From: Frankiales bacterium
GTDB taxonomy: Bacteria > Actinomycetota > Actinomycetes > Mycobacteriales > SCTD01
Assembly (NCBI GenBank): GCA_043740815.1
Contig: JAYUBO010000198.1
Location: 1 to 43,345 of the forward strand
Length of the DNA stretch: 43,345 nucleotides
Direction: 5' to 3'
The notes under the pieces: generated by a model
What the model saw: the letters and a program-made list of their open reading frames with translations, nothing else
What the model was told of the DNA's origin: nothing
Databases searched by the model: none
Shown: in pieces, positions 1 to 43,345 of the stretch
Layout of the letters: every line of letters begins with the position of its first letter
Position numbering within the stretch: the stretch's first letter is position 1
Translations under genes and position numbers: made by a program

Positions 1-177
<177 letters not shown>

Positions 178-226
178 GCGTCGCTCCGGTGTGTACCCCC
201 GGCCGGAGTCTGGGAGGATCGTCGGC

Positions 227-1393
227 ATGAGCGAGATCGAGATCGGCCGGGGCAAGCGCGGGCGTGAGGCGTACGCGTTCGACGACATCGCGATCGTGCC
301 GAGCCGGCGCACCCGCGACCCGGAGGACGTCAGCCTCGCGTGGGAGATCGATGCCTACCGCTTCGAGCTGCCCCTGATGGCGAGCCCGATGGACGGCGTC
401 GTCAGCCCCGACACCGCTGTCGCTCTGGGCAAGCTCGGTGGCCTTGGCGTCCTGGACCTCGAGGGCGTCTGGACCCGGTACGACGACCCGGAGCCGCTGC
501 TCGTCGAGATCGCGACCCTGCCTGCCGACCGGGCCGTCGACCGGATGCGCGAGATCTACGCCGAGCCGATCAAGGCCGACCTGATCAGTGCCCGCGTCAA
601 GCAGATCCGTGACTCGGGGGTGACCGTTGCGGCCTCCCTCACCCCTCAGCGGACCGTCCAGTTCGCCCAGACGGTCATCGACGCCGGGGTCGACCTGTTC
701 GTCATCCAGGGCACTGTCGTCTCGGCCGAGCACGTCTCCTCACGCTCGGAGCCGCTCAACCTCAAGCGCTTCATCGCCGAGCTCGACGTACCGGTGATCG
801 TCGGAGGATGTGCGACCTACCAGTCGGCGCTGCACCTGATGAGGACCGGTGCGGCCGGGATCCTGGTCGGTGTCGGTCCCGGGCAGGCCAACACCACCCG
901 GGCGATCCTGGGCCTCGGGGTACCCATGGCGACCTCCATCGCGGACGCGGCCGGTGCCCGTCGCGACTACCTCGACGAGTCGGGCGGGCGCTACGTGCAC
1001 GTCATCGCCGACGGCGGGATGAGCACCGGTGGCGACGTCGCCAAGGCGATCGCGATGGGCGCCGACGCGGTGATGATGGGCAGTGCCCTCGCGCGCGCGT
1101 CGGAGGCCCCGGGTCGTGGCTGGCACTGGGGACACGCCTCCCACCATCCGGTACTGCCCCGCGGCACCCGGGTCCGCACCGAGCCGGTCGGCACGCTGGC
1201 GGAGGTTCTGCTCGGCCCGGCCGGCACCGACGACGGCGCCACCAACATCTTCGGCGGGCTGCGGCGCGCGATGGCGATGACCGGCTACTCCTCGATCAAG
1301 GAGTTCCAAAAGGTCGAGGTCATGGTCGCGCCCGCGCTTCGGACCGAGGGCAAGGAGCTGCAGCGGGCCCAGGGGCTCGGCACCTTCGGCTGA
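227..1393 (+). CDS. guaB3: GuaB3-type IMP dehydrogenase-related protein (TIM barrel, no CBS pair evident)
   Basis: ORF 191..1393. ATG at 227 is preceded by GGAGGA. N-terminus MSEIEIGRGKRGREAYAFDDIAIVPSRRTRDPEDV and GGCATYQSALHLMRTGAAGILVGVG are typical of the GuaB3 family. Confidence 0.85.
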   Translation: MSEIEIGRGKRGREAYAFDDIAIVPSRRTRDPEDVSLAWEIDAYRFELPLMASPMDGVVSPDTAVALGKLGGLGVLDLEGVWTRYDDPEPLLVEIATLPADRAVDRMREIYAEPIKADLISARVKQIRDSGVTVAASLTPQRTVQFAQTVIDAGVDLFVIQGTVVSAEHVSSRSEPLNLKRFIAELDVPVIVGGCATYQSALHLMRTGAAGILVGVGPGQANTTRAILGLGVPMATSIADAAGARRDYLDESGGRYVHVIADGGMSTGGDVAKAIAMGADAVMMGSALARASEAPGRGWHWGHASHHPVLPRGTRVRTEPVGTLAEVLLGPAGTDDGATNIFGGLRRAMAMTGYSSIKEFQKVEVMVAPALRTEGKELQRAQGLGTFG

Positions 1394-1635
1394 CTGGCGG
1401 TGCGTCGTCCACGTCTGACGCGCTCTGTCGTGTACCTGACACCAACCTTCCCCTCTTGGCGAAGCTGTGACGAGATGGCGTCCGGAAGTTCTGGGGGGGC
1501 CGGACTTCTGCACGGGCGGCCCGTTGGTCGGGGGGCCACGACCGCTCATCTCGGAGGCGTCGTACCAGAGCACCGGTGCGACGCCTCCGCATTGCTTCGG
1601 GCCGAGGGTCGCGCAGATCGCCCCGCGATAGCGGG

Positions 1636-2352
1636 CTAGGACGTGCCAGCCCGGTAGATCCGCCACGGTGGCGCGTCGGTGAACCCGAGCCCGGCGTACA
1701 CGGCGTATCCCGCAGGGCTGGGGTTGAGGAAGGCCAGGTCGCAGCCGCGCCGCTGGGCTTCGTGCAGCACGGCCAGGGTCAGGGCCCGGCCCAGGCCCTG
1801 CCGCCGGGCGACGGGCACGGTCCCGACGCCGTAGACAGCGGCGACCCCGTCGACCGTCACCAGGGTCGCTGTCGCCACCGGTAGCGCACCGTCATAGCCG
1901 ACGGCTACCGCGCACGCCGCGTTGCGAAGCTTCGGTAGGACGAACGCGGTGGCCATCTCCAACGGGTCACCGAAGGACGCCGTCTGGACCGCGGCCGCGC
2001 CCTGCGCGTCGTCCCAGCGCAGCGCCACGGGCGGCGGTGGCGGCAGCTGCTCGAGAGAGCGAAGCATGACCTCCTGGTCGGTGACGTGCGGCGTACCCGG
2101 GTCGAGGTCGAGCTCGGCTGGGACGAGAACGGCCCAGGGCATGTGTCGCTCGGCAAACCACTGCTCGGCCTGGCCAAGGTGGGCCAGACCGCCGCGGTGG
2201 GTCAGATGGGCGCCGTTCCAGTGGACCGCGTCCAGGCCGGTCGTGTGGACGGCGAGCCCGCCGAGGTCGGCCCAGTCACCGGCCGGACGGGTCGCGACGT
2301 CGGCCCGCCAGACCGCGACGGTCGCGGCACGCTGCCGGGCAACGGGATTCAT
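1636..2352 (-). CDS. GNAT family N-acetyltransferase
   Basis: 238-aa ORF. The C-terminal half has an acetyl-CoA motif A-like segment ([48 protein letters not shown]). AGGAGA lies 8 nt upstream of the ATG at 2352. Confidence 0.75.
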
Positions 2353-2365
2353 GCGGTGAGTCTCC

Positions 2366-2371
2366 TAGACT
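2366..2371 (+). promoter_or_regulatory. Candidate -10 hexamer TAGACT for a leaderless guaA transcript
   Basis: TAGACT fits the actinobacterial TANNNT pattern and ends 7 nt before ATG 2379. There is no Shine-Dalgarno sequence in between. Only about 23-26 bp separate the divergent GNAT and guaA start codons. Confidence 0.3.
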
Positions 2372-2378
2372 CCATGTG

Positions 2379-3929
<1,551 letters not shown>

Positions 3930-4142
3930 GTCCCCAAGGCTGACCTGCGGGGTTACAGGCCAGTTTGTACGACAGTGCGCGTGAGCGGGTCAAATTCCTG
4001 ATGACGGGTTCGCCTCACTGCGACGGACCCAAGCGGCTGACCCACCATCCGGTGCGGTCGAGTAAGTGATTGGTCCCACGACCTCTGGGCGACGTCTGTC
4101 GCCTCTTGTTGCGCGAGGAGCAAGGCGCGTACCCTCGGCCAC

Positions 4143-4817
4143 GTGCAGGAGCGTCCGCGAGTCTCCCTCAATGTTGGGTCCGGGGAGGACCCCGCGCCCG
4201 ATGTCCTTGTCAGCGGAAGCGAGCGCGGGCCGCGACTCACGCCGGCCGCGCGACACCGACTGCGACTCGGCAGCGTCGTCGTCATCGTGTCGTTTGCGGC
4301 TGTCGCCGGGGGGTTGAAGGCACAGGAGCAGCGCGCCGCCGCAGCCGAGGCCCGTCGGCTGGCAAGCTTGAGGCAGGTGTCCGTCGAGGGGCCCTACGGA
4401 TTCGAGCTTGAGGCGGACCCGGCTCCCTCTCTGTCTGCCGGGCTGGACATGAAGTTCTTCCTGCGCAACACCGGCCCGCGAGATGTCACCGTGACCCGCG
4501 CCACCGCCGGAGAGTTCGTCCTGCTCGCCCCTATTCCGCTCCCGGCGCAGACAAGACGCGAACTCGTGATGCACCAGAAGGTCGACTGCACCGCTGACAC
4601 TCTTCAGCCATTCCAGCCCACGCTCAACCGCACGACCTCCGACTCGCTGAAATGGCCCGGCCTGCTGCAGGTCACCGTTGCAACGCCCCGCGACACTCAA
4701 GCGATCACCTTCGCCCGGCCGCCTTACGACAACGAACGCGTAGCCGCCATATGTGATTGGTTGCGTGGCGGCCGGCCGGAAAGGGTCGGGGGCGCCGCCA
4801 CGTGGAATCCCTCCTGA
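4143..4817 (+). CDS. Hypothetical single-pass membrane-anchored protein
   Basis: 224-aa ORF with a GTG start. It has one hydrophobic segment (LGSVVVIVSFAAVAGGL) followed by a beta-rich-looking domain. The codon pattern looks coding, but I recognise no family. Both flanks look lower in GC by eye. Confidence 0.45.
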   Translation: MQERPRVSLNVGSGEDPAPDVLVSGSERGPRLTPAARHRLRLGSVVVIVSFAAVAGGLKAQEQRAAAAEARRLASLRQVSVEGPYGFELEADPAPSLSAGLDMKFFLRNTGPRDVTVTRATAGEFVLLAPIPLPAQTRRELVMHQKVDCTADTLQPFQPTLNRTTSDSLKWPGLLQVTVATPRDTQAITFARPPYDNERVAAICDWLRGGRPERVGGAATWNPS

Positions 4818-4821
4818 CAGA

Positions 4822-5320
4822 TTTCCGCCGGGTGCGCGTGAAGCCGTGGTGCTCGAAGGCGGCCACCGGCCCGGTGTGCAGGAACGATCCCGACGCTTGT
4901 GCGGACGTCGGTCTCCTCGGAGTAGCCCTGGACCGCGCCTGCGCCCTAGCTGGCGATCTCGGCGAGCGCCCCGTCCGGCGCGGTGTGTACGACGCCGCGC
5001 TGGCGCGGCCCCTGCCCGTGTAGAAGCACGTGATGCGCCAGTCCGGGCGATAAGTGAGTTCGTTGTCTACCGTCGCCTGCTCTCGATCTCTGGCAACTCG
5101 ACGGGTGAGCCGAACTGGCACGATCCCAGGCAGTCGTCGCCGTCGAAGAGGAGGGCCGCGTGGGTACTGCCTTCTTGGACGGGCTGCTGCTTGTTCGCCC
5201 GGTTCTGCTCGGGGGTGCGCCCAGCTTCACGTGGAAGCCCAGCACCAGCGGCCGCCCCACACGCCGTTGTTGGCCTCGACCAGTAGTCCCCAGTTTCGCG
5301 CCCAAGGCGACGAAGGAGAT
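4822..5320 (-). pseudogene. Heavily decayed small GNAT-like acetyltransferase (GGCWC...WRITCF type)
   Basis: Minus-strand fragments in all three frames join into one protein-like path: NGVWGGRWCW / LGFH / TPEQNRANKQQPVQEGSTHAALLFDGDDCLGSCQFGSPVELPEI / TYRPDWRITCFYT / RQRGVVHTAPDGALAEIAS* GAGAVQGYSEETD / GSFLHTGPVAAFEHHGFTRTRR. This needs at least 5 frameshifts and one in-frame TAG. Boundaries are approximate. Confidence 0.5.
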
Positions 5321-5340
5321 GGCGAACAGACTCCCGACGA

Positions 5341-6069
5341 CTACCAGCCGCTCATCGTCATTCTCTCATTCGACCCCGGTCCGCGCGTGGCCGGGAGCAC
5401 CCGACCGACCACCTTGGCGAGGACTGTCTCGGTGCGACCGAACATCAGGTGCTTCGCGCCCTGGACGACGACGACATCGGCGTGCGGCACGGCGCGGAAG
5501 GCCGCCGTTGCCCTATCGGGGGACAGGGAGTTGTCGAACTCGGGGACGAGGACCGTAAGCGGCTTCTCGGACGCGACGCCCAGCGGCAGGTCGTCCGTAG
5601 CCGACCAGCGCAGCGTCGGGGACAGCAGGATCGCGCCCTCGACCTCCGGGACGCATCCGTACGGCGGGGCGAGGTCGGTCCCGAAAGACCAGCCGAGCAG
5701 CCAGAGACGGGTTAGGGCCTCCCGTTGCAACAGGTCGATCGCGGCGGCGACGTCGTGGCGCTCCCCCTTGACGTCGTCAAAGGTCCCTTCGCTCGTACCC
5801 CGTGGACTGGTCGTGCCACGGGTGTCGAAGCGCAGCACCGCGATCCCGGCTTGGTGCGGCAGTCGGTTGGACGCCTTCCTCAACAGGTGGCTGTCCATGA
5901 ACCCGCCGTGCGTCGGCAGCGGCTGCAGGCAGAGCAGGGCGGCCACCGGTGTGGTGTCGACAGGCTGGGCGAGCTCTCCGACGAGGACCAGGCCGTCCTC
6001 GGTGCGGAACGACACCTCGCGCCGGACCCGGCAGCACCGCGCCCTCGCGCAGCCGTCCCGTCCCCTCAC
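5341..6069 (-). CDS. Alpha/beta hydrolase
   Basis: 242-aa ORF with nucleophile elbow GWSFG and a C-terminal GAKHLMF (His) motif. It lies 39 nt downstream of the BKACE gene on the same strand. The start may be an internal GTG near 6027. Confidence 0.75.
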   Translation of the reverse strand: MRGRDGCARARCCRVRREVSFRTEDGLVLVGELAQPVDTTPVAALLCLQPLPTHGGFMDSHLLRKASNRLPHQAGIAVLRFDTRGTTSPRGTSEGTFDDVKGERHDVAAAIDLLQREALTRLWLLGWSFGTDLAPPYGCVPEVEGAILLSPTLRWSATDDLPLGVASEKPLTVLVPEFDNSLSPDRATAAFRAVPHADVVVVQGAKHLMFGRTETVLAKVVGRVLPATRGPGSNERMTMSGW

Positions 6070-6108
6070 CCAGCGAACCGGGGCCCGCGTCTGGCAGGTC
6101 CTCTCATG

Positions 6109-7059
6109 TCATCCCGAGATGTTGTAGAGGGCCCGGGCCTCCTGCTGGGTCGCGATGGGCCGACCGACCTCGCGCGCGATCTCTTGCGCCTGCAGGAGAA
6201 GCTCCAGGTTGGTGGGGTTGCGGGCCGGGTCGTAAAAAAGCTCGAGGCCGGTCTTGATGTGGCCGCCGAGCTCGATGGCGCGTCGCAGGATGGTCGTGTC
6301 ATCGAGCGCACCCTGACCCCAGATCGAGATGTACCAGGGGTGCTTGACTCGTGCCTCCTCGATCATATGCAGGTAGTAGTACAGGCTCTCCAGGCTGGGC
6401 TTCATGCCGTTCGTGCCGAGGGGCTTCAACGCCGTCAGCCCGTAGTCGCCGATAAGGTAGAAGTCCCACATCGAGCCCTGTGTCGACAGTCCGGCGTTCA
6501 CGTAGTGCAGGGCGTGGCGCAGGTGCCCCGGTTCATACACCCCGAAGACCATGCCGATGTTGCGCTCCCGGAACATCCTGACCTGGCTGGCAACGCGGGC
6601 GTAGTTGAAGCCGAACTCGGGACCAGACAGGTAGCCCTCGTCGTCGGCCTCCATCGCGAAGAGCGTCAGTCCTGTGTCCACGCAGCCGATGCGGACGTTG
6701 CCACCCTCGTAGAGGTAGGGGATGTGCTCCAGGCCGTTCTCGCAGGGGAGCAGGCGCAGGTTGTTGCAGGTGGTGGGATACCACGTGATGCGGGGGTGCT
6801 TGGCGAGAACCCGGTCCCACGTGCGCATGTAGTCCTTATACGCGTTCTCGCCCATGAGGTCGAAGCTGGTGTTGTGGGCGTGGATGGCGCCCGCGCCCGC
6901 TTCCCAGCAACGGATCGCGTCCTCGGCGATCTCGTCGTAGCTGATCGGCGTGTTCGGGTTCATCTCCTTGGTGCGGATCCCGTTGATGTGGGACTCGATG
7001 ATGACCGGGTAGTCCCAGCTCGGTGCCATGTCTGCATACCGGTCGAGCGCAGTGGCCAT
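6109..7059 (-). CDS. Beta-keto acid cleavage enzyme family protein (BKACE/DUF849, 3-keto-5-aminohexanoate cleavage enzyme-like)
   Basis: ORF 6109..7095. ATG at 7059 is preceded by GGAGA. The segments VIIESHINGIRTKEMNPNTPISYDEIAEDAIRCWEAGAGAIHAHN (HxH metal motif) and IKTGLE are typical of DUF849 TIM barrels. Confidence 0.85.
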   Translation of the reverse strand: MATALDRYADMAPSWDYPVIIESHINGIRTKEMNPNTPISYDEIAEDAIRCWEAGAGAIHAHNTSFDLMGENAYKDYMRTWDRVLAKHPRITWYPTTCNNLRLLPCENGLEHIPYLYEGGNVRIGCVDTGLTLFAMEADDEGYLSGPEFGFNYARVASQVRMFRERNIGMVFGVYEPGHLRHALHYVNAGLSTQGSMWDFYLIGDYGLTALKPLGTNGMKPSLESLYYYLHMIEEARVKHPWYISIWGQGALDDTTILRRAIELGGHIKTGLELFYDPARNPTNLELLLQAQEIAREVGRPIATQQEARALYNISG

Positions 7060-7164
7060 GGTGGTGTCTCCCTCTCGGCGACGGGCTGGGGGCACGTTAC
7101 GGGCGACGCCGCCCGGTGTCTAGTCACCTCCTGCGTAGACATGCGTCGCCTCGCCGCGAGGGTG

Positions 7165-8154
7165 TCACTCCGCGGCGAGGCGCTCCGCGGTCGCGAGGTC
7201 GGTGACCAGCGCGTTGACCCAGCCGCCGAGCAGGGAGGCGCGTATCGCTGCGTACTTCTGGGTGCCGCCGGCAACGGCGAGCACCCGGTCCGCGCGGCGT
7301 AGCTGGTCCAGCGTGACCCCGACGACGAGATCGTCGAGCTCCGAGACGACGGGGCTGCCGTCCGCCGCGATGAAGCGGAGGTTGACCTGTCCGACCGCGC
7401 CCAGCTGCCGGGCGCGGTCGAACTGCTCGTCGGTGAAGAAGTTCTCCCCGGCGGCGAGCGGATGGTCGACCTCACAGGTGCCGATCCCCACCAGGGCCAG
7501 CTGCATGTGGTCGAGCAGCTCGAGGGACGCCCGTGCATCCGGGTCGTGTGCGAGCAGGGTCTTGCGGAGCTCGGGGCTGAGCGCGACACCCGGGGTGCGC
7601 AGGAACCTGGGTTCTGCGCCGGTGAGCTTGGCCAGGTCCCGCGTGGCCTGCGCAGCCTCGTGCTGCAACGTCGTCCGTCCCACGTCGCCGAGCAGCTCGA
7701 CGACGAAGCGGACATTGGACCGCAGGCGCGGGAGCGCAGCGACAGTGGCCCGCAACGAGCGGCTCCACGACGTGAAGCCGATGATGTCCGCGTCGAACGG
7801 GTGCGCCTGCAGCCAGTGCGCGACCGATAGGCCGAGCGAGCGAACGAGGTCCTGCTCGTCCTCCTCGACCCCCGTGGCGACATCGAAGACGTGCGCCTCC
7901 AGCAGGCCGTACCGCTTCTCTAGCGCCTCCTCCACCTCGGCATGCAGGCCGTCCGGCGCCACAACGCTCGTCCGGACGACGCCGGCCGCCATGGCCATGT
8001 CGAGCAGCCGGGACACCCTGGACTGGGAGATCGCCAGACGGTCCGCGATCTCGCGCTGTCGGAGGCGTCCGTTGTGGTAGAGCCACGCGACCTTGGTCAT
8101 CATGCGCAGTTGCTGCAGGTCGTTGCGCTCGGCCACGGCCCTCTCCTGCTTCAT
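7165..8154 (-). CDS. SorC/DeoR-type sugar-binding transcriptional regulator
   Basis: ORF 7165..8349. HTH region LRMMTKVAWLYHNGRLRQREIADRLAISQSRVSRLLDMAMAAGVV is followed by a SorC-type sugar-phosphate-binding domain. The start is taken as ATG 8154 (329 aa); ATG 8208 is an alternative. Confidence 0.85.
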   Translation of the reverse strand: MKQERAVAERNDLQQLRMMTKVAWLYHNGRLRQREIADRLAISQSRVSRLLDMAMAAGVVRTSVVAPDGLHAEVEEALEKRYGLLEAHVFDVATGVEEDEQDLVRSLGLSVAHWLQAHPFDADIIGFTSWSRSLRATVAALPRLRSNVRFVVELLGDVGRTTLQHEAAQATRDLAKLTGAEPRFLRTPGVALSPELRKTLLAHDPDARASLELLDHMQLALVGIGTCEVDHPLAAGENFFTDEQFDRARQLGAVGQVNLRFIAADGSPVVSELDDLVVGVTLDQLRRADRVLAVAGGTQKYAAIRASLLGGWVNALVTDLATAERLAAE

Positions 8155-8188
8155 GGACGTGTCGGATCCAACCGGTCCCGACCTTGCC

Positions 8189-8216
8189 TTGACAGTGATG
8201 TTCGTCATGTTATTCT
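8189..8216 (+). promoter_or_regulatory. Sigma-70-like promoter TTGACA-N16-TATTCT facing the epoxide hydrolase/ABC operon
   Basis: TTGACA at 8189-8194, a 16-nt spacer, then TATTCT at 8211-8216. It sits in the visibly AT-richer divergent region between the SorC gene and the + strand operon. Confidence 0.35.
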
Positions 8217-8408
8217 TGCATCGATTTGCAGGCAGAGCATAGAAATGTTCCACCGATCGAGCAATTCTTGCCTTTTGATTCACGGTGCGAGGGCGGCCGC
8301 TCGTCGCTGGGCGGCAGGTCACCCCCTGGCAACCGGCGACGACCCGCACACCCGACAGCAGGCAACGCCGCGACGGTCCGGTCGCCGGCCACGACCCAGG
8401 AGGTCAGC

Positions 8409-9647
8409 GTGAGCACCAAGAGTCACGAGGTGTCCGAGTTCAGCATCGCCATCCCGGATGACGACCTTGCCGACCTGAAGGACCGGCTGAGCAGGACGCG
8501 CTTCCCGGACGACTTCGGCAACGACGATTGGCGCTACGGCTACAACGGGGACTACCACCGGGAGCTCGTCCGGTACTGGCTGGAGGAGTACGACTGGCGC
8601 GACGTAGAGCGGCGGATGAACGAGCTGCCGCACTTCAAGACCCAGCTCATGGGCGTCCCCCTCCACTTCCTGCACGTGCGCGGGAAGGGCCCGAATCCGG
8701 TGCCGCTGCTTCTCCACCACGGCTGGCCGTGGACGTTCTGGGACCTCCGCAAGGTCATCGGCCCGCTGACCGATCCGGCCGCCTACGGAGGGGATCCGGC
8801 TGACTCGTTCGACATCGTCCTGATCAGCCTGCCTGGGTATGGCTTCTCCTCGCCCCTGAAGGAGACCGGCTGGAACTGGTGGCGCACCGCTGACCTCGAG
8901 AACGCCCTGATGAAGGACGTCCTGGGCTACGAGAAGTACGCCGTGGCCGGCGGTGACTGGGGTGCCCTCGTGACGCAGCAGCACGGCCACAAGTACGCGC
9001 AGGACGTGCTGGGCATCTACACCCACTTTCCGGCGCAGATGAGCCACTACCTGTTCGAGCACCCCGACGCACCGCCCGGCGTCCAGTTCGATCCCGTCCT
9101 GGGGGTGCCGGCCGAGAGCGAGTACAGCGCCGACGAGAAGGGCTGGTTCGATCGCGGGAAGCTGTTCGTGCTCAACGAGAGCGGCTACGGCGAGATCCAG
9201 CTGACCAAGCCGCAGACGTTGGCCGCAGCGCTGGCGGACTCACCTGCCGGCCAGCTCGCCTGGATCACCGAGAAGCGGTATTTCTGGGGCCTCGAGGAAC
9301 GGGGGGTGGGGACGGAGGCGTTCGAGCGCGTCTGGTCCAAGGAGGACCTGATCACGACGGCCGCGGTCTACTTCCTCACCAACACCGGAGGGACCTCCTC
9401 GCGCTACTACTGGGAGTGCCGCGGGAACCCGTGGCGGCCCAGCCACGACAGGTTCCCGGTCGTAGGGGTCCCTACCGCCGTGAGCATCTACCCCGGGGAG
9501 ATCTACAAACCGCCGCGGACGTGGACCGAGAAGTACTTCAACCTGCAGCAGTACCGCGTCCACGAGGACGGAGGGCACTTTGCTCCCCTTGAGGTCCCTG
9601 AGATCTACGTCGATGACGTGGCGACGTTCTTCCGCCAGTTCCGTTGA
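8409..9647 (+). CDS. Epoxide hydrolase family protein (EHN N-terminal domain plus alpha/beta fold)
   Basis: ORF 8226..9647. GTG at 8409 is preceded by AGGAGG. The segments FSIAIPDDDLADLKDRLSRTRFPDDF...WRYGYNGDYHRELVRYW..YDWRDVERRMNELPHFKT and HHGWPWTFWD (HGWP oxyanion motif) are typical of microsomal-type epoxide hydrolases. Confidence 0.85.
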   Translation: MSTKSHEVSEFSIAIPDDDLADLKDRLSRTRFPDDFGNDDWRYGYNGDYHRELVRYWLEEYDWRDVERRMNELPHFKTQLMGVPLHFLHVRGKGPNPVPLLLHHGWPWTFWDLRKVIGPLTDPAAYGGDPADSFDIVLISLPGYGFSSPLKETGWNWWRTADLENALMKDVLGYEKYAVAGGDWGALVTQQHGHKYAQDVLGIYTHFPAQMSHYLFEHPDAPPGVQFDPVLGVPAESEYSADEKGWFDRGKLFVLNESGYGEIQLTKPQTLAAALADSPAGQLAWITEKRYFWGLEERGVGTEAFERVWSKEDLITTAAVYFLTNTGGTSSRYYWECRGNPWRPSHDRFPVVGVPTAVSIYPGEIYKPPRTWTEKYFNLQQYRVHEDGGHFAPLEVPEIYVDDVATFFRQFR

Positions 9648-9884
9648 CCTGTCACGGTCGTTGACAGACAGCTGACTCACGGCGGGTGGACGAGTGGGCT
9701 GGGCTGCATCTCGCCCTGTCGGTAAAAACCCCGTCTGTCACGGCGCGACAAAGTTGCCCCTGGGTTACGACTTCGTCACTGAGCGCTTATTGACAAGAGA
9801 CGACGCTATTGGCACTCTCTATAGAAATTCAGGAAGCAAGTATTTATGCAACCCCTTAAGCAGCCCAGCGATCTAGGAGATCAG

Positions 9885-11072
9885 ATGACCACTCGCACCC
9901 TCCGGAGCCGGCCCCCGCTGGCAGTGGCGGTTGCCGCAATAACCGTCGTGGCCTTGGCCGCCGCCGGTTGTTCGAGCGCCACCACGACCAAGGCCGGTAC
10001 CACCGTAGGGTCCGCTGCTCAGGGGGCCGACTACACGGGGGCCAACGCCAAGCCGGTCGACGTCAGCAAGCTGCAGATCATCGCCTCGGTGATCAACACA
10101 ACAAACCCGTACTTCGCGTCGAACATCGAGGGCGCCAAGGCGCTGGGCAAGAAGCTGAACATCCCGGTGCAGATCGTCGACGCTGAGGGCAGCTCGCAGA
10201 AGGAGATCTCCAAGATCCAGGCGATCCTCGCTCAGGGAGACAAGACGAATATCGTGTTCGTCAACACGGTTGCCAGCTCCGACGTGCCGCCGATCATCAG
10301 CGCGTGCAAGCAGGCCAGCGCCTTTTGCACCATCTGGTGGAACAAGCCGGACAGCTACGAGCCGTGGGACCAAGGCAACAACTTCGTCGCCTTCCAGAAG
10401 CACGGTGGCGTGGACAGCGGTCGGTGCACGGCGAAGACCCTCGCCGAGTCGATCAAGACCGGCGGCATCATCGCCCTCGGTGGCGTCCAGGACAGCACCA
10501 CCAGTCAGACCCGCGTCGCCGGCCTCAAAGACGAGCTGAAGAAGTACCCCGGCGTGAGCCTGCTCGACGTGCGCCCGGCCAACTGGGACCCCCAGATGGC
10601 GTTCCAGGAGACGCAGAACTTGATTGCCAAGTACGGCGACAAGATCAAGGGCGTCTGGGCTGCTGACGACGGCATGATCATCGGTGCCAAGGAGGCTGTG
10701 GACAAGTCCAGCCTCAAGGGCAAGGTCAAGTTCACCTCGGACGGTCTGTACCCGCCGGTCATCGACATCATGAAGAGCCCTGACAACCCGATCGTCGGTG
10801 AGACCTTCCACCGGGGCTACATGGCATCGGCCATGGGCCTCTACACCGCCTACCTCGCGGCGACCGGCCAGATGGATCCGTCCAAACTGCCGCACGAGAA
10901 GCGTGACAGCATCTTCAAGATCGCCTGTGTCACACCGGCGAACCTTTCCCTATACACCAAGTACGACACGAACATCGACGGCTGGATCGACACCCTGATC
11001 AAGAACGGCCCGTGGAACGTTGAGCCCGTCCCGCTGGTCGCTGGTGGTCCTGAGAAGTTGCCTCAGTCCTAA
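9885..11072 (+). CDS. Sugar (CUT2-type) ABC transporter substrate-binding lipoprotein
   Basis: ORF 9846..11072. ATG at 9885 follows AGGAGA. Signal peptide with lipobox LAAAGCSS. The periplasmic-binding-protein type I body resembles RbsB-like binding proteins. Confidence 0.85.
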   Translation: MTTRTLRSRPPLAVAVAAITVVALAAAGCSSATTTKAGTTVGSAAQGADYTGANAKPVDVSKLQIIASVINTTNPYFASNIEGAKALGKKLNIPVQIVDAEGSSQKEISKIQAILAQGDKTNIVFVNTVASSDVPPIISACKQASAFCTIWWNKPDSYEPWDQGNNFVAFQKHGGVDSGRCTAKTLAESIKTGGIIALGGVQDSTTSQTRVAGLKDELKKYPGVSLLDVRPANWDPQMAFQETQNLIAKYGDKIKGVWAADDGMIIGAKEAVDKSSLKGKVKFTSDGLYPPVIDIMKSPDNPIVGETFHRGYMASAMGLYTAYLAATGQMDPSKLPHEKRDSIFKIACVTPANLSLYTKYDTNIDGWIDTLIKNGPWNVEPVPLVAGGPEKLPQS

Positions 11073-11148
11073 TCCAGGGTGATTGTCCGGTCGCGCGCCC
11101 GCGTGGCGCGCGGCCGGATCATCGACCCCCACACACCCAGGCGGAGTG

Positions 11149-12183
11149 ATGACAGACACCGACACCCTCGCTCCTGCGCCCAGTACGGGCGACGAGAGCA
11201 CGCCGGCTGCGCCCCGTAAACGGCGCCGGATTGACGTCCGCAGCGGGGCGGAGACGGGTGCGCTCCTGCTGCTCGTCGTGATCTTCAGCGTGCTGAACAA
11301 GGACTCGTTCCCGACGGTCGTCAACCTTCGGACCATTCTCGACCAGGCTTCGACCCCCCTCATCATCGGCGTCGGCGCAACCCTGGTGATCCTGCTCGGC
11401 TGCATCGACCTCTCGGTCGAAGGCTTCATGAGCGTCTGTGGCCTCGCCTTCGTCCTCCTGTCGGCCAACAGCCGCGGACCGGGGGACCATGGCATGTGGG
11501 CCATCGTCATAGGCCTCGGGCTCGGTGCACTACTGGGCCTGGCCAACGGGCTGGTCCACACCCTGCTGAAGGTCCCCTCGTTCATCGTCACGCTGGGCAT
11601 GGGGTTCGTCGCCTTCGGCCTCGCGACGATCCTGTTCGGTGAGGACCAGCTCCCCTTCCTGCGCAACACCTCCCTCACGTCCTGGCCGGTGCACAGGTTC
11701 CTGGGCCTGCCGTACTCCTTCTGGCTGGCCTTCGTCCTCGTGGCCCTGGGCGCTCTGGTCAGCCGGTACACCCGGCTCGGGCGCTTCACCTACGCGATCG
11801 GCGACAACGAGCTGATCGCCCGCGACAACGGCGTGCCGGTTAACCGTTACAAGGTTCTGGTCTTCACCATCGCCGGCGCGTGCAGCGGCATGGCCGGGAT
11901 CCTGGTCACGATGGACCTCGGCTCAGCGCCGGCCCGCATCGGCATCGGGACGCTGTTCCTGACCATCGCCGCGGTCGTCATCGGAGGGACGTCGCTCGGG
12001 GGCGGCAAGGGCGGGGTCCTGCGGACCGCCGTGGGGGTCCTGCTGCTCACGGTCCTCAACAACGGCCTGATCCTCTCCGGAGTCAGCCCGAACGTCCAGT
12101 CCGCCGTCTCGGGCGGGGTCCTGATCATGGCTATCGTCGCGGCCTCCGGGCCGTACCGCAGCAGACTGAGGATCGTCAAATGA
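11149..12183 (+). CDS. ABC transporter permease (RbsC/branched sugar type)
   Basis: ORF 11083..12183 with ATG at 11149. Multi-TM hydrophobic protein with the typical FIVTLGM and AIGDNE..AR..G motifs. Its stop overlaps the next gene's start (ATGA). Confidence 0.85.
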   Translation: MTDTDTLAPAPSTGDESTPAAPRKRRRIDVRSGAETGALLLLVVIFSVLNKDSFPTVVNLRTILDQASTPLIIGVGATLVILLGCIDLSVEGFMSVCGLAFVLLSANSRGPGDHGMWAIVIGLGLGALLGLANGLVHTLLKVPSFIVTLGMGFVAFGLATILFGEDQLPFLRNTSLTSWPVHRFLGLPYSFWLAFVLVALGALVSRYTRLGRFTYAIGDNELIARDNGVPVNRYKVLVFTIAGACSGMAGILVTMDLGSAPARIGIGTLFLTIAAVVIGGTSLGGGKGGVLRTAVGVLLLTVLNNGLILSGVSPNVQSAVSGGVLIMAIVAASGPYRSRLRIVK

Positions 12184-13739
12184 CCACCACCCTGCCTCCC
12201 CGGGGTCCCAGCGCAGCTGCGGACACGCCTGCCCTGCGACTCACCGGGATCTCCAAGGTCTTCGCCAGGGTGAGCGCCGTCGAGGACATCACCATGGAGG
12301 TCCGCCAGCACGAGGTCGTCGGCCTGATCGGCGAGAACGGTGCCGGCAAGTCGAGCCTGTTGAAGATCCTCACCGGCATCTACCAGCCCGACTCGGGGAC
12401 CATGGAGTCGCACGGCAGGGTCGTGAAGTTCAGGCGTCCGCAGGACTCGGTGGCCGCCGGCATCGGTGTGGTCCACCAGGAGCAGTCCCTGCTGACGAAC
12501 CTCTCGGTCGCCGAGAACATCGCGATGGCGGGCGTCTCGCTCAAGGACGCGGGCACCAAGTTCGGCTTCTACCGCTGGAAGAAGCTCAACAAGGAGGCCG
12601 AGTCCGTCCTCGCCAAGGTCGGCTCGACCGTCGACCCCCGCGCGATCGTGGGGGACCTGCCCTTCGTCGACCGGCAGATGGTGGAGATTGCCCGCGCGCT
12701 CCGCGTCGACGACGCCCTGCACGTCCCACCGCTGCTCATCCTCGACGAACCCACGTCGGTGCTCGAGCGCGACGAGACAGAGACGCTCGAGCGGGAGATC
12801 CGCGCCCTGAAGGACCTGGGGTCCGTCATCTTCGTCTCCCACCGGCTCGACGAGGTCATGCGGATCTGCGACCGCATCCTCGTGATGCGCCGCGGCAGGC
12901 TGGTCGCGGACCGCAACACCGCGGACGTCACGCAGGACGAGCTCTTCCGGCTGATGATCGGCCACGGGTCCCGCGCCGCGAAGCGTCCGGAAGCCGCTGC
13001 GCTGCGCACCGGTACTCCGGTCCTCGAGATCACGGGGGTCAGCCGGAAGGGCGCCTACCGCGACGTGTCGCTGGAGGTCTTCCCGGGACAGTGCGTCGCG
13101 GTCGTCGGGACGATCGGATCAGGCCGTGAGGAGCTCTGCCGCGCCGTGTTCGGCGCGGACACGATCGACTCGGGCCAGATCAAGGTCGACGGCAAGGAGA
13201 CCCGGAACTGGTCGATGCGCACGGCCGTCCGGAGCGGCGTGGCGTACGTCCCCGCCGAGCGCAAGGTCGAAGGGATGGTGGGCGGGCTCCCCGCGGCCGA
13301 CAACCTCACCCTGGCCTACCCCGGCGCGGCCGCCTTCGGGCCGTTCCTGTCCCCGGGTGCCCGCAAGAAGCTGGTGTCGGAGTGGTTCGAGACCCTCGAC
13401 GTCCGGCCGAACGACCCGAAGCTGCGCCTCGAGCGCTTCTCCGGTGGCAACCAGCAGAAGGTCGTCATGGGCAAGTGGCTGCTCGGTGCGCAGCTCAAGG
13501 TCCTGGTGCTCGACCACCCGCTCCGAGGCCTCGACGTCGGCGCGTCCGAGACGGTCAACGCCCAGGTGCAGGCGGCCTGTTCCCGGGGCGTGGGCGTGCT
13601 CCTCATCGCCGACACCATGGAGGAGGCCCTCGACATGGCGCACGTCATCGTGGTCATGCGCGACGGCGAGGTGACGGCCCGCTACGACCTGTCTGTCGAC
13701 GCGATCACCGCCCTGGACCTCCTCGAGAAGATGGTGTGA
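12180..13739 (+). CDS. Sugar ABC transporter ATP-binding protein (fused double NBD)
   Basis: ATG at 12180 overlaps the upstream TGA. First NBD has Walker A GENGAGKSSLLKIL and LILDEPTS. Second NBD has the degenerate GTIGSGREEL, FSGGNQQKV and VLDHPLRGLDV, as in RbsA/MglA. The upstream extension of ORF 11880 overlaps the permease and is rejected. Confidence 0.9.
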   Translation: MTTTLPPRGPSAAADTPALRLTGISKVFARVSAVEDITMEVRQHEVVGLIGENGAGKSSLLKILTGIYQPDSGTMESHGRVVKFRRPQDSVAAGIGVVHQEQSLLTNLSVAENIAMAGVSLKDAGTKFGFYRWKKLNKEAESVLAKVGSTVDPRAIVGDLPFVDRQMVEIARALRVDDALHVPPLLILDEPTSVLERDETETLEREIRALKDLGSVIFVSHRLDEVMRICDRILVMRRGRLVADRNTADVTQDELFRLMIGHGSRAAKRPEAAALRTGTPVLEITGVSRKGAYRDVSLEVFPGQCVAVVGTIGSGREELCRAVFGADTIDSGQIKVDGKETRNWSMRTAVRSGVAYVPAERKVEGMVGGLPAADNLTLAYPGAAAFGPFLSPGARKKLVSEWFETLDVRPNDPKLRLERFSGGNQQKVVMGKWLLGAQLKVLVLDHPLRGLDVGASETVNAQVQAACSRGVGVLLIADTMEEALDMAHVIVVMRDGEVTARYDLSVDAITALDLLEKMV

Positions 13740-13743
13740 CGTC

Positions 13744-14772
13744 ATGAGCACCGAGATCCTCCCCGCTGCACCGGACCCAACCACGACCGACGCCTCGACC
13801 GGTGCGAGCGCACCGCCCCGCCGCCGGCTCACGGCGCTGGACCTCTGGCAGTCCATCGGTCCGCTCGTCGTCTGCCTGGCGCTGTTCGCCCTCGTCGTGG
13901 TCCTGAACTCGGCGTTCCTGATCGGTGGCGGACCCGGCATCCTGACCCTGCAGGCGACGTTCATCCTGCTCATCGCGCTCGGCCAGGCGTGCGTCCTCAA
14001 CGTCGGCAGCATCGACCTGTCGAACGCGGCGCTCTCGGTCCTGTCGGCCATGGTGCTGGCGATGAACCTGAGCAGCCTCGGCCCGCTCGCCCTCGTCCTG
14101 TCGGTCGCGCTCGCCACCCTCGTCGGCGTCGGCAACGGCCTGCTGATCGCGTACGCCCAGGTGCCGTCCTTCGCACTCACGCTCGGCACGCTGGGCGTCC
14201 TGCAGGCCGCGTCCCTCGTCATCAGCGACGCGACGACGGTCTACGTCAAGGGCAGCAGCACGCTCCTGAACCCGCTGTTCGGCACCGCCTTCGCCAAGCT
14301 GCCGCTGGCCTTCTGGCTCTCCGTGGTCCTAGCGGTGGTCATGTGGGTCGTTTTCCGCTTCACGCGGGCGGGAGAGTCCATGACGGCGGTGGGACTCAAC
14401 GAGCAGGGCGCGATCTTCTCGGGCATCAGCAACCGAGGCGTCAAGGTCCTGGCCTTCGGGTTGTCCGGCTTCTTCTCCGGGCTGGTCGGGATCATGATCA
14501 TTGCGCAGGGCGGGGCAGCGTCCTCCTTCGGTCTCGGCAGCGACCTGCTGCTGCCCGGCATCGCCGCCGCCATCGTGGGTGGCACCTCCATCACCGGCGG
14601 AAGGACCAACCCGCTGCTCGTCATCTTCGGGGCGCTCACCGTCGCGCTCATCCCTATCGCCTCAGCGGTGCTGCACGTGCCGGCCACGGCGCAGAGCCTC
14701 GTCTACGGCCTCGTGATCATCATCGCCGTCGCCCTGACCATCCGGCGGAGCGCCGGATCGATCATCAAGTAA
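13744..14772 (+). CDS. ABC transporter permease (second membrane subunit)
   Basis: 342-aa polytopic ORF starting 4 nt after the ATPase stop. It belongs to the same RbsC-like permease family (FALTLGTLG, AVGLNEQGAIFSGI). Confidence 0.85.
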   Translation: MSTEILPAAPDPTTTDASTGASAPPRRRLTALDLWQSIGPLVVCLALFALVVVLNSAFLIGGGPGILTLQATFILLIALGQACVLNVGSIDLSNAALSVLSAMVLAMNLSSLGPLALVLSVALATLVGVGNGLLIAYAQVPSFALTLGTLGVLQAASLVISDATTVYVKGSSTLLNPLFGTAFAKLPLAFWLSVVLAVVMWVVFRFTRAGESMTAVGLNEQGAIFSGISNRGVKVLAFGLSGFFSGLVGIMIIAQGGAASSFGLGSDLLLPGIAAAIVGGTSITGGRTNPLLVIFGALTVALIPIASAVLHVPATAQSLVYGLVIIIAVALTIRRSAGSIIK

Positions 14773-14808
14773 GCCCGCCTCCCCGCTCTCCCGAGACAAG
14801 GACCCACC

Positions 14809-16272
14809 ATGACCGCATTGGCTTCGCTGGAGCCCCGTGAGATCTTTGAGTACTTCGAGGTCCTCTCGTCTATCCCGCGCGGTTCGACGAACGAACGCCG
14901 CGTCGCCGACTGGATCGTCGATTTCGCCAACGAGCGTGGGTGCCACGCCGAGCGCGACGACCTGAACTGCGTGTTCGTCCGCAAGCCGGGCCAGCTGGGC
15001 CTGGAGAATGCCGAACCGCTGATCCTCCACGGACACCTCGACATGGTGTGCGAGAAGAACGAGGGTGTCGTCCACGATTTCGAGAAGGACCCGCTCACGC
15101 TGATCGTCGAGGGTGACTACATCACCGCCGATGGCACATCGCTGGGTGCGGATAACGGCATTGGGGTCTCCTACATTCTTGCGCTACTTGCCTCGACGAC
15201 TATTCCGCATCCGCCGCTGGAAGCAGTGCTCACGGCCATGGAGGAGAAGGGCAAGGTCGGGGCCTCACAATTCGACACGTCACGGCTCGCGGGCCGGCGG
15301 ATGATCGACTTCAACTGGATCACTGACAACGAAATCCTGGCTGGATGCAGCGGTGACATCACCTTCACCGTCGATATCCCCGCGGAATGGGAGCCGGCGC
15401 CGGCAACCCACACCGAGGCGCTGGTGTTGAAGGTGCGCGGACTCAACGGCGGTCACTGCGAGTTTGACATCCAGCTCGAGCGAGCCAACGCCGTGCTCGT
15501 CCTGGCGCGACTGCTCAATGAGGTGCTGGCCACCACCGATGCCCGCATCGCCAGTGCCCACGGCGGCGCCCAGAACAACGCCATCCCTATGGATGCGGAG
15601 GCGGTGGTCCTCGTTCGGCCAGACGCGGTCCAGAGCGTCATCGACGTCGTGAAGGTGCTTGGAGAACACCTCGCCGGCGAGTACAAGCTCGCGGATCCAG
15701 GAATCCGTCTCGAGTCCGAGACCTCGCAGGCTCCTGCGCAGGTCTTCTCCGTCGCGGCCGGTGAGCGCTTCGCGCGGTTGACGGCCCTGGTGCCGAACGG
15801 CGTCATCAGCTGGAGCTTGTCCGTCCCCGGCATCGTTGAGACCTCCAACAATCTGGGCACCATCCGGGCAACTGACGGGGGTGTCCGCCTGATGGCCACC
15901 ATCACGTCGGCCGTGTCCACCCGCAAGCACGAGGTGCTGGATCGTGTCCGTGCCCTCGCCGGCCTGGCGGGCGGGGGAGTCGTCGTGGAGTCCTACGGGC
16001 TCGACGCCGCTGAATTCCCGTACCAGCCCGATTCCCCCCTGCTGGCCATCGCCGTCAAGGCCTACCGCGAGATCAACAGCGAGGAACCCGACGTGCACGT
16101 GTCGCAATGCAGTCTCGAGCTGGGCATGTTCAGCAACAAGATCCCCGGACTCGACATCATCTCCATCGGCACGGAGCTGCACGACCTGCACTCACCAAAG
16201 GAGTCCGTGAGCCACGTTTCCGTGGCCAAAACGTGGCCCCTGGTGCGCGAAGTCGTCGGCCGCCTGGGCTGA
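14809..16272 (+). CDS. pepD: Aminoacyl-histidine (Xaa-His) dipeptidase, M20 family
   Basis: 487 aa. The segments LEPREIFEYFEVLSSIPRGSTNE, LHGHLDMVCEKN and TADGTSLGADNGIGVSY are PepD hallmarks. Confidence 0.85.
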   Translation: MTALASLEPREIFEYFEVLSSIPRGSTNERRVADWIVDFANERGCHAERDDLNCVFVRKPGQLGLENAEPLILHGHLDMVCEKNEGVVHDFEKDPLTLIVEGDYITADGTSLGADNGIGVSYILALLASTTIPHPPLEAVLTAMEEKGKVGASQFDTSRLAGRRMIDFNWITDNEILAGCSGDITFTVDIPAEWEPAPATHTEALVLKVRGLNGGHCEFDIQLERANAVLVLARLLNEVLATTDARIASAHGGAQNNAIPMDAEAVVLVRPDAVQSVIDVVKVLGEHLAGEYKLADPGIRLESETSQAPAQVFSVAAGERFARLTALVPNGVISWSLSVPGIVETSNNLGTIRATDGGVRLMATITSAVSTRKHEVLDRVRALAGLAGGGVVVESYGLDAAEFPYQPDSPLLAIAVKAYREINSEEPDVHVSQCSLELGMFSNKIPGLDIISIGTELHDLHSPKESVSHVSVAKTWPLVREVVGRLG

Positions 16273-16363
16273 GCCCCCTGGTCCACCCCTCGCGGACGCG
16301 TCCCCGACGCCCGAGTCACGTGCCGGCGGCACACCGACCCGACCACCCAGAAGGTGAAGACCC

Positions 16364-16513
16364 ATGACCGCGCTCGACCGGAAGACGCCGCTGGAGATGC
16401 AGATGTACCCGGAGCGCAAGGGCGTCGCCGAAGCCGTTCGCCGGCTCGTCGGCGCCCGGCCGCTCGACCTGCCCACCAATGAAGGCGAGCCGGCCCGGCT
16501 CGCCCCGCGCTGA
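16364..16513 (+). pseudogene. Possible C-terminal remnant of a 2-oxoacid dehydrogenase E1 beta subunit (49 codons)
   Basis: The short frame MTALDRKTPLEMQMYPERKGVAEAVRRLVGARPLDL... resembles the ..PLE..P....I.EAV.R.. tail of E1-beta proteins. It sits immediately upstream of the E2 remnant. It is below the ORF-track length cut-off. Confidence 0.35.
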
Positions 16514-16546
16514 CCGCAACACCCGAACCGGACGTCGAGGAGAAAC

Positions 16547-16930
16547 ATGGCACGGATCGAGGTGCTTCTTCCCCAGTGGGGCATGGGCATGAGTGAGGGC
16601 ACCGTCACCTCGTGGCTGAAGGTGGTCGGTGACACCGTCGCCGAGGACGAAGCGCCTGACGCGCGCCGACGTCGAGTCCGGCACCTTCACTGTCTCGAAC
16701 CTGGGCCATGCTCGGCGTAGACAGATTCGATGCAATCCTCAACCCGCCACAGGTCGGCATCCTCGCCGTGGGCGCCACCCGCAAGCGTCCAGTCGTGGTG
16801 GACGGGCTGGGTCGAGGTGCGCCCGATCGCCGAGCTCACCCTCACCTGCGACCACCGGGCTGTCGACGGCGCGACGGATGCAGGGCTCCTCAGCCGGCTG
16901 CGCCAGGAACTCGAGGCTGGTTCAGCGTGA
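16547..16930 (+). pseudogene. Collapsed dihydrolipoamide acyltransferase (E2) gene: lipoyl-domain start fused to catalytic-domain end, with frameshifts
   Basis: ATG 16547 follows GAGGAGA and gives MARIEVLLPQWGMGMSEGTVTSWLKVVGDTVAEDE, the lipoyl-domain N-terminus, which stops before the DK lipoyl-lysine. Next come LTRADVESGTFTVSNLG (frame 3), MLGVDRFDAILNPPQVGILAVGATRKRPVVVDG (frame 1) and WVEVRPIAELTLTCDHRAVDGATDAGLLSRLRQELE (frame 2, with the DHRxxDG catalytic motif). About 300 codons are missing. Confidence 0.75.
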
Positions 16931-17099
16931 GCTCCCTCGCCCCCGATGAGGGCGGACTCCGCCTGCTCGCAGGACTCGACCGGCTCCCTCTGACGGGCGA
17001 CAGCACGCGCGACGACGTCGCCGACCTCGCGGTCGAGCGCCGGCCCACCTTTGTGCTCGAGCGCATCGACGAGCTGCTGCACCCCGGGAGCTGGCAGGG

Positions 17100-17945
17100 G
17101 TGACAGCCGTCACGGCCCCGGTCGGGGCGTCGCTGCCGGCCGCCTGCGATTCCTCTGAGGGACCCGAGATCGTCAACTGCCTCATGGACATGGACGGAGT
17201 CCTCGTTCGCGAGGAGCTGATGATCCCAGGAGCGGACCTGTTCCTGGCGTCGCTCGAACGCCGAGGAATCCGCTATCGGGTGCTGACGAACAATTCCATT
17301 TACACCGCGCGCGATCTGTCGGCGCGGCTGGCCGCCACCGGCTTGCAGGTCCCACCGGAAAAGATCTGGACCTCCGCCCTTGCGACCGCGCAGTTCCTCA
17401 GCCGCCAGCGCCCGGACGGGAGTGCCTTCGTCATCGGCGAGGCCGGGCTCACGACCGCCCTGCACGACGTTGGCTACACGCTGACCGACCGGGACCCCGA
17501 CTATGTTGTGCTGGGGGAAACCCGGACGTACAGCTTCGAGCAGATCACCCGCGGTATCAGGCTGGTCGAGGGCGGGGCGCGCTTCCTTGCCACGAACCCG
17601 GACCCCGTGGGCCCCTCCCCCCACGGGCCGATCCCGGCGACCGGCGCCGTCGCCGCGCTCATCACCCAGGCCACCGGTGTCGCGCCCTACTTCATCGGCA
17701 AGCCGAACCCGCTGATGATGCGGTCCGCCCTGCGCTCGCTCGACGCTCACTCGCAGACCAGCATCATGATCGGCGATCGGATGGACACCGATATCGTCGC
17801 GGGTCTCGAGGCCGGTCTGCGGACAGTGCTCGTCCTCACCGGCGTCACCCAGGCGTCGATGGTGAGCAGGTTCCCCTACGTCCCGACGCGCATCGTCGCG
17901 TCGGTCGCTGATCTCGTCGACGATCTCGTGCCTGCCGCGTGCTGA
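17100..17945 (+). CDS. HAD-superfamily subfamily IIA hydrolase (NagD-like phosphatase)
   Basis: 281 aa with a GTG start. Motifs: DMDGVL (motif I), LTNNS (motif II), GKPNP (motif III Lys) and GDRMDTDI (motif IV). Confidence 0.85.
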
Positions 17946-17960
17946 CACGCCCTCTGTGCG

Positions 17961-17988
17961 CGCGGCACGCGGCACGCGGCACGCGGCA
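17961..17988. repeat. Tandem heptamer (CGCGGCA) x4
   Basis: Read directly: cgcggca cgcggca cgcggca cgcggca, located 16 nt after the HAD stop at the edge of the mobile-element remnant. Confidence 0.85.
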
Positions 17989-18518
17989 GAGCCTGCCTGC
18001 GGTGCAGCGGCTCATCCCCATCCCGGTGCGTTGCTGGCGCGCCCTGCGTCGCGACAGCAGCATGCTGGTGAGGTAGACCGGGGTAAGTGGGGTCCATCCC
18101 CACTGCTGGTCTATCGCCAGGTCGTCCCGGTGTCCCGCGCCGCTACCGAAGCAGCCGCCCAGCTGGTGGTCCCGAATGACGCGGCCCGACCACGCTGGCC
18201 CAGCTCGGCCCCATCTGGGTCCGAGAATGACCCTGGACTCGCTTCCATCAGGAAGAACGCCCAGGTCAAAGGGGGGTGCGCCGCCAGGTGCTCGAACCCC
18301 GAACCCCGCGCATTAAAGAGTCGATCTTCGGTAGTGACGGAGAGGTTTGTGTGGGTGCCCCCGCCGAATGCCAGCGTAGGCCGAAGCCGTGCAGAAAAGT
18401 GCGTGGAGTCTGGTGCGGCCGGACCGCGTTCACGCTGAACACATTCTGAACACAGACAAACCGCGGACTCACAGTCCGAGGTGGTGCCACGCAACCTTCC
18501 CCCGGGCGTTCCCGACTT

Positions 18519-19236
18519 CTAAGCGCAAGCCACTACGACGACTGGGGTCGCCCCGGCTGACCTCCTTAACGAGCTGTGACCGTCGGGTGTCGAGCTCGGC
18601 GATCTCTGCGTCGAGGTACTGCACCCTTCGTGCCAGGACCCGCAGCGCAAGCTTGGTGATGGTCGTGAAGTCGCTGCCTCGCCTGGCCGGAAGCCCGCGC
18701 AGAGCAGCACGATGTCGCCGATGGACAGGCTGCGGAGCTTCTCTCGAAGTTCGGCGGGAGCGGTGCTGACCAGGCGACGGATTTGGTTCAGCGACTGGGT
18801 GCGGGTCTTCACGCTCGAGTCCGAGTTCTCACCCTGGTGCGGTCCTCAGGGCGTCGGACTTCCCGACTCGCCGTCGAACTTGCCGGTTCGGCCGGTCCAT
18901 TTCCAGGACCGTCACATCTGCTGCTTGCAGAGAACGGCTAAGGCCAGCGCCGTAGGTGCTGGTCCCTTCGATCCCGACCTGTCCGACCTCCCCGAAACTG
19001 TGCAGCCATGCCAGGAGCTGCCGGTAGCCAGCTGGTGTCGTGGGGAACGACTTGGTCCCCAACAGCCCGCCGATGCTGCTCAGGGCTGCGGCGACATGGA
19101 CGTCCAGGTGGGTGTCAACACCACCAGTGATGACGTCGGCGGCGACATCGGTAACGGTTTTTGGCAGTGTGGAGCGGGCCATCGCGTTCTCCTTAGTCAG
19201 TTGCGTGGTGGCAGCACCAGCCGGGACGGCGGACAA
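18519..19236 (-). mobile_element. IS110-family transposase remnant (internal deletion, frameshift, 3' truncation)
   Basis: ORF 18829..19236 encodes the DEDD N-terminal domain (GGVDTHLDVHVAAAL...VGIEGTSTYGAGLSRSL...MDRPNRQVRRRVGKSD). ORF 18519..18812 continues with KTRTQSLNQIRRLVSTAPAELREKL, then shifts frame near 18660 to ITKLALRVLARRVQYLDAEIAELD. No intact C-terminal domain follows. A very degenerate trace (FSARLRPTLAFGGGTHTNLS..EDRLFNA) may extend to about 18111. Confidence 0.8.
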
Positions 19237-19519
19237 GACTGCGATGGGCTTGTTGGAGCAAGCTCCTCATAGGTCACCTCGACCGGTTGGTGCGCTTGAA
19301 CAGGCACCCGACGCCGAAGTCGATTGTTCATTACCCAGACAGCACAACTCGCGTCAGCCGGTTGCTTAGGGTCAGACTCAGCACCGGAGACCTGGCTGCA
19401 CCCTCGCAGATCCAAGACCGGCTAGCGCAGCAATCTTGATCATCCCAGCCGGTACGCAGGGGGTGCCGCACCGACCGTGCCGATCAGACCGTCGAGAGGG
19501 CCCCTGATGGGGCCTGTCA

Positions 19520-19660
19520 GTGATCGCCGTCTGCACAGGTAAAAGCGACATCGACCACCTGCTCATCGGCCCTGCCGGGGTGTTCCCCATCAACACCAAG
19601 AACCATCTAGGCGGCAAGGTCTGGGTTGGGGGACGTTTCCATGCCATTGAGCGTCCCACC
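19520..19660 (+). pseudogene. NERD-domain (nuclease-related) gene fragment
   Basis: VIAVCTGKSDIDHLLIGPAGVFPINTKNHLGGKVWVGG matches the core (x)DIDHLVIGPxGVFxxxTKxH motif of NERD proteins. An in-frame stop lies 5 codons upstream, the similarity is lost downstream, and the ORF tail runs into the convergent GNAT gene. Confidence 0.5.
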
Positions 19661-19763
19661 AGCCAGCGACTTCCACTGCTGCGGGATCGGTCGATTCCAC
19701 TCCTACTTCAGCCTGAGCCTCTGGCTCGTGGCCACCGCTCGGCGCCCCGGTCGATCAGTGTCC

Positions 19764-20333
19764 TTATCTGTCAGGGTTTCTTGGTAGGGGTGAAGAGTGG
19801 GGTGGGGCCACCCAAGCTCGCTGCTCCTGGAGGGCCTTCGTGAGCACGGCGAAGGCCAGGTCGTCGCGGCGGGGGCGGCCGAAGCGCTCCTCGCCGTACG
19901 GGAAGGGGCGGACCTCGCCGGTGTCGCGGTAGCCGCGCCGAAGGTAGAACGCAATCAGCTCCGTGCGCACCGACAGGACCGTCATCTCCACCCGGGACAG
20001 CCCGGCGCGGGCAGCGCGGGCCTCGGCCTCGGCGAGGATGGCGGAGCCGACGCCGGAGCCTTGAAGCCCGGGGCGGACGGCGAACATCCCGAAGTAGGCG
20101 TGGTCGTCCTGGGGGACGAGTGCGCAGCAACCGACAAGGGTGCAGTCCTCGAAGGCGAGCAGCAGCTGGGGCAGCGTCTCGAGGACGGCCTCGGGGTCGG
20201 TCCGCTGGCCGTCGAGCAGGTCGGCCTCGGTGGTCCACCCTTCCCGACTGGCCTCGCCGCGGTAGGCGGACTCGACCAGGGCAACGACGGTCGGGACGTC
20301 CTCAGGAGCAGCAGGCTGGAAGGTGAGCGTCAC
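19764..20333 (-). CDS. GNAT family N-acetyltransferase
   Basis: ORF 19764..20387 (TTG). The likely start is GTG 20333 (VTLTFQPAAPEDVPTVVALVESAY). Motif A reads FAVRPGLQGSGVGSAILAEAEARAARAG, followed by FYLRRGY. Confidence 0.8.
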   Translation of the reverse strand: MTLTFQPAAPEDVPTVVALVESAYRGEASREGWTTEADLLDGQRTDPEAVLETLPQLLLAFEDCTLVGCCALVPQDDHAYFGMFAVRPGLQGSGVGSAILAEAEARAARAGLSRVEMTVLSVRTELIAFYLRRGYRDTGEVRPFPYGEERFGRPRRDDLAFAVLTKALQEQRAWVAPPHSSPLPRNPDR

Positions 20334-20425
20334 GCGGACAGTCTGCCTGCAAGATTCACGACACGAAACTGGCGCACTGGGCCGCAAACCGGCAAAGGTA
20401 GGTGCATCCGACCCGGGGGCTCCTC

Positions 20426-20950
20426 ATGAAGCAATCGACCGCACTGGCCGTTGCCGTCGTCGTCGTCACGGCAGTGACCGGCTGCGGCGGCTCGACGAAC
20501 ACGACGGCGAAGGTCGCCACCACGCAGACGACCTCGGCCCAGACTCAGACACCAACATCGGAGCAGACATCGACGCCGCTGCCGGCTTCAAGCGCGGGTA
20601 CGACGGGCGCCGCAGCGCTGCTTGCCAAGTGCGAGGCGGCGGGAGTCGAGCTGGGCAAGGCGGCAGCGCTGACCCCGGGCGCCAACTCACTGGACTCGGC
20701 CGGCAAGGTCGCGGAGGCGATGAAGGCGATCGTGAACAGCATCCCCGAGGGCAAGTACCGCGACGCCATGAAGGTGTTCGCCTCCGCATACGAGACGTTC
20801 GTGGCCACTCAGAAGGGGGTCACGGTCACGCCCGGACAGCCGCCTTCAGCGGAGAACCTCAGGGCCCTTCAGAAGCTGTACAGCGACCCCAAGTTCGCCG
20901 CAGCCACCCAGCTGATCGGGAAGTACTTTGCGGGCGGCTGCAAGGGCTGA
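20426..20950 (+). CDS. Hypothetical lipoprotein
   Basis: ORF 20402..20950. ATG 20426 gives MKQSTALAVAVVVVTAVTGCGG (signal peptide with lipobox), then a Thr/Ser-rich linker and a helical-looking domain. Confidence 0.7.
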   Translation: MKQSTALAVAVVVVTAVTGCGGSTNTTAKVATTQTTSAQTQTPTSEQTSTPLPASSAGTTGAAALLAKCEAAGVELGKAAALTPGANSLDSAGKVAEAMKAIVNSIPEGKYRDAMKVFASAYETFVATQKGVTVTPGQPPSAENLRALQKLYSDPKFAAATQLIGKYFAGGCKG

Positions 20951-21026
20951 GCCACTCGGCCCCGGGGCAGGAACTCCACAGGGTGCCATGATCACGATCT
21001 CGGCCACGTCCTCAGGAGGCCTCCGC

Positions 21027-21509
21027 ATGTCGCTCTACGACATCCCGCTCACCACGCTAGAGGGAAGTCCTGCAACCCTCGCCGAACACCAGGGCGAGGT
21101 CCTGCTTGCGGTCAACGTCGCGTCCAAGTGCGGCTTCACCCCGCAGTACGAGGGCTTGGAAAAACTGCATGAGACTTACGCTGACCGCGGCTTCGCGGTC
21201 CTGGGCTTCCCGTGCAACCAGTTCCTGTTCCAGGAGAAGGGCAGCGCGGACGAGATCGCCCAGTTCTGCAGCCTGACGTACGGCGTGACCTTCCCAATGT
21301 TCGAAAAGCTCAACGTCCGCGGCCGCCATCAGCACCCGCTGTACGCCGAGCTCACCAAGGGCACGACCGACGGCACCGGCCGAGGCGTGAGGTGGAACTT
21401 CGAGAAGTTCCTCATCAGCCGCGACGGTGAGGTCATCGCCCACTGGCGCTCCACGACGACGCCGGAGGACCCGGCTGTGATCGGCGCCATCGAAGCCGCC
21501 CTGGGCTGA
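21027..21509 (+). CDS. gpx: Glutathione peroxidase family protein
   Basis: ATG 21027 follows AGGAGG. The segments VNVASKCGFTPQYEGLEKL, LGFPCNQF and WNFEKFLI are the three GPx signature blocks (Cys-type). Confidence 0.9.
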   Translation: MSLYDIPLTTLEGSPATLAEHQGEVLLAVNVASKCGFTPQYEGLEKLHETYADRGFAVLGFPCNQFLFQEKGSADEIAQFCSLTYGVTFPMFEKLNVRGRHQHPLYAELTKGTTDGTGRGVRWNFEKFLISRDGEVIAHWRSTTTPEDPAVIGAIEAALG

Positions 21510-21583
21510 CCTCCCAGGACACGGTGCCCCGCCGTCTCGCTCTTCGGATGCGTGATGAGCCAGGCAGGTCGATACTGAAGATA

Positions 21584-21617
21584 CGGCGCCGCCCGACCCC
21601 CCTAACGGGCGGCGCCG
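21584..21617. terminator. Bidirectional stem-loop between the convergent gpx and sigma-factor genes
   Basis: Perfect 12-bp stem CGGCGCCGCCCG (21584-21595) / CGGGCGGCGCCG (21606-21617) with a 10-nt loop. Outer GATAC/GTATC arms extend it. There is no clear U-tract, which is common in high-GC actinobacteria. Confidence 0.6.
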
Positions 21618-21627
21618 GTCCGTATCG

Positions 21628-22827
21628 CTAGGCCTGCCTCGTCTGGAGTGAGCGCAGCCGATCGACGAGGAATGCTCTTTCCACGGTGTTGTGGGTGAGC
21701 AGCAGCGCCTCCTGGTACGCCGTCGCTGCCTCGCCCTTGCGGCCAAGGCGGCGCAGGAAGTCAGCCCTGGCGGCGGAGAAGTAGCCGTAGGCCGCGAGGG
21801 CCGGCTCGCTACCGAGGGCGTCGAGGGCATCGAGCCCGGCCTCGGGGCCGTCGGCCATACCGGTGGCGACAGCCCGGTTGAGGGCGACGACCGGGCTGGG
21901 CCACTGCCGTTCGAGCAGCCCGTAGAGCGCGACGATCTCGCGCCAGTCGGTCTCCTGCCAGGTGCGGGCGTCGGCGTGCACCGCGGCGATGGCAGCCTGC
22001 AGGGCGTAGCGGCCGGGGGGACCCTGCTGCAGGGCGGACCGGACCTTGGCGACGGCGGCGTCGATGGCGGCGCGGTCCCAACGGGTGCGGTCTTGCTCCT
22101 CGAGCAGCAGCAGCCGACCGAGCTCGTCGGTGCGGGTGGCCCGCCGGGCATCGGTCAGCTCGATGAGTGCCAGCAGTCCCGTCACCTCCGGGGTCGGCAG
22201 CAGGCTGTGCAGCATCCGGGCGAGGTCCAGGGACCGCTCGACCAGGTCGTGACGGGTCAGGCGGTCCCCAACCGGGGCGGTGTGGCCGGTCGTGAACAGC
22301 AGGTGGAGCACGGCCAGCACGCCATCGACGCGCTCCGGCAGCTCCTGTGCGATGGGCACCCGGTAGGGGATCCGGGCCTGGCCGATCTTCTTCTTCGCCC
22401 GGGTGATCCGGGCGGCCATCGTCGGCTCGCTGACCAGGAAGGCGTGCGCCACCTCTGCCGTTGACAGCCCGCACAGCAGTCGCAGCGCCAGCGCCACCTG
22501 GGTCTCGGTCGCGAGAGCAGGGTGGCAGCACGTGAACACCAGCCGGAGCCGGTCGTCGGGGAACGGTCCTTGCGGGTCCTGCTCCTCGACGATCAGCAGC
22601 GGCAGCGCCTTGCCGAGCACCTGCTCCCGGCGCAGCAGGTCCACCGCCCGGTTGCGCGCGACGGTCGTCAGCCAGCCTCCGGGGCTGTTCGGCACCCCGC
22701 CCTGCCAGGTCAGCAGGGCCTTCGCGAACGCGTCCTGCACGCACTCCTGCGCCAGGTCGAGGTCACGTGTGACGCGCACCGTCGCGGCGAGCACGGCAGC
22801 CCACTCGCAACGATGCGCGTCAGCCAA
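21628..22827 (-). CDS. ECF-type RNA polymerase sigma factor with long C-terminal TPR-like extension (COG4941 type)
   Basis: 399 aa. Region 2 is LAQECVQDAFAKAL..W...PGGWLTTVARNRAVDLLRRE. Region 4 is RLRLVFTCCHPALATETQVALALRLLCGLSTAEVAHAFLVSEPTMAARITRAKKKI. It lies downstream of a YCII gene, which is the usual pairing. Confidence 0.85.
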   Translation of the reverse strand: MADAHRCEWAAVLAATVRVTRDLDLAQECVQDAFAKALLTWQGGVPNSPGGWLTTVARNRAVDLLRREQVLGKALPLLIVEEQDPQGPFPDDRLRLVFTCCHPALATETQVALALRLLCGLSTAEVAHAFLVSEPTMAARITRAKKKIGQARIPYRVPIAQELPERVDGVLAVLHLLFTTGHTAPVGDRLTRHDLVERSLDLARMLHSLLPTPEVTGLLALIELTDARRATRTDELGRLLLLEEQDRTRWDRAAIDAAVAKVRSALQQGPPGRYALQAAIAAVHADARTWQETDWREIVALYGLLERQWPSPVVALNRAVATGMADGPEAGLDALDALGSEPALAAYGYFSAARADFLRRLGRKGEAATAYQEALLLTHNTVERAFLVDRLRSLQTRQA

Positions 22828-22874
22828 CGCCTGCTGGACGTCGGTGCGGACGTCGGGACGGGGGCGGTCGTCGC

Positions 22875-23222
22875 TCAGTCGAAGACCCGCACCGGGCGGA
22901 CCTCGAGGGCGCCCCCAGGAGCCGGGATCTGCTTGGCCAGCGCGATCGCGCCGTCGAGATCCTCGGCCTCGACGACGTAGTAGCCGCCGAGCGCCTCCTT
23001 GGTCTCGAGGAAGGGACCGTCGGTGACGGTGAACGTCCCGTCGCCACCGGGGCGGATCGTGGTGGCCGTGTCAGGACCCTGCAGCGCGTTGCCGCCAGCA
23101 ATCTTGTCGCCGGCGGCCTCACCGAAGCTCAGGTGGCCCTTCATGACGTCGTCGACCAGGCCTTGCCCGCCCTCGGTATAGGCCTGAACGCTCTCGTAGA
23201 TCAGCACCAGGTACTGCGACAT
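22875..23222 (-). CDS. YCII-related (DGPF) domain protein
   Basis: ATG 23222 follows GAGGAG. The 115-aa protein reads MSQYLVLIYES...FTVTDGPFLETKEALGGYYVVEAEDLDGAIALAKQIP. The upstream part of ORF 22875..23507 is not protein-like. Confidence 0.85.
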   Translation of the reverse strand: MSQYLVLIYESVQAYTEGGQGLVDDVMKGHLSFGEAAGDKIAGGNALQGPDTATTIRPGGDGTFTVTDGPFLETKEALGGYYVVEAEDLDGAIALAKQIPAPGGALEVRPVRVFD

Positions 23223-23325
23223 GGGCCACTCCTCGGTCCGGGGCTCCGGGGTGGAGCCTCTCACCGGTACGACGAACGGGACAGGCCCAGATCGACAGCC
23301 GGCCACCCCGGCGGCGCGGCGTCGG

Positions 23326-23331
23326 TAGCCT
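23326..23331 (+). promoter_or_regulatory. Candidate -10 hexamer TAGCCT for a leaderless transcript of the CphA-paralog gene
   Basis: TAGCCT (TANNNT) ends 7 nt before ATG 23339, with no SD in between. The identical hexamer sits 6 nt before the GTG of the ddl-like gene at 29472. Confidence 0.3.
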
Positions 23332-23338
23332 CGGCGCC

Positions 23339-24991
23339 ATGCCGCACCGCCCCGAGGATGCCCCCGCGGTGCTACGGGAGCTGCGCCTGCTCGACGGCCC
23401 CAACTTGTACTTCCCGCGGGCTGCCTGCAAGGTGGTCCTCGATCTACACGAGCTGCTCGCCCTGTCCGAGGACGACTTCGGCCGCCGGGCGGCACATTGG
23501 GGCACACCGGTGGCGCGTCCCGGCCCGCCGGGTTCGCAGGTACGGGCCCGGGTCCTCGCGAGGGTCCTGCTGGGCGTCACCCGCTCGCTGGCCCGCACCG
23601 CCGGGGTGGGGCGGCTCGCCGTACGAAGTAGACCGGGGCCCGAGCCGGGGCAGCTGACCGTCGCCTTCCCGTGGCGCAGACGAGGTCTCGCGCAGGCGCT
23701 CGGCGTGGCGTTGGCCCGGACCATGGAAGGCGCGTCCGTCGACTTGGTCGGTGTCGAGCCCGGGCCGATGCCGTCCACGCCACGGCCGCGGATCCCTGTC
23801 GTCGCTGTGACCGGTACCAACGGCAAGACGACCACCACCCGCCTGATCGCGCACATGTCGCGCTGCGCGGGCAACGTCACCGGCTGGGCCTCGACCGACG
23901 GCGTCTTCGTCGATGGCGTTGCCGTCGAGCAGGGCGACTGGAGCGGGTACGGCGGAGCGGGCCGCGTCCTGGCCGACCCCAGCGTGCAGCTGGCGGTCCT
24001 CGAGACGGCCCGCGGTGGCCTGCTGCTTCGGGGGGCCGGCTCGTTGCACAACGACGTCTCGGTCGTGACCAACGTCGGCGCAGATCACCTTGGCCTGCAG
24101 GGAATCCACACGATCGACGACCTCGCCGAGGTGAAGGCCGTCGTACCAGGGATCACGCGGGCGGGGGGCTGGTGCGTCCTCAACGCGCAGGACCCACGGG
24201 TGCTCGCGATGGCTGCCACCTCGAAGGGCCGGCCGTGGGTCTTTTCCCTCGACCCGTCAGCCCCCGGAGTGCGTACGGCGATGGATGCCCATGGGCGGGC
24301 GACGACCGTGATGGACGACTGCGTGACGGTGCTCGGCGAGGGCGGCCTGGTCGACCCGATGCTGGCCCTGGCCGACATCCCGATGACCCTGTCCGGGCTG
24401 TCCCGGCACGACGTCGCGAACGCCCTCGCCGCCGTCGCCGCCGGCCTCGCGATCGGGCTGCCCCGCGGTGCCGTCCTCGAAGGGCTGAGAACCTTCTCCG
24501 CCGAGGACAACCCGGGCCGGATGAACCTGTGGAGCGTCGACGGCTGCGTGCTGTCGCTGGACCTCGCCCACAACGAGGACGGGCTCACCGCTCTGCTGTC
24601 CGTCGTCCGGGGCCTGCGGCTGGACGGTGGCCGGGTCGTCACGGTGCTCGGTGCGGTCGGTGACCGGCTCGATGGTCAGCTGCGGGAGATGGGCCGGCTG
24701 GCCCGGAACGGCTCCGACGAGGTCGTCATCGCCGTCAAGGACAACTACCTGCGGGGACGCACCGTGTCCGAGCTGGTCGGGCTGCTTCGCGAGGGGGCCG
24801 GTGACGTACCCGCCTACGACGACGAGGCGACGGCGTTGCGGGCCGTCCTGCTGGGTCGGCACCCGGCCGACGTCGTGGCACTGCTGTGTCATCAGGATCG
24901 GGCGGGTTGTGAGGACGTCCTTCGGGCCGCCGGGGGTCTCCGGATGTCCGCCGACCAGGTCCACGCCCGCGTCCTTGCTGCCCGCGCCTAA
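23339..24991 (+). CDS. Cyanophycin-synthetase-like protein with N-domain and Mur-ligase (M) domain only; no ATP-grasp domain
   Basis: 550 aa. The N-terminus VLRELRLLDGPNLYFPRAACKVVLDL parallels CphA IVSSRVYRGPNYWSYDPAVHLQVDL. From residue ~150, PRIPVVAVTGTNGKTTTTRLIAHM...LETARGGLLLRG...NVGADHLGL aligns by eye at roughly half identity with residues ~490 onward of the adjacent CphA (SRIPIVAITGTNGKTTTSRMVSHI...FEVARGGLLREG...NVSPDHLGL). Confidence 0.8.
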   Translation: MPHRPEDAPAVLRELRLLDGPNLYFPRAACKVVLDLHELLALSEDDFGRRAAHWGTPVARPGPPGSQVRARVLARVLLGVTRSLARTAGVGRLAVRSRPGPEPGQLTVAFPWRRRGLAQALGVALARTMEGASVDLVGVEPGPMPSTPRPRIPVVAVTGTNGKTTTTRLIAHMSRCAGNVTGWASTDGVFVDGVAVEQGDWSGYGGAGRVLADPSVQLAVLETARGGLLLRGAGSLHNDVSVVTNVGADHLGLQGIHTIDDLAEVKAVVPGITRAGGWCVLNAQDPRVLAMAATSKGRPWVFSLDPSAPGVRTAMDAHGRATTVMDDCVTVLGEGGLVDPMLALADIPMTLSGLSRHDVANALAAVAAGLAIGLPRGAVLEGLRTFSAEDNPGRMNLWSVDGCVLSLDLAHNEDGLTALLSVVRGLRLDGGRVVTVLGAVGDRLDGQLREMGRLARNGSDEVVIAVKDNYLRGRTVSELVGLLREGAGDVPAYDDEATALRAVLLGRHPADVVALLCHQDRAGCEDVLRAAGGLRMSADQVHARVLAARA

Positions 24992-25052
24992 GCCCCTTAC
25001 GTCCTAGGAAAGGCCCCCTTAGGTCAGCATGGAGGCTAGGACGCAGCGGGGG

Positions 25053-27797
25053 TCAGAGGTCGGGGTCGCCGGTGGAGGTGTCAGCGCGGGCACCCGCCTG
25101 GGCTCGTTGGGAGCGTTCCTGGATTTCCGACCAGACGGCGGTGTGGCTGTCGACGCACAGGACGACGAGGTCGCCGGTGCCGGCCAGGTCAAGGGCGCGG
25201 CGGGTGGCCTGCATCTCGTCGTGGACCTGTTCGACGACACCGCAGCGCGCCCCGTCTGCCATGGCGGCACGGGCACCGTCCTCGATGAGCGCCGCGACCT
25301 GACCACTGGGCCGCCCCCGCAGGCGTTTGTCCTCGCGTACGACGAGCAGGTCGAAGTGCCGCGCGGCGACCTCGCCGAGCTCGCGCATGTCCTCATCACG
25401 CCGGTCGCCAGCGGTGGCGATGACGCCGATCCGGCGGTGCCGCAGCAAGTCGTCGGTGGGCTGGTCGCTGAGCTTGTCGACGAAGTCGCCGAGCAGTCGC
25501 ATACCGGCCGCGTTGTGGCAGTAGTCGACGACGACGGTGATCCCGTCGATCTCGGTCACGTTGAGGCGGCCGGGCGCGAGGTAGTAGGACGTGGTGAACG
25601 TCCGCAGCCCCTGCCGGATGTCGTGCAGTGGAGCGCCCGCAGCGAAGGCGGCGCCAGCTGCGGCCATCGCGTTCTGGACGTTCATGATCGCCTTGCCGCC
25701 GAAAGTGGCGGGCAGCAGGTGCGTCCAGGCGAGCTGCATGGACCGTCGGCCGTGCCGGATCAAGATCATGTCGCCCAGGTCGCCGCGCTCGAGTACGACG
25801 GCCCGGCCGCCACGGCGGCAGTGGTCGTCGACCCTCTTCCAGACCGGCGTACCGGGCTGCGACATCGTGAACCACACGACCTGGCCGCTGCAGGAGCGGG
25901 ACATCTTGGCGACCAGCGGGTCGTCGGCGTTGAGGACCGCGAAGCCGTCGCGGGGTACCGCCTCGACGATGACCTGCTTCACCGTGGCCAGCTGCTCGAT
26001 GGTGTCGATGCCACCGAGCCCGAGGTGGTCGGGGGAGACGTTCAGGACGACCGCGACGTCGTTGCGCTCGTAGCCCAGGCCTTCGCGCAGTAGGCCTCCG
26101 CGGGCGACCTCGAAGACGGCGAAGTCGACGCGCGGGTTCTGCAGCACCATCCGGGCGCTCTTGGGGCCGGACGCGTCAGCCCGGATGACCAGGCGCTCGT
26201 CGATGACGATGCCGTCGGTCGAGGTCATCCCGACCTTGCGGCCCAGGCCTTTGAAGATGTGCGACACCATTCGCGACGTCGTCGTCTTGCCGTTGGTGCC
26301 GGTGATCGCGACGATGGGGATGCGGGAGGGGGTACCGGGCGGGAACAGCAGGTCGATGACGGGCTTCGCGACGTACTGCGGCTCGCCGACCGTCGGGTTG
26401 GTGTGCATCCGGAAGCCCGGGGCGGCGTTGACCTCGACGATGCCGCCGCCAACCTCACGGACCGGGTCGGAGATGTCGACGGCCATGAAGTCGATGCCGG
26501 CGACGTCGAGGCCGACGACGCGGGCCGCCTCCTCGGCGATCTCGACGTTGTCCGGATGGGCTTCGAGGGTCCGGTCGATCGAGATGCCGCCGGTCGACAT
26601 GTTGGCAGTCAGCGTGAGCTTTACCATGACGCCCCGGTCAGGGACGGCGGACCGGGTCAGGCCCTGCGCGCCAAGCAGCTCGTCGGCCGCCTCGTCGAGG
26701 GCGATCCTGGTGAGGACCTTCTCGTGGCCGACGCCCCGGCGGGGGTCGGCGTTCGTGACCTCGACCAGCTCGGCGACGGTCTGGACGCCGTCGCCGATGA
26801 CGTGGGCCGGCACCCGCTCGGCGACGGCGACCATCCGGCCGCCGACAACCAGGAACCGGTAGTCGCTGCCCACCAGGTAGGTCTCGACGATGACCCAGCC
26901 GCGGCGGGACTCGCTTTTGGCGACGTCGAAGGCTTTCGCGACCGCTGCGTCGTCACGCAGGTCGAGCCCGACCCCGCGCCCGTGGTTGCCGTCGGCCGGC
27001 TTCAGCACGACCGGGAAGCCGATCCGATGGGCGACCTCCAACGCGTCGTCGAGTGTCCGGACGGCCTTGGACTGCGGCACCGGCAGCCCAGCCGAGGACA
27101 GCAGCTGCAGGGTCATCTCCTTGTCGCTCGCGATGTCGACCGCAAGCGAGCCCGTCTGGGAGGTCATGGTGGCCCGGATCCGTTTTGCGTGGACCCCCTG
27201 CCCGAGCTGCACGAGCGACGCGGTGTTGAGTCGCATCCACGGGATGTCTCGGGACACGGCCTCATCGACCAGCGACTGGGTCGACGGCCCGAAGGCGGCC
27301 TTCTGGGCGAGCAGCAGCAGCCGCTCGATCTCGCCGCCGGGGTCGAGGTTGGGCTCGGCCTGCACGAGGTGATTCACCAGCCGGACGGCGAGCTTGCCGG
27401 CCGCGACCCCGACGGTCTCATCGGAATAGGCGTAGATCACGTCGTACACCCCGGGTCGGCCGGCGGTGCCCCGGGTCTTGCCACGCGACACGTCGGCGCC
27501 GGTGAGCTTTTGCAGCTCCAGGGCGACGTGCTCCGCGACGTGCCCGAGCCAGGTGCCCTCGTCAAGGCGCTCGGCAAAGCCACCGGCCTTGCGTCGTGAG
27601 CAGGAGTGCTCGCCGACGCCGGGAAGCAGTGCGAGCAGCGCCTCGGTGAAGCCCGGGATCAGGTCGGTCGGGAACTGCTCGAGACCCCCCAGGTCGACCT
27701 GCAGGTGTACCGCCGGGTCATACGACCAGTAGTTCGGTCCGCGGTAGACGCGGCTCGACACGATCGTCAGGTCGGGCGACGGCAGGGAGGTGGTCAT
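25053..27797 (-). CDS. cphA: Cyanophycin synthetase (N, ATP-grasp G and Mur-ligase M domains)
   Basis: 914 aa. N-domain: RVYRGPNYWSY, GEHSCS, GTWLGHVAEHVALELQ. ATP-grasp region: FPVVLKPADGNHGRGV, VNAAPGFRMH. M-domain: ITGTNGKTTT, DHLGLGGI. The start overlaps the cphB stop (ATGA). Confidence 0.93.
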   Translation of the reverse strand: MTTSLPSPDLTIVSSRVYRGPNYWSYDPAVHLQVDLGGLEQFPTDLIPGFTEALLALLPGVGEHSCSRRKAGGFAERLDEGTWLGHVAEHVALELQKLTGADVSRGKTRGTAGRPGVYDVIYAYSDETVGVAAGKLAVRLVNHLVQAEPNLDPGGEIERLLLLAQKAAFGPSTQSLVDEAVSRDIPWMRLNTASLVQLGQGVHAKRIRATMTSQTGSLAVDIASDKEMTLQLLSSAGLPVPQSKAVRTLDDALEVAHRIGFPVVLKPADGNHGRGVGLDLRDDAAVAKAFDVAKSESRRGWVIVETYLVGSDYRFLVVGGRMVAVAERVPAHVIGDGVQTVAELVEVTNADPRRGVGHEKVLTRIALDEAADELLGAQGLTRSAVPDRGVMVKLTLTANMSTGGISIDRTLEAHPDNVEIAEEAARVVGLDVAGIDFMAVDISDPVREVGGGIVEVNAAPGFRMHTNPTVGEPQYVAKPVIDLLFPPGTPSRIPIVAITGTNGKTTTSRMVSHIFKGLGRKVGMTSTDGIVIDERLVIRADASGPKSARMVLQNPRVDFAVFEVARGGLLREGLGYERNDVAVVLNVSPDHLGLGGIDTIEQLATVKQVIVEAVPRDGFAVLNADDPLVAKMSRSCSGQVVWFTMSQPGTPVWKRVDDHCRRGGRAVVLERGDLGDMILIRHGRRSMQLAWTHLLPATFGGKAIMNVQNAMAAAGAAFAAGAPLHDIRQGLRTFTTSYYLAPGRLNVTEIDGITVVVDYCHNAAGMRLLGDFVDKLSDQPTDDLLRHRRIGVIATAGDRRDEDMRELGEVAARHFDLLVVREDKRLRGRPSGQVAALIEDGARAAMADGARCGVVEQVHDEMQATRRALDLAGTGDLVVLCVDSHTAVWSEIQERSQRAQAGARADTSTGDPDL

Positions 27798-28714
27798 GAC
27801 GATGCGCCCTCCTGGCTGAGGCGACGGGGGACGTTGCCCACCGCTCCCTCGACGGCGATCAGCCGCTCGACCCTGCTGCGCACATGAGGGGGCTCGCGCA
27901 GGTCGTCGGGACGCCCACCGACACCGGGGAGCAGCAGGCGGGCGGCGAGGTCGAAACGGGCTCCAGCCGGCAGCGAGTGCACCACCATGCCCGACACGAG
28001 GATGGGTGCGCTCCGGGCAGCGGTGTCGATGTTGGACGTGGCGGTCCGGCCGTCGAACAGCGTGACGGCGCCGCGACCGATGACCTCGAGCAGATGCCCC
28101 TGCGTGATGATGGCTGCTGTGTCCTCATCGACGCCCATGCCGAGCAGGTGCGGGGCGTGCGACACCAGGGTCAGCAGCCGGCCATAACGGTTGCGCTGGT
28201 CGAAGTGCTGGTCGATCACCAGCCCGGGCAGCAGGCCCAGCCCGGCCGACATCTGGGCGCCACGCATCTTGGGCGTCGTACCGGGGGGGCCGAAGGCGAC
28301 CATGTGCTCGCTCTGGACCGAGGCGCCGGCAGAGGTGCCACCGACGACCACCCCCCGGATGTGGGCCATCTTGATGGCCGTTCCGAACGTCGTGCCGGCC
28401 AGGACCGCTGACAACGTCGACTGGTTGCCACCGGTCATGAAGATGCCGGTCACGTCGTGCAGCTGGGCGACCTGGTGCGGATCCTCAGCGTCAGCGCGGG
28501 TGCGCGGCCGGGGCGCCACGACGTCGGTGACACCGAGCTTGCCGAAGGCCTCGCGGTAGGCATCGATGATCTCCGCACCGAGCGAAGAGGCGGTCGCGAT
28601 GACCGCGACCTTCGCGCCAGGACCGCCGGCGAGCTTGGCGAAGCGGGCGAGAACCTGACGCGCGCCGGTCTTGTCCTCGGCGCCGCCGATGACCATCAGG
28701 GGGCCGGTCGTCAT
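27794..28714 (-). CDS. cphB: Cyanophycinase (peptidase S51)
   Basis: 306 aa. Contains MVIGGAEDK, FMTGGNQ, GGTSAGAS (nucleophile Ser) and VIDQHF..RNRYGRL. It is translationally coupled to cphA. Confidence 0.9.
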   Translation of the reverse strand: MTTGPLMVIGGAEDKTGARQVLARFAKLAGGPGAKVAVIATASSLGAEIIDAYREAFGKLGVTDVVAPRPRTRADAEDPHQVAQLHDVTGIFMTGGNQSTLSAVLAGTTFGTAIKMAHIRGVVVGGTSAGASVQSEHMVAFGPPGTTPKMRGAQMSAGLGLLPGLVIDQHFDQRNRYGRLLTLVSHAPHLLGMGVDEDTAAIITQGHLLEVIGRGAVTLFDGRTATSNIDTAARSAPILVSGMVVHSLPAGARFDLAARLLLPGVGGRPDDLREPPHVRSRVERLIAVEGAVGNVPRRLSQEGASS

Positions 28715-28795
28715 CGGACCACGCTACCGACCGGTCAGCGGCGGCCGTCCGCAGCCCGAGCCAGGCGGCCCTCGCAGCTCCTGCAGGGCGACAGG

Positions 28796-29281
28796 TCAGG
28801 GGCCGGGCGGCGGGTATCCGGGTGCGGGCGGGTTGGCGGCCGGCTTGGACGGCAGTTGCTCACCGGAGCGCTTGAAGTTCAGGAAGGCGAAGTAGGTCAT
28901 CGCTGCGGAGATCACGATGCCGAGGTAGAAACCGAAGGCAGGGTGCAGGTGGTTGCTGAACCCGGCGACGAACTGCAGCAGCAAGATGACAGTCGCGAGC
29001 CCGGTGGCGGCGAGCGTGATGAGGTTGACCCCAGCGGGGAGCTTGACGCTGTCGAGGGCGCCCATGAGCCTTGCCACGACGATCCCACCGGCGACGAGGG
29101 AAAGCAGGATCGCCAGCTTCGGCCAGCCGTAGGACCCGTTGCCCCAGGCGTTGACGCTCACGCTGAAGCCGCTCGCGCTGAAGGCCCGCCAGGAGAAGAA
29201 GCTGACGAGCAGCAGCAGGACGGCCCCACCGGCGATGTACCGGTCGTTGCCCTGCACCTTGTTGATGTCGAACTCGGCCAT
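28796..29281 (-). CDS. Hypothetical integral membrane protein with Pro-rich C-terminus
   Basis: 161 aa with four hydrophobic segments and the tail PSKPAANPPAPGYPPPGP. It lies 81 nt upstream of cphB on the same strand. Confidence 0.65.
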   Translation of the reverse strand: MAEFDINKVQGNDRYIAGGAVLLLLVSFFSWRAFSASGFSVSVNAWGNGSYGWPKLAILLSLVAGGIVVARLMGALDSVKLPAGVNLITLAATGLATVILLLQFVAGFSNHLHPAFGFYLGIVISAAMTYFAFLNFKRSGEQLPSKPAANPPAPGYPPPGP

Positions 29282-29459
29282 GTGTGAACCCCCAGGAAAT
29301 AGCCCTTGCCTTCAACCTAGACCGGCCGTGGAGGCACGGAAAGCCCCTGTCAGGTGTCCGACATCGCGGCTGTCAGCCGCCGGGCCCGCGCATGTGCAGG
29401 TCGGTGAAGGCGCCCCTGCTCATGCGTCTCAGGTGCTCGTCGCTGCGGGTGACGCCCAC

Positions 29460-29465
29460 TAGCCT
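29460..29465 (+). promoter_or_regulatory. Candidate -10 hexamer TAGCCT for a leaderless transcript of the ligase cassette
   Basis: TAGCCT ends 6 nt before GTG 29472, with no SD. Confidence 0.3.
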
Positions 29466-29471
29466 GTCGGC

Positions 29472-30425
29472 GTGCATCAGGTAGCGGTCATCTCCGGGGG
29501 GCTCTCCCACGAGCGGGACGTGTCGGTGCGCTCCGGGCGCCGACTTGCCGAGCAGCTCGTCAAGGCCGGGCTCGACGTCGACCACTGGGACGTCGACGAG
29601 CGCTTCGTCGGTCTGGTCTCAGACCGTGACGCCGACGTGGCCTTCGTCGCGCTGCACGGCGGGTCCGGCGAGAACGGCACGGTCCAGGCCCTGCTCGAGC
29701 TCGCCGGGCTGCCCTACGTCGGGTCGACGGCCGGCGCCTGCCGGGGCGCCTACGACAAGGCCATCGCCAAGACCCGCATGGTCGAGGCCGGCCTGTCTAC
29801 GCCGGCGTGGGTGACTCTGCCCAGCACGATTTTTCGCGAGGTGGGCCCGGAGAACCTCTACCACCTGGTCGACTCGGTCATCGGGCTGCCGTTGGTCGTC
29901 AAGCCCGTCACCGGTGGCTCCTCCCTCGGGGTGACCGTCGTCCGTGAGGAGAAGGACCTGCCGGGGGCGCTCGTCCAGGCCTACGCCTACGCGCCCGACG
30001 TCCTGCTCGAGGCCTACGTCCTCGGCCACGAGGTGACCGTCCCCGTCCTCGACCTCGGCGAGGGCCCCAAGGCGCTGGCGCCGATGCTCATCGAGCTGCC
30101 CGAAGGCACCGTCTACGACTACCAGGCCCGGTACGACGCCTCGTCCAACGTCCGCTACACCTCGCTGAGCGACGACGACCCGCGGGTCGACGTCGCCGCG
30201 GTGCGCGCCGTCGCCGAGCGGGTCCACAGCCTGCTGGGGCTGCGCGACCTGTCGCGCGTTGATGTGATCGTCGGGACGGACGGCGTGCCGCAGGTCCTTG
30301 AGGCGGCGGTCACGCCAGGGCTCACCGAGACGTCCACGTTTCCGCTGGCGGTCACCAGCGCAGGCCTTGAGCTCAGCGAGGTCTACGCGACCCTCGTCGG
30401 CAACGCGAAGAAGCGCGGCGGCTGA
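29472..30425 (+). CDS. D-alanine--D-alanine ligase family ATP-grasp protein (divergent, DdlB-length)
   Basis: 317 aa. Contains VAVISGGLSHERDVSVRSG, HGGSGENGTVQALLELAGLPYVGS, VVKPVTGGSSLGV and SRVDVIV...LEAAVTPGLTETS. It has Arg where DdlB has Lys215 (YQARY) and Ala where DdlB has Asn272 (EAA instead of ExN). Confidence 0.8.
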   Translation: MHQVAVISGGLSHERDVSVRSGRRLAEQLVKAGLDVDHWDVDERFVGLVSDRDADVAFVALHGGSGENGTVQALLELAGLPYVGSTAGACRGAYDKAIAKTRMVEAGLSTPAWVTLPSTIFREVGPENLYHLVDSVIGLPLVVKPVTGGSSLGVTVVREEKDLPGALVQAYAYAPDVLLEAYVLGHEVTVPVLDLGEGPKALAPMLIELPEGTVYDYQARYDASSNVRYTSLSDDDPRVDVAAVRAVAERVHSLLGLRDLSRVDVIVGTDGVPQVLEAAVTPGLTETSTFPLAVTSAGLELSEVYATLVGNAKKRGG

Positions 30426-30426
30426 G

Positions 30427-31134
30427 GTGGCGCTGACCGCCCTGCTCGACGGTGCGGTGCTGGCCGAAAAGACCGGGGACAACCCCCAGGTGCTCGCCCT
30501 GCACGGCTGGGGACGGACCCGCGCCGACTGGCTGCCGGTCCTCGCCGGGGTGGCCGCTCTCGCCGTCGACCTGCCTGGCTTCGGTGCCTCCCCGGAGCCG
30601 GCCACCGCCTGGGGCGCACGGGACTACGCCGAGCTTCTTGCCCCGGTCCTCGCGGGTGGCGGCTGGACCGTGGCGGGCCACTCCTTCGGTGGACGCGTCG
30701 CCGTACACCTGGCCGCGGGGTGGCCCTCGCTGATCTCCAAGGTGGTCCTGACAGGCGTCCCGCTGCTACGGACGACGTCCACGGCTAAGGCGCCGCTGGC
30801 GTTCCGGCTGGCCAGGAAGGCCCACCGGCTCGGCCTGCTCTCGGACGACGCGATGGAGCAGCAGCGGCGGGCGCGCGGCTCCACGGACTACCGCAACGCC
30901 ACCGGCGTGATGCGGGACACCCTGGTACGCCTGATCAACGAGGACTACCGCGAGCAGCTGGTGCGCATCGAGGCGCCGGTGGAGCTGGTGTGGGGTGCGT
31001 CGGACACCGCCGCGCCCTTGGCGATGGCCCGGGAGGCCTGTGGGCTGTTGGCGCACGGGACGCTGAGCGTCTCCGAGACGAGCGGCCATCTGCTCGACGA
31101 GGGGCTGTACGAGCTGCTGGCGCGGGCCCTGTGA
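30427..31134 (+). CDS. Alpha/beta hydrolase
   Basis: GTG 30427 lies 1 nt after the ddl-like stop. Contains LALHGWG, the nucleophile elbow GHSFGG, GASDTA (Asp) and SGHLL (His). The stop overlaps the next start (GTGA). Confidence 0.75.
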   Translation: MALTALLDGAVLAEKTGDNPQVLALHGWGRTRADWLPVLAGVAALAVDLPGFGASPEPATAWGARDYAELLAPVLAGGGWTVAGHSFGGRVAVHLAAGWPSLISKVVLTGVPLLRTTSTAKAPLAFRLARKAHRLGLLSDDAMEQQRRARGSTDYRNATGVMRDTLVRLINEDYREQLVRIEAPVELVWGASDTAAPLAMAREACGLLAHGTLSVSETSGHLLDEGLYELLARAL

Positions 31135-32633
31135 GCGTGCTGGTGCAGCTGCTGTGTGTCGCGGCAGCCGTGGCAGGGACCCCCCGCTGGCTGCGCGTCG
31201 CCCAGCGCGAGCACTACCTCCCCGGATCGGTGCTCTGGACCGAGCAGCTCTGGCTGAGCCGATCCCTGCCGTCAGTGTTGCTCTACCTGCCGGTCATCGG
31301 GTTGTTTGCCCTCGGGGTCGTCGTGAGCCCGTGGTTCTACGTCGGTGCCGCGGTCCTCGCGCAGACCACCCCGCTCGGGCTGCCCTACCGGGGGCGCACG
31401 TCGCGGCTGGCCTGGACGCCCCGGCTCCGCCGGCTCTGCGTCGTACTGGGGCTGCTCGTCGTTCTCGTCGCGGTCTGGTCACCTGCGCTGGCCAGCTGTA
31501 CGTCGCTGTTCCTCACAGCCCTGGTCGACCTGGCGTTGCTGAGCCTGACGCCGGTCGAGAAGAAGCTGTCCAGCGCCTTCCTCGAGCAGGCCCGGGCCAA
31601 GGTCGCAAAGGTCCGGCCGACGGTCGTCGCCATCACCGGGTCCTTCGGCAAGACGACCACCAAGAACTACCTCGCGCACCTGCTCGCGCAGACCCACACG
31701 GTGCTCGCGAGCCCCGCCTCCTTCAACAACGCGATGGGGCTGTCGCGGGCCGTCAACGAAGGCCTGGTCCCGGGGACGGAGGTGTTCGTCGCCGAGATGG
31801 GTACCTACGGCGAGGGTGAGATCCGCAGGCTGTGCGAGGTGTTCCCGCCCGACATCGCCGTGATGACCGCCATCGGCGAGGTGCACCTGCAGCGGATGAA
31901 GACGCGCGCGGGTGTGCTGCGTGCGAAGACCGAGATCACCGAAAAGGCCCGCACGGTCGTGCTCAACGTCGACGACGACCTGCTCGCCGGTCTCGCTGTT
32001 TCCCTTGCCGCACAAGGCAAACAGGTCCTCCGCTGCTCGGTGCTCACGGTCGATGCGGACGTCTGCATCGTGGAGGGAGTGCTGCATGTACGCGGGGACG
32101 AGGTCGGTCCCGTCACCCTGCCCGACGCCGTCCACCCGGCGAATGCGGCCTGCGCGGTCGGGGCTGCCGTGGCGCTCGGCGACGACCCGGCCGCCCTGCT
32201 CGGACGCCTCGCGACGATCCCCAACGTGGCCCACCGCCTGGAGCCGGTCGCCCAGCCTGGCGGCAGCTGGATCCTCGACGACACCTACAACTCCAACCCT
32301 GCCGGAGCCGCAGAAGCGGTACGCCGGGCGGTGTTGCTCGCCTCCCGCTCAGGTGGTCGTGTGCACGTCGTCACCCCCGGAATGGTCGAGCTCGGCGCCT
32401 ATCAGAAGGTCCGAAACACCGAGCTCGGCAAGGCCGTGGCTGATGCAGGGGCGGCCACCCTCGTGGTGGTCGGTCGGACCAACCTCCGTGCCCTGCGCAA
32501 AGGTGGATCGGGTGGTGGGACGCAGGTCCTGAAGGCCGCCACCCGCGAGGCCGCCGTCGCACTCGTCGGGACGAGGTCGGCCACCGGGGACGTCGTACTG
32601 TTCGAGAACGACCTCCCAGACCACTACCCCTGA
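31131..32633 (+). CDS. MurF-family Mur ligase with polytopic membrane N-terminal domain
   Basis: GTG 31131 overlaps the upstream TGA. The first ~140 aa are hydrophobic (LVQLLCVAAAVAG, VLLYLPVIGLFALGVVVSPWFYVGAAVLA, LCVVLGLLVVLVAVW, LFLTALVDLALLSL). Then come MurF-type motifs: AITGSFGKTTTKNYL, FNNAMGL, VAEMGTYGEGEI, AIGEVHLQRM, DDTYNSNPAGA and VTPGMVELG. Confidence 0.8.
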   Translation: MSVLVQLLCVAAAVAGTPRWLRVAQREHYLPGSVLWTEQLWLSRSLPSVLLYLPVIGLFALGVVVSPWFYVGAAVLAQTTPLGLPYRGRTSRLAWTPRLRRLCVVLGLLVVLVAVWSPALASCTSLFLTALVDLALLSLTPVEKKLSSAFLEQARAKVAKVRPTVVAITGSFGKTTTKNYLAHLLAQTHTVLASPASFNNAMGLSRAVNEGLVPGTEVFVAEMGTYGEGEIRRLCEVFPPDIAVMTAIGEVHLQRMKTRAGVLRAKTEITEKARTVVLNVDDDLLAGLAVSLAAQGKQVLRCSVLTVDADVCIVEGVLHVRGDEVGPVTLPDAVHPANAACAVGAAVALGDDPAALLGRLATIPNVAHRLEPVAQPGGSWILDDTYNSNPAGAAEAVRRAVLLASRSGGRVHVVTPGMVELGAYQKVRNTELGKAVADAGAATLVVVGRTNLRALRKGGSGGGTQVLKAATREAAVALVGTRSATGDVVLFENDLPDHYP

Positions 32634-32646
32634 TCGGAGCACCTTC

Positions 32647-33759
32647 GTGGGCCAGCTGGCCATCGTGTTCGGCGGACCGTCGCCGGAGCACGACATCAGC
32701 ATCCTGACCGGGCTGCTCAGTGAGCGGGTGCTGCGCGACGCGGGGCACGACGTCGCGCCCCTGTACTGGACGCGGACGGGGGAGTGGGTGCTGTGCCCCC
32801 CGCGCTCGGAGGCAAAGGACTTCCTGGAGGGTGCCCCGCGGGGTGCCACCAAGCTCGAGGTGACCCTCGGGGGCGGCTTTCAGACCCCCAAGAAAGGCCT
32901 CGGTGGCGGTAAGCCGCTCGCCCTGGACGTGGCCCTGAACTGCTGCCATGGCGGCGCCGGCGAGAACGGCGGCCTCAACGCGGTCTTCGACCAGCTCGGC
33001 CTCCCGATGACCGGCGGCCCCTCCACGCTGGCCGCCCTGGGCATGGACAAGCTCGCCTTCGGGGCGGTCCTGCAGGCCAACGCGATCCCGACCCTGCCGC
33101 GCGTCGCGCTCGGGGCCGAACAGGTCCCCTTCGACGGGCCGTACATCGTCAAGCCCCGCTTCGGTGGCTCGAGCATCGGGATCGAGGTGGTCGAGGACCT
33201 CGACACCGCCCGGGCGCTCGCCAGGACGTCGGTGCACCTGCGGCAGGGTGTCGTGCTCGAGCCGTTCTCCAAGGGCGCGATCGACCTGAACCTGGCCTAC
33301 TCGACGCACCCGTCCCTGCGCTTCTCGCTGCTCGAGAAGCCGCTCGCCCCGGCGGCCGCTGAAGGGATCTACTCCTACACCCAGAAGTACCTGCAGACCG
33401 ACGGGCTACAGGCCGCGCCCCGCGAGCTGCCCGCCCAGGTCCCCGCGGAGGTGACGGCCGAGGCAGAGCGCCTGGCGGGTGCCGTGCTCGCCGTGACGGG
33501 TCTGCGAGGTCTGGGGCGCCTGGACTTCCTGCTCGTCGACGACGTGCTCTACGTCAACGAGGTGAACACGATCCCCGGGTCCATGTCGCTCTACCTGTGG
33601 CCCTCGACGATCCCGGCCGCCGAGCTGCTGATGGGCTCCGTCGAGGAGGCCCGCGCCTCGTTCGGGTGGGCTGAGCCGGCGCCGTTCGAGCCCGGGGCTG
33701 CCCTGCGGGCGGCCGGAGGGATGGCCGGCAAGCTCGGTCAGATCGGCCAGAACCGGTAA
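32647..33759 (+). CDS. ddl: D-alanine--D-alanine ligase (DdlA-length, canonical active-site motifs)
   Basis: 370 aa with GTG 32647 after GGAG. Contains LAIVFGGPSPEHDISILTG, HGGAGENGGLNAVFDQLGLPMTG, VKPRFGGSSIGI, YTQKYL (Lys-Tyr retained) and GRLDFLL...NEVNTIPGSMS (ExN retained). Confidence 0.85.
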   Translation: MGQLAIVFGGPSPEHDISILTGLLSERVLRDAGHDVAPLYWTRTGEWVLCPPRSEAKDFLEGAPRGATKLEVTLGGGFQTPKKGLGGGKPLALDVALNCCHGGAGENGGLNAVFDQLGLPMTGGPSTLAALGMDKLAFGAVLQANAIPTLPRVALGAEQVPFDGPYIVKPRFGGSSIGIEVVEDLDTARALARTSVHLRQGVVLEPFSKGAIDLNLAYSTHPSLRFSLLEKPLAPAAAEGIYSYTQKYLQTDGLQAAPRELPAQVPAEVTAEAERLAGAVLAVTGLRGLGRLDFLLVDDVLYVNEVNTIPGSMSLYLWPSTIPAAELLMGSVEEARASFGWAEPAPFEPGAALRAAGGMAGKLGQIGQNR

Positions 33760-33827
33760 GCCTGCCGGGCCCGCGAGGTGCGCGGCTGGCCCCGTACCCT
33801 TTGTACGGTGAGTGAGCTGGCGAGTCC

Positions 33828-34580
33828 GTGACCGGTGGCTCGGGGGCGGGCAAGGCCACGGGCAAGCCCGCAGGGGTGTCGACGGGCCCGCGAGGGCGGC
33901 CAGCGGCGGGCGGCGGACGTTGGGTCAGCGTCGGACCGGAACGACTGACCAGGTGGGTCGAGGGCTTTGGTAACCGGCACGGCGCCTTCACGACAGCCGT
34001 GGGGGACGCGGCTGCTCCCGGGACGGTGGTGCTCGTCGCGGCGGACGGTTCCCAGGCGCATATCGAGGTGCCGTTTCCGCCGCTGGCTACCCCGACGGCT
34101 TCTCTGCTCGAGGCACTGCTGGCCCATGTCCTGGCGCCACGCACGGTGGGGGTGCTGCTGGTTCGGCTCGGGGGCTATGCCGCGGGCGTGTTCGACGGCG
34201 GCGTCCTGGTCAGCTCGAAGGTCGGCTCGCGGCAGGTCCACGGGAGGTCGGCTGCGGGCGGCTGGTCACAGCAGCGGTTCGCCAGGAGGCGGGAGGGTCA
34301 GGCCAGCGTCGCCCTGCAGTCGGCGGCCGACAACGCCGTCCGGATCCTCCTCGGCCGGCCCCTGGACGCGGTGGTGGTCGGTGGGGAGCGGACAGCCGTC
34401 GAAGCGGTACTCGACGACCGGCGACTCGCGGACGTGAAGGCGCTCGTCACAGGCCGGCTGCTCGACGTGCCCGACCCACGCTTGACGATTCTGCAGAAGG
34501 CGCCGTACCGGGACGTCTGGATCCGCGTGGTCGAGGCCGGGGGCCCTCCGCCGCTGCCCATGAAAGACTCACAGCCATGA
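33828..34580 (+). CDS. acVLRF1-like (Vms1/ANKZF1-type release-factor fold) putative peptidyl-tRNA hydrolase
   Basis: 250 aa. The core GYAAGVFDGGVLVSSKVGSRQVHGRSAAGGWSQQRFARRRE carries the GG-x-x-Q-type loop of the VLRF1 clade as I recall it. The exact start is uncertain because the N-terminus is Gly/Pro-rich. Confidence 0.65.
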   Translation: MTGGSGAGKATGKPAGVSTGPRGRPAAGGGRWVSVGPERLTRWVEGFGNRHGAFTTAVGDAAAPGTVVLVAADGSQAHIEVPFPPLATPTASLLEALLAHVLAPRTVGVLLVRLGGYAAGVFDGGVLVSSKVGSRQVHGRSAAGGWSQQRFARRREGQASVALQSAADNAVRILLGRPLDAVVVGGERTAVEAVLDDRRLADVKALVTGRLLDVPDPRLTILQKAPYRDVWIRVVEAGGPPPLPMKDSQP

Positions 34581-35620
34581 GTGAAATGCGGCTGTTGGCG
34601 GCTCCGAAGCCAGGCCGGCTCGGGGCTGTGGTCTACGCGCTGCGTACCACCAACCCGCCGCCGGACCGACCGATCGCCTCCCTCGACGTGGTCACCCGCT
34701 GGGTCGTGGTCACCAGGGCCGCCGTCCTGCCGATGACGCTGTTCGCCGGGCTCGTTGCCGGGCTGCTGGCCGTCCGCGCGGAGGGCTTCTCGGCCTGGAT
34801 GTTCGCCCTGGCGCTGGTCGGCATCCTGCTCGCCCACACCTCCAACAACCTCATGAACGACCTGGCCGACACCGACGTCGGCCTCGACACTGCGAGCTAC
34901 CCGCGGGCGCTGTACGCGCCGCACCCGATCCTGTCCGGCCTGGTCACGCGCAGCCAGTTGATGGCCGCGATTGGCGCGTGTGTCCTGGCCGACTTCGTCA
35001 TCATGGTGGTCCTTGCCGCGCAACGCGGCTGGCCGGTCGTGGCCTTTGCCGTCGGCGGACTGCTGCTGTCCTACGCCTACACCGCGCCGCCGCTACGGCT
35101 GAAGAAGCACGGTCTCGGCGAGCCGGATGTCTTCGTGACGTGGGGACCGCTGATGGTCGCCGGCACCTACTTCAGCTCCGTCGGTCACCTGCCGTGGCAG
35201 GTGTGGGTCGCGTCCGTGCCCTACGGACTGCTCTGTACGACGGTCCTCATGGGCAAGCACATCGACAAGATCCCCTACGACGAGCCGACCGGGACCCGCA
35301 CCATCCCGGTGATCCTCGGCGAGGAACGGGCCAGGGTCGTCACGATCGGGTTGGTGCTGGGGTTCTACGCCGCCGTCGTGGCGGCTGTCGCCGTACAGGC
35401 GCTTCCCTGGCCGTCCCTGCTGGTCCTGGTCTACCTGCCCGTGGCGTGGAAGGTCACCGGCGCGTTGCGGGCGCCGAAGCCGGCCGAGCCGCCGCCCGGC
35501 TTCCCGGTGTGGCCGCTGTGGTTCGCGGCGATCTGCTTCGTGCACACCGCCCGGGTGGGTGGGCTGCTCGTGCTCGGCCTAGTCGTCTCGGCCGTCTTCG
35601 AGATCGGACTGCCGCTGTGA
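34577..35620 (+). CDS. UbiA-family prenyltransferase (MenA-like)
   Basis: 347 aa and polytopic. The first Asp-rich motif is NNLMNDLADTD. ATG 34577 overlaps the upstream TGA (ATGA). Confidence 0.8.
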   Translation: MSEMRLLAAPKPGRLGAVVYALRTTNPPPDRPIASLDVVTRWVVVTRAAVLPMTLFAGLVAGLLAVRAEGFSAWMFALALVGILLAHTSNNLMNDLADTDVGLDTASYPRALYAPHPILSGLVTRSQLMAAIGACVLADFVIMVVLAAQRGWPVVAFAVGGLLLSYAYTAPPLRLKKHGLGEPDVFVTWGPLMVAGTYFSSVGHLPWQVWVASVPYGLLCTTVLMGKHIDKIPYDEPTGTRTIPVILGEERARVVTIGLVLGFYAAVVAAVAVQALPWPSLLVLVYLPVAWKVTGALRAPKPAEPPPGFPVWPLWFAAICFVHTARVGGLLVLGLVVSAVFEIGLPL

Positions 35621-35940
35621 TCGCGATGCTCTCGACCCTGTTGGCCGTGCTCCTGGTCGCTGTGGTGGTCCTCGCGTTGGGAGTCGGCCTGGCGATCGCG
35701 CCGTATGTGCTGAGCATCGACATGGCGGAGCGCCGGGGCTTCTCGAGCACCCGCTGGGGCGCTGTCGCCCTGGTGCCGGTCGGGCTGATGCTGCTCCTCG
35801 GCTTCGAGGTGGTGAAGCGTCAGGCGCCGGGTCTGCTGCTCGTGCCCGTGGCGGGGCTCGGGTGGCTCACCCCGCTCACCCTGCTGCTGGTCGACGACGG
35901 CTCGCGGCTCGGAGGCAGCGCGGGGGCGCACGAAGCCTGA
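35617..35940 (+). CDS. Small hypothetical membrane protein
   Basis: GTG 35617 overlaps the UbiA TGA (alternative ATG 35626). About 105 aa with three hydrophobic segments (LLAVLLVAVVVLALGVGLAIAPYVL, AVALVPVGLMLLLGF, LLLVPVAGLGWLTPLTLLLV). Confidence 0.5.
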   Translation: MIAMLSTLLAVLLVAVVVLALGVGLAIAPYVLSIDMAERRGFSSTRWGAVALVPVGLMLLLGFEVVKRQAPGLLLVPVAGLGWLTPLTLLLVDDGSRLGGSAGAHEA

Positions 35941-35942
35941 GC

Positions 35943-36677
35943 TCAGGGGACGGCGATCACCTTGAAGGACTCCGCGAGGCGCCCCTCTGGAAGACCACCG
36001 GCAATGGCGTTGGCGCCGAGCCAGCCACGAAGCATGCCCTCGAGGTCGTCCATGTGGGCGGTCTGGCTGACGTGCCTGCGCAGCGCCTCGACCTTGCGGT
36101 CGAAGGTGCCGGTCACGTCGACCCAGCGGTTGGCACCGCCGGAGGCGCCGGCAGCCATGACCCACACGTCGTGAACGCTCCAGGCGTCGAGGTTCTCGTC
36201 CTGCAGCAGCGAGGTGTGCGTGAAGGGGTTGCGCGCGTCGGGATAGACCGCACACAGCGTCGCCTCGCCCGCCGCCCGGTGGTCGGGGTGGGACGCGCCA
36301 AGGCGCTCCCAGTTGATCTCGGGGCTCTGCATCATCAGGCGCTGCGGGCGCACCTGGCGGATGACCCGGCTGATGTCGCGGCGCAGGTCGAACGACGCGA
36401 CGAGCTGACCGTCCGGGTAGTCCAGGAAGCGGACGTCGGCGACGCCGACCTCCTTCGCGGCAGCCCGCTGCTCGTCCCGCCGGATACCGGCGATGTCGGT
36501 GCGGGCGACCGCCGGGTCGAAGCCGCCGGCGTCCCCGGCGGTACACAGCAGGTAGGTGACCTCGATGCCTTCGTCGGTCCAGCCCGCGATGGTCCCCGCC
36601 GCGCCGAAGTCGATGTCGTCGGGGTGGGCCACCACGACCAGGGCCCGTTCGGTCTTCGTCGTGTCGGAATCGCTCAT
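35943..36677 (-). CDS. PIG-L/LmbE family deacetylase
   Basis: 244 aa. Contains ALVVVAHPDDIDFGAAGTIA and HPDHRAAG, the zinc-binding motifs of the family. Confidence 0.85.
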   Translation of the reverse strand: MSDSDTTKTERALVVVAHPDDIDFGAAGTIAGWTDEGIEVTYLLCTAGDAGGFDPAVARTDIAGIRRDEQRAAAKEVGVADVRFLDYPDGQLVASFDLRRDISRVIRQVRPQRLMMQSPEINWERLGASHPDHRAAGEATLCAVYPDARNPFTHTSLLQDENLDAWSVHDVWVMAAGASGGANRWVDVTGTFDRKVEALRRHVSQTAHMDDLEGMLRGWLGANAIAGGLPEGRLAESFKVIAVP

Positions 36678-36772
36678 ACGGGAAGTGACACCTGGGGTCG
36701 CGATGTTGTTCCCGGTGACGAGAAGCCGTCACGTGCGGGACACTGACGAGCTCACCAGAGGAAGTCAGGACA

Positions 36773-37678
36773 ATGCGCAAGCTTGACCCGAGCGAGCTCT
36801 ACGAGCTGGACCCCGACCGTCCCGACGTCTCCGGTGCCGTCCTCGTGCAGGCCCTGGACGGCTTCATCGACGCCGGCGGTGCCCGCAAGCTCGCCTCACA
36901 GCACCTTTTGGACACCCTGGACAGCACCGTGGTGGCGCGCTTCGACCACGACCAGCTGTTCGACTACCGGGCCCGCCGGCCGATCATGGTCTTCGCCAGG
37001 GACCACTGGGAGTCCTACGACACTCCCCAGCTGGCCCTGCACCTGCTCCACGACCTCGCCGGCAACCCCTTCCTCGTGCTCGCCGGCCCTGAGCCGGACG
37101 TGCAGTGGGAGCGCTTCGTGGCCGCTGTCGAGCAGCTCTGCAAAGTCCTCGGCGTACGACGGAGCATCGGACTGAACGCCATCCCCATGGGTCTGCCCCA
37201 CACCCGACCGGTCGGGGTCATCGCACATGGCGTGCCACGGTCGCTGGTCGAGGGCTACGAGCCGTGGGTCGAGACCGTCCAGGTACCGGCGTCGGCGGGC
37301 CACCTGCTCGAGTTCCGGCTCGCGGAGGCCGGCTACGAGGCGATGGGGTTCGCCGTACACGTGCCGCACTACGTCGCCCAGAGCAGCTATCCGGCGGCGG
37401 CGGCGCAGCTGGTGCGTGAGGTCGCCAAGAGCGGGGGCCTCGACCTGCCGGTCGACGCGCTGGACGCCGCGGCGCTGGCCACCCGCGAGGCCCTGGACGA
37501 GCAGGTCGCCGGCGCCCCCGAGGTCGCCGAGGTCGTCCGACAGCTCGAAGAGCAGTACGACGCATTTCTGCGCGGCCGCACCGAGCACGATGCGATCGCG
37601 GAGTCCGACCTGCCCACCGCCGACGAGCTCGGTGCCGAGCTCGAGCGTTTCTTGGCCCAGCAGCCGCCCCGCGACTGA
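36773..37678 (+). CDS. PAC2 (proteasome assembly chaperone 2-like) family protein
   Basis: 301 aa. The segments LVQALDGFIDAGGA, FDYRARRPIM, LAGPEPDVQWERF and NAIPMGLPHTRP are typical of actinobacterial PAC2 proteins. Confidence 0.8.
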   Translation: MRKLDPSELYELDPDRPDVSGAVLVQALDGFIDAGGARKLASQHLLDTLDSTVVARFDHDQLFDYRARRPIMVFARDHWESYDTPQLALHLLHDLAGNPFLVLAGPEPDVQWERFVAAVEQLCKVLGVRRSIGLNAIPMGLPHTRPVGVIAHGVPRSLVEGYEPWVETVQVPASAGHLLEFRLAEAGYEAMGFAVHVPHYVAQSSYPAAAAQLVREVAKSGGLDLPVDALDAAALATREALDEQVAGAPEVAEVVRQLEEQYDAFLRGRTEHDAIAESDLPTADELGAELERFLAQQPPRD

Positions 37679-37686
37679 CCTCGGTC

Positions 37687-38808
37687 CTAGCCGGTCGGCG
37701 AGGCGCTCAGGCCGGTGCAGGAGCGCAACTGCTGCCAGGCCGCGACCGCTCGGTCGGGTGAGCTGAGCGCGCGGGGCGTGCCCCCGCTGATGACGGCAGG
37801 CGTCCACCGTGACTGCTCGACGGTGCGGCCGCGCAGGGTGAGGGTGAGCACGCCGGAGACGGCCTGCGGACCTGGGCGGGCGTAGAAGGCGAAGTTGCCC
37901 AACCCGTAGTCCACGTAGGTCTGTCCCAGGTAGCCCGCGCCCTGCAGGACGTGCGCATGTGAGCCCACGACGACGTCGGCGCCGGCCTCGGACAGCTGGT
38001 GGGCGAGGCCTTGCTGGGTGCCGCTCGGGCAGCTCGTACGCTCCTCGCCCCAGTGCAGGTAGACGACGACCACGTCCGCCTCGGCACGTGCGGCCCTGAC
38101 CGCCTGGAGCGTCCGCGACACGTCTTTCGCGGACGCGAGCCCGGCCTTGTCCGGACCAGCCGTCCACGCCGTCCGGACCGCGTCGTCCAGGACCTGCGTG
38201 GCTCCGAGGAACGCAACCCGCGTCCCCCGCACCGTGAACACCTTCGCCCGGTACGCCGCGTGATCGTCCCTCCCGACCCCGACGACGGGGAAACCTGCCG
38301 TGCGGGCCGCGTCGAGGGAGTCCTGCAGGCCGACCGGCCCGTAGTCGATGCCGTGGTTGTTTGCCCCCGTCACCACGTCGATGCCGGCGCCCCGGAGGGC
38401 GGTGAACGCGGACGGGGGCGCGCGGAACACGAACTGCTTGCTCACCGGCGTACCACGGGTGGTGATCGCGGTCTCGAGGTTGACCATGGCGAGGTCGGAG
38501 GCGGAAAGGACCGAGCGCAAGGGACCGATCGCGGTAGCAGGGTCGTTCGCCAGGCGGCCGGCAAGGACTCCTTGGAAGTGGACGTCGCCAGCAAACGACA
38601 CGGTCAGCTTGCCTGTGCTGCTGGTGCTCGGCCGGCGCGAGGGTGTGGGCGAGGGTGTGTGCGCCGGGGTTCGTGGAGCGGCCGCCTGGGTCTGCGCGGA
38701 CGAGGGCAGGCTGCGCGTGGTTGGTGAGCCGGCGGAGCAGGCAGCGAGCGTCACCGGAAGGGCGAGCGCGGTCGCGGTCAGCAGGCGACGAGACCGCGGC
38801 GAGAGCAC
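37687..38808 (-). CDS. CapA family (PGA_cap metallophosphatase-like) lipoprotein
   Basis: 373 aa with a GTG start. Signal peptide with lipobox TLAACSAG. Contains FAGDVHF, NLETAIT, GANNHGIDYG and HWGEE. Confidence 0.85.
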   Translation of the reverse strand: MLSPRSRRLLTATALALPVTLAACSAGSPTTRSLPSSAQTQAAAPRTPAHTPSPTPSRRPSTSSTGKLTVSFAGDVHFQGVLAGRLANDPATAIGPLRSVLSASDLAMVNLETAITTRGTPVSKQFVFRAPPSAFTALRGAGIDVVTGANNHGIDYGPVGLQDSLDAARTAGFPVVGVGRDDHAAYRAKVFTVRGTRVAFLGATQVLDDAVRTAWTAGPDKAGLASAKDVSRTLQAVRAARAEADVVVVYLHWGEERTSCPSGTQQGLAHQLSEAGADVVVGSHAHVLQGAGYLGQTYVDYGLGNFAFYARPGPQAVSGVLTLTLRGRTVEQSRWTPAVISGGTPRALSSPDRAVAAWQQLRSCTGLSASPTG

Positions 38809-38864
38809 TCGTGGACGCTACCCCGGGGCGGTGGAGCGGCAGGGGGACTGTCCTGGGCGGCTCC

Positions 38865-38870
38865 TAGGAT
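38865..38870 (+). promoter_or_regulatory. Candidate -10 hexamer TAGGAT for a leaderless pcrA transcript
   Basis: TAGGAT ends 6 nt before GTG 38877, with no SD. Confidence 0.3.
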
Positions 38871-38876
38871 GGGGCC

Positions 38877-41135
38877 GTGTCGACCCTTCCCTTCGAGAGC
38901 CCCGTGCTGACCTCTCAGGTGGCGCGGCTGCTCGAGGGGCTCAACCCGCAGCAGCGGCTGGCCGTCGTGCACGAGGGCAGCCCCCTGCTGGTCGTCGCCG
39001 GGGCCGGGTCGGGCAAGACGAAGGTCCTCACCACCCGGGTCGCCTACCTGCTTGCGGCCCGCGAGGTGCAGCCCGGTGAGGTCCTCGCGATCACCTTCAC
39101 CAACAAGGCCGCCGGCGAGATGAAGGAGCGGGTCGCCGCGCTGGTGGGTCGCCGCGCACATGCGATGTGGGTCAGCACCTTCCACTCCGCCTGCGTGCGG
39201 ATCCTGCGTGCCGAGGCCAAGAAGCTCGGGTTCACGACGACCTTCAGCATCTACGACCAGGCTGACGCGCAGCGGCTCATGACCCTTGTCTGTCGTGACC
39301 TCGACCTCGACCCGAAACGCTTCCCGGCTCGGCAGCTGAGCAACCAGGTGAGCGACCTCAAGAACGAGCTGGTCGACGCCGACGCGGCGGCGAGCACCGC
39401 GACCAACAGCCACGAGCAGCTGCGTGCCGAGGTCTACAAGCTGTACCAGCAGCGCTTGCGCGAGGCCAACGCCATGGACTTCGACGACCTGATCATGACG
39501 ACGGTGACGCTGTTGCAGGCGTTCCCCGACGTGGCCGAGCACTATCGGCGGCGCTTCCGGCACGTCCTGGTCGATGAGTACCAGGACACCAACCACGCGC
39601 AGTACACGCTCGTGAAGGAGCTCACGCAGCCGGTCGGTCCGCTGCCGGCTGCGGAGTTGTGCGTCGTCGGCGACGCCGACCAGAGCATCTACGCCTTCCG
39701 GGGCGCCGACATCCGCAACATCATGGACTTCGAGCTCGACTACCCCTCAGCCGCCGTGGTGCTGCTCGAGCAGAACTACCGCTCGACCCAGCGGATCCTG
39801 ACCGCCGCCAACGCGGTGATCGCCAAGAACGAGGGGCGCAAGGACAAGCGCCTGTGGACCGACGCCGGCGATGGTGACCTGATCGTCGGCTACGTCGCCG
39901 ACAACGAGCACGACGAGGCCGCGTTCGTGGCCGAGGAGGTCGACTCACTCGTCGATGCGGGAGCGCAGCCGTCACATGTGGCGGTTTTCTACCGCACCAA
40001 CGCGCAGTCTCGGGTGTTCGAGGAGGTCTTCATCCGGGTCGGCCTGCCGTACCGGGTTGTCGGCGGCGTCCGGTTCTATGAGCGCAAGGAGGTCCGCGAT
40101 GCACTGGCCTACCTGCGGGTGCTCGCCAACCCCGCCGACACGGTCAGCCTGCGCCGTGTCCTCAACACCCCCAGGCGCGGGATCGGGGACCGGGCGGAGG
40201 CCTGCATCGAAGCGTTCGCCAGCCGTGAGCGGATCCCCTTTGCGGCCGCTCTGCAACGCTTCGACGAGGTGCAGGGGATGGCGGTCCGCAGCGCGAAGGC
40301 GGTCCAGGAGTTCGTCGACCTGATGGATGAGCTGCGGGCTTTGGTCGAGGGCAGGATGCCACCGGCTGAGGTGCTCGAGGCCGTCCTGGACCGCACCGGC
40401 TATCTCAAGGAGCTCGCCGAGTCCACCGACCCGCAGGACGAGTCCCGCGTGGAGAACCTCTCCGAGCTGGTCGGCGTGGCCCGGGAGTTCGAGGAGCGTT
40501 TCCCCGAGGGCGGTGTCAGCGAGTTCATGGAGCAGGTGTCGCTGGTCGCGGACGCCGACCAGATCCCTGACGCTGATGGCACGGGGGGCGTCGTGACGCT
40601 CATGACGCTGCACGCCGCCAAGGGCCTGGAGTACCCCGTGGTGTTCCTCACCGGCCTCGAGGACGGCGTGTTCCCGCACTTGAGGGCGCTCGGGGACCCC
40701 GGCGAGTTGCAGGAGGAGCGTCGGCTCGCCTACGTCGGGATCACCCGCGCCCGCGAGAAGCTGTACGTCAGCCGGTCCCACCTGCGGTCGGCTTGGGGTC
40801 AGACGTCGTACAACCCACCCTCGAGGTTCCTCGACGAGCTGCCCGAGCACCTGCTGGACTGGCGCCGCCCCGCCTCCACCGTCGCGTCCACCCCTGCCCT
40901 GAGCCGCGCTGCGGCCCGGGTCGCCTCGAGCGCCTCGCGGGCCCGCAGCGCCCCCGGGCTCCGGCCGATCCCGAACCTGGAGGTGGGCGACCGCGTCACG
41001 CACGACGCCTTCGGTCTCGGCCTCGTCACCGCCACCCGCGGTGCGGCCGACTCCGCCCAGGCGGAGGTCGACTTCGGCACCGGTACCGGCGTGAAATGGC
41101 TGCTGTTGCGCTACGCGCCCCTGGAAAAGCTGTAG
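38877..41135 (+). CDS. pcrA: ATP-dependent DNA helicase PcrA/UvrD1 (SF1A)
   Basis: 752 aa. Contains AGAGSGKT (motif I), DEYQDTN (motif II), LEQNYRST, TLHAAKGLEYPVVF and VGITRAREKL. It is followed by a convergent M23 peptidase gene, as I recall for uvrD1 in mycobacteria. Confidence 0.95.
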   Translation: MSTLPFESPVLTSQVARLLEGLNPQQRLAVVHEGSPLLVVAGAGSGKTKVLTTRVAYLLAAREVQPGEVLAITFTNKAAGEMKERVAALVGRRAHAMWVSTFHSACVRILRAEAKKLGFTTTFSIYDQADAQRLMTLVCRDLDLDPKRFPARQLSNQVSDLKNELVDADAAASTATNSHEQLRAEVYKLYQQRLREANAMDFDDLIMTTVTLLQAFPDVAEHYRRRFRHVLVDEYQDTNHAQYTLVKELTQPVGPLPAAELCVVGDADQSIYAFRGADIRNIMDFELDYPSAAVVLLEQNYRSTQRILTAANAVIAKNEGRKDKRLWTDAGDGDLIVGYVADNEHDEAAFVAEEVDSLVDAGAQPSHVAVFYRTNAQSRVFEEVFIRVGLPYRVVGGVRFYERKEVRDALAYLRVLANPADTVSLRRVLNTPRRGIGDRAEACIEAFASRERIPFAAALQRFDEVQGMAVRSAKAVQEFVDLMDELRALVEGRMPPAEVLEAVLDRTGYLKELAESTDPQDESRVENLSELVGVAREFEERFPEGGVSEFMEQVSLVADADQIPDADGTGGVVTLMTLHAAKGLEYPVVFLTGLEDGVFPHLRALGDPGELQEERRLAYVGITRAREKLYVSRSHLRSAWGQTSYNPPSRFLDELPEHLLDWRRPASTVASTPALSRAAARVASSASRARSAPGLRPIPNLEVGDRVTHDAFGLGLVTATRGAADSAQAEVDFGTGTGVKWLLLRYAPLEKL

Positions 41136-41157
41136 CCGACCGTAGGTCGCGCGCAGG

Positions 41158-41841
41158 TCAGACGTGGACGCCGTGGGCGGCGAGCCAGGCCCGCGGGTCG
41201 ACCTGGCCGCTGTGAGTCTCGGTGCGGATCTCGAAGTGCAGGTGCGCGCCGGTGACGTGCCCGGTCGCGCCGGCGTACCCGATCAGCTGGCCCGCCCGGA
41301 CATGATCGCCGAGGTGCACCACCGTCCGCGACTGGTGCGCGTAGGCACTGACGATGCCGCCGACGTGGCGAATCAGGGTGATCTGGCCGTAGCCGCCCTC
41401 CTCGCTCTGCTCGCCGACCCCGACGATGACGCCGTCGCCGATCGCGTACAGGGGATCGCCGTAGGACGCGGCAAAGTCGATCCCTTTGTGCATCCGCCCC
41501 CAACGCAGCCCGTAGGCACTGTTGACGCCCGCCGCGCAGGGCCGCATCCACGTGATGGGGCGCGGCGTGATCTTTGGGGGTGCGACCCGCGGGACCCGCG
41601 CGGGCTTGGCGGGCAGGGGTCGGTTGCGGGTGGCGCGCAGCTCGATGACGCGCGGAGCCATGACGAGAAGGGCGCGGCCGTCAGCCTCCCGGTCCGCGGC
41701 GACCACGGCGTTCGTCGGCGCGACAAGCGACGAGGGCGGCGCCGCGCCGGCCAGAGCGACGACGCAGGCGCCGACGAACAGGCCGCGGGCGAGCAGGGGT
41801 GCGCGGGGGCAGGCAGCAAGGACGCGCCGGGCGTGGGTCAT
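41158..41841 (-). CDS. M23 family metallopeptidase (secreted)
   Basis: 227 aa with an N-terminal signal-like segment. Contains HKGIDFAA, GYGQITLIRH and GATGHVTGAHLHFE (HxxxD/HxH zinc motifs). Confidence 0.9.
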   Translation of the reverse strand: MTHARRVLAACPRAPLLARGLFVGACVVALAGAAPPSSLVAPTNAVVAADREADGRALLVMAPRVIELRATRNRPLPAKPARVPRVAPPKITPRPITWMRPCAAGVNSAYGLRWGRMHKGIDFAASYGDPLYAIGDGVIVGVGEQSEEGGYGQITLIRHVGGIVSAYAHQSRTVVHLGDHVRAGQLIGYAGATGHVTGAHLHFEIRTETHSGQVDPRAWLAAHGVHV

Positions 41842-41903
41842 GGCGAAAAGGGGGCTTCCAGTCAGGGCGCCGTCCGCGCGGACTCGTGCGACGAGCGGCG
41901 TCG

Positions 41904-41922
41904 ACCGCGCCTCAGGCGCGGT
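41904..41922 (-). terminator. Stem-loop downstream of the lipase gene / in the M23 5' region
   Basis: ACCGCGCC-TCA-GGCGCGGT forms a perfect 8-bp stem with a 3-nt loop. A second 12-bp palindrome, GTCCGCGCGGAC, lies at 41872-41883. No U-tract is present. Confidence 0.3.
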
Positions 41923-42017
41923 TCGTTATCACAACGTTATCCGACCAGCCCGCTTACCGCAAAGATGTCGCCGAGGGGAGGCCCGCGACGCGGCCGATGG
42001 GGTGCCTTCCCTCGCGG

Positions 42018-42995
42018 CTACTGCGCAGCAGTACGCCGGATGCGAAACCGTCCACGCGCTGGCACCGAAAGCCCTGCGGCGACGGGGACCGCGTCGATCG
42101 GGGTGACGCCTGCGGTGACGGTCGAGCCGTCCTCGTCGAGGTGCGCGAGCGCCGCGGCGATCTCCCGGACAACCCGGCCGTCGATGGGCAGCGACATGTG
42201 CCCGACGCCCCGCAGCAGGACGTTGCGGGCCAGCAGGTCCGGGTGGTCGATCCGGGCGGAGGTCTTCGGGACGATCAGCTGGTCGAGGTCGCTCCAGAAG
42301 GCGATGAACCGGGTGCGCAGACCGGGGCAGGGCTCGGCGAGCTCGAGCATCACATCGGAGCCGGGGCGCAGCTGCTTGACGACCTTCTGGGGCATCAGGT
42401 GCGCGGCCAAGGTGCCTTTGTGTGGGGAGCCGAGGGTGCAGACGGTGTGGACGCGTGCGTCACCGCCGAGTCGCTGCACGTAGTAGCGGGCGATGACTCC
42501 CCCGAGTGAATGGCCCACAACGTGGACCCGCTCGTAGCCGGTCTCCTCGCAGGTCTTCTCGACCAGGATGGCCAGGCGGGTCGCGACGCTGCGAATGTCC
42601 TGCGTGAAGGGGCTGTAGTTCAGCGTGAGGACCCTCCCGAACCCGCGCCGGCGCAAGGCCCGCCGCAGCAGGGTGAAGATCGACCGGTTGTCGACCAGAC
42701 CGTGGACCAAGATGATCGGTGTGCCGGCAGCGACGACGTCGCCCATGAGCAGACCTCGCTGCAGCGGCGGCAGGTCACTGAGGGTGAACCGGTCCAGCTC
42801 CTCACGGCCGCGCTCGCGGCGCCTCTCGGTCGACATCGCCAGCGGGTAGAGCGCGCCGTGCGCAGTGATCCAGGCCAACTCGGTGGCAGCGCCGCGCAGG
42901 CCGGCCGGGGTGCACACGGTCTCGACGCCCCGCCTGGTCGAGCGCGCAGCCCGTTGCAGCCTGGGCCGGGGGTCGAGCACGGGGCAGTCCTCCAC
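42018..42995 (-). CDS. Esterase/lipase family alpha/beta hydrolase
   Basis: 325 aa with a GTG start. Contains PIILVHGLVDN, the nucleophile elbow GHSLGG and LGSPHKGT. Confidence 0.8.
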   Translation of the reverse strand: MEDCPVLDPRPRLQRAARSTRRGVETVCTPAGLRGAATELAWITAHGALYPLAMSTERRRERGREELDRFTLSDLPPLQRGLLMGDVVAAGTPIILVHGLVDNRSIFTLLRRALRRRGFGRVLTLNYSPFTQDIRSVATRLAILVEKTCEETGYERVHVVGHSLGGVIARYYVQRLGGDARVHTVCTLGSPHKGTLAAHLMPQKVVKQLRPGSDVMLELAEPCPGLRTRFIAFWSDLDQLIVPKTSARIDHPDLLARNVLLRGVGHMSLPIDGRVVREIAAALAHLDEDGSTVTAGVTPIDAVPVAAGLSVPARGRFRIRRTAAQ

Positions 42996-43090
42996 GAAGG
43001 TCGTCCGGACATCACGAACCTTAGGACATCGCTCCTACCCGACGTGACGCAAACCACACGCTGTGTTCATCAAGCGGGGACTGTCACGTT

Positions 43091-43345
43091 TTAGAGAGCA
43101 CCCGGGATCGGGCCGGACCAGCGCGAATGTCGCCGGCCACGACGGACGTCACCTGAGCCGGACACCAGCGCCGCCAGCCGAGCAGCCACGTCGCCGGGCG
43201 TCACGAGCGCGTCCGCGAAGCCGAGGGCCAGCAGGTCGGCGGGCACGATCCGCATCTGGTCGGCGCAGTTCTCGCGCGACATGCGTAGTGCTGCCTGTGC
43301 CCCCTCCGGCCCGATTGCCGCGAAGTAGGCCTCGTCGGTCACGAG
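43091..43345 (-). CDS. Acetyl-CoA carboxylase carboxyltransferase (AccA-like), C-terminal end (5' part outside window)
   Basis: The frame reads ..EAYFAAIGPEGAQAALRMS....ADQMRIVPADLLALGFADALV, which resembles the AccA segment Y.SVISPEGCASILW...A...M.I....L..L...D.I. The M shown in the ORF track is only the window edge. Confidence 0.5.
   Translation of the reverse strand, partial: LVTDEAYFAAIGPEGAQAALRMSRENCADQMRIVPADLLALGFADALVTPGDVAARLAALVSGSGDVRRGRRHSRWSGPIPGAL

Follow-up and report, generated by a model that had tools for sequence, protein, structure and literature searches.

A gene lying convergent to the cyanophycin synthetase gene cphA of a Frankiales bacterium encodes a 550-residue protein in which a remote N domain of the CphA type is joined to a complete CphA-type Mur-ligase (M) domain, predicted to be catalytically intact, with no ATP-grasp (G) domain between them. 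The protein is a member of a family, referred to below as the N+M family, that is conserved yet uncharacterised and that probably helps to build or modify the nitrogen-storage polymer cyanophycin. We assign a little better than an even chance to the prediction that the protein is a stand-alone side-chain ligase, dependent on ATP, which works in trans on cyanophycin chains ending in Asp. The window, that is, the whole stretch of DNA analysed, comprises 43,345 nucleotides (contig JAYUBO010000198.1, assembly GCA_043740815.1), and the features concerned are listed in Table 1.

Organisation of the locus

The N+M gene is an unbroken frame with an ATG start, the latter supported by the MPHRP N-terminus that its homologues have in common. 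Full-length homologues with 52-92% identity and the same length and architecture occur in many genomes and metagenomes, and an AlphaFold model of the full 550-residue protein reaches a pLDDT of 92.5 and a pTM of 0.90. The facing 914-residue product is, as judged from its model matches, a bona fide CphA: it scores 1142 bits with TIGR02068 (cut-off 850), contains PF18921, ATP-grasp, Mur_ligase_M and Mur_ligase_C, and carries the Cx19HxxEH primer-peptidase motif (C66-H90). The start of cphA overlaps cphB by 4 nt. A consensus scan showed no terminator in the spacer between the N+M gene and cphA, and a consensus scan for promoters was likewise without a match; these null results carry no information because the sequence is actinobacterial with 70% GC.

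Table 1. Features of the N+M gene and the adjoining cphA-cphB genes, in window coordinates
Feature	Position	Strand	Basis or remark
G-less cyanophycin-synthetase-like gene (N + M domains)	23339..24991	+	intact ORF, 550 aa, stop TAA 24989-24991
N domain, divergent CphA-type, predicted non-catalytic, residues 1-~130	23339..23728	+	hhalign, N-only model, Foldseek
Hairpin motif LDGPNLYF, residues 18-25	23390..23413	+	invariant columns; hhalign to YRGPNYWS
Short linker, residues ~131-147	23729..23779	+	replaces end of CphA N domain and whole ~320-aa G domain
M-core, ATP-binding Mur-ligase middle domain, residues ~148-386	23780..24496	+	PF08245 at 157-368
M-lid, Mur-ligase C-terminal domain, residues ~387-550	24497..24988	+	PF02875 at 393-515
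Convergent intergenic spacer, 61 bp	24992..25052	.	between stop codons of N+M gene and cphA
cphA, cyanophycin synthetase 1, 914 aa (N+G+M)	25053..27797	-	TIGR02068 and Pfam domains
cphB, cyanophycinase, 306 aa	27794..28714	-	TIGR02069 229 bits vs cut-off 126.6; PF03575

The N domain

BLASTP gave no significant match between the N-terminal region of the N+M protein and the CphA N domain (E 3.3), and PF18921 matched neither the protein itself nor any of 49 family members, even at E <= 10; profile-profile and structure comparisons were therefore needed. With hhalign, the N region of the family aligned collinearly to 28 CphA N domains over 117 columns, with a probability of 93% and E 2.9e-7; columns 5-121 pair with 5-133 and place LDGPNLYF opposite YRGPNYWS. 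Reversed and 30 column-shuffled controls gave E of at least 0.014 and a probability of at most 3%. An AlphaFold model of the N region alone (pLDDT 92.6) has a beta-beta-alpha-alpha-alpha-beta-beta-alpha fold, and it resembles the N domains of CphA, not domain 1 of Mur ligases. In a Foldseek search with this model, the best 11 matches were all CphA1 or CphA2 chains (probability 0.87-1.00, TMq 0.45-0.59), with noise below. The M domain dominates the matches of the full-length model, one of which is a single 605-column alignment to 7wae_A (rmsd 17.8). On these alignments and models, residues 1 to about 130 are best read as a remote but genuine CphA N domain; the initial annotation had recognised the segment as CphA-N-like and had raised the possibility that it might prove unrelated.

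According to PMC9262961, residues Y14 and I17 of SuCphA1 form part of a hydrophobic loop in contact with the M domain. By residue numbering, both would belong to the GPNYWS motif, and the hairpin LDGPNLYF is the predicted counterpart of this CphA1 loop that packs on the M domain. Within the hairpin, L18, G20, N22, Y24 and F25 are invariant in the N+M family, and the G-P-N core is common to CphA and to both G-less types considered here.

The Cx19HxxEH metallopeptidase motif is typical of primer-independent CphA1, though not universal. It is absent from all 49 N+M family members and present in the window CphA, in all seven partner CphAs checked and in 25 of the 28 sampled CphA N domains. A role of the N domain in primer supply was considered and rejected, since the peptidase motif is missing from the family and already present in the partner CphAs; for want of a primer-generating site, the N domain would merely tether the polymer. 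The net charge of the domain is inverted, with a mean of +4.9 in 49 aligned N+M members against -4.4 in partner CphAs, two Chloroflexota members (-12 and +16) being off the trend, and may be taken as a weak hint of an anionic (poly-Asp) acceptor.

Absence of the G domain and integrity of the M domain

The ATP-grasp G domain of CphA1 elongates the poly-Asp backbone. No Pfam ATP-grasp model matched the N+M protein, whereas the neighbouring CphA matches eight. The N-domain alignment stops at about residue 121 and the M alignment begins at 145, so that CphA residues ~134-486 are without a counterpart and a linker of about 23 residues stands in their place. A protein devoid of the G domain is therefore not expected to carry out full cyanophycin synthesis from Asp, Arg and ATP.

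Residues 145-487 of the N+M protein align by BLASTP with residues 487-842 of the neighbouring CphA (39% identity over 358 aa, E 2e-54), the alignment containing PRIPVVAVTGTNGKTTT opposite SRIPIVAITGTNGKTTT, and the match to the CphA1 structure 7lg5 in the PDB has an E-value of 4e-68. Pfam assigns PF08245 with 64 bits and PF02875 with 48 bits, both over the gathering scores. On TIGR02068 the protein scores 344.5 bits, below the equivalog cut-off of 850, and covers only model positions 475-846. Profile and structure comparisons for the N domain, together with pairwise and profile alignments for the M domain, give an N domain followed by an entire M domain and no G domain between them, which bears out the earlier reading of a switch near residue 150 into the CphA sequence from about 490 onward, with collinear similarity and loss of the ATP-grasp domain.

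The M-core carries the P-loop GTNGKTT (23813-23833), the Mg ligands T164, T186 and E222 and the catalytic DHLG with D249/H250 (24083-24094), while the M-lid carries R394, H411/N412, G441-D442-R443 and Y470-L-R472-G-R474. K163, T164, T186, E222, D249, H250, R394 and H411 are each conserved in at least 92% of the N+M family, R394 and H411 being invariant. The M-core residues match K499, T500, T522 and E558 of TeCphA1 and D585 and H586 of SuCphA1, the latter a catalytic pair whose mutation inactivates the M domain of CphA1. Alignment of the PGRxN and AHN motifs pairs R394 and H411 with R731 and H748, which contact ATP in TeCphA1. Among the columns of CphA M domains that are at least 90% conserved, the N+M family keeps 55 of 68 (81%), the LRGR and GDR motifs included, as against 32 of 68 in E. 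coli MurE. On this pattern of conservation, residues ~145-550 make up a complete CphA-type M domain that is predicted to be catalytically intact. The M-lid positions R800, D803 and F815, conserved in CphA, are not kept in the family, and G206, N391, E413 and Y470, the last immediately preceding the LRGR motif, are specific to the G-less proteins relative to CphA; together, these changes could mean another amino acid or another acceptor.

Family and phylogeny

A search with the N-domain profile yielded 355 clusters at 50% identity, with full-length members of ~550-585 aa. The hallmarks of the family are a length of ~520-585 aa, the motifs LxGxNxYF...K and PWR in the N domain, the short linker, the CphA-type M domain and convergence with cphA; the window protein fits, being 52-92% identical to members across its full length. 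One relative, P0152, ends in a C-terminal TPR protein-interaction domain. Neither a family-specific model nor a description in the literature of any G-less CphA relative was found.

An M-domain tree was constructed by simple neighbour joining (NJ), its members classed by the presence of the G domain. In this tree, with support of 56-77%, the N+M family is sister to CphA and not nested inside it, and MurE is the nearest outgroup; the M domain thus goes with CphA and not with MurE, MurF, MurC or MurD, contrary to the clustering with ordinary Mur/FPGS-type ligases that would have counted against the initial annotation. The gene is, on this topology, an old sister lineage of CphA rather than a shortened copy recently derived from the neighbouring cphA. 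The notion that it is an artefact or pseudogene, produced when an assembly error or a recent deletion removed the G domain from a copy of cphA, has only the superficial look of an internal deletion in its favour and was refuted: the ORF is intact, the architecture recurs at the same length in homologues with 52-92% identity, the M domain falls in a clade of its own and shares no more than 39% identity with that of the neighbouring CphA, and the N domain has diverged past HMM detection. An assembly deletion, against which the initial annotation had cautioned, is not compatible with an architecture conserved in hundreds of clusters, and we give the artefact a negligible probability.

Synteny with cphA

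The convergent arrangement noted in the window is kept in other genomes. In 14 of 16 informative loci (the window and 13 of 15 others, within 8 kb), the N+M gene is convergent to cphA, and these loci include one Chloroflexia genome. In the reverse direction, among actinobacterial-type cphA loci with at least 4 kb downstream, 27 of 35 carry an N+M gene by a full-length criterion, and each of the 35 copies found lies on the strand opposite to cphA; about a quarter of the related cphA loci are without one. A query with the N domain only misses the divergent members L122, L150, L160 and L163, which the full-length criterion finds. The co-occurrence with full-length cphA that the earlier reading proposed to check thus holds for most loci in both directions. 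The pairing persists across the families of Actinomycetota into Chloroflexia, while the other neighbours vary. At one locus (L010), no cphA lies within 8 kb of the N+M gene and the neighbours are ParB, Ogt, a sigma factor and MreB. In Nocardioides-type loci, two SDR genes precede the N+M gene on the same strand.

Comparison with known systems

CphA1 (Synechocystis sp. UTEX2470, PDB 7LG5; Trichodesmium erythraeum, PDB 7WAC) has in common with the N+M protein the fold of the N domain with its M-docking hairpin and the same M-core and M-lid with all of the ATP, Mg and catalytic residues, and the N+M protein is encoded at the same locus as cphA and cphB. The two differ in the G domain, without which no poly-Asp extension is expected, in the peptidase motif of the N domain, which in the N+M protein also goes undetected by Pfam, in the TIGR02068 score (344 bits against the cut-off of 850) and in the separate clade of the N+M family in the M-domain tree. 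CphA2 (Stanieria sp., PDB 8FXH/8FXI) is likewise a reduced CphA relative with a non-catalytic N domain devoid of the peptidase motif, and its chains are among the best structural matches of the N+M N domain. The reduction is reversed, however: in CphA2 the G domain is active and it is the M domain that is truncated and inactive, with neither P-loop nor lid, whereas the N+M protein has no G domain and a full, predicted-active M domain with GTNGKTT and lid. Descriptions of CphA2, the Pfam matches and the P-loop therefore confirm the distinction from CphA2, shortened in M, that had been drawn from the sequence of the window.

Mur ligases (MurC/D/F, MurE, FPGS, MurT, CapB) share Mur_ligase_M, Mur_ligase_C and ATP-dependent acyl-phosphate amide-ligase chemistry with the N+M protein. 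The three-domain architecture of MurE-like enzymes begins with a UDP-MurNAc-binding domain 1; the N+M protein has none, its N-terminal domain being of the CphA type. Outside CphA, the closest relative is MurE. The best scores on MurE models, 90-101 bits, compare with cut-offs of 257-1023 and come from the middle and C-terminal domains only, and all Mur-family NCBIfam scores are far under the cut-offs.

A second G-less type ('DSRRLTGPN...') was found in Gammaproteobacteria, Myxococcota, Planctomycetota and Acidobacteriota, and no description of it was found in the literature. Like the N+M protein, it has ~560-660 aa, no G domain, a complete M domain of the CphA type in which the catalytic residues are present, the signature residues G206, N391 and Y470, and an RxLxGPN hairpin at its start, and it adjoins cphA. 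It differs in lying directly downstream of cphA on the same strand, where the N+M gene is on the opposite strand, and in a longer N region of ~170-240 aa that is only marginally similar to the N domain by hhalign (E 2e-4 to 3e-3 over 33-63 columns). In the NJ tree it branches outside the clade of the N+M family and CphA.

Probable function

The proposed mechanism is modelled on the reaction at the M site of CphA1. A cyanophycin or primer chain ending in Asp with a free beta-carboxylate would bind in the groove between the N domain and the M-core, the M-core would use ATP and Mg2+ to convert the chain-end Asp into an acyl-phosphate, and the M-lid would position an amino acid, most likely L-Arg or one akin to it, to attack the acyl-phosphate and form an isopeptide bond, thereby completing, repairing or diversifying the side-chain decoration. 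In CphA1, an acceptor analogue sits between the N domain and the M-core, and retention of both modules was counted in favour of the ligase. Being unable to extend a backbone, the N+M protein would work in trans on chains that the convergent CphA has made. Such a decoration of a CphA-made backbone, perhaps with another amino acid, had been suggested in the initial annotation; the convergent synteny and the catalytic residues fit it, while the acceptor and the amino acid stay at the level of prediction. Several observations speak against the ligase: the partner CphAs have an intact M domain, so that a second Arg ligase looks redundant; three lid positions of CphA are lost and four other residues fixed; at one locus cphA is missing from the surrounding 8 kb, and the N+M gene is missing from about a quarter of the related cphA loci; and the simple NJ tree is only moderately supported.

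The redundancy would be explained if the protein installed a non-Arg amino acid (e.g. Lys, Orn, citrulline or Glu) or a terminal cap, because a distinct specificity would account for its retention beside an Arg-adding CphA. The altered lid agrees with this, three of the four fixed residues being common to the independent second G-less type, as does the inverted N-domain charge, a trend that is not universal given the two Chloroflexota values. The retention of 81% of the CphA-invariant M positions, with LRGR and GDR among them, speaks against it, and we hold this alternative to be rather unlikely; if true, it would yield a hetero-decorated or terminated cyanophycin beyond the reach of CphA alone. 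Less likely still, the protein would have common ancestry with the CphA M domain but ligate a substrate unrelated to cyanophycin, such as a cell-wall or small-molecule carboxylate, with the adjacency to cphA inherited and non-functional. The gene context at L010, the paired SDR genes of the Nocardioides-type loci and the fact that convergent genes are not co-transcribed would agree with such a substrate, but the convergence with cphA outlasts the other neighbours from Actinomycetota to Chloroflexia, the putative cyanophycin-tethering N domain and its docking hairpin are kept, and a second, independent G-less lineage also adjoins cphA. A non-enzymatic regulatory or scaffold subunit that binds cyanophycin or CphA, e.g. 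in hetero-oligomers formed through the M-core, could be imagined from the contacts that the M-core makes within the CphA1 tetramer, from the TPR domain of P0152 and from the precedent of a dead M domain in CphA2. That dead domain has lost its P-loop and lid, unlike the N+M protein, in which the ATP, Mg and acyl-phosphate residues, D249/H250 included, are 92-100% conserved, and a scaffold is accordingly judged very improbable.

Implications for cyanophycin metabolism

Cyanophycin metabolism is currently seen as a closed set of enzymes, namely CphA1, CphA2, CphB and dipeptidases. A conserved and apparently active ligase module beside 27 of the 35 sampled cphA loci of the related actinobacterial type, or about three-quarters, implies an undescribed step in the making or tailoring of the polymer. 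Should the stand-alone ligase add Arg in trans, side-chain ligation would be uncoupled from backbone growth, and the protein would offer a simple model enzyme for the M site and a tool for decorating poly-Asp. Addition of another amino acid or of a cap would redefine natural cyanophycin in soil bacteria and provide a biocatalyst for designer cyanophycins, an active goal of biotechnology. It is even conceivable, though we would not expect it, that the G-less CphA relatives as a whole form an overlooked tailoring class that adds a side chain other than arginine, or a cap at the end of the chain, to the CphA-made polymer; this class would span at least two deep lineages in Actinomycetota, Chloroflexota, Proteobacteria, Myxococcota, Planctomycetota and Acidobacteriota, and the natural cyanophycin of these bacteria would be chemically unlike the Asp-Arg polymer of the textbooks. 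The N+M family also bears on the evolutionary assembly of the three-domain CphA1, as the N+M arrangement may be the ancestral scaffold into which insertion of an ATP-grasp domain gave rise to CphA1.

Domain organisation of the N+M protein

The product of the N+M gene was confirmed to consist of a CphA-type N domain and a CphA-type Mur-ligase (M) domain, with a linker of about 23 residues replacing roughly 350 CphA residues, based on profile comparison with controls, a structure search with the N region and M-domain matches. As the initial annotation had proposed, a CphA-like M segment begins near residue 150: residues 145-487 align with 487-842 of the window CphA (BLASTP, 39% identity, E 2e-54), positions 475-846 of TIGR02068, the cyanophycin synthetase model, match at 344 bits, and E is 4e-68 against the solved CphA1 structures. 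Pfam identified Mur_ligase_M (157-368) and Mur_ligase_C (393-515) and, in keeping with the proposed loss of the ATP-grasp (G) domain, no ATP-grasp domain, whereas the window CphA matches eight ATP-grasp models. The ATG start is supported by an MPHRP N-terminus common to the homologues. The stop codon lies 61 bp from the opposite-strand cphA, which is followed by the cyanophycinase gene (cphB), in a window of about 70% GC.

The proposed CphA-N-like start, resting on the likeness of LDGPNLYF to YRGPNYWS, gave no significant BLASTP match to the window CphA (E 3.3), and PF18921, the Pfam model of the CphA N domain, matches none of 49 family members. The first 150 or so residues are strongly conserved within the family (invariant L18, G20, N22, Y24, F25, K31, R82, R96, R98 and P111-W112-R113). 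Profile-profile comparison (hhalign) with 28 CphA N domains from the fetched loci bore the proposal out, with a probability of 93% across 117 collinear columns (E 2.9e-7), pairing precisely these two motifs; the reversed and 30 column-shuffled controls reached at best E 0.014 and a probability of 3%. AlphaFold gave high-confidence models of the full protein (pLDDT 92.5, pTM 0.90) and of the N region alone (pLDDT 92.6), the predicted N-domain fold being beta-beta-alpha-alpha-alpha-beta-beta-alpha. The top 11 Foldseek matches of the N-only model in the PDB are all CphA1 or CphA2 chains (probability 0.87-1.00, TMq 0.45-0.59, 133-153 columns), followed by unrelated low-probability matches and one more CphA2 chain. 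RNA-polymerase subunits occur in this tail, consistent with the published partial resemblance of the CphA N domain to the RNAP alpha subunit.

The Cx19HxxEH metallopeptidase motif, which confers primer independence on CphA1, is present in the window CphA and all seven partner CphAs checked, and in none of the 49 family N domains. Judged by residue numbering, the hairpin best conserved between the family and CphA probably corresponds to the SuCphA1 loop whose Y14 and I17 pack against the M domain (PMC9262961). Among the 49 aligned members the N domain is basic, its net charge averaging +4.9 (pI 10.5), while in CphAs from the same genomes (the window and L002-L008) it is acidic (-3 to -8); the two Chloroflexota members depart from this pattern (-12 and +16).

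Catalytic and signature residues of the M domain

The M site of TeCphA1 comprises the P-loop K499, the Mg ligands T500, T522 and E558, and the M-lid residues R731 and H748 contacting the ATP phosphates, while D585A/H586A mutations abolish M-domain activity in SuCphA1. The family counterparts (K163, T164, T186, E222, R394, H411, D249 and H250) are 92-100% conserved. Out of 68 M-domain columns each at least 90% conserved among 74 CphA M domains, the family retains 55, compared to 52 in a second G-less type (see below) and 32 in E. coli MurE. Given this conservation, the N+M protein is very probably active as a CphA-type ATP-dependent ligase. The lid residues R800, D803 and F815, conserved in CphA, are missing. 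Instead, the family is fixed for G206, N238, E264, N391, E413 and Y470, and a changed specificity may underlie these differences. G206, N391 and Y470 are common to both G-less types. Y470 immediately precedes an LRGR motif, whose first Arg lines up in E. coli MurE with an Arg that we take to be part of the DNPR amino-acid-binding motif.

Family distribution and phylogeny

Full-length homologues (520-585 aa) are numerous, at 52-92% identity in Frankiales, Mycobacteriales, Nocardioides, Kribbella and Terrabacter and at 37-39% in Chloroflexota. An N-domain-only profile searched against 1.84 billion representative proteins (E <= 1e-3) retrieved 355 clusters, many of them metagenomic fragments; the full-length matches are of 549-585 aa apart from one of 745 aa, and no CphA-sized protein occurs among the best 150 clusters. 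The 745-aa protein, P0152, carries a TPR_5 domain (residues 622-740) C-terminal to N+M, so that members of at least one lineage may interact with other proteins.

In a neighbour-joining tree of M domains (26 family members, 40 CphAs, eight second-type proteins and E. coli MurC/D/E/F), a simple method giving moderate support, the family and CphA each form a clade (bootstrap 71% and 77%, respectively) and these two clades group as sisters (56%); the second G-less type falls outside both and MurE is the closest outgroup. The gene, described initially as intact rather than a broken copy, has an uninterrupted frame and a clade of its own, and by sequence comparison clearly does not derive from the neighbouring cphA by loss of the G domain. 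An assembly artefact or recent deletion was rejected in view of the numerous homologues of the same architecture, the 355 clusters and the separate clade.

Linkage to cphA

Starting from N+M, a complete cphA was found no more than 8 kb away on the opposite strand in the window and in 13 of 15 other informative loci (L002-L009; L025, Chloroflexia; L082-L085), usually with cphB and mostly in directly convergent arrangement. The exceptions are L086, with a cphA remnant alone, and L010 (Sphaerobacteraceae), without cphA; L001 ends too early to be informative. Starting from cphA, we surveyed 80 metagenomic loci whose CphA is 63-88% identical to that of the window; N+M is present in 34 of 52 with at least 1.8 kb downstream and 27 of 35 with at least 4 kb, and all 35 copies lie on the opposite strand. 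N+M is thus strongly linked to cphA, and in a specific orientation, yet the gene is accessory rather than obligatory. Neighbours other than cphA differ between lineages.

The sigma factor/YCII pair of the window is not kept beside N+M elsewhere, although in L010, too, a gene of the sigma-70 family occurs close by. Nocardioides-type loci carry two short-chain dehydrogenase (adh_short) genes upstream of N+M, a pair not found in the window; the database gene calls P0129 and P0232 appear to be fusions of the N domain with part of an SDR. The cphA fragments in L084 and L086, both long metagenome contigs, may be assembly frameshifts or true cphA decay with N+M intact.

Positions of the N+M gene, its neighbours and related genes (locus coordinates outside the window)
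Feature	Locus	Position	Strand	Remarks
N+M gene	window	23339..24991	+	uninterrupted frame, 550 aa
N-domain part of N+M	window	23339-23782		charge compared with CphA N domain
cphA	window	25053..27797	-	full-length; TIGR02068 1142 bits, cut-off 850
Cyanophycinase gene	window	27794..28714	-	TIGR02069 229 bits, cut-off 126.6
YCII-domain gene	window	22875-23222	-	divergent from N+M, sharing 116 bp intergenic
ECF-type sigma factor gene	window	21628-22827	-	DUF6596 C-terminal domain; YCII gene next
Candidate split transposase, N-terminal part	window	18829-19236	-	from translations alone
Candidate split transposase, C-terminal part	window	18519-18812	-	from translations alone
GC dip containing transposase ORFs	window	18001-20000		0.648 vs ~0.70
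adh_short pair	L082	8447-9947	as N+M	adjoining N+M
adh_short pair	L083	3284-4805	as N+M	adjoining N+M
adh_short pair	L086	5464-7006	as N+M	one gene between
cphA fragment	L084	9692-12470		623-aa Mur-ligase part
cphA fragment	L086	11241-12140		299-aa Mur_ligase_C part
Second G-less type	L016	from ~9330	+	Gammaproteobacteria
Second G-less type	L054	9342-11072	+	Gammaproteobacteria
Second G-less type	L062	9377-11047	+	Gammaproteobacteria
Second G-less type	L063	inside ORF starting 6536	+	Gammaproteobacteria
Second G-less type	L032	from ~62	+	Myxococcota
Second G-less type	L073	9380-11242	+	Myxococcota
Second G-less type	L080	from ~8394	+	Planctomycetota
Second G-less type	L030	from ~9070	+	Acidobacteriota

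Other CphA-like proteins

The second G-less type, met among loci fetched by CphA M-domain matches, has about 560-660 aa. An N region of about 170-240 aa, starting 'DSRRLTGPN...', precedes a complete M domain of CphA type in which the catalytic residues are kept, and in most cases the gene immediately follows cphA in the same orientation. It matches cyanophycin synthetase models partially (326-375 bits, cut-offs at least 850), and its N region is marginally similar to the CphA-type N domain (hhalign E 2e-4 to 3e-3). As this type accompanies cphA in other phyla, the association of cphA with G-less M-domain proteins recurs across phyla.

Upstream of their main cphA match, many proteobacterial loci (L043, L029, L075, L023, L024, L026, L015, L053, L068, L057) have a second cphA-like ORF of about 690-785 aa, which matches over the M-core alone (query ~3-240) and lacks the lid. 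These probably represent the cphA/cphA' tandem already known, in which an M domain is truncated; the window N+M gene is reduced the opposite way.

Relation to known enzymes and probable function

The N+M protein is not a CphA1, since it lacks the G domain and its 344 bits fall under the TIGR02068 cut-off of 850; nor a CphA2, its reduction running the opposite way; nor a MurE, from which it differs in its N domain, again with a score under the cut-off. Databases label the family 'Mur ligase family protein' or 'cyanophycin synthetase' alone, with one automatic 'cphA 2'; no specific Pfam or NCBIfam model was found, and full-text searches of open-access papers, along with the principal structural and bioinformatic studies of cyanophycin genes, yielded no mention of a G-less CphA relative.

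Several roles were considered. An artefact is excluded by the evidence assembled here, and a non-catalytic partner is improbable given the conserved catalytic residues. A ligase for a substrate unrelated to cyanophycin, while less implausible, is unlikely because the synteny is conserved and the N domain kept. A tailoring or capping enzyme on cyanophycin deserves more credence, if still doubtful: the Arg-adding M domain of the partner CphA makes the N+M protein look redundant and signature substitutions are common to both G-less types.

The CphA1 M site binds only chains with an unmodified terminal Asp. The acceptor analogue (beta-Asp-Arg)n-Asn sits in CphA1 between the N domain and the M-core, so that the N+M protein retains exactly the modules of the M-site acceptor groove. 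The N+M protein is probably, though far from certainly, a stand-alone side-chain ligase, for which arginine would be the default amino acid given that 81% of the CphA-invariant positions are kept: CphA would make an Asp-terminated cyanophycin or primer chain, the N domain of the N+M protein would tether it, and the M domain would add the side chain in trans.

Follow-up and report, generated by a model that had tools for sequence, protein, structure and literature searches.

A conserved actinobacterial gene triad encoding an alpha/beta hydrolase, a MurF-like ligase with a membrane domain and a divergent Ddl: a possible membrane-associated peptide-ligation module

Four plus-strand genes of a Frankiales bacterium, found in a window of 43,345 nucleotides (the whole stretch of DNA that was analysed), raise a question: why would two Ddl-like ligases, a serine hydrolase and a MurF-like enzyme with a membrane domain be encoded together? 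The original prediction held that the genes are co-translated, and the junctions read directly from the DNA (29472-33759: a 1-nt gap, a GTGA overlap and a 13-nt gap) support translational coupling. The Ddl1 frame (29472-30425) ends in TGA, and a lone g at 30426 precedes the GTG start of the hydrolase (ABH) at 30427. The TGA of the hydrolase (31132-31134) shares GTGA with the GTG start of the Mur ligase (TM-Mur) at 31131. The stop of TM-Mur (32631-32633) is followed by a 13-nt spacer containing GGAG and by the GTG start of Ddl2 at 32647, whose frame closes on TAA (33757-33759). For ABH and TM-Mur, the short forms starting at 30427 and 31131 were preferred over the longer ORFs of the ORF lister because the N-termini of homologs agree with them.

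GC3 is 0.87–0.93 in three of the four frames; the TM-Mur frame failed the GC3 filter that the other three passed, and its support comes from its homologs. All four proteins are 71–88% identical to those of the relative L001 and, judging from their sequences, appear to be under purifying selection. A consensus scan found no sigma-70-like promoter in the divergent intergenic region upstream; as the scan has no model of actinobacterial promoters, we presume a promoter role from the position of this region. The genes had been placed outside a dcw-like context, and indeed murE, mraY and murD are all absent from the window, as is any further murF or ddl.

Features of the cassette and its surroundings (window coordinates)
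Feature	Coordinates	Strand	Basis
Cyanophycin synthetase	25053-27797	-	just upstream of cassette
S51 peptidase	27794-28714	-	just upstream of cassette
Divergent intergenic region, 190 bp, presumed cassette promoter region	29282..29471	.	between 161-aa minus-strand ORF and Ddl1
Ddl1, short DdlB-type D-Ala-D-Ala ligase homolog, 317 aa	29472..30425	+	Pfam N and C domains
ABH, alpha/beta-fold serine hydrolase, 235 aa	30427..31134	+	Pfam Abhydrolase_6/1
TM-Mur, MurF-like Mur ligase, domain 1 swapped for five-helix membrane domain, 500 aa	31131..32633	+	Pfam, HMM, AlphaFold, Foldseek, phmmer
Membrane domain of TM-Mur, five hydrophobic helices, aa 1-140	31131..31550	+	hydropathy, charge distribution, helices in model
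Nearly invariant cytoplasmic motif RWLRVAQREHY, aa 19-29	31185..31217	+	alignments
Conserved basic cytoplasmic loop RGRTSRLAWTPRLRR, aa 87-101	31389..31433	+	alignments
Mur-ligase P-loop GSFGKTTTK, aa 170-178	31638..31664	+	invariant alignment columns; aligned to MurF
MurF-like FNNAMG motif, after P-loop	31722-31739	+	invariant alignment columns; aligned to MurF
MurF-type C-domain motif DDTYNSNP, aa 383-390	32277..32300	+	invariant in alignments
C-terminal tail ENDLPDHYP, kept to last residue, modelled as disordered	32604..32630	+	invariant in 38 sequences
Ddl2, divergent long-form Ddl paralog, 370 aa	32647..33759	+	Pfam N and C domains

TM-Mur had been described as a MurF-like enzyme with a polytopic membrane domain, and both profile-HMM searches and structure prediction bear this out. 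Pfam detects only Mur_ligase_M and Mur_ligase_C in this protein (Dala_Dala_lig_N and C are found in both Ddl proteins, and Abhydrolase_6/1 in the hydrolase), and TM-Mur scores 178 bits against the murF model TIGR01143, whose cutoff is 288.6. The best Foldseek matches of its AlphaFold model (pLDDT 90, pTM 0.85) are MurF structures (E of 3e-21 to 3e-16 over about 370 columns). Its P-loop, FNNAMG, AEMG...GEI, AK.EI, DDTYNSNP and PGMVELG motifs are MurF-like; the motif DDxYNANP is specific to MurF, and DDTYNSNP was one of the two patterns used to retrieve relatives. The UDP-binding domain 1 of MurF is wholly missing from TM-Mur according to Pfam and to a phmmer alignment with E. coli MurF, which begins at MurF residue 71. 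The C-terminal tail, of which residues 496-500 have a pLDDT below 50, may serve as a docking motif for a partner protein.

The N-terminal helices of TM-Mur are predicted to place the N-terminus outside and the catalytic domain inside. No Pfam family matches the membrane domain even at E ≤ 10, and among 1.84 billion representative proteins it has 201 matches, all of them N-terminal in roughly 500-aa Mur ligases or fragments. Both cytoplasmic loops are net positive and are conserved to a degree comparable to that of the catalytic domains (0.74–0.76). RWLRVAQREHY does not vary in an alignment of 13 sequences and is at least 90% conserved in one of 38, with a mean loop conservation of 0.77 vs. 0.43–0.51 for the TM helices. 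The second loop has six Arg and zero acidic residues, and its mean conservation (0.83) is the highest among the segments of TM-Mur. Since the loops outscore the helices, a substrate-binding module fits these data better than a simple anchor.

Which residues of a Ddl enzyme does Ddl2 retain? Across 23–30 orthologs, we tabulated Glu15, Ser150, Lys215/Tyr216 (K247/Y248), Arg255, Asp257, Glu270/Asn272 (E305/N307), Gly276 and Leu282, all of which are kept in Ddl2; Lys215 and Tyr216 of the omega loop constitute the dipeptide-ligase signature. The sole change among the residues checked is Tyr316 at the Ser281 position, and 22 of 23 orthologs share it. Ddl2 scores 162 bits against TIGR01205 (cutoff 245.65; orthologs, 138–163 bits), and its top PDB match, M. 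tuberculosis Ddl, reaches just 96 bits. Members of its clade score 52–108 bits to the E. coli and M. tuberculosis Ddl enzymes vs. 243–385 bits to one another, and NCBI often labels them “hypothetical protein”. Frankiales-like Ddl2 is 44–50% identical to Acidimicrobiia Ddl2 vs. 29% to M. tuberculosis Ddl, so it comes from a separate clade of paralogs and not from a ddlA passed down vertically.

Of two Ddl paralogs, one had been considered divergent; there are two, but both are non-canonical, and differently so. By sequence, Ddl1 is nearer to the genuine Ddl enzymes: its top PDB match is E. coli DdlB (155 bits), it is as far from that protein as the E. coli and M. tuberculosis enzymes are from each other, and it scores 235 bits against NCBIfam PRK01372 (cutoff 243). 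Yet it has Arg220 for Lys215 and Ala279 for the Mg ligand Asn272 (E. coli DdlB numbering; motif LEAAVTPG), and both changes are invariant inside its clade. It is the slowest-evolving of the four cassette proteins, being 85–99% identical in relatives whose TM-Mur is 70–91% identical. Ddl1 is best explained either as a lineage-specific fourth member or as a neighbouring housekeeping Ddl.

As predicted, ABH is a serine hydrolase with an intact catalytic triad: it has an HGW oxyanion motif, the nucleophile Ser86 in GHSFGG, Asp193 and His221. This catalytic triad, like a GSxDY motif, shows little or no variation across 30–47 orthologs. A profile search of the PDB returned generic esterases (Rv0045c, arylesterases and carboxylesterases) and no peptidase family, and the protein is predicted to be cytoplasmic and esterase-like. 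The hydrolase gene had been viewed as inserted between the Ddl genes, which describes its position in this cassette; evolutionarily, however, it is the tightest partner of TM-Mur, lying directly upstream of it in 40 of 40 loci, with frequent 4-nt overlaps.

The neighbourhood survey showed that the conserved unit is the gene triad ABH/TM-Mur/Ddl2. The four-gene cassette originally proposed as the unit is therefore upheld for these three co-localised genes but not for Ddl1, which adjoins the triad in only about 8 of about 41 loci, in some lineages and in three different arrangements. The gene order recurs in about 40 independent loci of Actinomycetes and Acidimicrobiia at 40–55% amino-acid identity, which puts it far beyond chance. 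In 30 loci, Ddl2 begins no more than 120 nt after TM-Mur; three more have a partial or frameshifted Ddl2, and another four hold ABH and TM-Mur without an adjacent Ddl2. The carriers are Frankiales-like MAGs, Nocardioides, Microbacteriaceae, Propionibacteriaceae, Kineosporiales, Egibacteraceae and many Acidimicrobiia. Its setting in Nocardioides, Gulosibacter and Acidimicrobiia is the gpsA...thiL-yloV-recG-rsmD-coaD region; gpsA...thiL-recG is also the site of ddlA in M. tuberculosis. The architecture had not been recognised as a described system, and this view stands: no curated HMM reaches its cutoff, the membrane domain has no Pfam model, the NCBI names are generic, and we found no matching system in the literature. 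Many actinobacteria carry this tightly packed set of a ligase, a dipeptide synthetase and an esterase.

What might such a set do? Our tentative reading, short of an even chance, is that the triad is a conserved actinobacterial membrane-associated peptide-ligation module, in which Ddl2 would make a dipeptide, TM-Mur would join it to a carboxylate of a membrane acceptor and ABH would prepare or recycle the substrate. The making or editing of a dipeptide-terminated, membrane-bound molecule, as proposed originally, is probably the best description of its task. We infer the chemical steps from homology, and the substrates, topology, step order and ABH role are conjectured along with them. Ddl2 would be an ATP-grasp ligase whose D-Ala1 site and catalytic machinery are intact and whose second-substrate site is remodelled by Ser281->Tyr; its product would be a D-alanyl-D-Xaa dipeptide, possibly D-Ala-D-Ala itself. 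TM-Mur would be a MurF-type enzyme in which five TM helices have taken the place of the UDP-binding domain and two invariant arginine-rich cytoplasmic loops would lie close to the active site. Working at the cytoplasmic face, it would phosphorylate a carboxylate of an anionic acceptor embedded in the membrane and then attach the dipeptide. The most economical candidate acceptor is a MurNAc-peptide linked to polyprenyl diphosphate (lipid I or II with a tripeptide stem), in which case the membrane domain would bind prenyl diphosphate as MurF domain 1 binds UDP; yet a lipid-linked tripeptide is not known as a physiological intermediate for which an enzyme of this kind would be required. ABH may unmask the acceptor, or trim or turn over the product.

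Some observations weigh against this mechanism. The nearest relatives of ABH are esterases, and a pure amide pathway offers an esterase no obvious task; the loci that lack an adjacent Ddl2 are also at odds with it. In several lineages, Ddl2 occupies the positional slot of ddlA and could simply supply ordinary D-Ala-D-Ala. Furthermore, triad-bearing lineages differ in peptidoglycan chemotype, which argues against a chemotype-specific modification and lends no positive support to a peptidoglycan role.

Could these be housekeeping genes after all, with Ddl1, Ddl2 or both being normal Ddl enzymes, TM-Mur a tethered MurF isozyme acting on soluble UDP-MurNAc-tripeptide, whose helices only bring it near MraY, and ABH a passenger? 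TM-Mur is an orthodox MurF in its catalytic and C-terminal domains, the triad occupies the ddlA site in several lineages, the window has no other murF or ddl, and Ddl1, with its slow evolution and its closeness to E. coli DdlB, carries the NCBI name D-alanine--D-alanine ligase in the Frankiales-like clade. Nevertheless, we consider this account unlikely. The domain that would bind UDP is the one that TM-Mur lacks, loops more conserved than helices would not be expected of a mere tether, every curated MurF and Ddl model scores below its cutoff, and Ddl2 belongs to a paralog clade. In Spongisporangium, NCBI names neither of the cassette ATP-grasp proteins Ddl, which implies a further genuine Ddl elsewhere, and the coupling of ABH to TM-Mur in every locus means that ABH is no passenger. 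It is somewhat doubtful that the product lies outside of peptidoglycan, such that TM-Mur peptidylates another carboxylate-bearing molecule of the membrane (for example, a lipid head group, the uronic acid of a glycolipid or a membrane protein at its C-terminus) or makes a short anchored or exported peptide polymer, and ABH is a dedicated turnover hydrolase (cf. MprF with an alpha/beta hydrolase, CphA with cyanophycinase, PgsB with PgdS). The restriction of the membrane domain to the TM-Mur family, the likeness of ABH to esterases and lipases more than peptidases, and the varied chemotypes of the carriers would agree with such a product. Cyanophycin synthetase likewise joins an ATP-grasp to a Mur-type ligase, and synthases are commonly encoded together with their hydrolases, as in lpiA-acvB. 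However, the best sequence and structure matches are specifically MurF, rather than PgsB/CapB, the CphA M-domain, FolC or MurT; the partner is specifically Ddl-like, with its D-Ala site residues kept; and the survey found no exporter, polymerase or lipid-synthesis gene conserved beside the triad.

We judge it very unlikely that Ddl2 produces a different terminus, such as D-Ala-D-Ser or D-Ala-D-Lac, that TM-Mur installs while ABH destroys the normal one, resulting in intrinsic glycopeptide tolerance. There is a formal likeness to VanA, VanX/VanY and a dedicated MurF, the second-substrate site of Ddl2 is altered, and extra murF genes have been found with van clusters in Actinobacteria (PMC8698665). 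But neither the window nor the survey showed conserved vanH, vanX, vanY or vanRS neighbours, and Ddl2 falls far under every Van ligase model. The triad also sits in a core-genome syntenic region across the phylum instead of in accessory regions, ABH is cytoplasmic and esterase-like by prediction, and Ddl2 retains the omega-loop signature of dipeptide ligases. Scarcely credible, finally, is a role in cyanophycin metabolism, e.g., in providing primers for the adjacent CphA or in modifying the polymer. The cassette does lie beside cyanophycin genes in the window, as had been remarked: CphA, the S51 peptidase and a stand-alone CphA-M-domain-like ligase are all within 6 kb upstream, and the CphA and S51 adjacency is seen again in the relatives L001 and L083. 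However, these genes are on the opposite strand, and about 38 other loci have no cphA within 8 kb of the triad; an adjacency limited to one Frankiales-like clade provides no evidence for a functional link.

Comparison with known systems places the module reading in context. TM-Mur shares with MurF its central and C-terminal domains, the P-loop, FNNxxG, EMG...GEI, AKxEI, DDxYNxNP and GM.ELG motifs, and the pairing of its gene with one for a Ddl-type dipeptide synthetase; it differs in its five-helix membrane domain, which is specific to the family and has invariant basic loops, its sub-cutoff TIGR01143 score, its location outside of dcw and its invariant C-terminus. Ddl1 and Ddl2 resemble DdlA/DdlB and VanA/VanC/VanG in having both Ddl Pfam domains and the majority of the catalytic residues. 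In Ddl2, the Lys215-Tyr216 pair and the Mg ligands are intact, but Ser281->Tyr and its separate clade distinguish it, as Lys215->Arg and Asn272->Ala distinguish Ddl1; neither is near the cutoff of any Van model. MurT is soluble, has a DUF1727 C-domain and amidates with a glutaminase instead of adding a peptide; the similarity of TM-Mur to it is marginal (E of about 2e-5 to 7e-5), and the cassette has no GatD partner. MurT/GatD does offer a precedent for a Mur-type reaction on a lipid-linked substrate: MurT is a Mur-ligase-family enzyme acting on a lipid-linked peptidoglycan precursor at the cytoplasmic membrane face (PMC3266927, PMC6085368). LpiA-AcvB pairs an MprF-type aminoacyl-lipid synthase with a co-encoded alpha/beta hydrolase (PMC13197417). 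It resembles the triad, by analogy only, in that a membrane-embedded enzyme puts amino acids on a membrane molecule and a hydrolase is co-transcribed; the folds and chemistry are unrelated, with tRNA-dependent transfer in LpiA-AcvB vs. a presumed ATP-dependent acyl-phosphate route in the triad. PgsB/CapB is likewise a membrane-associated Mur-ligase-family amide ligase, but no CapB model is among the matches of TM-Mur, to which MurF is clearly nearest, and there is no PgsC-like partner. A PGA_cap (CapA-like) gene lies 4 kb from the cassette in the window and is not conserved with the triad. CphA1 also combines ATP-grasp with Mur-ligase-type catalysis, and one cyanophycin synthetase is encoded next door; CphA1 is, however, a single fused polypeptide without a membrane domain, its adjacency is clade-specific, and TM-Mur scores 16.5 bits on the CphA model.

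The four genes of the cassette lie on the plus strand, as the original prediction had it: all four ORFs are present, and their tight junctions can be read directly in the DNA. They encode a D-Ala-D-Ala ligase paralog (Ddl1), an alpha/beta hydrolase (ABH), a MurF-like Mur ligase in which a five-helix membrane domain replaces MurF domain 1 (TM-Mur), and a second D-Ala-D-Ala ligase paralog (Ddl2); the last three are referred to as the triad. The Ddl1/ABH junction reads TGA-g-GTG, ABH and TM-Mur share the stop/start overlap GTGA, and a 13-nt spacer containing GGAG separates TM-Mur from the GTG start of Ddl2. Third-position GC was 0.87–0.93 in three of the four frames, and the N-termini of homologs favored the short starts at 30427 (ABH) and 31131 (TM-Mur) over the longer listed ORFs. 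From sequence comparisons, the core of the cassette appears to be a widely conserved, membrane-embedded MurF subfamily with dedicated partners, whose function we infer.

Features of the cassette and of its surroundings in the window
Feature	Position	Strand	Evidence or remark
ECF-type sigma factor with C-terminal DUF6596 extension	21628-22827	-	upstream of the cyanophycin genes
Stand-alone Mur-ligase protein, 550 aa	23339-24991	+	TIGR02068 positions 475-846, 344 bits vs. cutoff 850
Full-length cyanophycin synthetase CphA, 914 aa	25053-27797	-	
S51 (cyanophycinase-family) peptidase	27794-28714	-	
Ddl1 gene	29472-30425	+	ORF, Dala_Dala_lig_N+C (Pfam)
ABH gene	30427-31134	+	ORF, Abhydrolase_6/1 (Pfam)
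TM-Mur gene	31131-32633	+	ORF, Mur_ligase_M+C only (Pfam)
Ddl2 gene	32647-33759	+	ORF, Dala_Dala_lig_N+C (Pfam)
VLRF1-type release-factor-like gene (acVLRF1 / baeRF family 10), actinobacterial	33828-34580	+	
UbiA/MenA-like prenyltransferase gene	34577-35620	+	start overlapped 4 nt by the VLRF1-type gene
PGA_cap (CapA-like) protein	37687-38808	-	4 kb downstream of the cassette

Is TM-Mur a MurF? Its best curated NCBIfam model was indeed murF (TIGR01143), at 177.9 bits, below the cutoff of 288.6, and it scored far under every cutoff of the other NCBIfam MurF models. MurF was also the best PDB sequence match, the alignment to the E. coli enzyme beginning at residue 71, where domain 1 ends; the three-domain MurF architecture is thus incomplete, the UDP-binding domain 1 being missing. 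The motifs GSFGKTTTK, FNNAMG, AEMG..GEI, AKTEI, DDTYNSNP and PGMVELG, which correspond to the P-loop, central and C-terminal motifs of MurF, are invariant. A model computed with AlphaFold from a 38-sequence alignment (pLDDT 90, pTM 0.85) returned MurF structures as its top Foldseek matches. The setting is not dcw-like, in agreement with the original prediction: neither the window nor the approximately 40 related loci hold murE, mraY or murD. In its catalytic core, then, TM-Mur resembles MurF; its domain architecture, its scores against the curated models and its genomic setting place it outside the family. The C-terminal tail, ENDLPDHYP (residues 492-500; window 32604-32630), is invariant to the last residue in 38 homologs yet modeled as disordered, which suggests a docking or regulatory motif.

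Hydropathy and the model agree that residues 1-140 of TM-Mur form five hydrophobic helices; modeled helices span residues 2-26, 33-44, 46-64, 68-77, 97-114, 118-126 and 128-161, followed by the MurF-like body. Two loops, both with a net positive charge, stand out in this region: residues 18-45, containing RWLRVAQREHY (mean conservation 0.77), and residues 81-101, containing RGRTSRLAWTPRLRR (0.83). Elsewhere, the corresponding means were 0.43–0.51 for the transmembrane helices and 0.74–0.76 for the catalytic domains. By the positive-inside rule, both loops are presumably cytoplasmic and would adjoin the ATP-dependent domain. Pfam detected no family in the membrane domain at E<=10, and a Foldseek search of the PDB with the whole model matched the MurF part alone. 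Among 1.84 billion representative proteins, the membrane domain had 201 matches, found only at the N-termini of Mur ligases of about 500 residues or in fragments thereof. Three apparent ABH-TM-Mur fusions (P0258, P0244 and P0148) were considered as Rosetta-stone evidence and rejected as frameshifted, arginine-rich mistranslations.

The conservation pattern of TM-Mur is what a substrate-recognition module, and not a passive anchor, would be predicted to show. Domain 1 of MurF holds UDP. Because the membrane domain replaces exactly this domain, the simplest reading gives the acceptor a handle embedded in the membrane where the MurF acceptor has UDP, and the arginine-rich loops would suit a phosphate or diphosphate group.

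ABH has the hallmarks of an alpha/beta hydrolase, namely the G-x-S-x-G elbow, the Asp/His triad and the HG motif, with Abhydrolase_6/1 above Pfam cutoffs. The HGW oxyanion motif, the GHSFGG nucleophile motif (Ser86), Asp193 and His221 are conserved in 30–47 orthologs, as is a lid motif, GSxDY...G.MR, in the ortholog alignment. No specific hydrolase subfamily was reached at cutoff, the NCBIfam matches being to generic esterase-type alpha/beta hydrolases only, and the sequence contains neither a signal peptide nor a transmembrane segment. Esterases such as Rv0045c were the best PDB sequence matches; the PDB profile matches comprised esterases, arylesterases, carboxylesterases and C-C hydrolases, with no peptidase family among them. 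By analogy, ABH could, like BioH, free a masked carboxylate, could degrade the product (as in synthase/hydrolase pairs) or could serve in editing.

Both ligases belong to the Ddl superfamily and have its two-domain ATP-grasp architecture (Dala_Dala_lig_N and Dala_Dala_lig_C, over Pfam cutoffs), each departing from it in one or two tests of defining residues. With the curated Ddl models (TIGR01205, PRK01372 and PRK01966), Ddl1 fell narrowly below its best cutoff (235.2 vs. 243, DdlB-type model), and its ortholog in the related locus L040 scored 253.6; Ddl2 was far under (161.6 vs. 245.65), as were four of its orthologs (138–163). The best PDB match of Ddl1 was E. coli DdlB (155 bits), and that of Ddl2 was M. 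tuberculosis Ddl, at just 96 bits. Across the clades, Ddl1-type proteins scored 134–190 bits against E. coli DdlB and are thus equally as close to it as is M. tuberculosis Ddl (153 bits), while Ddl2 is much more distant from both reference enzymes (52–108 bits).

Both clades were aligned to E. coli DdlB and to M. tuberculosis Ddl fragments from the PDB alignments, and the residues E15, S150, K215, Y216, R255, D257, E270, N272, S281 and L282 (DdlB numbering) were compared. Neither Ddl1 nor Ddl2 carries the full set. The Ddl2 clade (23–30 sequences) retains E15, S150, K215, Y216, R255, D257, E270, N272, G276 and L282; at the position of Ser281, within PG(S/A)xxxYLW, all sequences but one (His) have Tyr. 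In DdlB, Ser281 helps to bind the second D-Ala through its carboxylate; the substitution therefore points to a remodeled acceptor sub-site with retained chemistry. The Ddl1 clade keeps Ser281, but Lys215 is replaced by Arg (once by His), L282 by Thr, and the Mg-ligand Asn272 by Ala in the motif LE(A/V)A(V/I)TPGxTETS. To our knowledge, nearly all ATP-grasp enzymes have this Asn, the Mg ligand of the E-x-N motif. Two Ddl subclades are thereby defined, each with an unexpected active-site change: one has Tyr for Ser281, and the other has lost Asn272 as an Mg ligand. In Ddl1 of the window, which has R220 and A279 (30123-30137 and 30297-30320), LEAAVTPG replaces LEANTSPG; both changes occurred in 11/11 clade members examined.

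Among the same relatives, identity was 85–99% for Ddl1, 75–97% for Ddl2 and 70–91% for TM-Mur, Ddl1 being the slowest-evolving of the four cassette proteins. Frankiales-like Ddl2 proteins are 44–57% identical to those of Acidimicrobiia and Kineosporiales and 29% identical to M. tuberculosis Ddl. These comparisons characterize Ddl2 as a paralog clade that travels with TM-Mur and not as a simple vertical ddlA ortholog. In the Frankiales-like clade, NCBI annotates the Ddl1-type protein as D-alanine--D-alanine ligase; in Spongisporangium, the short Ddl1-type protein is an "ATP-grasp domain-containing protein" and Ddl2 a "hypothetical protein," names that suggest that at least this genome has another, true Ddl. 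ARAGORN placed a 92-nt tRNA-Pro(CGG) within the Ddl2 gene, antisense to it (window 32947-33038, minus strand); it is almost certainly a false positive, because Rfam found no tRNA or other RNA family within the window.

One genome per species was scanned for related loci, which were read with flanks of at most 10 kb. Of the 80 loci recovered, about 40 had a full-length TM-Mur including the N-terminal motif, and in nearly all of these the order ABH-TM-Mur-Ddl2 was kept, at 40–55% identity to the window proteins (tblastn). ABH ended -16 to +72 nt from the TM-Mur start in 40/40 loci, many with 4-nt overlaps. Ddl2 followed within 120 nt of TM-Mur in 30 loci; in others it was cut by a contig end or frameshifted (three), displaced (two) or absent (four). 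TM-Mur is always accompanied by the hydrolase and usually by its own Ddl paralog. Carriers of the triad include Frankiales-like/Mycobacteriales MAGs, Nocardioides sp. YR527 (NZ_FNFN01), Microbacteriaceae (among them Gulosibacter), Propionibacteriaceae, Egibacteraceae, many Acidimicrobiia (among them the closed MAG chromosomes OZ251535, OZ253443 and OZ243951) and the cultured Spongisporangium articulatum (GCA_044465595.1). The co-localization implied by the original prediction held for the triad and not for the complete foursome: a Ddl1-type gene adjoins in only about eight loci and in three arrangements, namely upstream on the same strand (the window, L001, L030 and L083), downstream on the same strand and overlapping Ddl2 (L081/L082), or downstream and convergent (L005, L028 and L040). 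The triad is therefore the evolutionary unit, and Ddl1 a recurrent but optional neighbor.

The triad also has a recurrent genomic slot. In Nocardioides, Gulosibacter and related loci, the order is murA-plsC-like-gpsA-...-(ABH-TM-Mur-Ddl2)-(Ddl1-type)-thiL-yloV-recG, with rsmD/coaD nearby; in Acidimicrobiia it is triad-yloV-recG-rsmD-coaD. The flanking genes were confirmed over NCBIfam cutoffs. On the M. tuberculosis map, with gpsA (Rv2982c), ddlA (Rv2981c), thiL (Rv2977c), recG (Rv2973c) and coaD (Rv2965c), the gpsA...recG-coaD slot is the ancestral ddlA neighborhood. Beyond the triad, the recurring neighbors are housekeeping genes only (gpsA, thiL, yloV, recG, rsmD, coaD, murA, fabI, a UvrD-like helicase and a histidine kinase).

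Some individual loci merit comment. Two MAGs labeled Gammaproteobacteria and Acidobacteriota (L009 and L027) have a triad that resembles that of Acidimicrobiia in sequence and in synteny (fabI, histidine kinase, recG, rsmD, coaD), and mis-binning of the contigs is the probable explanation. In the Nocardioides-like loci L005 (6087-7193, minus strand), L028 and L040, a PLP enzyme of the cystathionine gamma-lyase/synthase family lies divergently and directly upstream of ABH. It is below equivalog cutoffs, and a weaker NCBIfam match to an archaeal alanine/glutamate racemase model makes it conceivable that it supplies a D-amino acid. In L083, whose TM-Mur is 78% identical, genes for an EamA-family and an MFS transporter (6024-8332) lie immediately ahead of the co-oriented Ddl1 gene, which starts 10 nt after the MFS stop. 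The window lacks these transporter genes; its Ddl1 gene follows a divergent intergenic region of 190 bp.

The original prediction recognized no described system in this architecture, and our searches bear it out: no curated family, Pfam domain or paper matched, within the texts searched on MurF-like and Ddl-like genes, membrane Mur ligases, paralogs and gene neighborhoods. None of the four proteins reached a curated NCBIfam cutoff in profile-HMM comparison, and the PADLOC defense models gave no match. Mur-type chemistry on lipid II has a precedent in MurT/GatD, where a MurT with a DUF1727 C-domain partners the glutaminase GatD, but TM-Mur is not related to it in detail: the MurT model gave 23.6 bits (cutoff 800), and no glutaminase gene adjoins. 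Nor does the cassette resemble the poly-gamma-glutamate synthetase system, in which a CapB-type ligase (PgsB/CapB) has PgsC and PgsA as partners: no CapB family appeared among the NCBIfam or PDB matches. The resemblance to PgsB/CapB, to the CphA M-domain and to MprF-hydrolase pairs is no more than an analogy.

Our preferred reading, a tentative one, is that Ddl2 would provide a D-Ala-D-Xaa dipeptide, that TM-Mur would activate the carboxylate of a membrane-embedded anionic acceptor and then attach the dipeptide to it, and that ABH would prepare or recycle a substrate. The data establish how the genes are built, which domains they encode, which residues are conserved, the synteny and the phyletic spread; the substrates are all ones that we infer. 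The most economical acceptor would be a prenyl-diphosphate-linked muropeptide with an incomplete stem. A more specific version, which we regard as rather doubtful, would make TM-Mur a MurF of the lipid stage. No Mur ligase before it would have had as its substrate a muropeptide linked to polyprenyl diphosphate (lipid I or II with a shortened stem) and not to UDP, its membrane domain reading the prenyl diphosphate and the dedicated Ddl2 supplying the dipeptide. All stem-peptide Mur ligases known to us are soluble and work on UDP-linked precursors. If this version is correct, a large part of the Actinomycetota would have a second, membrane-level route for completing, repairing or editing the stem peptide, with the esterase-like ABH as editing partner.

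It is also possible, if rather unlikely, that the triad peptidylates a membrane molecule or polymer outside peptidoglycan and that ABH serves in turnover. That these are ordinary housekeeping enzymes with a MurF merely tethered to the membrane we consider unlikely: the triad occupies the ancestral ddlA neighborhood in several lineages, but the conserved loops are not what a passive anchor would show. Van-like reprogramming is very unlikely. Scores against VanA-type D-Ala-D-Lac and VanC/VanG-type D-Ala-D-Ser ligases were 53–132 bits (cutoffs 495–775), and neither the window nor the related neighborhoods contain van genes (vanH, vanX or vanRS). A cyanophycin-related role is scarcely credible: the cassette does sit beside the cyanophycin genes in the window, L001 and L083, as the original prediction noted for the window, but CphA and the S51 peptidase adjoin it only in that one clade, and we rejected the link for this reason.

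A MurF with a conserved membrane domain in place of the nucleotide-binding one points to a membrane reaction not yet described, which could be a lipid-stage step in making or repairing peptidoglycan precursors, or the attachment of a peptide to some other molecule of the envelope. The triad belongs to the core genome of many soil and marine Actinomycetota, cultured Nocardioides and Spongisporangium among them. D-Cycloserine and MurF inhibitors target the two enzyme classes found in it (Ddl and MurF), so that the triad could be relevant to envelope diversity and to the intrinsic tolerance of cell-wall antibiotics.

Several other genes of the window deserve mention. CphA and the S51 peptidase are translationally coupled as well, because their genes overlap by 4 nt (ATGA). 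The match of the 550-aa Mur-ligase protein to cyanophycin synthetase is confined to the M-domain half, and the N-terminal 147 aa of the protein have no assignment; its gene lies tail-to-tail with full-length cphA, and L083 has none beside cphA. A link between the PGA_cap protein and the cassette was likewise rejected, as it is not conserved beyond one clade; NCBIfam matched this protein only weakly and to a single model, that of the MslH lasso-peptide epimerase, and it is not co-conserved with the triad elsewhere. Coupling of the VLRF1-type and prenyltransferase genes is local, because in L083 they are separated and on opposite strands.

Follow-up and report, generated by a model that had tools for sequence, protein, structure and literature searches.

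A gene in a 43,345-nt stretch of DNA from a Frankiales bacterium (the whole stretch analysed here, referred to below as the window) encodes a ligase that, judged by its sequence, is a real and functional-looking member of the Mur ligase family with a variant architecture, as yet uncharacterised. We propose that it belongs to an ancient paralogous line of MurF-type Mur ligases that has exchanged domain 1 for a small integral-membrane domain, and that it would join a dipeptide made by a Ddl-like enzyme to an acceptor held at the membrane; we give this reading a probability of about 0.45. By gene order, the ligase is the middle member of a conserved three-gene module, in which it follows an alpha/beta-hydrolase of ~235 aa and precedes a Ddl-like ATP-grasp ligase. 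Full-text literature searches returned nothing on a transmembrane (TM)-fused MurF-like ligase or its role.

Reading frame and Mur ligase domains

The gene and the parts of its product that resemble known Mur ligases are as follows.

31131 to 32633, plus strand: TM-MurF-like ligase gene, 500 aa plus stop codon
31632 to 32039, plus strand: Mur ligase central (ATP-binding) domain, PF08245, residues 168-303
32232 to 32603, plus strand: Mur ligase C-terminal domain, PF02875, residues 368-491, with the MurF-type DDTYNSNP at 383-390
32604 to 32630, plus strand: family-specific C-terminal tail E-N-D-L-P-D-H-Y-P, invariant in alignment A1 and in place of the canonical MurF KGSR...E ending

The ligase is read in one frame from a GTG at 31131 to a stop codon at 32631-32633, giving 500 aa. 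Third-position GC content (GC3) in this frame is 0.91 over 31131-31640 versus 0.55 over the upstream in-frame extension (30990-31130), and when GC3 is followed frame by frame, the high-GC3 frame changes exactly at 31131. The GTG shares 4 nt with the TGA of the hydrolase gene upstream (GTGA), a stop/start overlap that recurs in 30 of 41 related loci. Conservation was assessed over 86 full-length cluster representatives with 29-56% identity to the window ligase (some counts below use 87 sequences); twelve N-terminal positions are at least 95% identical among the 86. A public protein collection already contains the identical 500-aa product. The GC3 switch, the 4-nt overlap, the residue conservation and the public gene call together make GTG 31131 well supported as the true start.

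The first-pass annotation had named an internal start near the P-loop, with the hydrophobic frame upstream left untranslated, as the case that would undo its claim. We regard such an annotation artefact as having a negligible chance of being correct. Long open frames do arise easily in a GC-rich region such as this one, and we found no other support for it; against it stand the high GC3 of the ligase frame with its sharp switch at 31131, N-terminal residue conservation that persists to 29% identity and across phyla, the conserved stop/start overlap, the same 500-aa product among public gene calls and a confident AlphaFold2 (AF2) model of the N-terminal region (pLDDT 92). As far as sequence evidence goes, GC3, overlap, conservation and the public product exclude the internal start.

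Pfam recognizes only Mur_ligase_M (168-303) and Mur_ligase_C (368-491) in the protein, and both pass the thresholds for the Mur ligase superfamily (PF08245, 88.7 bits against a cut-off of 24; PF02875, 37.1 against 28.4). Every motif quoted in the first-pass annotation is in place: AITGSFGKTTT at residues 167-177, FNNAMGL at 198-204, EMGTYGEGEI at 222-231 and DDTYNSNP at 383-390. The key features of the central domain, the P-loop T169-G-S-x-G-K-T175, N199-N200, E222, H252 and K266, are invariant, common to Escherichia coli MurF and at least 95% conserved in the family. The catalytic set of the superfamily (G170, K174, T175, E222, H252 and K266) aligns with that of E. coli MurF and is at least 96% conserved over 87 sequences. 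In the C-terminal domain, D383, D384, N387 and N389 are likewise common to E. coli MurF, whose corresponding motif is DDSYNAN; DDTYNSNP and N199-N200, which mark the MurF type, both align with that enzyme. The catalytic motifs thus appear intact and the gene looks functional, in keeping with the earlier assessment.

MurF is also the best match of the ligase in sequence and fold (~25-27% identity), which bears out the original assignment. The top NCBIfam model is TIGR01143 (murF), at 177.9 bits versus a cut-off of 288.6, and PDB sequence and fold searches both rank MurF first (3zl8, 1gg4, 4qf5). With MurF (TIGR01143; 1GG4, 3ZL8, 4QF5, 4CVM) the ligase shares the central ATP-binding and C-terminal domains, including the P-loop, the NN motif, the Mg-binding Glu and His, a Lys at the carbamylated-lysine position and DDxYNxNP; like MurF, it is gene-linked to ddl genes. 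The MurF equivalog models score far under their cut-offs (NF008041, 87 against 551; NF010693, 80.5 against 544). Of the 418 profile positions of TIGR01143, the match covers 58-403 and leaves out the initial ~57, which correspond to domain 1, and the PDB alignments begin at MurF residue ~70-90, equivalent to ligase residue ~132-150. By these alignments the UDP-binding domain 1 of MurF is absent from the ligase, as had been supposed. Unlike MurF, the ligase carries a membrane domain with invariant motifs of its own in that place, reaches 178 rather than 289 bits, ends in ENDLPDHYP instead of KGSR..E, has an obligate hydrolase partner and falls in a separate clade. Tails of the form ENDLPD[HN]x predominate among the 86 representatives. 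An ENDLPD-type tail is also found in an Amesbacteria locus (L042) and an Oscillospiraceae locus (L043); two further loci from outside the actinobacteria (L044, L055) have canonical-MurF-like ends.

The N-terminal membrane domain

The region upstream of the ligase domains contains the following features.

31131 to 31553, plus strand: N-terminal membrane domain, residues 1-141, delimited by hydropathy, Hessa-scale sums and AF2 helices
31185 to 31226, plus strand: Motif 1, R19-W-L-R-V-A-Q25-R-E27-H28-Y29-L-P-G32, following TM1 on the predicted cytoplasmic face
31371 to 31433, plus strand: Motif 2, P81-x-G-L-P-x-R87-G-R-T-S-x-L-x-W95-T96-x-R98-x-R-R101, in a basic cytoplasmic loop preceding TM4
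31551 to 31613, plus strand: P141-V-E143 and the linker helix (141-161), unbroken from TM5 into the first strand of the P-loop domain

Residues 1 to ~141 contain between two and five membrane helices, with segments at ~2-18 (TM1), 46-64 (TM2), 66-82 (TM3, a short helix plus an extended stretch), 101-117 (TM4) and 120-140 (TM5), and an interfacial helix at 33-44. On the Hessa scale, 19-residue windows sum to 1.0 kcal/mol from residue 48, -1.0 from 102 and 2.0 from 119; two more, from residues 3 (5.6) and 64 (8.1), are marginal, and the minimum within the ligase part is 9.2. AF2 places helices at 2-26, 33-44, 46-64, 68-77, 97-114, 118-126 and 128-161 with pLDDT of ~90-92. Pfam has no match on residues 1-147. 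Together with the hydropathy sums and the modelled helices, this upholds the central claim of the first-pass annotation, that membrane helices stand in place of the usual soluble N-terminal domain; its estimate of the size (about 140 aa) and of the number of hydrophobic stretches (four to five) was accurate.

Positive charges are grouped in the loops at 19-45 and 83-100, and the predicted topology has the N-terminus outside and the C-terminus inside. Because this topology places the ATP-dependent domains in the cytoplasm, both basic invariant loops obey the positive-inside rule. Conservation in the membrane domain is concentrated in cytoplasm-facing loops and at helix ends (Q25, E27, H28, Y29, W41, P81, T96, R98, P141 and E143), and the bilayer-spanning parts are variable. 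Motif 1 is invariant in alignment A1, with Q25, E27, H28 and Y29 at least 98% identical over 87 sequences, and its Gln and Tyr are invariant in a cross-phylum alignment (QLKEY, QIEEY, QLNSY). Within Motif 2, P81 and R98 are conserved at 100% and T96 at 98%; the counterpart in other phyla is [KR]-x-P-L-x-[WF]-T-x-[KR], with the Thr invariant. P141 and E143 are conserved at 96% and 97%, the Pro being invariant across phyla. They open the linker PVEKKLSSAFLEQARAKVAKV (residues 141-161), which aligns with MurF residues ~71-97 and which AF2 models as the end of a single helix (128-161) followed by a strand at 164-169. Since TM5 is continuous with the helix preceding the P-loop strand, the catalytic cleft should sit directly on the inner membrane surface, a placement that we take from secondary structure.

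The membrane domain has no Pfam or NCBIfam match and no relative in the PDB; Foldseek of a separate model of the N-terminal region against the PDB gave nothing better than E=3. It may be a new small helical fold, or may merely be too small for Foldseek. The Lipocone superfamily was considered as a home for it, and PMC12419801 makes no mention of MurF or Mur-ligase fusions. A profile search with the membrane domain recovered 355 cluster representatives, nearly all of them ligases of ~500 aa with the domain at the N-terminus.

Partner genes and distribution

The ligase is flanked by three genes that bear on its function.

29472 to 30425, plus strand: Ddl1, DdlB-type D-Ala-D-Ala-ligase-like, Pfam Dala_Dala_lig_N and _C
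30427 to 31134, plus strand: alpha/beta-hydrolase, ~235 aa, cytoplasmic, GHSFGGR nucleophile elbow, Pfam Abhydrolase_6 and Abhydrolase_1
32647 to 33759, plus strand: Ddl2, 370-aa Ddl-like ATP-grasp ligase, Pfam Dala_Dala_lig_N and _C

The module was found in 43 actinobacterial loci. The hydrolase lies directly upstream of the TM ligase in all 43, and also in four loci from other phyla (L042, L043, L044, L055); from the arrangement of the two genes, hydrolase and ligase are translationally coupled. The motifs LHGW, LPGF, HSFGGR, DY, WG..D and GH of the hydrolase are invariant across phyla, and its nearest solved structures are esterases, lipases, the monoacylglycerol lipase ABHD6 and PHB depolymerase, not peptidases. 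Ddl2 is found downstream of the TM ligase in 36 of the 43 loci. It scores under the NCBIfam Ddl cut-offs (TIGR01205, 162 against 246), its best PDB match being Mycobacterium tuberculosis Ddl (96 bits), and it retains all catalytic residues. S281 (E. coli DdlB numbering) is replaced by Tyr in 28 of 31 Ddl2 sequences, and the omega-loop is longer.

Ddl1, a second ddl gene that adjoins the module in some lineages only, is in the source organism the first gene of a tight four-gene array, with its stop at 30425, 1 nt ahead of the hydrolase start. It reaches 235 bits on NCBIfam NF002378 (cut-off 243), and its best PDB match is E. coli DdlB (154 bits). It has the changes K215R and N272A, as do all six of the other module-adjacent actinobacterial copies.

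Four other neighbours, acVLRF1, UbiA, PIG-L and PAC2, were rejected as module components, their synteny being confined to close relatives. Apparent Rosetta-stone fusions of hydrolase and ligase (P0200, P0245, P0264 and P0241, with the membrane domain internal) were set aside as well: the R/P-rich sequence at their junctions is read-through of the kind that frameshifts produce across the 4-nt gene overlap, and we therefore take no evidence of a physical complex from them. A PGA_cap gene lies 5 kb from the module, outside the conserved set. The window also holds a genuine cphA1 (25053-27797), unrelated to the module.

Beyond the actinobacteria, the hydrolase-ligase pair with the same N-terminal motifs occurs in Ca. 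Amesbacteria, another Patescibacteria MAG, Oscillospiraceae and an unclassified bacterium, with neighbours that include Ddl, FemAB, DegT and FtsA. The Patescibacteria members adjoin either a Ddl that passes the NCBIfam cut-offs or FemAB and FtsA. Non-actinobacterial members are nearer to canonical MurF (238-257 bits on TIGR01143); a word-indexed search with their N-terminal profile gave only eight matches, mostly fragments. The fusion is recurrent across distant phyla and not a one-off. In a neighbour-joining tree, the TM-type ligase domains form one clade with 80% bootstrap, which supports a single origin. Canonical soluble MurF occurs in the same bacterial families (Oscillospiraceae loci L047, L049, L067 and L074). 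On these comparisons the ligase is a distinct paralogous family and not an altered housekeeping MurF; neither this nor the cross-phylum module figured in the first-pass annotation. Genes of this type are currently labelled 'MurF' or 'Mur ligase family protein', and at least one carrier, Nocardioides sp. YR527 (L005), is in culture. Closed MAG chromosomes with the module include OZ251535.1, OZ253443.1, OZ243951.1 and OZ241858.1.

Acceptor, mechanism and alternative functions

In the mechanism that we favour, the Ddl-like enzyme would make a D-aminoacyl-D-amino acid dipeptide, and the N-terminal domain would hold the acceptor at the inner face of the membrane. The ligase would phosphorylate the acceptor carboxylate and then attach the dipeptide to the activated group. 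For the acceptor, the most plausible candidate is a muropeptide linked to polyprenyl diphosphate and still incomplete in its stem, such as the lipid I/II tripeptide; the basic and polar interfacial motifs would then assume the pyrophosphate contacts made by domain 1 in soluble Mur ligases. The hydrolase would probably prepare or edit the acceptor, for instance by unmasking its carboxylate. A link to the cell wall is suggested by the second ddl gene that adjoins the module in several lineages; given the kinship of the hydrolase with esterases and lipases, a lipid or ester would be no worse a candidate substrate than a muropeptide.

To our knowledge, MurT is the sole Mur-type enzyme known to act on lipid-linked precursors. 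As part of the MurT/GatD lipid II amidotransferase, this Mur-ligase homologue uses lipid I/II in place of UDP-linked precursors, requires a partner enzyme encoded beside it and is described as soluble, without a transmembrane domain (PMC6085368). Like the ligase, MurT has no domain 1, and its action on lipid II gives a precedent for the proposed role; MurT/GatD is the closest functional analogy to the mechanism outlined above. The MurT partner is a glutaminase and ammonia is transferred, whereas the transfer proposed for the ligase is of a dipeptide; no GatD-like glutaminase was found among the ligase neighbours, which are alpha/beta-hydrolase and Ddl-like genes instead. The two proteins share only trivial similarity (23.6 bits, with a cut-off of 800, NF052464 / NF045635; E 7e-5 in the PDB search). 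The first-pass annotation had argued for an acceptor embedded in the membrane or for tethering of the enzyme to a membrane machine; this is a reasonable suggestion, to which the invariant motifs facing the cytoplasm and the MurT analogy add weight.

The ligase could instead have conventional MurF activity (UDP-MurNAc-tripeptide plus D-Ala-D-Ala) and be merely anchored in the membrane, the domain serving as an anchor or docking platform from which product might be handed to MraY, and the enzyme perhaps being the only MurF in small-genome lineages such as Patescibacteria. The best match in sequence and fold is indeed MurF, with DDxYNxNP and the catalytic residues retained, and the CPR members reach 238-257 bits on TIGR01143, two of them with canonical-MurF-like ends, beside Ddl, FemAB and FtsA. 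Given these closer scores and neighbours, the non-actinobacterial members could be the ordinary MurF of their cells, working on the ordinary soluble substrate. We nevertheless consider a simple anchored MurF unlikely, because the Mur ligase domain that binds uridine and contacts the pyrophosphate is absent (PMC6085368), and a plain anchor needs neither twelve positions conserved at 95% or more nor motifs shared across phyla. It would also leave the obligate, translationally coupled hydrolase unexplained. The actinobacterial proteins, moreover, fall well under the MurF cut-off (178 against 289 bits) in a clade of their own, and the same families possess canonical soluble MurF.

A product outside peptidoglycan is similarly improbable in our estimation. 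Here the hydrolase would free or uncover a carboxylate, such as that of a fatty acid or acidic head group, on a lipid of the membrane or a polymer linked to lipid. The TM ligase would then cap this group with the Ddl-made dipeptide, and the product would be a lipo-dipeptide or an envelope polymer decorated with peptide. There are loose analogies. PgsB/CapB is an amide ligase of the Mur ligase superfamily that is membrane-associated through an N-terminal hydrophobic segment, and cyanophycin synthetase, with an ATP-grasp G domain and a Mur-like M domain, combines ATP-grasp and Mur-type ligases in one pathway, as the module would. The esterase, lipase, ABHD6 and PHB depolymerase relatives of the hydrolase favour such a product, as do the un-MurF-like ENDLPDHYP tail and the altered second-subsite residue (S281Y) and longer omega-loop of Ddl2, and an acyl or prenyl chain could be held by the membrane domain. 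Yet the conserved positions are polar or basic and sit at the membrane interface instead of inside the bilayer, and the recurring neighbours are the cell-wall genes ddl, FemAB and FtsA. PgsB/CapB differs from the ligase in its partners, PgsC and PgsA, and in its product; CapB is grouped with FPGS and not with MurE/MurF (PMC11915815), no PgsB or CapB model is among the NCBIfam matches of the ligase at E<=0.01, and no conserved PgsC or PgsA neighbour of the module was found. The cyanophycin synthetase score is as trivial as that of MurT (TIGR02068, 16.5 bits against a cut-off of 850), being confined to the P-loop region, and at the loci examined the conserved neighbours of the module include no gene for a polymerase or for polymer export.

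It is highly improbable that the ligase domains are catalytically dead or regulatory and that the protein is a membrane sensor or scaffold. Scores under the family cut-offs and the unusual N272A of the neighbouring Ddl1 would fit such a loss, but P-loop, E222, H252, K266 and DDTYNSNP are all common to E. coli MurF and conserved at 95% or more in the family, and Ddl2 keeps its full catalytic set.

Returning to dipeptide transfer onto a membrane-held acceptor, a more specific form, which we regard as doubtful but conceivable, is that the trio constitutes an ancient cross-phylum pathway that finishes or repairs the D-Ala-D-Ala end of the stem on lipid I/II. It would then be a membrane counterpart of the cytoplasmic MurF step, with the ligase perhaps the sole MurF-type enzyme in some small-genome Patescibacteria.

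In the textbook view, assembly of the peptidoglycan stem peptide is strictly cytoplasmic and takes place on UDP-MurNAc. A MurF-type ligase built into the membrane, served by a dipeptide supplier and a hydrolase dedicated to it and conserved in Actinomycetota, Patescibacteria and Bacillota alike, would indicate an unrecognised membrane-level step in envelope biosynthesis; completion of the stem peptide, its repair or formation of a new lipid-linked peptide are candidate roles. Such a step would matter for annotation, because of the labels that these genes now carry, and bears on how antibiotics that target D-Ala-D-Ala are read in organisms with the module. Because Nocardioides sp. YR527 is a cultured carrier, the question is open to direct testing.

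Catalytic core and gene start of the TM ligase

The MurF-like ligase with an N-terminal membrane domain (TM ligase) is encoded by an ORF that runs from a GTG at 31131 to 32633 (+) and yields 500 aa, in a window of ~70% G+C. All motifs quoted in the first-pass annotation are found in this ORF where they had been placed; they are listed here with the two domains that Pfam recognises:

Residues 141-161: linker PVEKKLSSAFLEQARAKVAKV
Residues 167-177: P-loop AITGSFGKTTT
Residues 168-303: Mur ligase central domain (Pfam)
Residues 198-204: FNNAMGL
Residues 222-231: EMGTYGEGEI
Residues 368-491: Mur ligase C-terminal domain (Pfam)
Residues 383-390: DDTYNSNP

Several observations place the start at 31131 rather than at an internal codon near the P-loop. 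GC3 in the ligase frame is 0.91 across 31131-31640 versus 0.55 in the in-frame upstream extension, and the high-GC3 frame changes from the upstream gene to the TM ligase exactly at 31131. The GTG and the stop codon (TGA) of the preceding hydrolase gene form a 4-nt overlap, also seen in 30 of 41 related loci, and the ATG starts of homologues align with the GTG. Moreover, an identical 500-aa product is already present in a public protein collection, which means that gene calls made independently arrived at this start as well. That this start was wrongly called is thus exceedingly improbable.

Within the Mur ligase superfamily, the TM ligase is nearest to MurF. The top NCBIfam model is TIGR01143 (murF), whose cut-off of 288.6 bits is not reached (177.9 bits); profile positions 58-403 of 418 are matched, and hence the first ~57 positions, corresponding to MurF domain 1, have no counterpart. 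MurF structures (3ZL8, 1GG4, 4QF5 and 4CVM) ranked top both in a PDB sequence search and in a Foldseek search with an AlphaFold2 model (pLDDT 88.4, pTM 0.83). In the alignments, the first MurF residue included is ~70-90, which pairs with residue ~132-150 of the TM ligase. Residues 1-147 gave no Pfam match. As had been proposed from the sequence alone, the UDP-binding domain is genuinely absent, and the protein departs from MurF in both curated score and domain 1. The family C-terminal tail, ENDLPDHYP, likewise differs from the canonical MurF C-terminus (KGSR...E). Database labels for the family read 'MurF' or 'Mur ligase family protein'; assignment as MurT, PgsB/CapB or cyanophycin synthetase was rejected by the NCBIfam search. 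Common to the TM ligase and E. coli MurF are the P-loop, N199/N200, E222, G229-E230-I231, H252, A265-K266, R369, D383/D384/N387/N389 and E420/G422. With these residues in place, the ligase part looks MurF-like and catalytically competent, in keeping with the initial view of a functional gene, and a dead or purely regulatory protein is very unlikely.

The membrane domain and its distribution

Hydrophobic helices ahead of the P-loop, already noted at first reading, were recovered by two approaches. In a scan of 19-residue windows, Hessa-scale sums were 1.0, -1.0 and 2.0 kcal/mol for windows starting at residues 48, 102 and 119, and marginal at 3 and 64 (5.6 and 8.1); the ligase part has no window below 9.2. 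AlphaFold2 places helices at 2-26, 33-44, 46-64, 68-77, 97-114, 118-126 and 128-161, the last running unbroken through the linker helix to the first strand of the P-loop domain. Modelled by itself, the membrane domain reaches a pLDDT of 92; no fold relative was found in the PDB at E<3. Because the ATP-dependent domains must be cytoplasmic, the basic segments 19-45 (four K/R) and 83-100 (five K/R) should be cytoplasmic too. The predicted topology is N-out/C-in with five spans, the first and third being the weakest. Among 86 full-length representatives, 29-56% identical to the window protein, Q25, E27, H28, Y29, W41, P81, T96, R98, P141, E143, A154 and P163 are at least 95% identical. Most of these 12 positions fall in predicted cytoplasm-facing loops and helix ends, while bilayer-spanning residues vary freely. 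The ligase core is thus rigidly joined to a membrane domain, and the conserved residues of the latter are on its cytoplasmic side.

At identities as low as 49%, over 100 full-length (~500-aa) homologues align along the entire protein. When a profile built from the first 162 residues was searched against 1.84 billion cluster representatives, 355 proteins matched, 231 of them at E≤1e-10. Almost all are ~500-aa ligases with the membrane domain at the N-terminus; the domain therefore appears specific to the TM ligase. Scanning one genome per species, followed by tblastn, yielded 43 actinobacterial loci from Frankiales-like MAGs, Acidimicrobiia, Nocardioides sp. YR527, Microbacteriaceae, Propionibacteriaceae and Egibacteraceae. 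Weaker matches of the same scan include TM-fused MurF-like ligases from Ca. Amesbacteria (L042), Patescibacteria (L055), Oscillospiraceae (L043) and an unclassified source (L044), the four loci on which breadth beyond Actinomycetota rests. The remaining matches (L045-L080) are ordinary soluble MurFs, several from Oscillospiraceae, with the P-loop at ~110-145 in nearly all.

Q25, Y29, T96 and P141 are invariant in the alignment of the actinobacterial N-terminal regions with these four. Outside Actinomycetota, the motif after TM1 (R19-G32) contains QLKEY, QIEEY or QLNSY versus QREHY in the window protein, the motif before TM4 (P81-R101) reads [KR]xPLx[WF]Tx[KR], and P-x-E comes after the final helix, matching the actinobacterial proteins. 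In the Amesbacteria protein, the membrane domain consists of just the interfacial helix and the final two spans, pointing to the surface on the cytoplasmic side, not the complete bundle of helices, as the conserved core. When only ligase domains were used for a neighbour-joining tree, a modest, distance-based method, TM-type ligases form one clade with 80% bootstrap (actinobacterial subclade 100%, non-actinobacterial 87%), which agrees with a single origin.

A conserved gene module and its surroundings

An alpha/beta-hydrolase gene (~235 aa) lies directly upstream of the TM ligase in 43 of 43 actinobacterial loci, and a ~370-aa Ddl-like ATP-grasp protein (Ddl2) is encoded downstream in 36, two of the seven exceptions being contig ends. 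In the window, these genes and a DdlB-type gene (Ddl1) form a very tight array:

30425 to 30427 (+): Ddl1 stop, then hydrolase GTG
31131 and 31134 (+): ligase GTG, overlapping the hydrolase stop
32633 to 32647 (+): ligase stop, then Ddl2 start

Ddl1 adjoins the module in several lineages, where it precedes the module on the same strand or follows it in convergent orientation. The hydrolase is also directly upstream in all four non-actinobacterial loci, overlapping the ligase gene by 4 nt in L042 and L043; L042 carries a convergent Ddl, and in L055 the ligase is followed by DegT, FemAB and FtsA genes. The TM ligase is thus always co-encoded with a serine hydrolase, mostly translationally coupled, and usually with a Ddl-type ligase. 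In three MFD-series MAG contigs (L036, L038 and L051), hydrolase, ligase and Ddl2 appear as several tblastn fragments in differing frames, for which assembly frameshifts are a simpler explanation than pseudogenes.

Hydrolases from the different phyla are orthologues (LHGW, LPGF, HSFGGR, DY, WG..D and GH in common). The nucleophile elbow is intact, and the solved structures closest in a profile search belong to esterases, lipases, ABHD6 and PHB depolymerase rather than to peptidases. In E. coli DdlB numbering, Ddl2 retains E15, H63, K97, K144, S150, E180, K215, Y216, R255, D257, E270, N272 and G276. Of 31 sequences, 28 have Tyr instead of S281, and the omega-loop is longer, so the second-substrate site may be altered. 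The extended loop carries a conserved GL..APRE[LF]PA stretch in the window protein and 30 orthologues. The Amesbacteria Ddl partner (L042 5770-6945, -) has Phe at position 281, yet scores above the NCBIfam Ddl cut-offs. Ddl1 scores just below the NCBIfam Ddl cut-off (235 vs 243) and has K215R and N272A (also in E. coli DdlB numbering) in seven of seven actinobacterial copies, including those of the window, L001, Nocardioides sp. YR527, L028, L030 and L040; the Firmicute Ddls in the alignment retain K and N. As N272 is a Mg2+ ligand in ATP-grasp enzymes, Ddl1 may be atypical or impaired.

Other genes in the window are as follows:

1-16300: ordinary housekeeping and transport functions, with IMPDH-like gene, GMP synthase, BKACE enzyme, SorC-type regulator, epoxide hydrolase, M20 peptidase; sugar ABC transporter (binding protein, two permeases, ATPase)
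23339-24991 (+): 550-aa cyanophycin-synthetase M (Mur-like) domain alone, without the ATP-grasp domain
25053-27797 (-): cphA1
27794-28714 (-): cyanophycinase-type S51 peptidase
28796-29281 (-): 161-aa ORF
33828-34580 (+): acVLRF1-family release-factor-like (peptidyl-tRNA hydrolase) gene, 257 bits on NF041024
34577-35620: UbiA prenyltransferase
35943-36677 (-): PIG-L deacetylase
36773-37678 (+): PAC2 protein
37687-38808 (-): PGA_cap protein
38877-41135 (+): PcrA/UvrD helicase

The 550-aa protein, which adjoins cphA1 and the peptidase gene, matches profile positions 475-846 of TIGR02068 (344 bits) and shares 39% identity with the cphA1 M domain; its 145-aa N-terminus is unassigned. Relative L081 has a similar-size gene (544 aa, no Pfam match on record) at the equivalent position. 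The 161-aa ORF (GC3 0.89, several hydrophobic stretches, Pro-rich C-terminus) gave no Pfam match and has a 62% identical copy in L001. The acVLRF1 gene directly follows Ddl2 and overlaps the start of UbiA, an order kept in close relatives only; relatives L081-L083 share the synteny of PIG-L, PAC2 and UvrD. With synteny limited to close relatives, acVLRF1, UbiA, PIG-L, PAC2 and PcrA were rejected as module parts. No dcw cluster or canonical murF was found within the 43-kb window.

Possible function and novelty

We propose the following tentative model, to which we assign a probability of roughly 0.45. Ddl2 would produce a D-aminoacyl-D-amino acid dipeptide, either D-Ala-D-Ala or a different one; the TM ligase would activate a carboxylate of an acceptor at the inner membrane surface and attach the dipeptide; the acceptor would be a muropeptide that is linked to a lipid and lacks a complete stem, prepared or edited by the hydrolase. 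The strongest support for a lipid-linked acceptor is the precedent of MurT/GatD, which amidates lipid I and lipid II and none of the UDP-linked precursors (PMC6085368). MurT likewise lacks domain 1; in the TM ligase, a membrane domain with basic and hydrogen-bonding interfacial motifs takes its place.

It is rather unlikely that the protein is a conventional MurF that is merely membrane-tethered, an explanation that gains plausibility for the Patescibacteria-type (CPR) members, with their closer MurF scores and cell-wall contexts. We consider it equally doubtful that the acceptor is a non-peptidoglycan lipid or polymer, which the esterase-like character of the hydrolase would favour.

A recent survey of Mur-domain families lists twelve members; its passages that name MurC-F, the four Mur ligases of archaea, MurT, CapB, CphA and FPGS describe no TM-fused MurF-like family (PMC11915815), and our literature search found nothing on this architecture. 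We regard the TM ligase as an established catalytic core set in a new architecture, inside a new conserved module.

Follow-up and report, generated by a model that had tools for sequence, protein, structure and literature searches.

Yeast Vms1 and human ANKZF1 (eVLRF-1) release nascent chains from the obstructed 60S subunit with the help of the ABCF ATPase Arb1. The accessory domains of eVLRF-1 are a Rei1-type zinc finger, ankyrin repeats and VIM (PMC6514570). The actinobacterial/chloroflexi Vms1-like release factor 1 (acVLRF-1) family, represented by the PF18859 and NF041024 models, was described by Burroughs and Aravind in 2019, who reported a GGxSQ motif for it (PMC6514570). The family is widespread in Actinomycetota and still experimentally uncharacterised: in the literature searched, this computational paper stands alone, and no experimental work on acVLRF1 or on bacterial Vms1-like proteins was found. 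Another system to be considered is the bacterial hibernation factor Balon, which is without GGQ and consists of three domains (PMC10901736).

A gene of the acVLRF1 family was analyzed in a stretch of 43,345 nt from a Frankiales bacterium (contig JAYUBO010000198.1), the whole of which is called the window below. This gene (33828..34580, plus strand; 250 aa when read from the GTG at 33828) is followed on the same strand by a gene for a UbiA-superfamily membrane prenyltransferase (34577..35620, 347 aa) and a gene for a small protein with three transmembrane (TM) segments (35617..35940; 107 aa from GTG or 104 aa from the alternative ATG at 35626). Direct reading of the sequence shows that the TGA of acVLRF1 shares the overlap ATGA (34577..34580, plus strand) with the ATG of UbiA, and that the TGA of UbiA shares the overlap GTGA (35617..35620, plus strand) with the GTG of the small TM gene. 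The three ORFs and both overlaps are thus as they had been given in the initial annotation. For acVLRF1, whose conserved core comprises residues ~24–236, an alternative start is the GTG at 33876 (plus strand); the start at 33828 is supported by the related locus L081, in which a start codon aligns with it. Gene starts in the relatives are the output of automatic gene callers. In the gene tables of the related loci, 4-nt overlaps are commonplace and occur between many unrelated co-directional neighbours, such as an a/b-hydrolase gene and a MurF-like gene, ABC subunits, and PIG-L and acVLRF1 in L091; therefore, such an overlap by itself says little.

The assignment of the first gene to the VLRF1 group proved to be correct. 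The profile scores exceed the curated cut-offs both for PF18859 of Pfam (143.4 bits; cut-off 27.1) and for NF041024 of NCBIfam (257.5 bits; cut-off 125), and the only Pfam matches, which cover residues 95–229, are the acVLRF1 and baeRF families. The catalytic-loop region SKVGSRQVHGRSAAGGWSQQRFARRREGQ (34215..34301, plus strand; residues 130–158), within which VHGRSAAGGWSQQRFARRRE corresponds to residues 137–156, carries the GGxSQ motif in the form GGWSQ (nt 34257–34271, plus strand; residues 144–148). In the 28-sequence alignment A1, most positions of this region, including G144, G145, S147, Q148 and Q149, are invariant. The AF2 model (mean pLDDT 85.5) consists of a small N-terminal subdomain (residues 32–80) and a catalytic domain (residues 93–235). 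Comparison of the model with the PDB in the Foldseek program gave 27 matches at E <= 1e-3, the top one being eRF1 (4d5n_A, 1.9e-6), and the matches also included aRF1, Pelota, Vms1 (6r84_R) and Balon. A phmmer search of the PDB with the acVLRF1 sequence gave no match even at E 10, so that these relatives surfaced by fold comparison only. The protein has an eRF1-type catalytic domain and a short N-terminal region and is without the stop-codon-binding and C-terminal Pelota-type domains. Its ends are lineage-specific: the first ~23 and the last ~13 (GGPPPLPMKDSQP) residues are missing from most homologues, which have a length of 200–220 aa. The first gene is an acVLRF1-family Vms1-like release-factor homologue and represents an ordinary member of a known, experimentally uncharacterised family.

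The Foldseek matches include the mycobacterial Balon homologues 8v9k_z (E 1.6e-4), 8v9l_z and 8v9j_z, and Balon is a bacterial homologue of aeRF1 (PMC10901736), which would be compatible with acVLRF1 being a Balon-like hibernation factor that sits in the A site when ribosomes are idle and is no hydrolase. Such a role is unlikely because the GGxSQ loop of acVLRF1 is invariant, and the basic residues flanking it are also kept. In addition, the 250-aa protein has no C-terminal domain, its model being composed of the N-terminal subdomain and the catalytic domain only, and the matches with eRF1 and aRF1 are stronger.

Upstream of acVLRF1, a Ddl-like gene (stop at 33759) is followed by an intergenic gap of 68 nt (33760..33827, plus strand) that contains the hairpin CCGTAC-CCTTT-GTACGG with a 6-bp stem. 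Both the gap and the hairpin had been pointed out initially and are present, but a signal function of the hairpin did not withstand analysis and was dismissed: its region has the same fold energy as shuffled sequence does (z = 0.03), and a search of the gap region for terminator-like or promoter-like sites gave no match. The corresponding gap of L081 carries a 31-nt insertion. A scan of the whole window against Rfam revealed no family reaching the gathering score.

As for the second gene, its original designation as UbiA was confirmed by a PF01040 score of 94.7 bits (cut-off 34.2) and by invariant motif residues. In 12 homologues, N90, N91, N94, D95, D98, G102 and D104 of the first Asp-rich motif NNLMNDLADTDVGLD (nt 34844–34888, plus strand) are invariant, as are D230, D235, G239, T240 and R241 of the second, DKIPYDEPTGTRT (nt 35264–35302, plus strand). 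Hydropathy analysis indicates multiple TM segments, and among the solved structures that of UBIAD1 (8djk) is the nearest in sequence. The best NCBIfam matches are MenA-like and all lie far under their cut-offs, namely TIGR00751 (66.6 vs. 102.15), NF004751 (105.2 vs. 264) and TIGR02235 (117.9 vs. 225). According to these sequence features, the product belongs to the MenA/UBIAD1 branch of UbiA enzymes and is intact. The possibility that it is the housekeeping MenA was dismissed, as every MenA cut-off is missed and close relatives are without the gene; no men genes were found near it.

The hydropathy profile of the small protein contains three TM segments (residues 9–27, 48–66 and 74–92), in agreement with the initial annotation, and no family of Pfam or NCBIfam matches it. 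It has a conserved motif, DMAERRGFSSTRWG (nt 35719–35760, plus strand). Homologues with 40–77% identity are encoded directly 3' of UbiA in L081, L083, L085, L087, L089 and L094, and one is retained in L004 without UbiA. The 4-nt overlap of UbiA with the small TM gene was also called in L083, L089 and L090. Judging by this comparison, the conserved coupled pair at the locus is that of UbiA and the small TM gene.

Besides these assignments, it had been proposed that the release-factor fold and the prenyltransferase are functionally linked. Such a link, if true, would be remarkable, as it would connect membrane lipid chemistry with a fold of ribosome rescue. The order of the genes was therefore compared within the clade of the window, defined by UbiA sequences at least 72% identical, and outside it. 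In the clade, acVLRF1 is normally located on the strand opposite to UbiA, either head-to-head or 1 to 6 genes apart. Among the 18 metagenome loci of the clade whose upstream sequence extends over at least 1 kb, acVLRF1 lies upstream of UbiA in 14, always on the opposite strand (14/14), being adjacent in 9 loci and ~3.5 kb away in 5. The opposite-strand arrangement was also found in L083 and L085–L090. In L083, L086, L089 and L090, as in nine of the metagenome loci, the layout is head-to-head with short spacers. Besides the window, just L081/L082 and L093 show the in-line order, and the junctions differ: a 4-nt overlap in the window, an 8-nt overlap in L093 and a 13-nt gap in L081, the latter differing from the window by a 1-nt indel in the 3' end of acVLRF1. 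Conservation of co-directional adjacency across genomes was not observed (0/14 acVLRF1-bearing metagenome loci of the clade, and none of L083 and L085–L090); the in-line pair is shared by the window and two close relatives only. In L004, L091 and L092, acVLRF1 is present and UbiA is absent; in L091, the acVLRF1 overlap is with PIG-L.

Outside the clade, 80 acVLRF1 loci of other Actinomycetota were examined, with one genome per species. UbiA was found within 6 kb of acVLRF1 in none of them (0/80), even at E 0.05, and the usual order is that of suf genes or a suf operon, acVLRF1 and an ABC-F ATPase gene. Similarly, acVLRF1 was not found near the distant UbiA relatives (<72% identical) in any of 34 loci, where the neighbours of UbiA are TetR, CMAS, KAS and SDR genes. 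Taken with L004, L091 and L092, the 80 acVLRF1 loci and the 34 loci of distant UbiA genes do not show joint presence or absence of the two genes. The functional link proposed initially is not supported, and the outcome that had been named as refuting it, a lack of joint conservation in other genomes, has largely come about.

These data bear directly on a functional three-gene operon, in which acVLRF1 would cleave aminoacyl- or peptidyl-tRNA and the moiety would be handed to a prenyl carrier that UbiA either makes or uses, possibly feeding the peptide-ligase cassette upstream. The co-directional genes of the window with their 4-nt overlaps, the in-line order shared by L081/L082 and L093, and the position of acVLRF1 in the clade, with a Ddl/MurF-like cassette on one side and UbiA and PIG-L on the other, are consistent with it. 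Against it stand the restriction of the in-line order to a small sub-lineage, as the product of a one-gene inversion, the opposite-strand location of acVLRF1 in the other clade members, often 1 to 6 genes from UbiA, its retention in the three loci without UbiA, and the zero counts among both the 80 and the 34 loci; moreover, the overlap is due to a C-terminal tail of acVLRF1 for which no conservation is seen. A functional acVLRF1–UbiA operon is largely refuted by the gene-order data, and we regard it as scarcely credible.

The inversion itself was detected by BLASTN comparison of positions 33000–35700 of the window with L083, L089, L090 and L086. In all four, the acVLRF1 body matches on the minus strand, whereas the 3' end of Ddl2 and UbiA match on the plus strand; with L081 and L093, the region is fully collinear. 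The inverted segment corresponds to the acVLRF1 gene body (33897..34534, with no strand assigned), and its flanks are collinear with most relatives. A search for inverted repeats flanking acVLRF1 revealed only short (13–19 nt), imperfect, GC-rich matches, mostly inside the gene, and these give no evidence for an invertible element around it. Since the in-line layout goes back to a recent flip of the acVLRF1 gene alone in this lineage, the pairing is most likely accidental.

Proximity within the clade is a separate matter. In L086, the place of the Ddl cassette is taken by a branched-chain amino-acid ABC transporter, and acVLRF1 is nevertheless still close to UbiA; this survival of the left-flank change makes selection for proximity or for shared bidirectional control conceivable, and such selection may act within the clade. 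One form of it would be a regulatory link, in which acVLRF1 and the UbiA–small TM pair share a short bidirectional control region (14–113 nt) and are induced together by, for example, stress on the envelope or on translation, the lineage of the window having turned the link into co-transcription. The head-to-head loci with short spacers (nine metagenome loci, L083, L086, L089 and L090) also fit this reading, as do the genes for a PspC-domain kinase and a LuxR-type regulator that directly precede UbiA, in its orientation, in L087 and L088. However, the order of PIG-L, PAC2 and UvrD/PcrA in the block is conserved equally well, and ordinary synteny thus accounts for the closeness of acVLRF1 and UbiA. 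In addition, the two tolerate the insertion of 1 to 6 genes between them, acVLRF1 can remain after a loss of UbiA, and no promoter-like motif was detectable, which makes the regulatory link rather improbable. A broader version, to which we assign a very low probability, is that acVLRF1 is kept in the clade beside envelope genes (the Ddl/MurF-like cassette, UbiA with the small TM gene, and PIG-L) by joint action; it could, for instance, act by release or proofreading on an aminoacyl or peptidyl donor that is linked to tRNA and used for envelope peptide or lipid synthesis, with a shared bidirectional control region that was tightened to an operon in the lineage of the window.

We consider it highly probable that the locus consists of two independent units, acVLRF1 and the UbiA–small TM pair, which abut by chance; the pairing of acVLRF1 and UbiA most likely reflects a chance gene order and not a new pathway. 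The first unit would be acVLRF1, a stand-alone soluble protein in which a short N-terminal domain is combined with a catalytic domain of the eRF1 type that bears the GGWSQ loop. Its homology to Vms1/ANKZF1 and eRF1 suggests that it most likely enters the A site when a ribosome has stalled or a large subunit is obstructed and that it would place Gln148 in the peptidyl-transferase centre, so that peptidyl-tRNA would be cleaved and the nascent chain released. On homology alone, acVLRF1 is thus most likely a ribosome-rescue or quality-control factor. The second unit would comprise a MenA/UBIAD1-like prenyltransferase with intact Asp-rich motifs and its translationally coupled 3-TM partner. The probable role of this pair is to prenylate some aromatic or lipid acceptor within the membrane, and it is an accessory module because close relatives are without it. 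In the ancestor of the Frankiales-like clade, acVLRF1 presumably lay 5' of UbiA on the other strand; later, in a small sub-lineage to which the window belongs, only acVLRF1 was inverted. The inversion probably supplied acVLRF1 with its new N- and C-terminal tails, and a 1-nt indel probably shifted its stop codon onto the ATG of UbiA afterwards. Read-through co-transcription of acVLRF1 and UbiA in the window organism is plausible, and a shared biochemical pathway is not indicated.

In comparison with the known systems, the window protein is similar to the acVLRF-1 family in its profile scores above both cut-offs and its GGxSQ motif and differs only by the tails of ~23 N-terminal and 13 C-terminal residues and by its inverted orientation relative to clade relatives. 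The window UbiA resembles the MenA/UBIAD1 branch in matching PF01040 and in its MenA-type motifs (NxxND..D...GxD and D....D...G..T). Unlike MenA, it remains under every equivalog cut-off, has no men genes nearby, is coupled to a 3-TM partner without a family match, and is dispensable in the close relatives L004, L091 and L092. With Balon (Rv2629, Msmeg1130), acVLRF1 shares the aeRF1 fold (Foldseek E ~1e-4 to 1e-3), but it keeps GGxSQ and is without the C-terminal domain. The catalytic domain of Vms1/ANKZF1 has the same fold (6r84_R and 6r87_R among the Foldseek matches); its loop is GSQ in Vms1 and GGWSQ in acVLRF1, both bearing a glutamine and being projected toward the peptidyl-transferase centre. 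The zinc finger, ankyrin repeats and VIM of these eukaryotic proteins were not detected by Pfam in the bacterial 250-aa protein, which is matched by release-factor-family models alone. Vms1 acts with the ABCF protein Arb1, and acVLRF1 often adjoins an ABC-F gene in other Actinomycetota, although not in the window. This recurrent neighbourhood in other orders echoes the eukaryotic Vms1–Arb1 partnership, and the ABC-F neighbour is a more promising lead to the function of acVLRF1 than the UbiA neighbour.

Three co-directional ORFs, laid out as the initial annotation had described, were read in the plus strand of the sequence. The first (33828–34580, start codon GTG, 250 aa) encodes acVLRF1, a member of the Vms1-like release factor 1 family, the second (34577–35620, start codon ATG, 347 aa) a UbiA prenyltransferase, and the third (35617–35940, start codon GTG with an alternative ATG at 35626, 107 aa) a small transmembrane (TM) protein. 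The acVLRF1 stop and UbiA start codons share ATGA at 34577–34580; the UbiA stop and small TM start codons share GTGA at 35617–35620. Third-position G+C of the three ORFs is 0.84–0.92, as expected for real genes of this genome (G+C of the window, 69%). A 68-nt gap separates acVLRF1 from the upstream Ddl-like gene, which stops at 33759. The small hairpin previously noted in this gap is present, but shuffled sequence folds just as well as its region (z = 0.03); a search of the gap for terminator-like or promoter-like sites found none.

The upstream stretch 23147–33759 is unusually ligase-rich. It comprises a stand-alone Mur-ligase-like gene (23147–24991, plus strand), genes of a cyanophycin synthetase-like protein (25053–27797) and an S51 cyanophycinase-like peptidase (27794–28714), both on the minus strand, a Ddl-like gene (29472–30425), an a/b-hydrolase gene, a MurF-like ligase gene with a hydrophobic N-terminal extension (ending at 32633), and Ddl2 (32647–33759), likewise Ddl-like but divergent. 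The last four are kept as a cassette across the clade, that is, the window's own Frankiales-like group with UbiA at least 72% identical. Directly downstream of the three-gene set lie a PIG-L/LmbE-type deacetylase gene (35943–36677), whose product does not reach the MshB, Mca or BshB cut-offs, and a PAC2-family (proteasome-assembly-chaperone-like) gene (36773–37678); both are kept in order with the UvrD/PcrA helicase gene throughout the clade. The region 16300–20400 has somewhat lower G+C (63–69%). It gave no Rfam match, and long ORFs with the high third-position G+C seen elsewhere in the window are lacking.

The acVLRF1 product scored 143.4 bits with Pfam PF18859, where the cut-off is 27.1, and 257.5 bits with NCBIfam NF041024, where it is 125. 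When the product is aligned with 27 homologues, its SKVGSRQVHGRSAAGGWSQQRFARRREGQ stretch is invariant at most positions; the GGWSQ motif occupies residues 144–148. The AlphaFold2 model built on the same alignment (mean pLDDT 85.5) consists of a small N-terminal subdomain and a catalytic domain. A plain sequence search against the PDB gave no match; Foldseek analysis of the model gave 27 PDB matches at E ≤ 1e-3, with eRF1 and aRF1 on top and with Pelota, mycobacterial Balon and the 60S-associated yeast Vms1 (6r84_R) among the others. Balon is a three-domain protein without a GGQ-type motif (PMC10901736), whereas the protein studied here has GGWSQ; therefore, it is not a Balon. The initial assignment to VLRF1 is thus upheld by profile scores and a predicted eRF1/Vms1-type fold, and the protein is one more member of an already known family that was defined by computation; the defining paper (PMC6514570) describes it as a Vms1-like release factor. 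Given that it is homologous to eRF1 and Vms1 and carries an invariant glutamine loop, acVLRF1 is best read as a putative stand-alone ribosome-associated release or rescue factor; the literature searched contained no experimental demonstration of this function for any member.

The second gene, called UbiA earlier, matches PF01040 with 94.7 bits, and both Asp-rich motifs are intact and invariant among homologues; its product is a UbiA-superfamily enzyme. Its best NCBIfam matches are MenA-like, all far under their own cut-offs, and human UBIAD1 is the closest solved relative by sequence. The small protein has no Pfam or NCBIfam match, and its hydropathy profile bears out the three TM segments proposed for it. 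Since the 4-nt UbiA–small TM overlap is kept in three related loci (L083, L089, L090), this pair is a real conserved unit, predicted to be an accessory membrane prenyltransferase module. One locus, L004, keeps acVLRF1 and the small TM gene and lacks UbiA.

The position of acVLRF1 is less constant. Many UbiA homologues of 72–98% identity occur in metagenome bins of Frankiales and Mycobacteriales; their contexts were surveyed together with 80 further loci from a metagenome scan. Among the clade loci compared, acVLRF1 and UbiA are in line nowhere but in the window, where they overlap by 4 nt, in L093, whose acVLRF1 is 91% identical and overlaps UbiA by 8 nt, and in L081/L082, with 87% identity of acVLRF1 and a gap of 13 nt. 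In all other clade loci holding both genes, acVLRF1 lies on the strand opposite UbiA: head-to-head at 14–113 nt in L083, L086, L089, L090 and most of nine adjacent metagenome loci (about 370 and 565 nt in two of the nine, L100 and L105), with one intervening gene in L085, and with four to six, including genes of a PspC-domain kinase and a LuxR-type regulator, in L087, L088 and five metagenome loci. The two genes might be loosely linked in their regulation by a divergent control region common to both; this is considered improbable.

In L087 (3805–6974), L088 (3773–6948), L106, L110, L111 and L113, genes inserted between acVLRF1 and UbiA encode two PspC-domain proteins, one of them a histidine kinase, and a response regulator of LuxR/GerE type; the regulator gene has the orientation of UbiA and ends 27–53 nt ahead of its start. 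In these genomes, the arrangement is a hint that the UbiA module forms part of an envelope-stress regulon.

In BLASTN comparison of window positions 33000–35700 with L083, L089, L090 and L086, the Ddl2 3′ end and UbiA match the plus strand, and the acVLRF1 body between them (approximately 33897–34534) matches the minus strand; therefore, the sub-lineage of the window differs from the other clade members by the inversion of a single gene. Both ends of the acVLRF1 gene are new: most homologues lack the N-terminal ~23 and the C-terminal ~13 residues. Comparison with L081 shows a 1-nt indel close to the 3′ end, which alters the tail frame and places the stop on the UbiA ATG. No convincing inverted repeats flanking acVLRF1 were found. 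The window's gene arrangement is evolutionarily recent.

Overlaps of 4 nt are frequent between unrelated neighbours in these loci. L091 (5294–6672) and L092 (5253–6585) lack both UbiA and the small TM gene, and acVLRF1 directly follows PIG-L on the same strand, with a 4-nt overlap in L091; acVLRF1 therefore overlaps whichever gene happens to adjoin. Since the whole block (acVLRF1, UbiA, small TM, PIG-L, PAC2, UvrD/PcrA) is syntenic within the clade, the continued closeness of acVLRF1 to UbiA carries no more information than that of its other neighbours.

Beyond the clade, a one-genome-per-species scan gave 80 loci with acVLRF1 relatives of 44–65% identity, and none contained a UbiA relative within up to 6 kb on each side, even at E 0.05. 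Conversely, acVLRF1 was found in 0 of 34 loci of UbiA relatives below 72% identity with usable upstream sequence. These results do not support the proposed functional coupling of acVLRF1 and UbiA; the suggestion that a tRNA-derived moiety is handed to a prenyl carrier, for which local adjacency is the sole argument, is very improbable. Genes near the distant UbiA relatives include those of TetR, a mycolic-acid-type methyltransferase, ketoacyl synthase and SDR. L126–L173 (63–70% identity; e.g., L129 5607–6587, L136 8001–8999) show quite different contexts, of lipid metabolism: a TetR regulator gene directly precedes UbiA in the same orientation, CMAS-type methyltransferases (of the mycolic-acid cyclopropane synthase family), a ketoacyl synthase and SDR are encoded alongside, and PIG-L and acVLRF1 are both absent.

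Most of the 80 acVLRF1 loci share the order suf iron–sulfur operon, acVLRF1, ABC-F ATPase, followed by a helix-turn-helix gene and enoyl-CoA hydratase. In 39 of the 80 loci of other Actinomycetota, the ABC-F ATPase (two ABC_tran domains and ABC_tran_Xtn) is encoded downstream of acVLRF1, within 4 kb and in the same orientation; it directly adjoins acVLRF1 in 11 of these (gaps 95–239 nt), and the suf operon usually precedes this arrangement. The loci concerned fall within L005–L080 (e.g., L005 6001–8421, L063, L077, L079) and do not include the window. The partner of yeast Vms1, whose structure (PDB 6r84) is among the fold matches of acVLRF1, is the ABCF ATPase Arb1 (PMC7026593); the acVLRF1–ABC-F neighbourhood could be a functional echo of the Vms1–Arb1 pair or only deep synteny.
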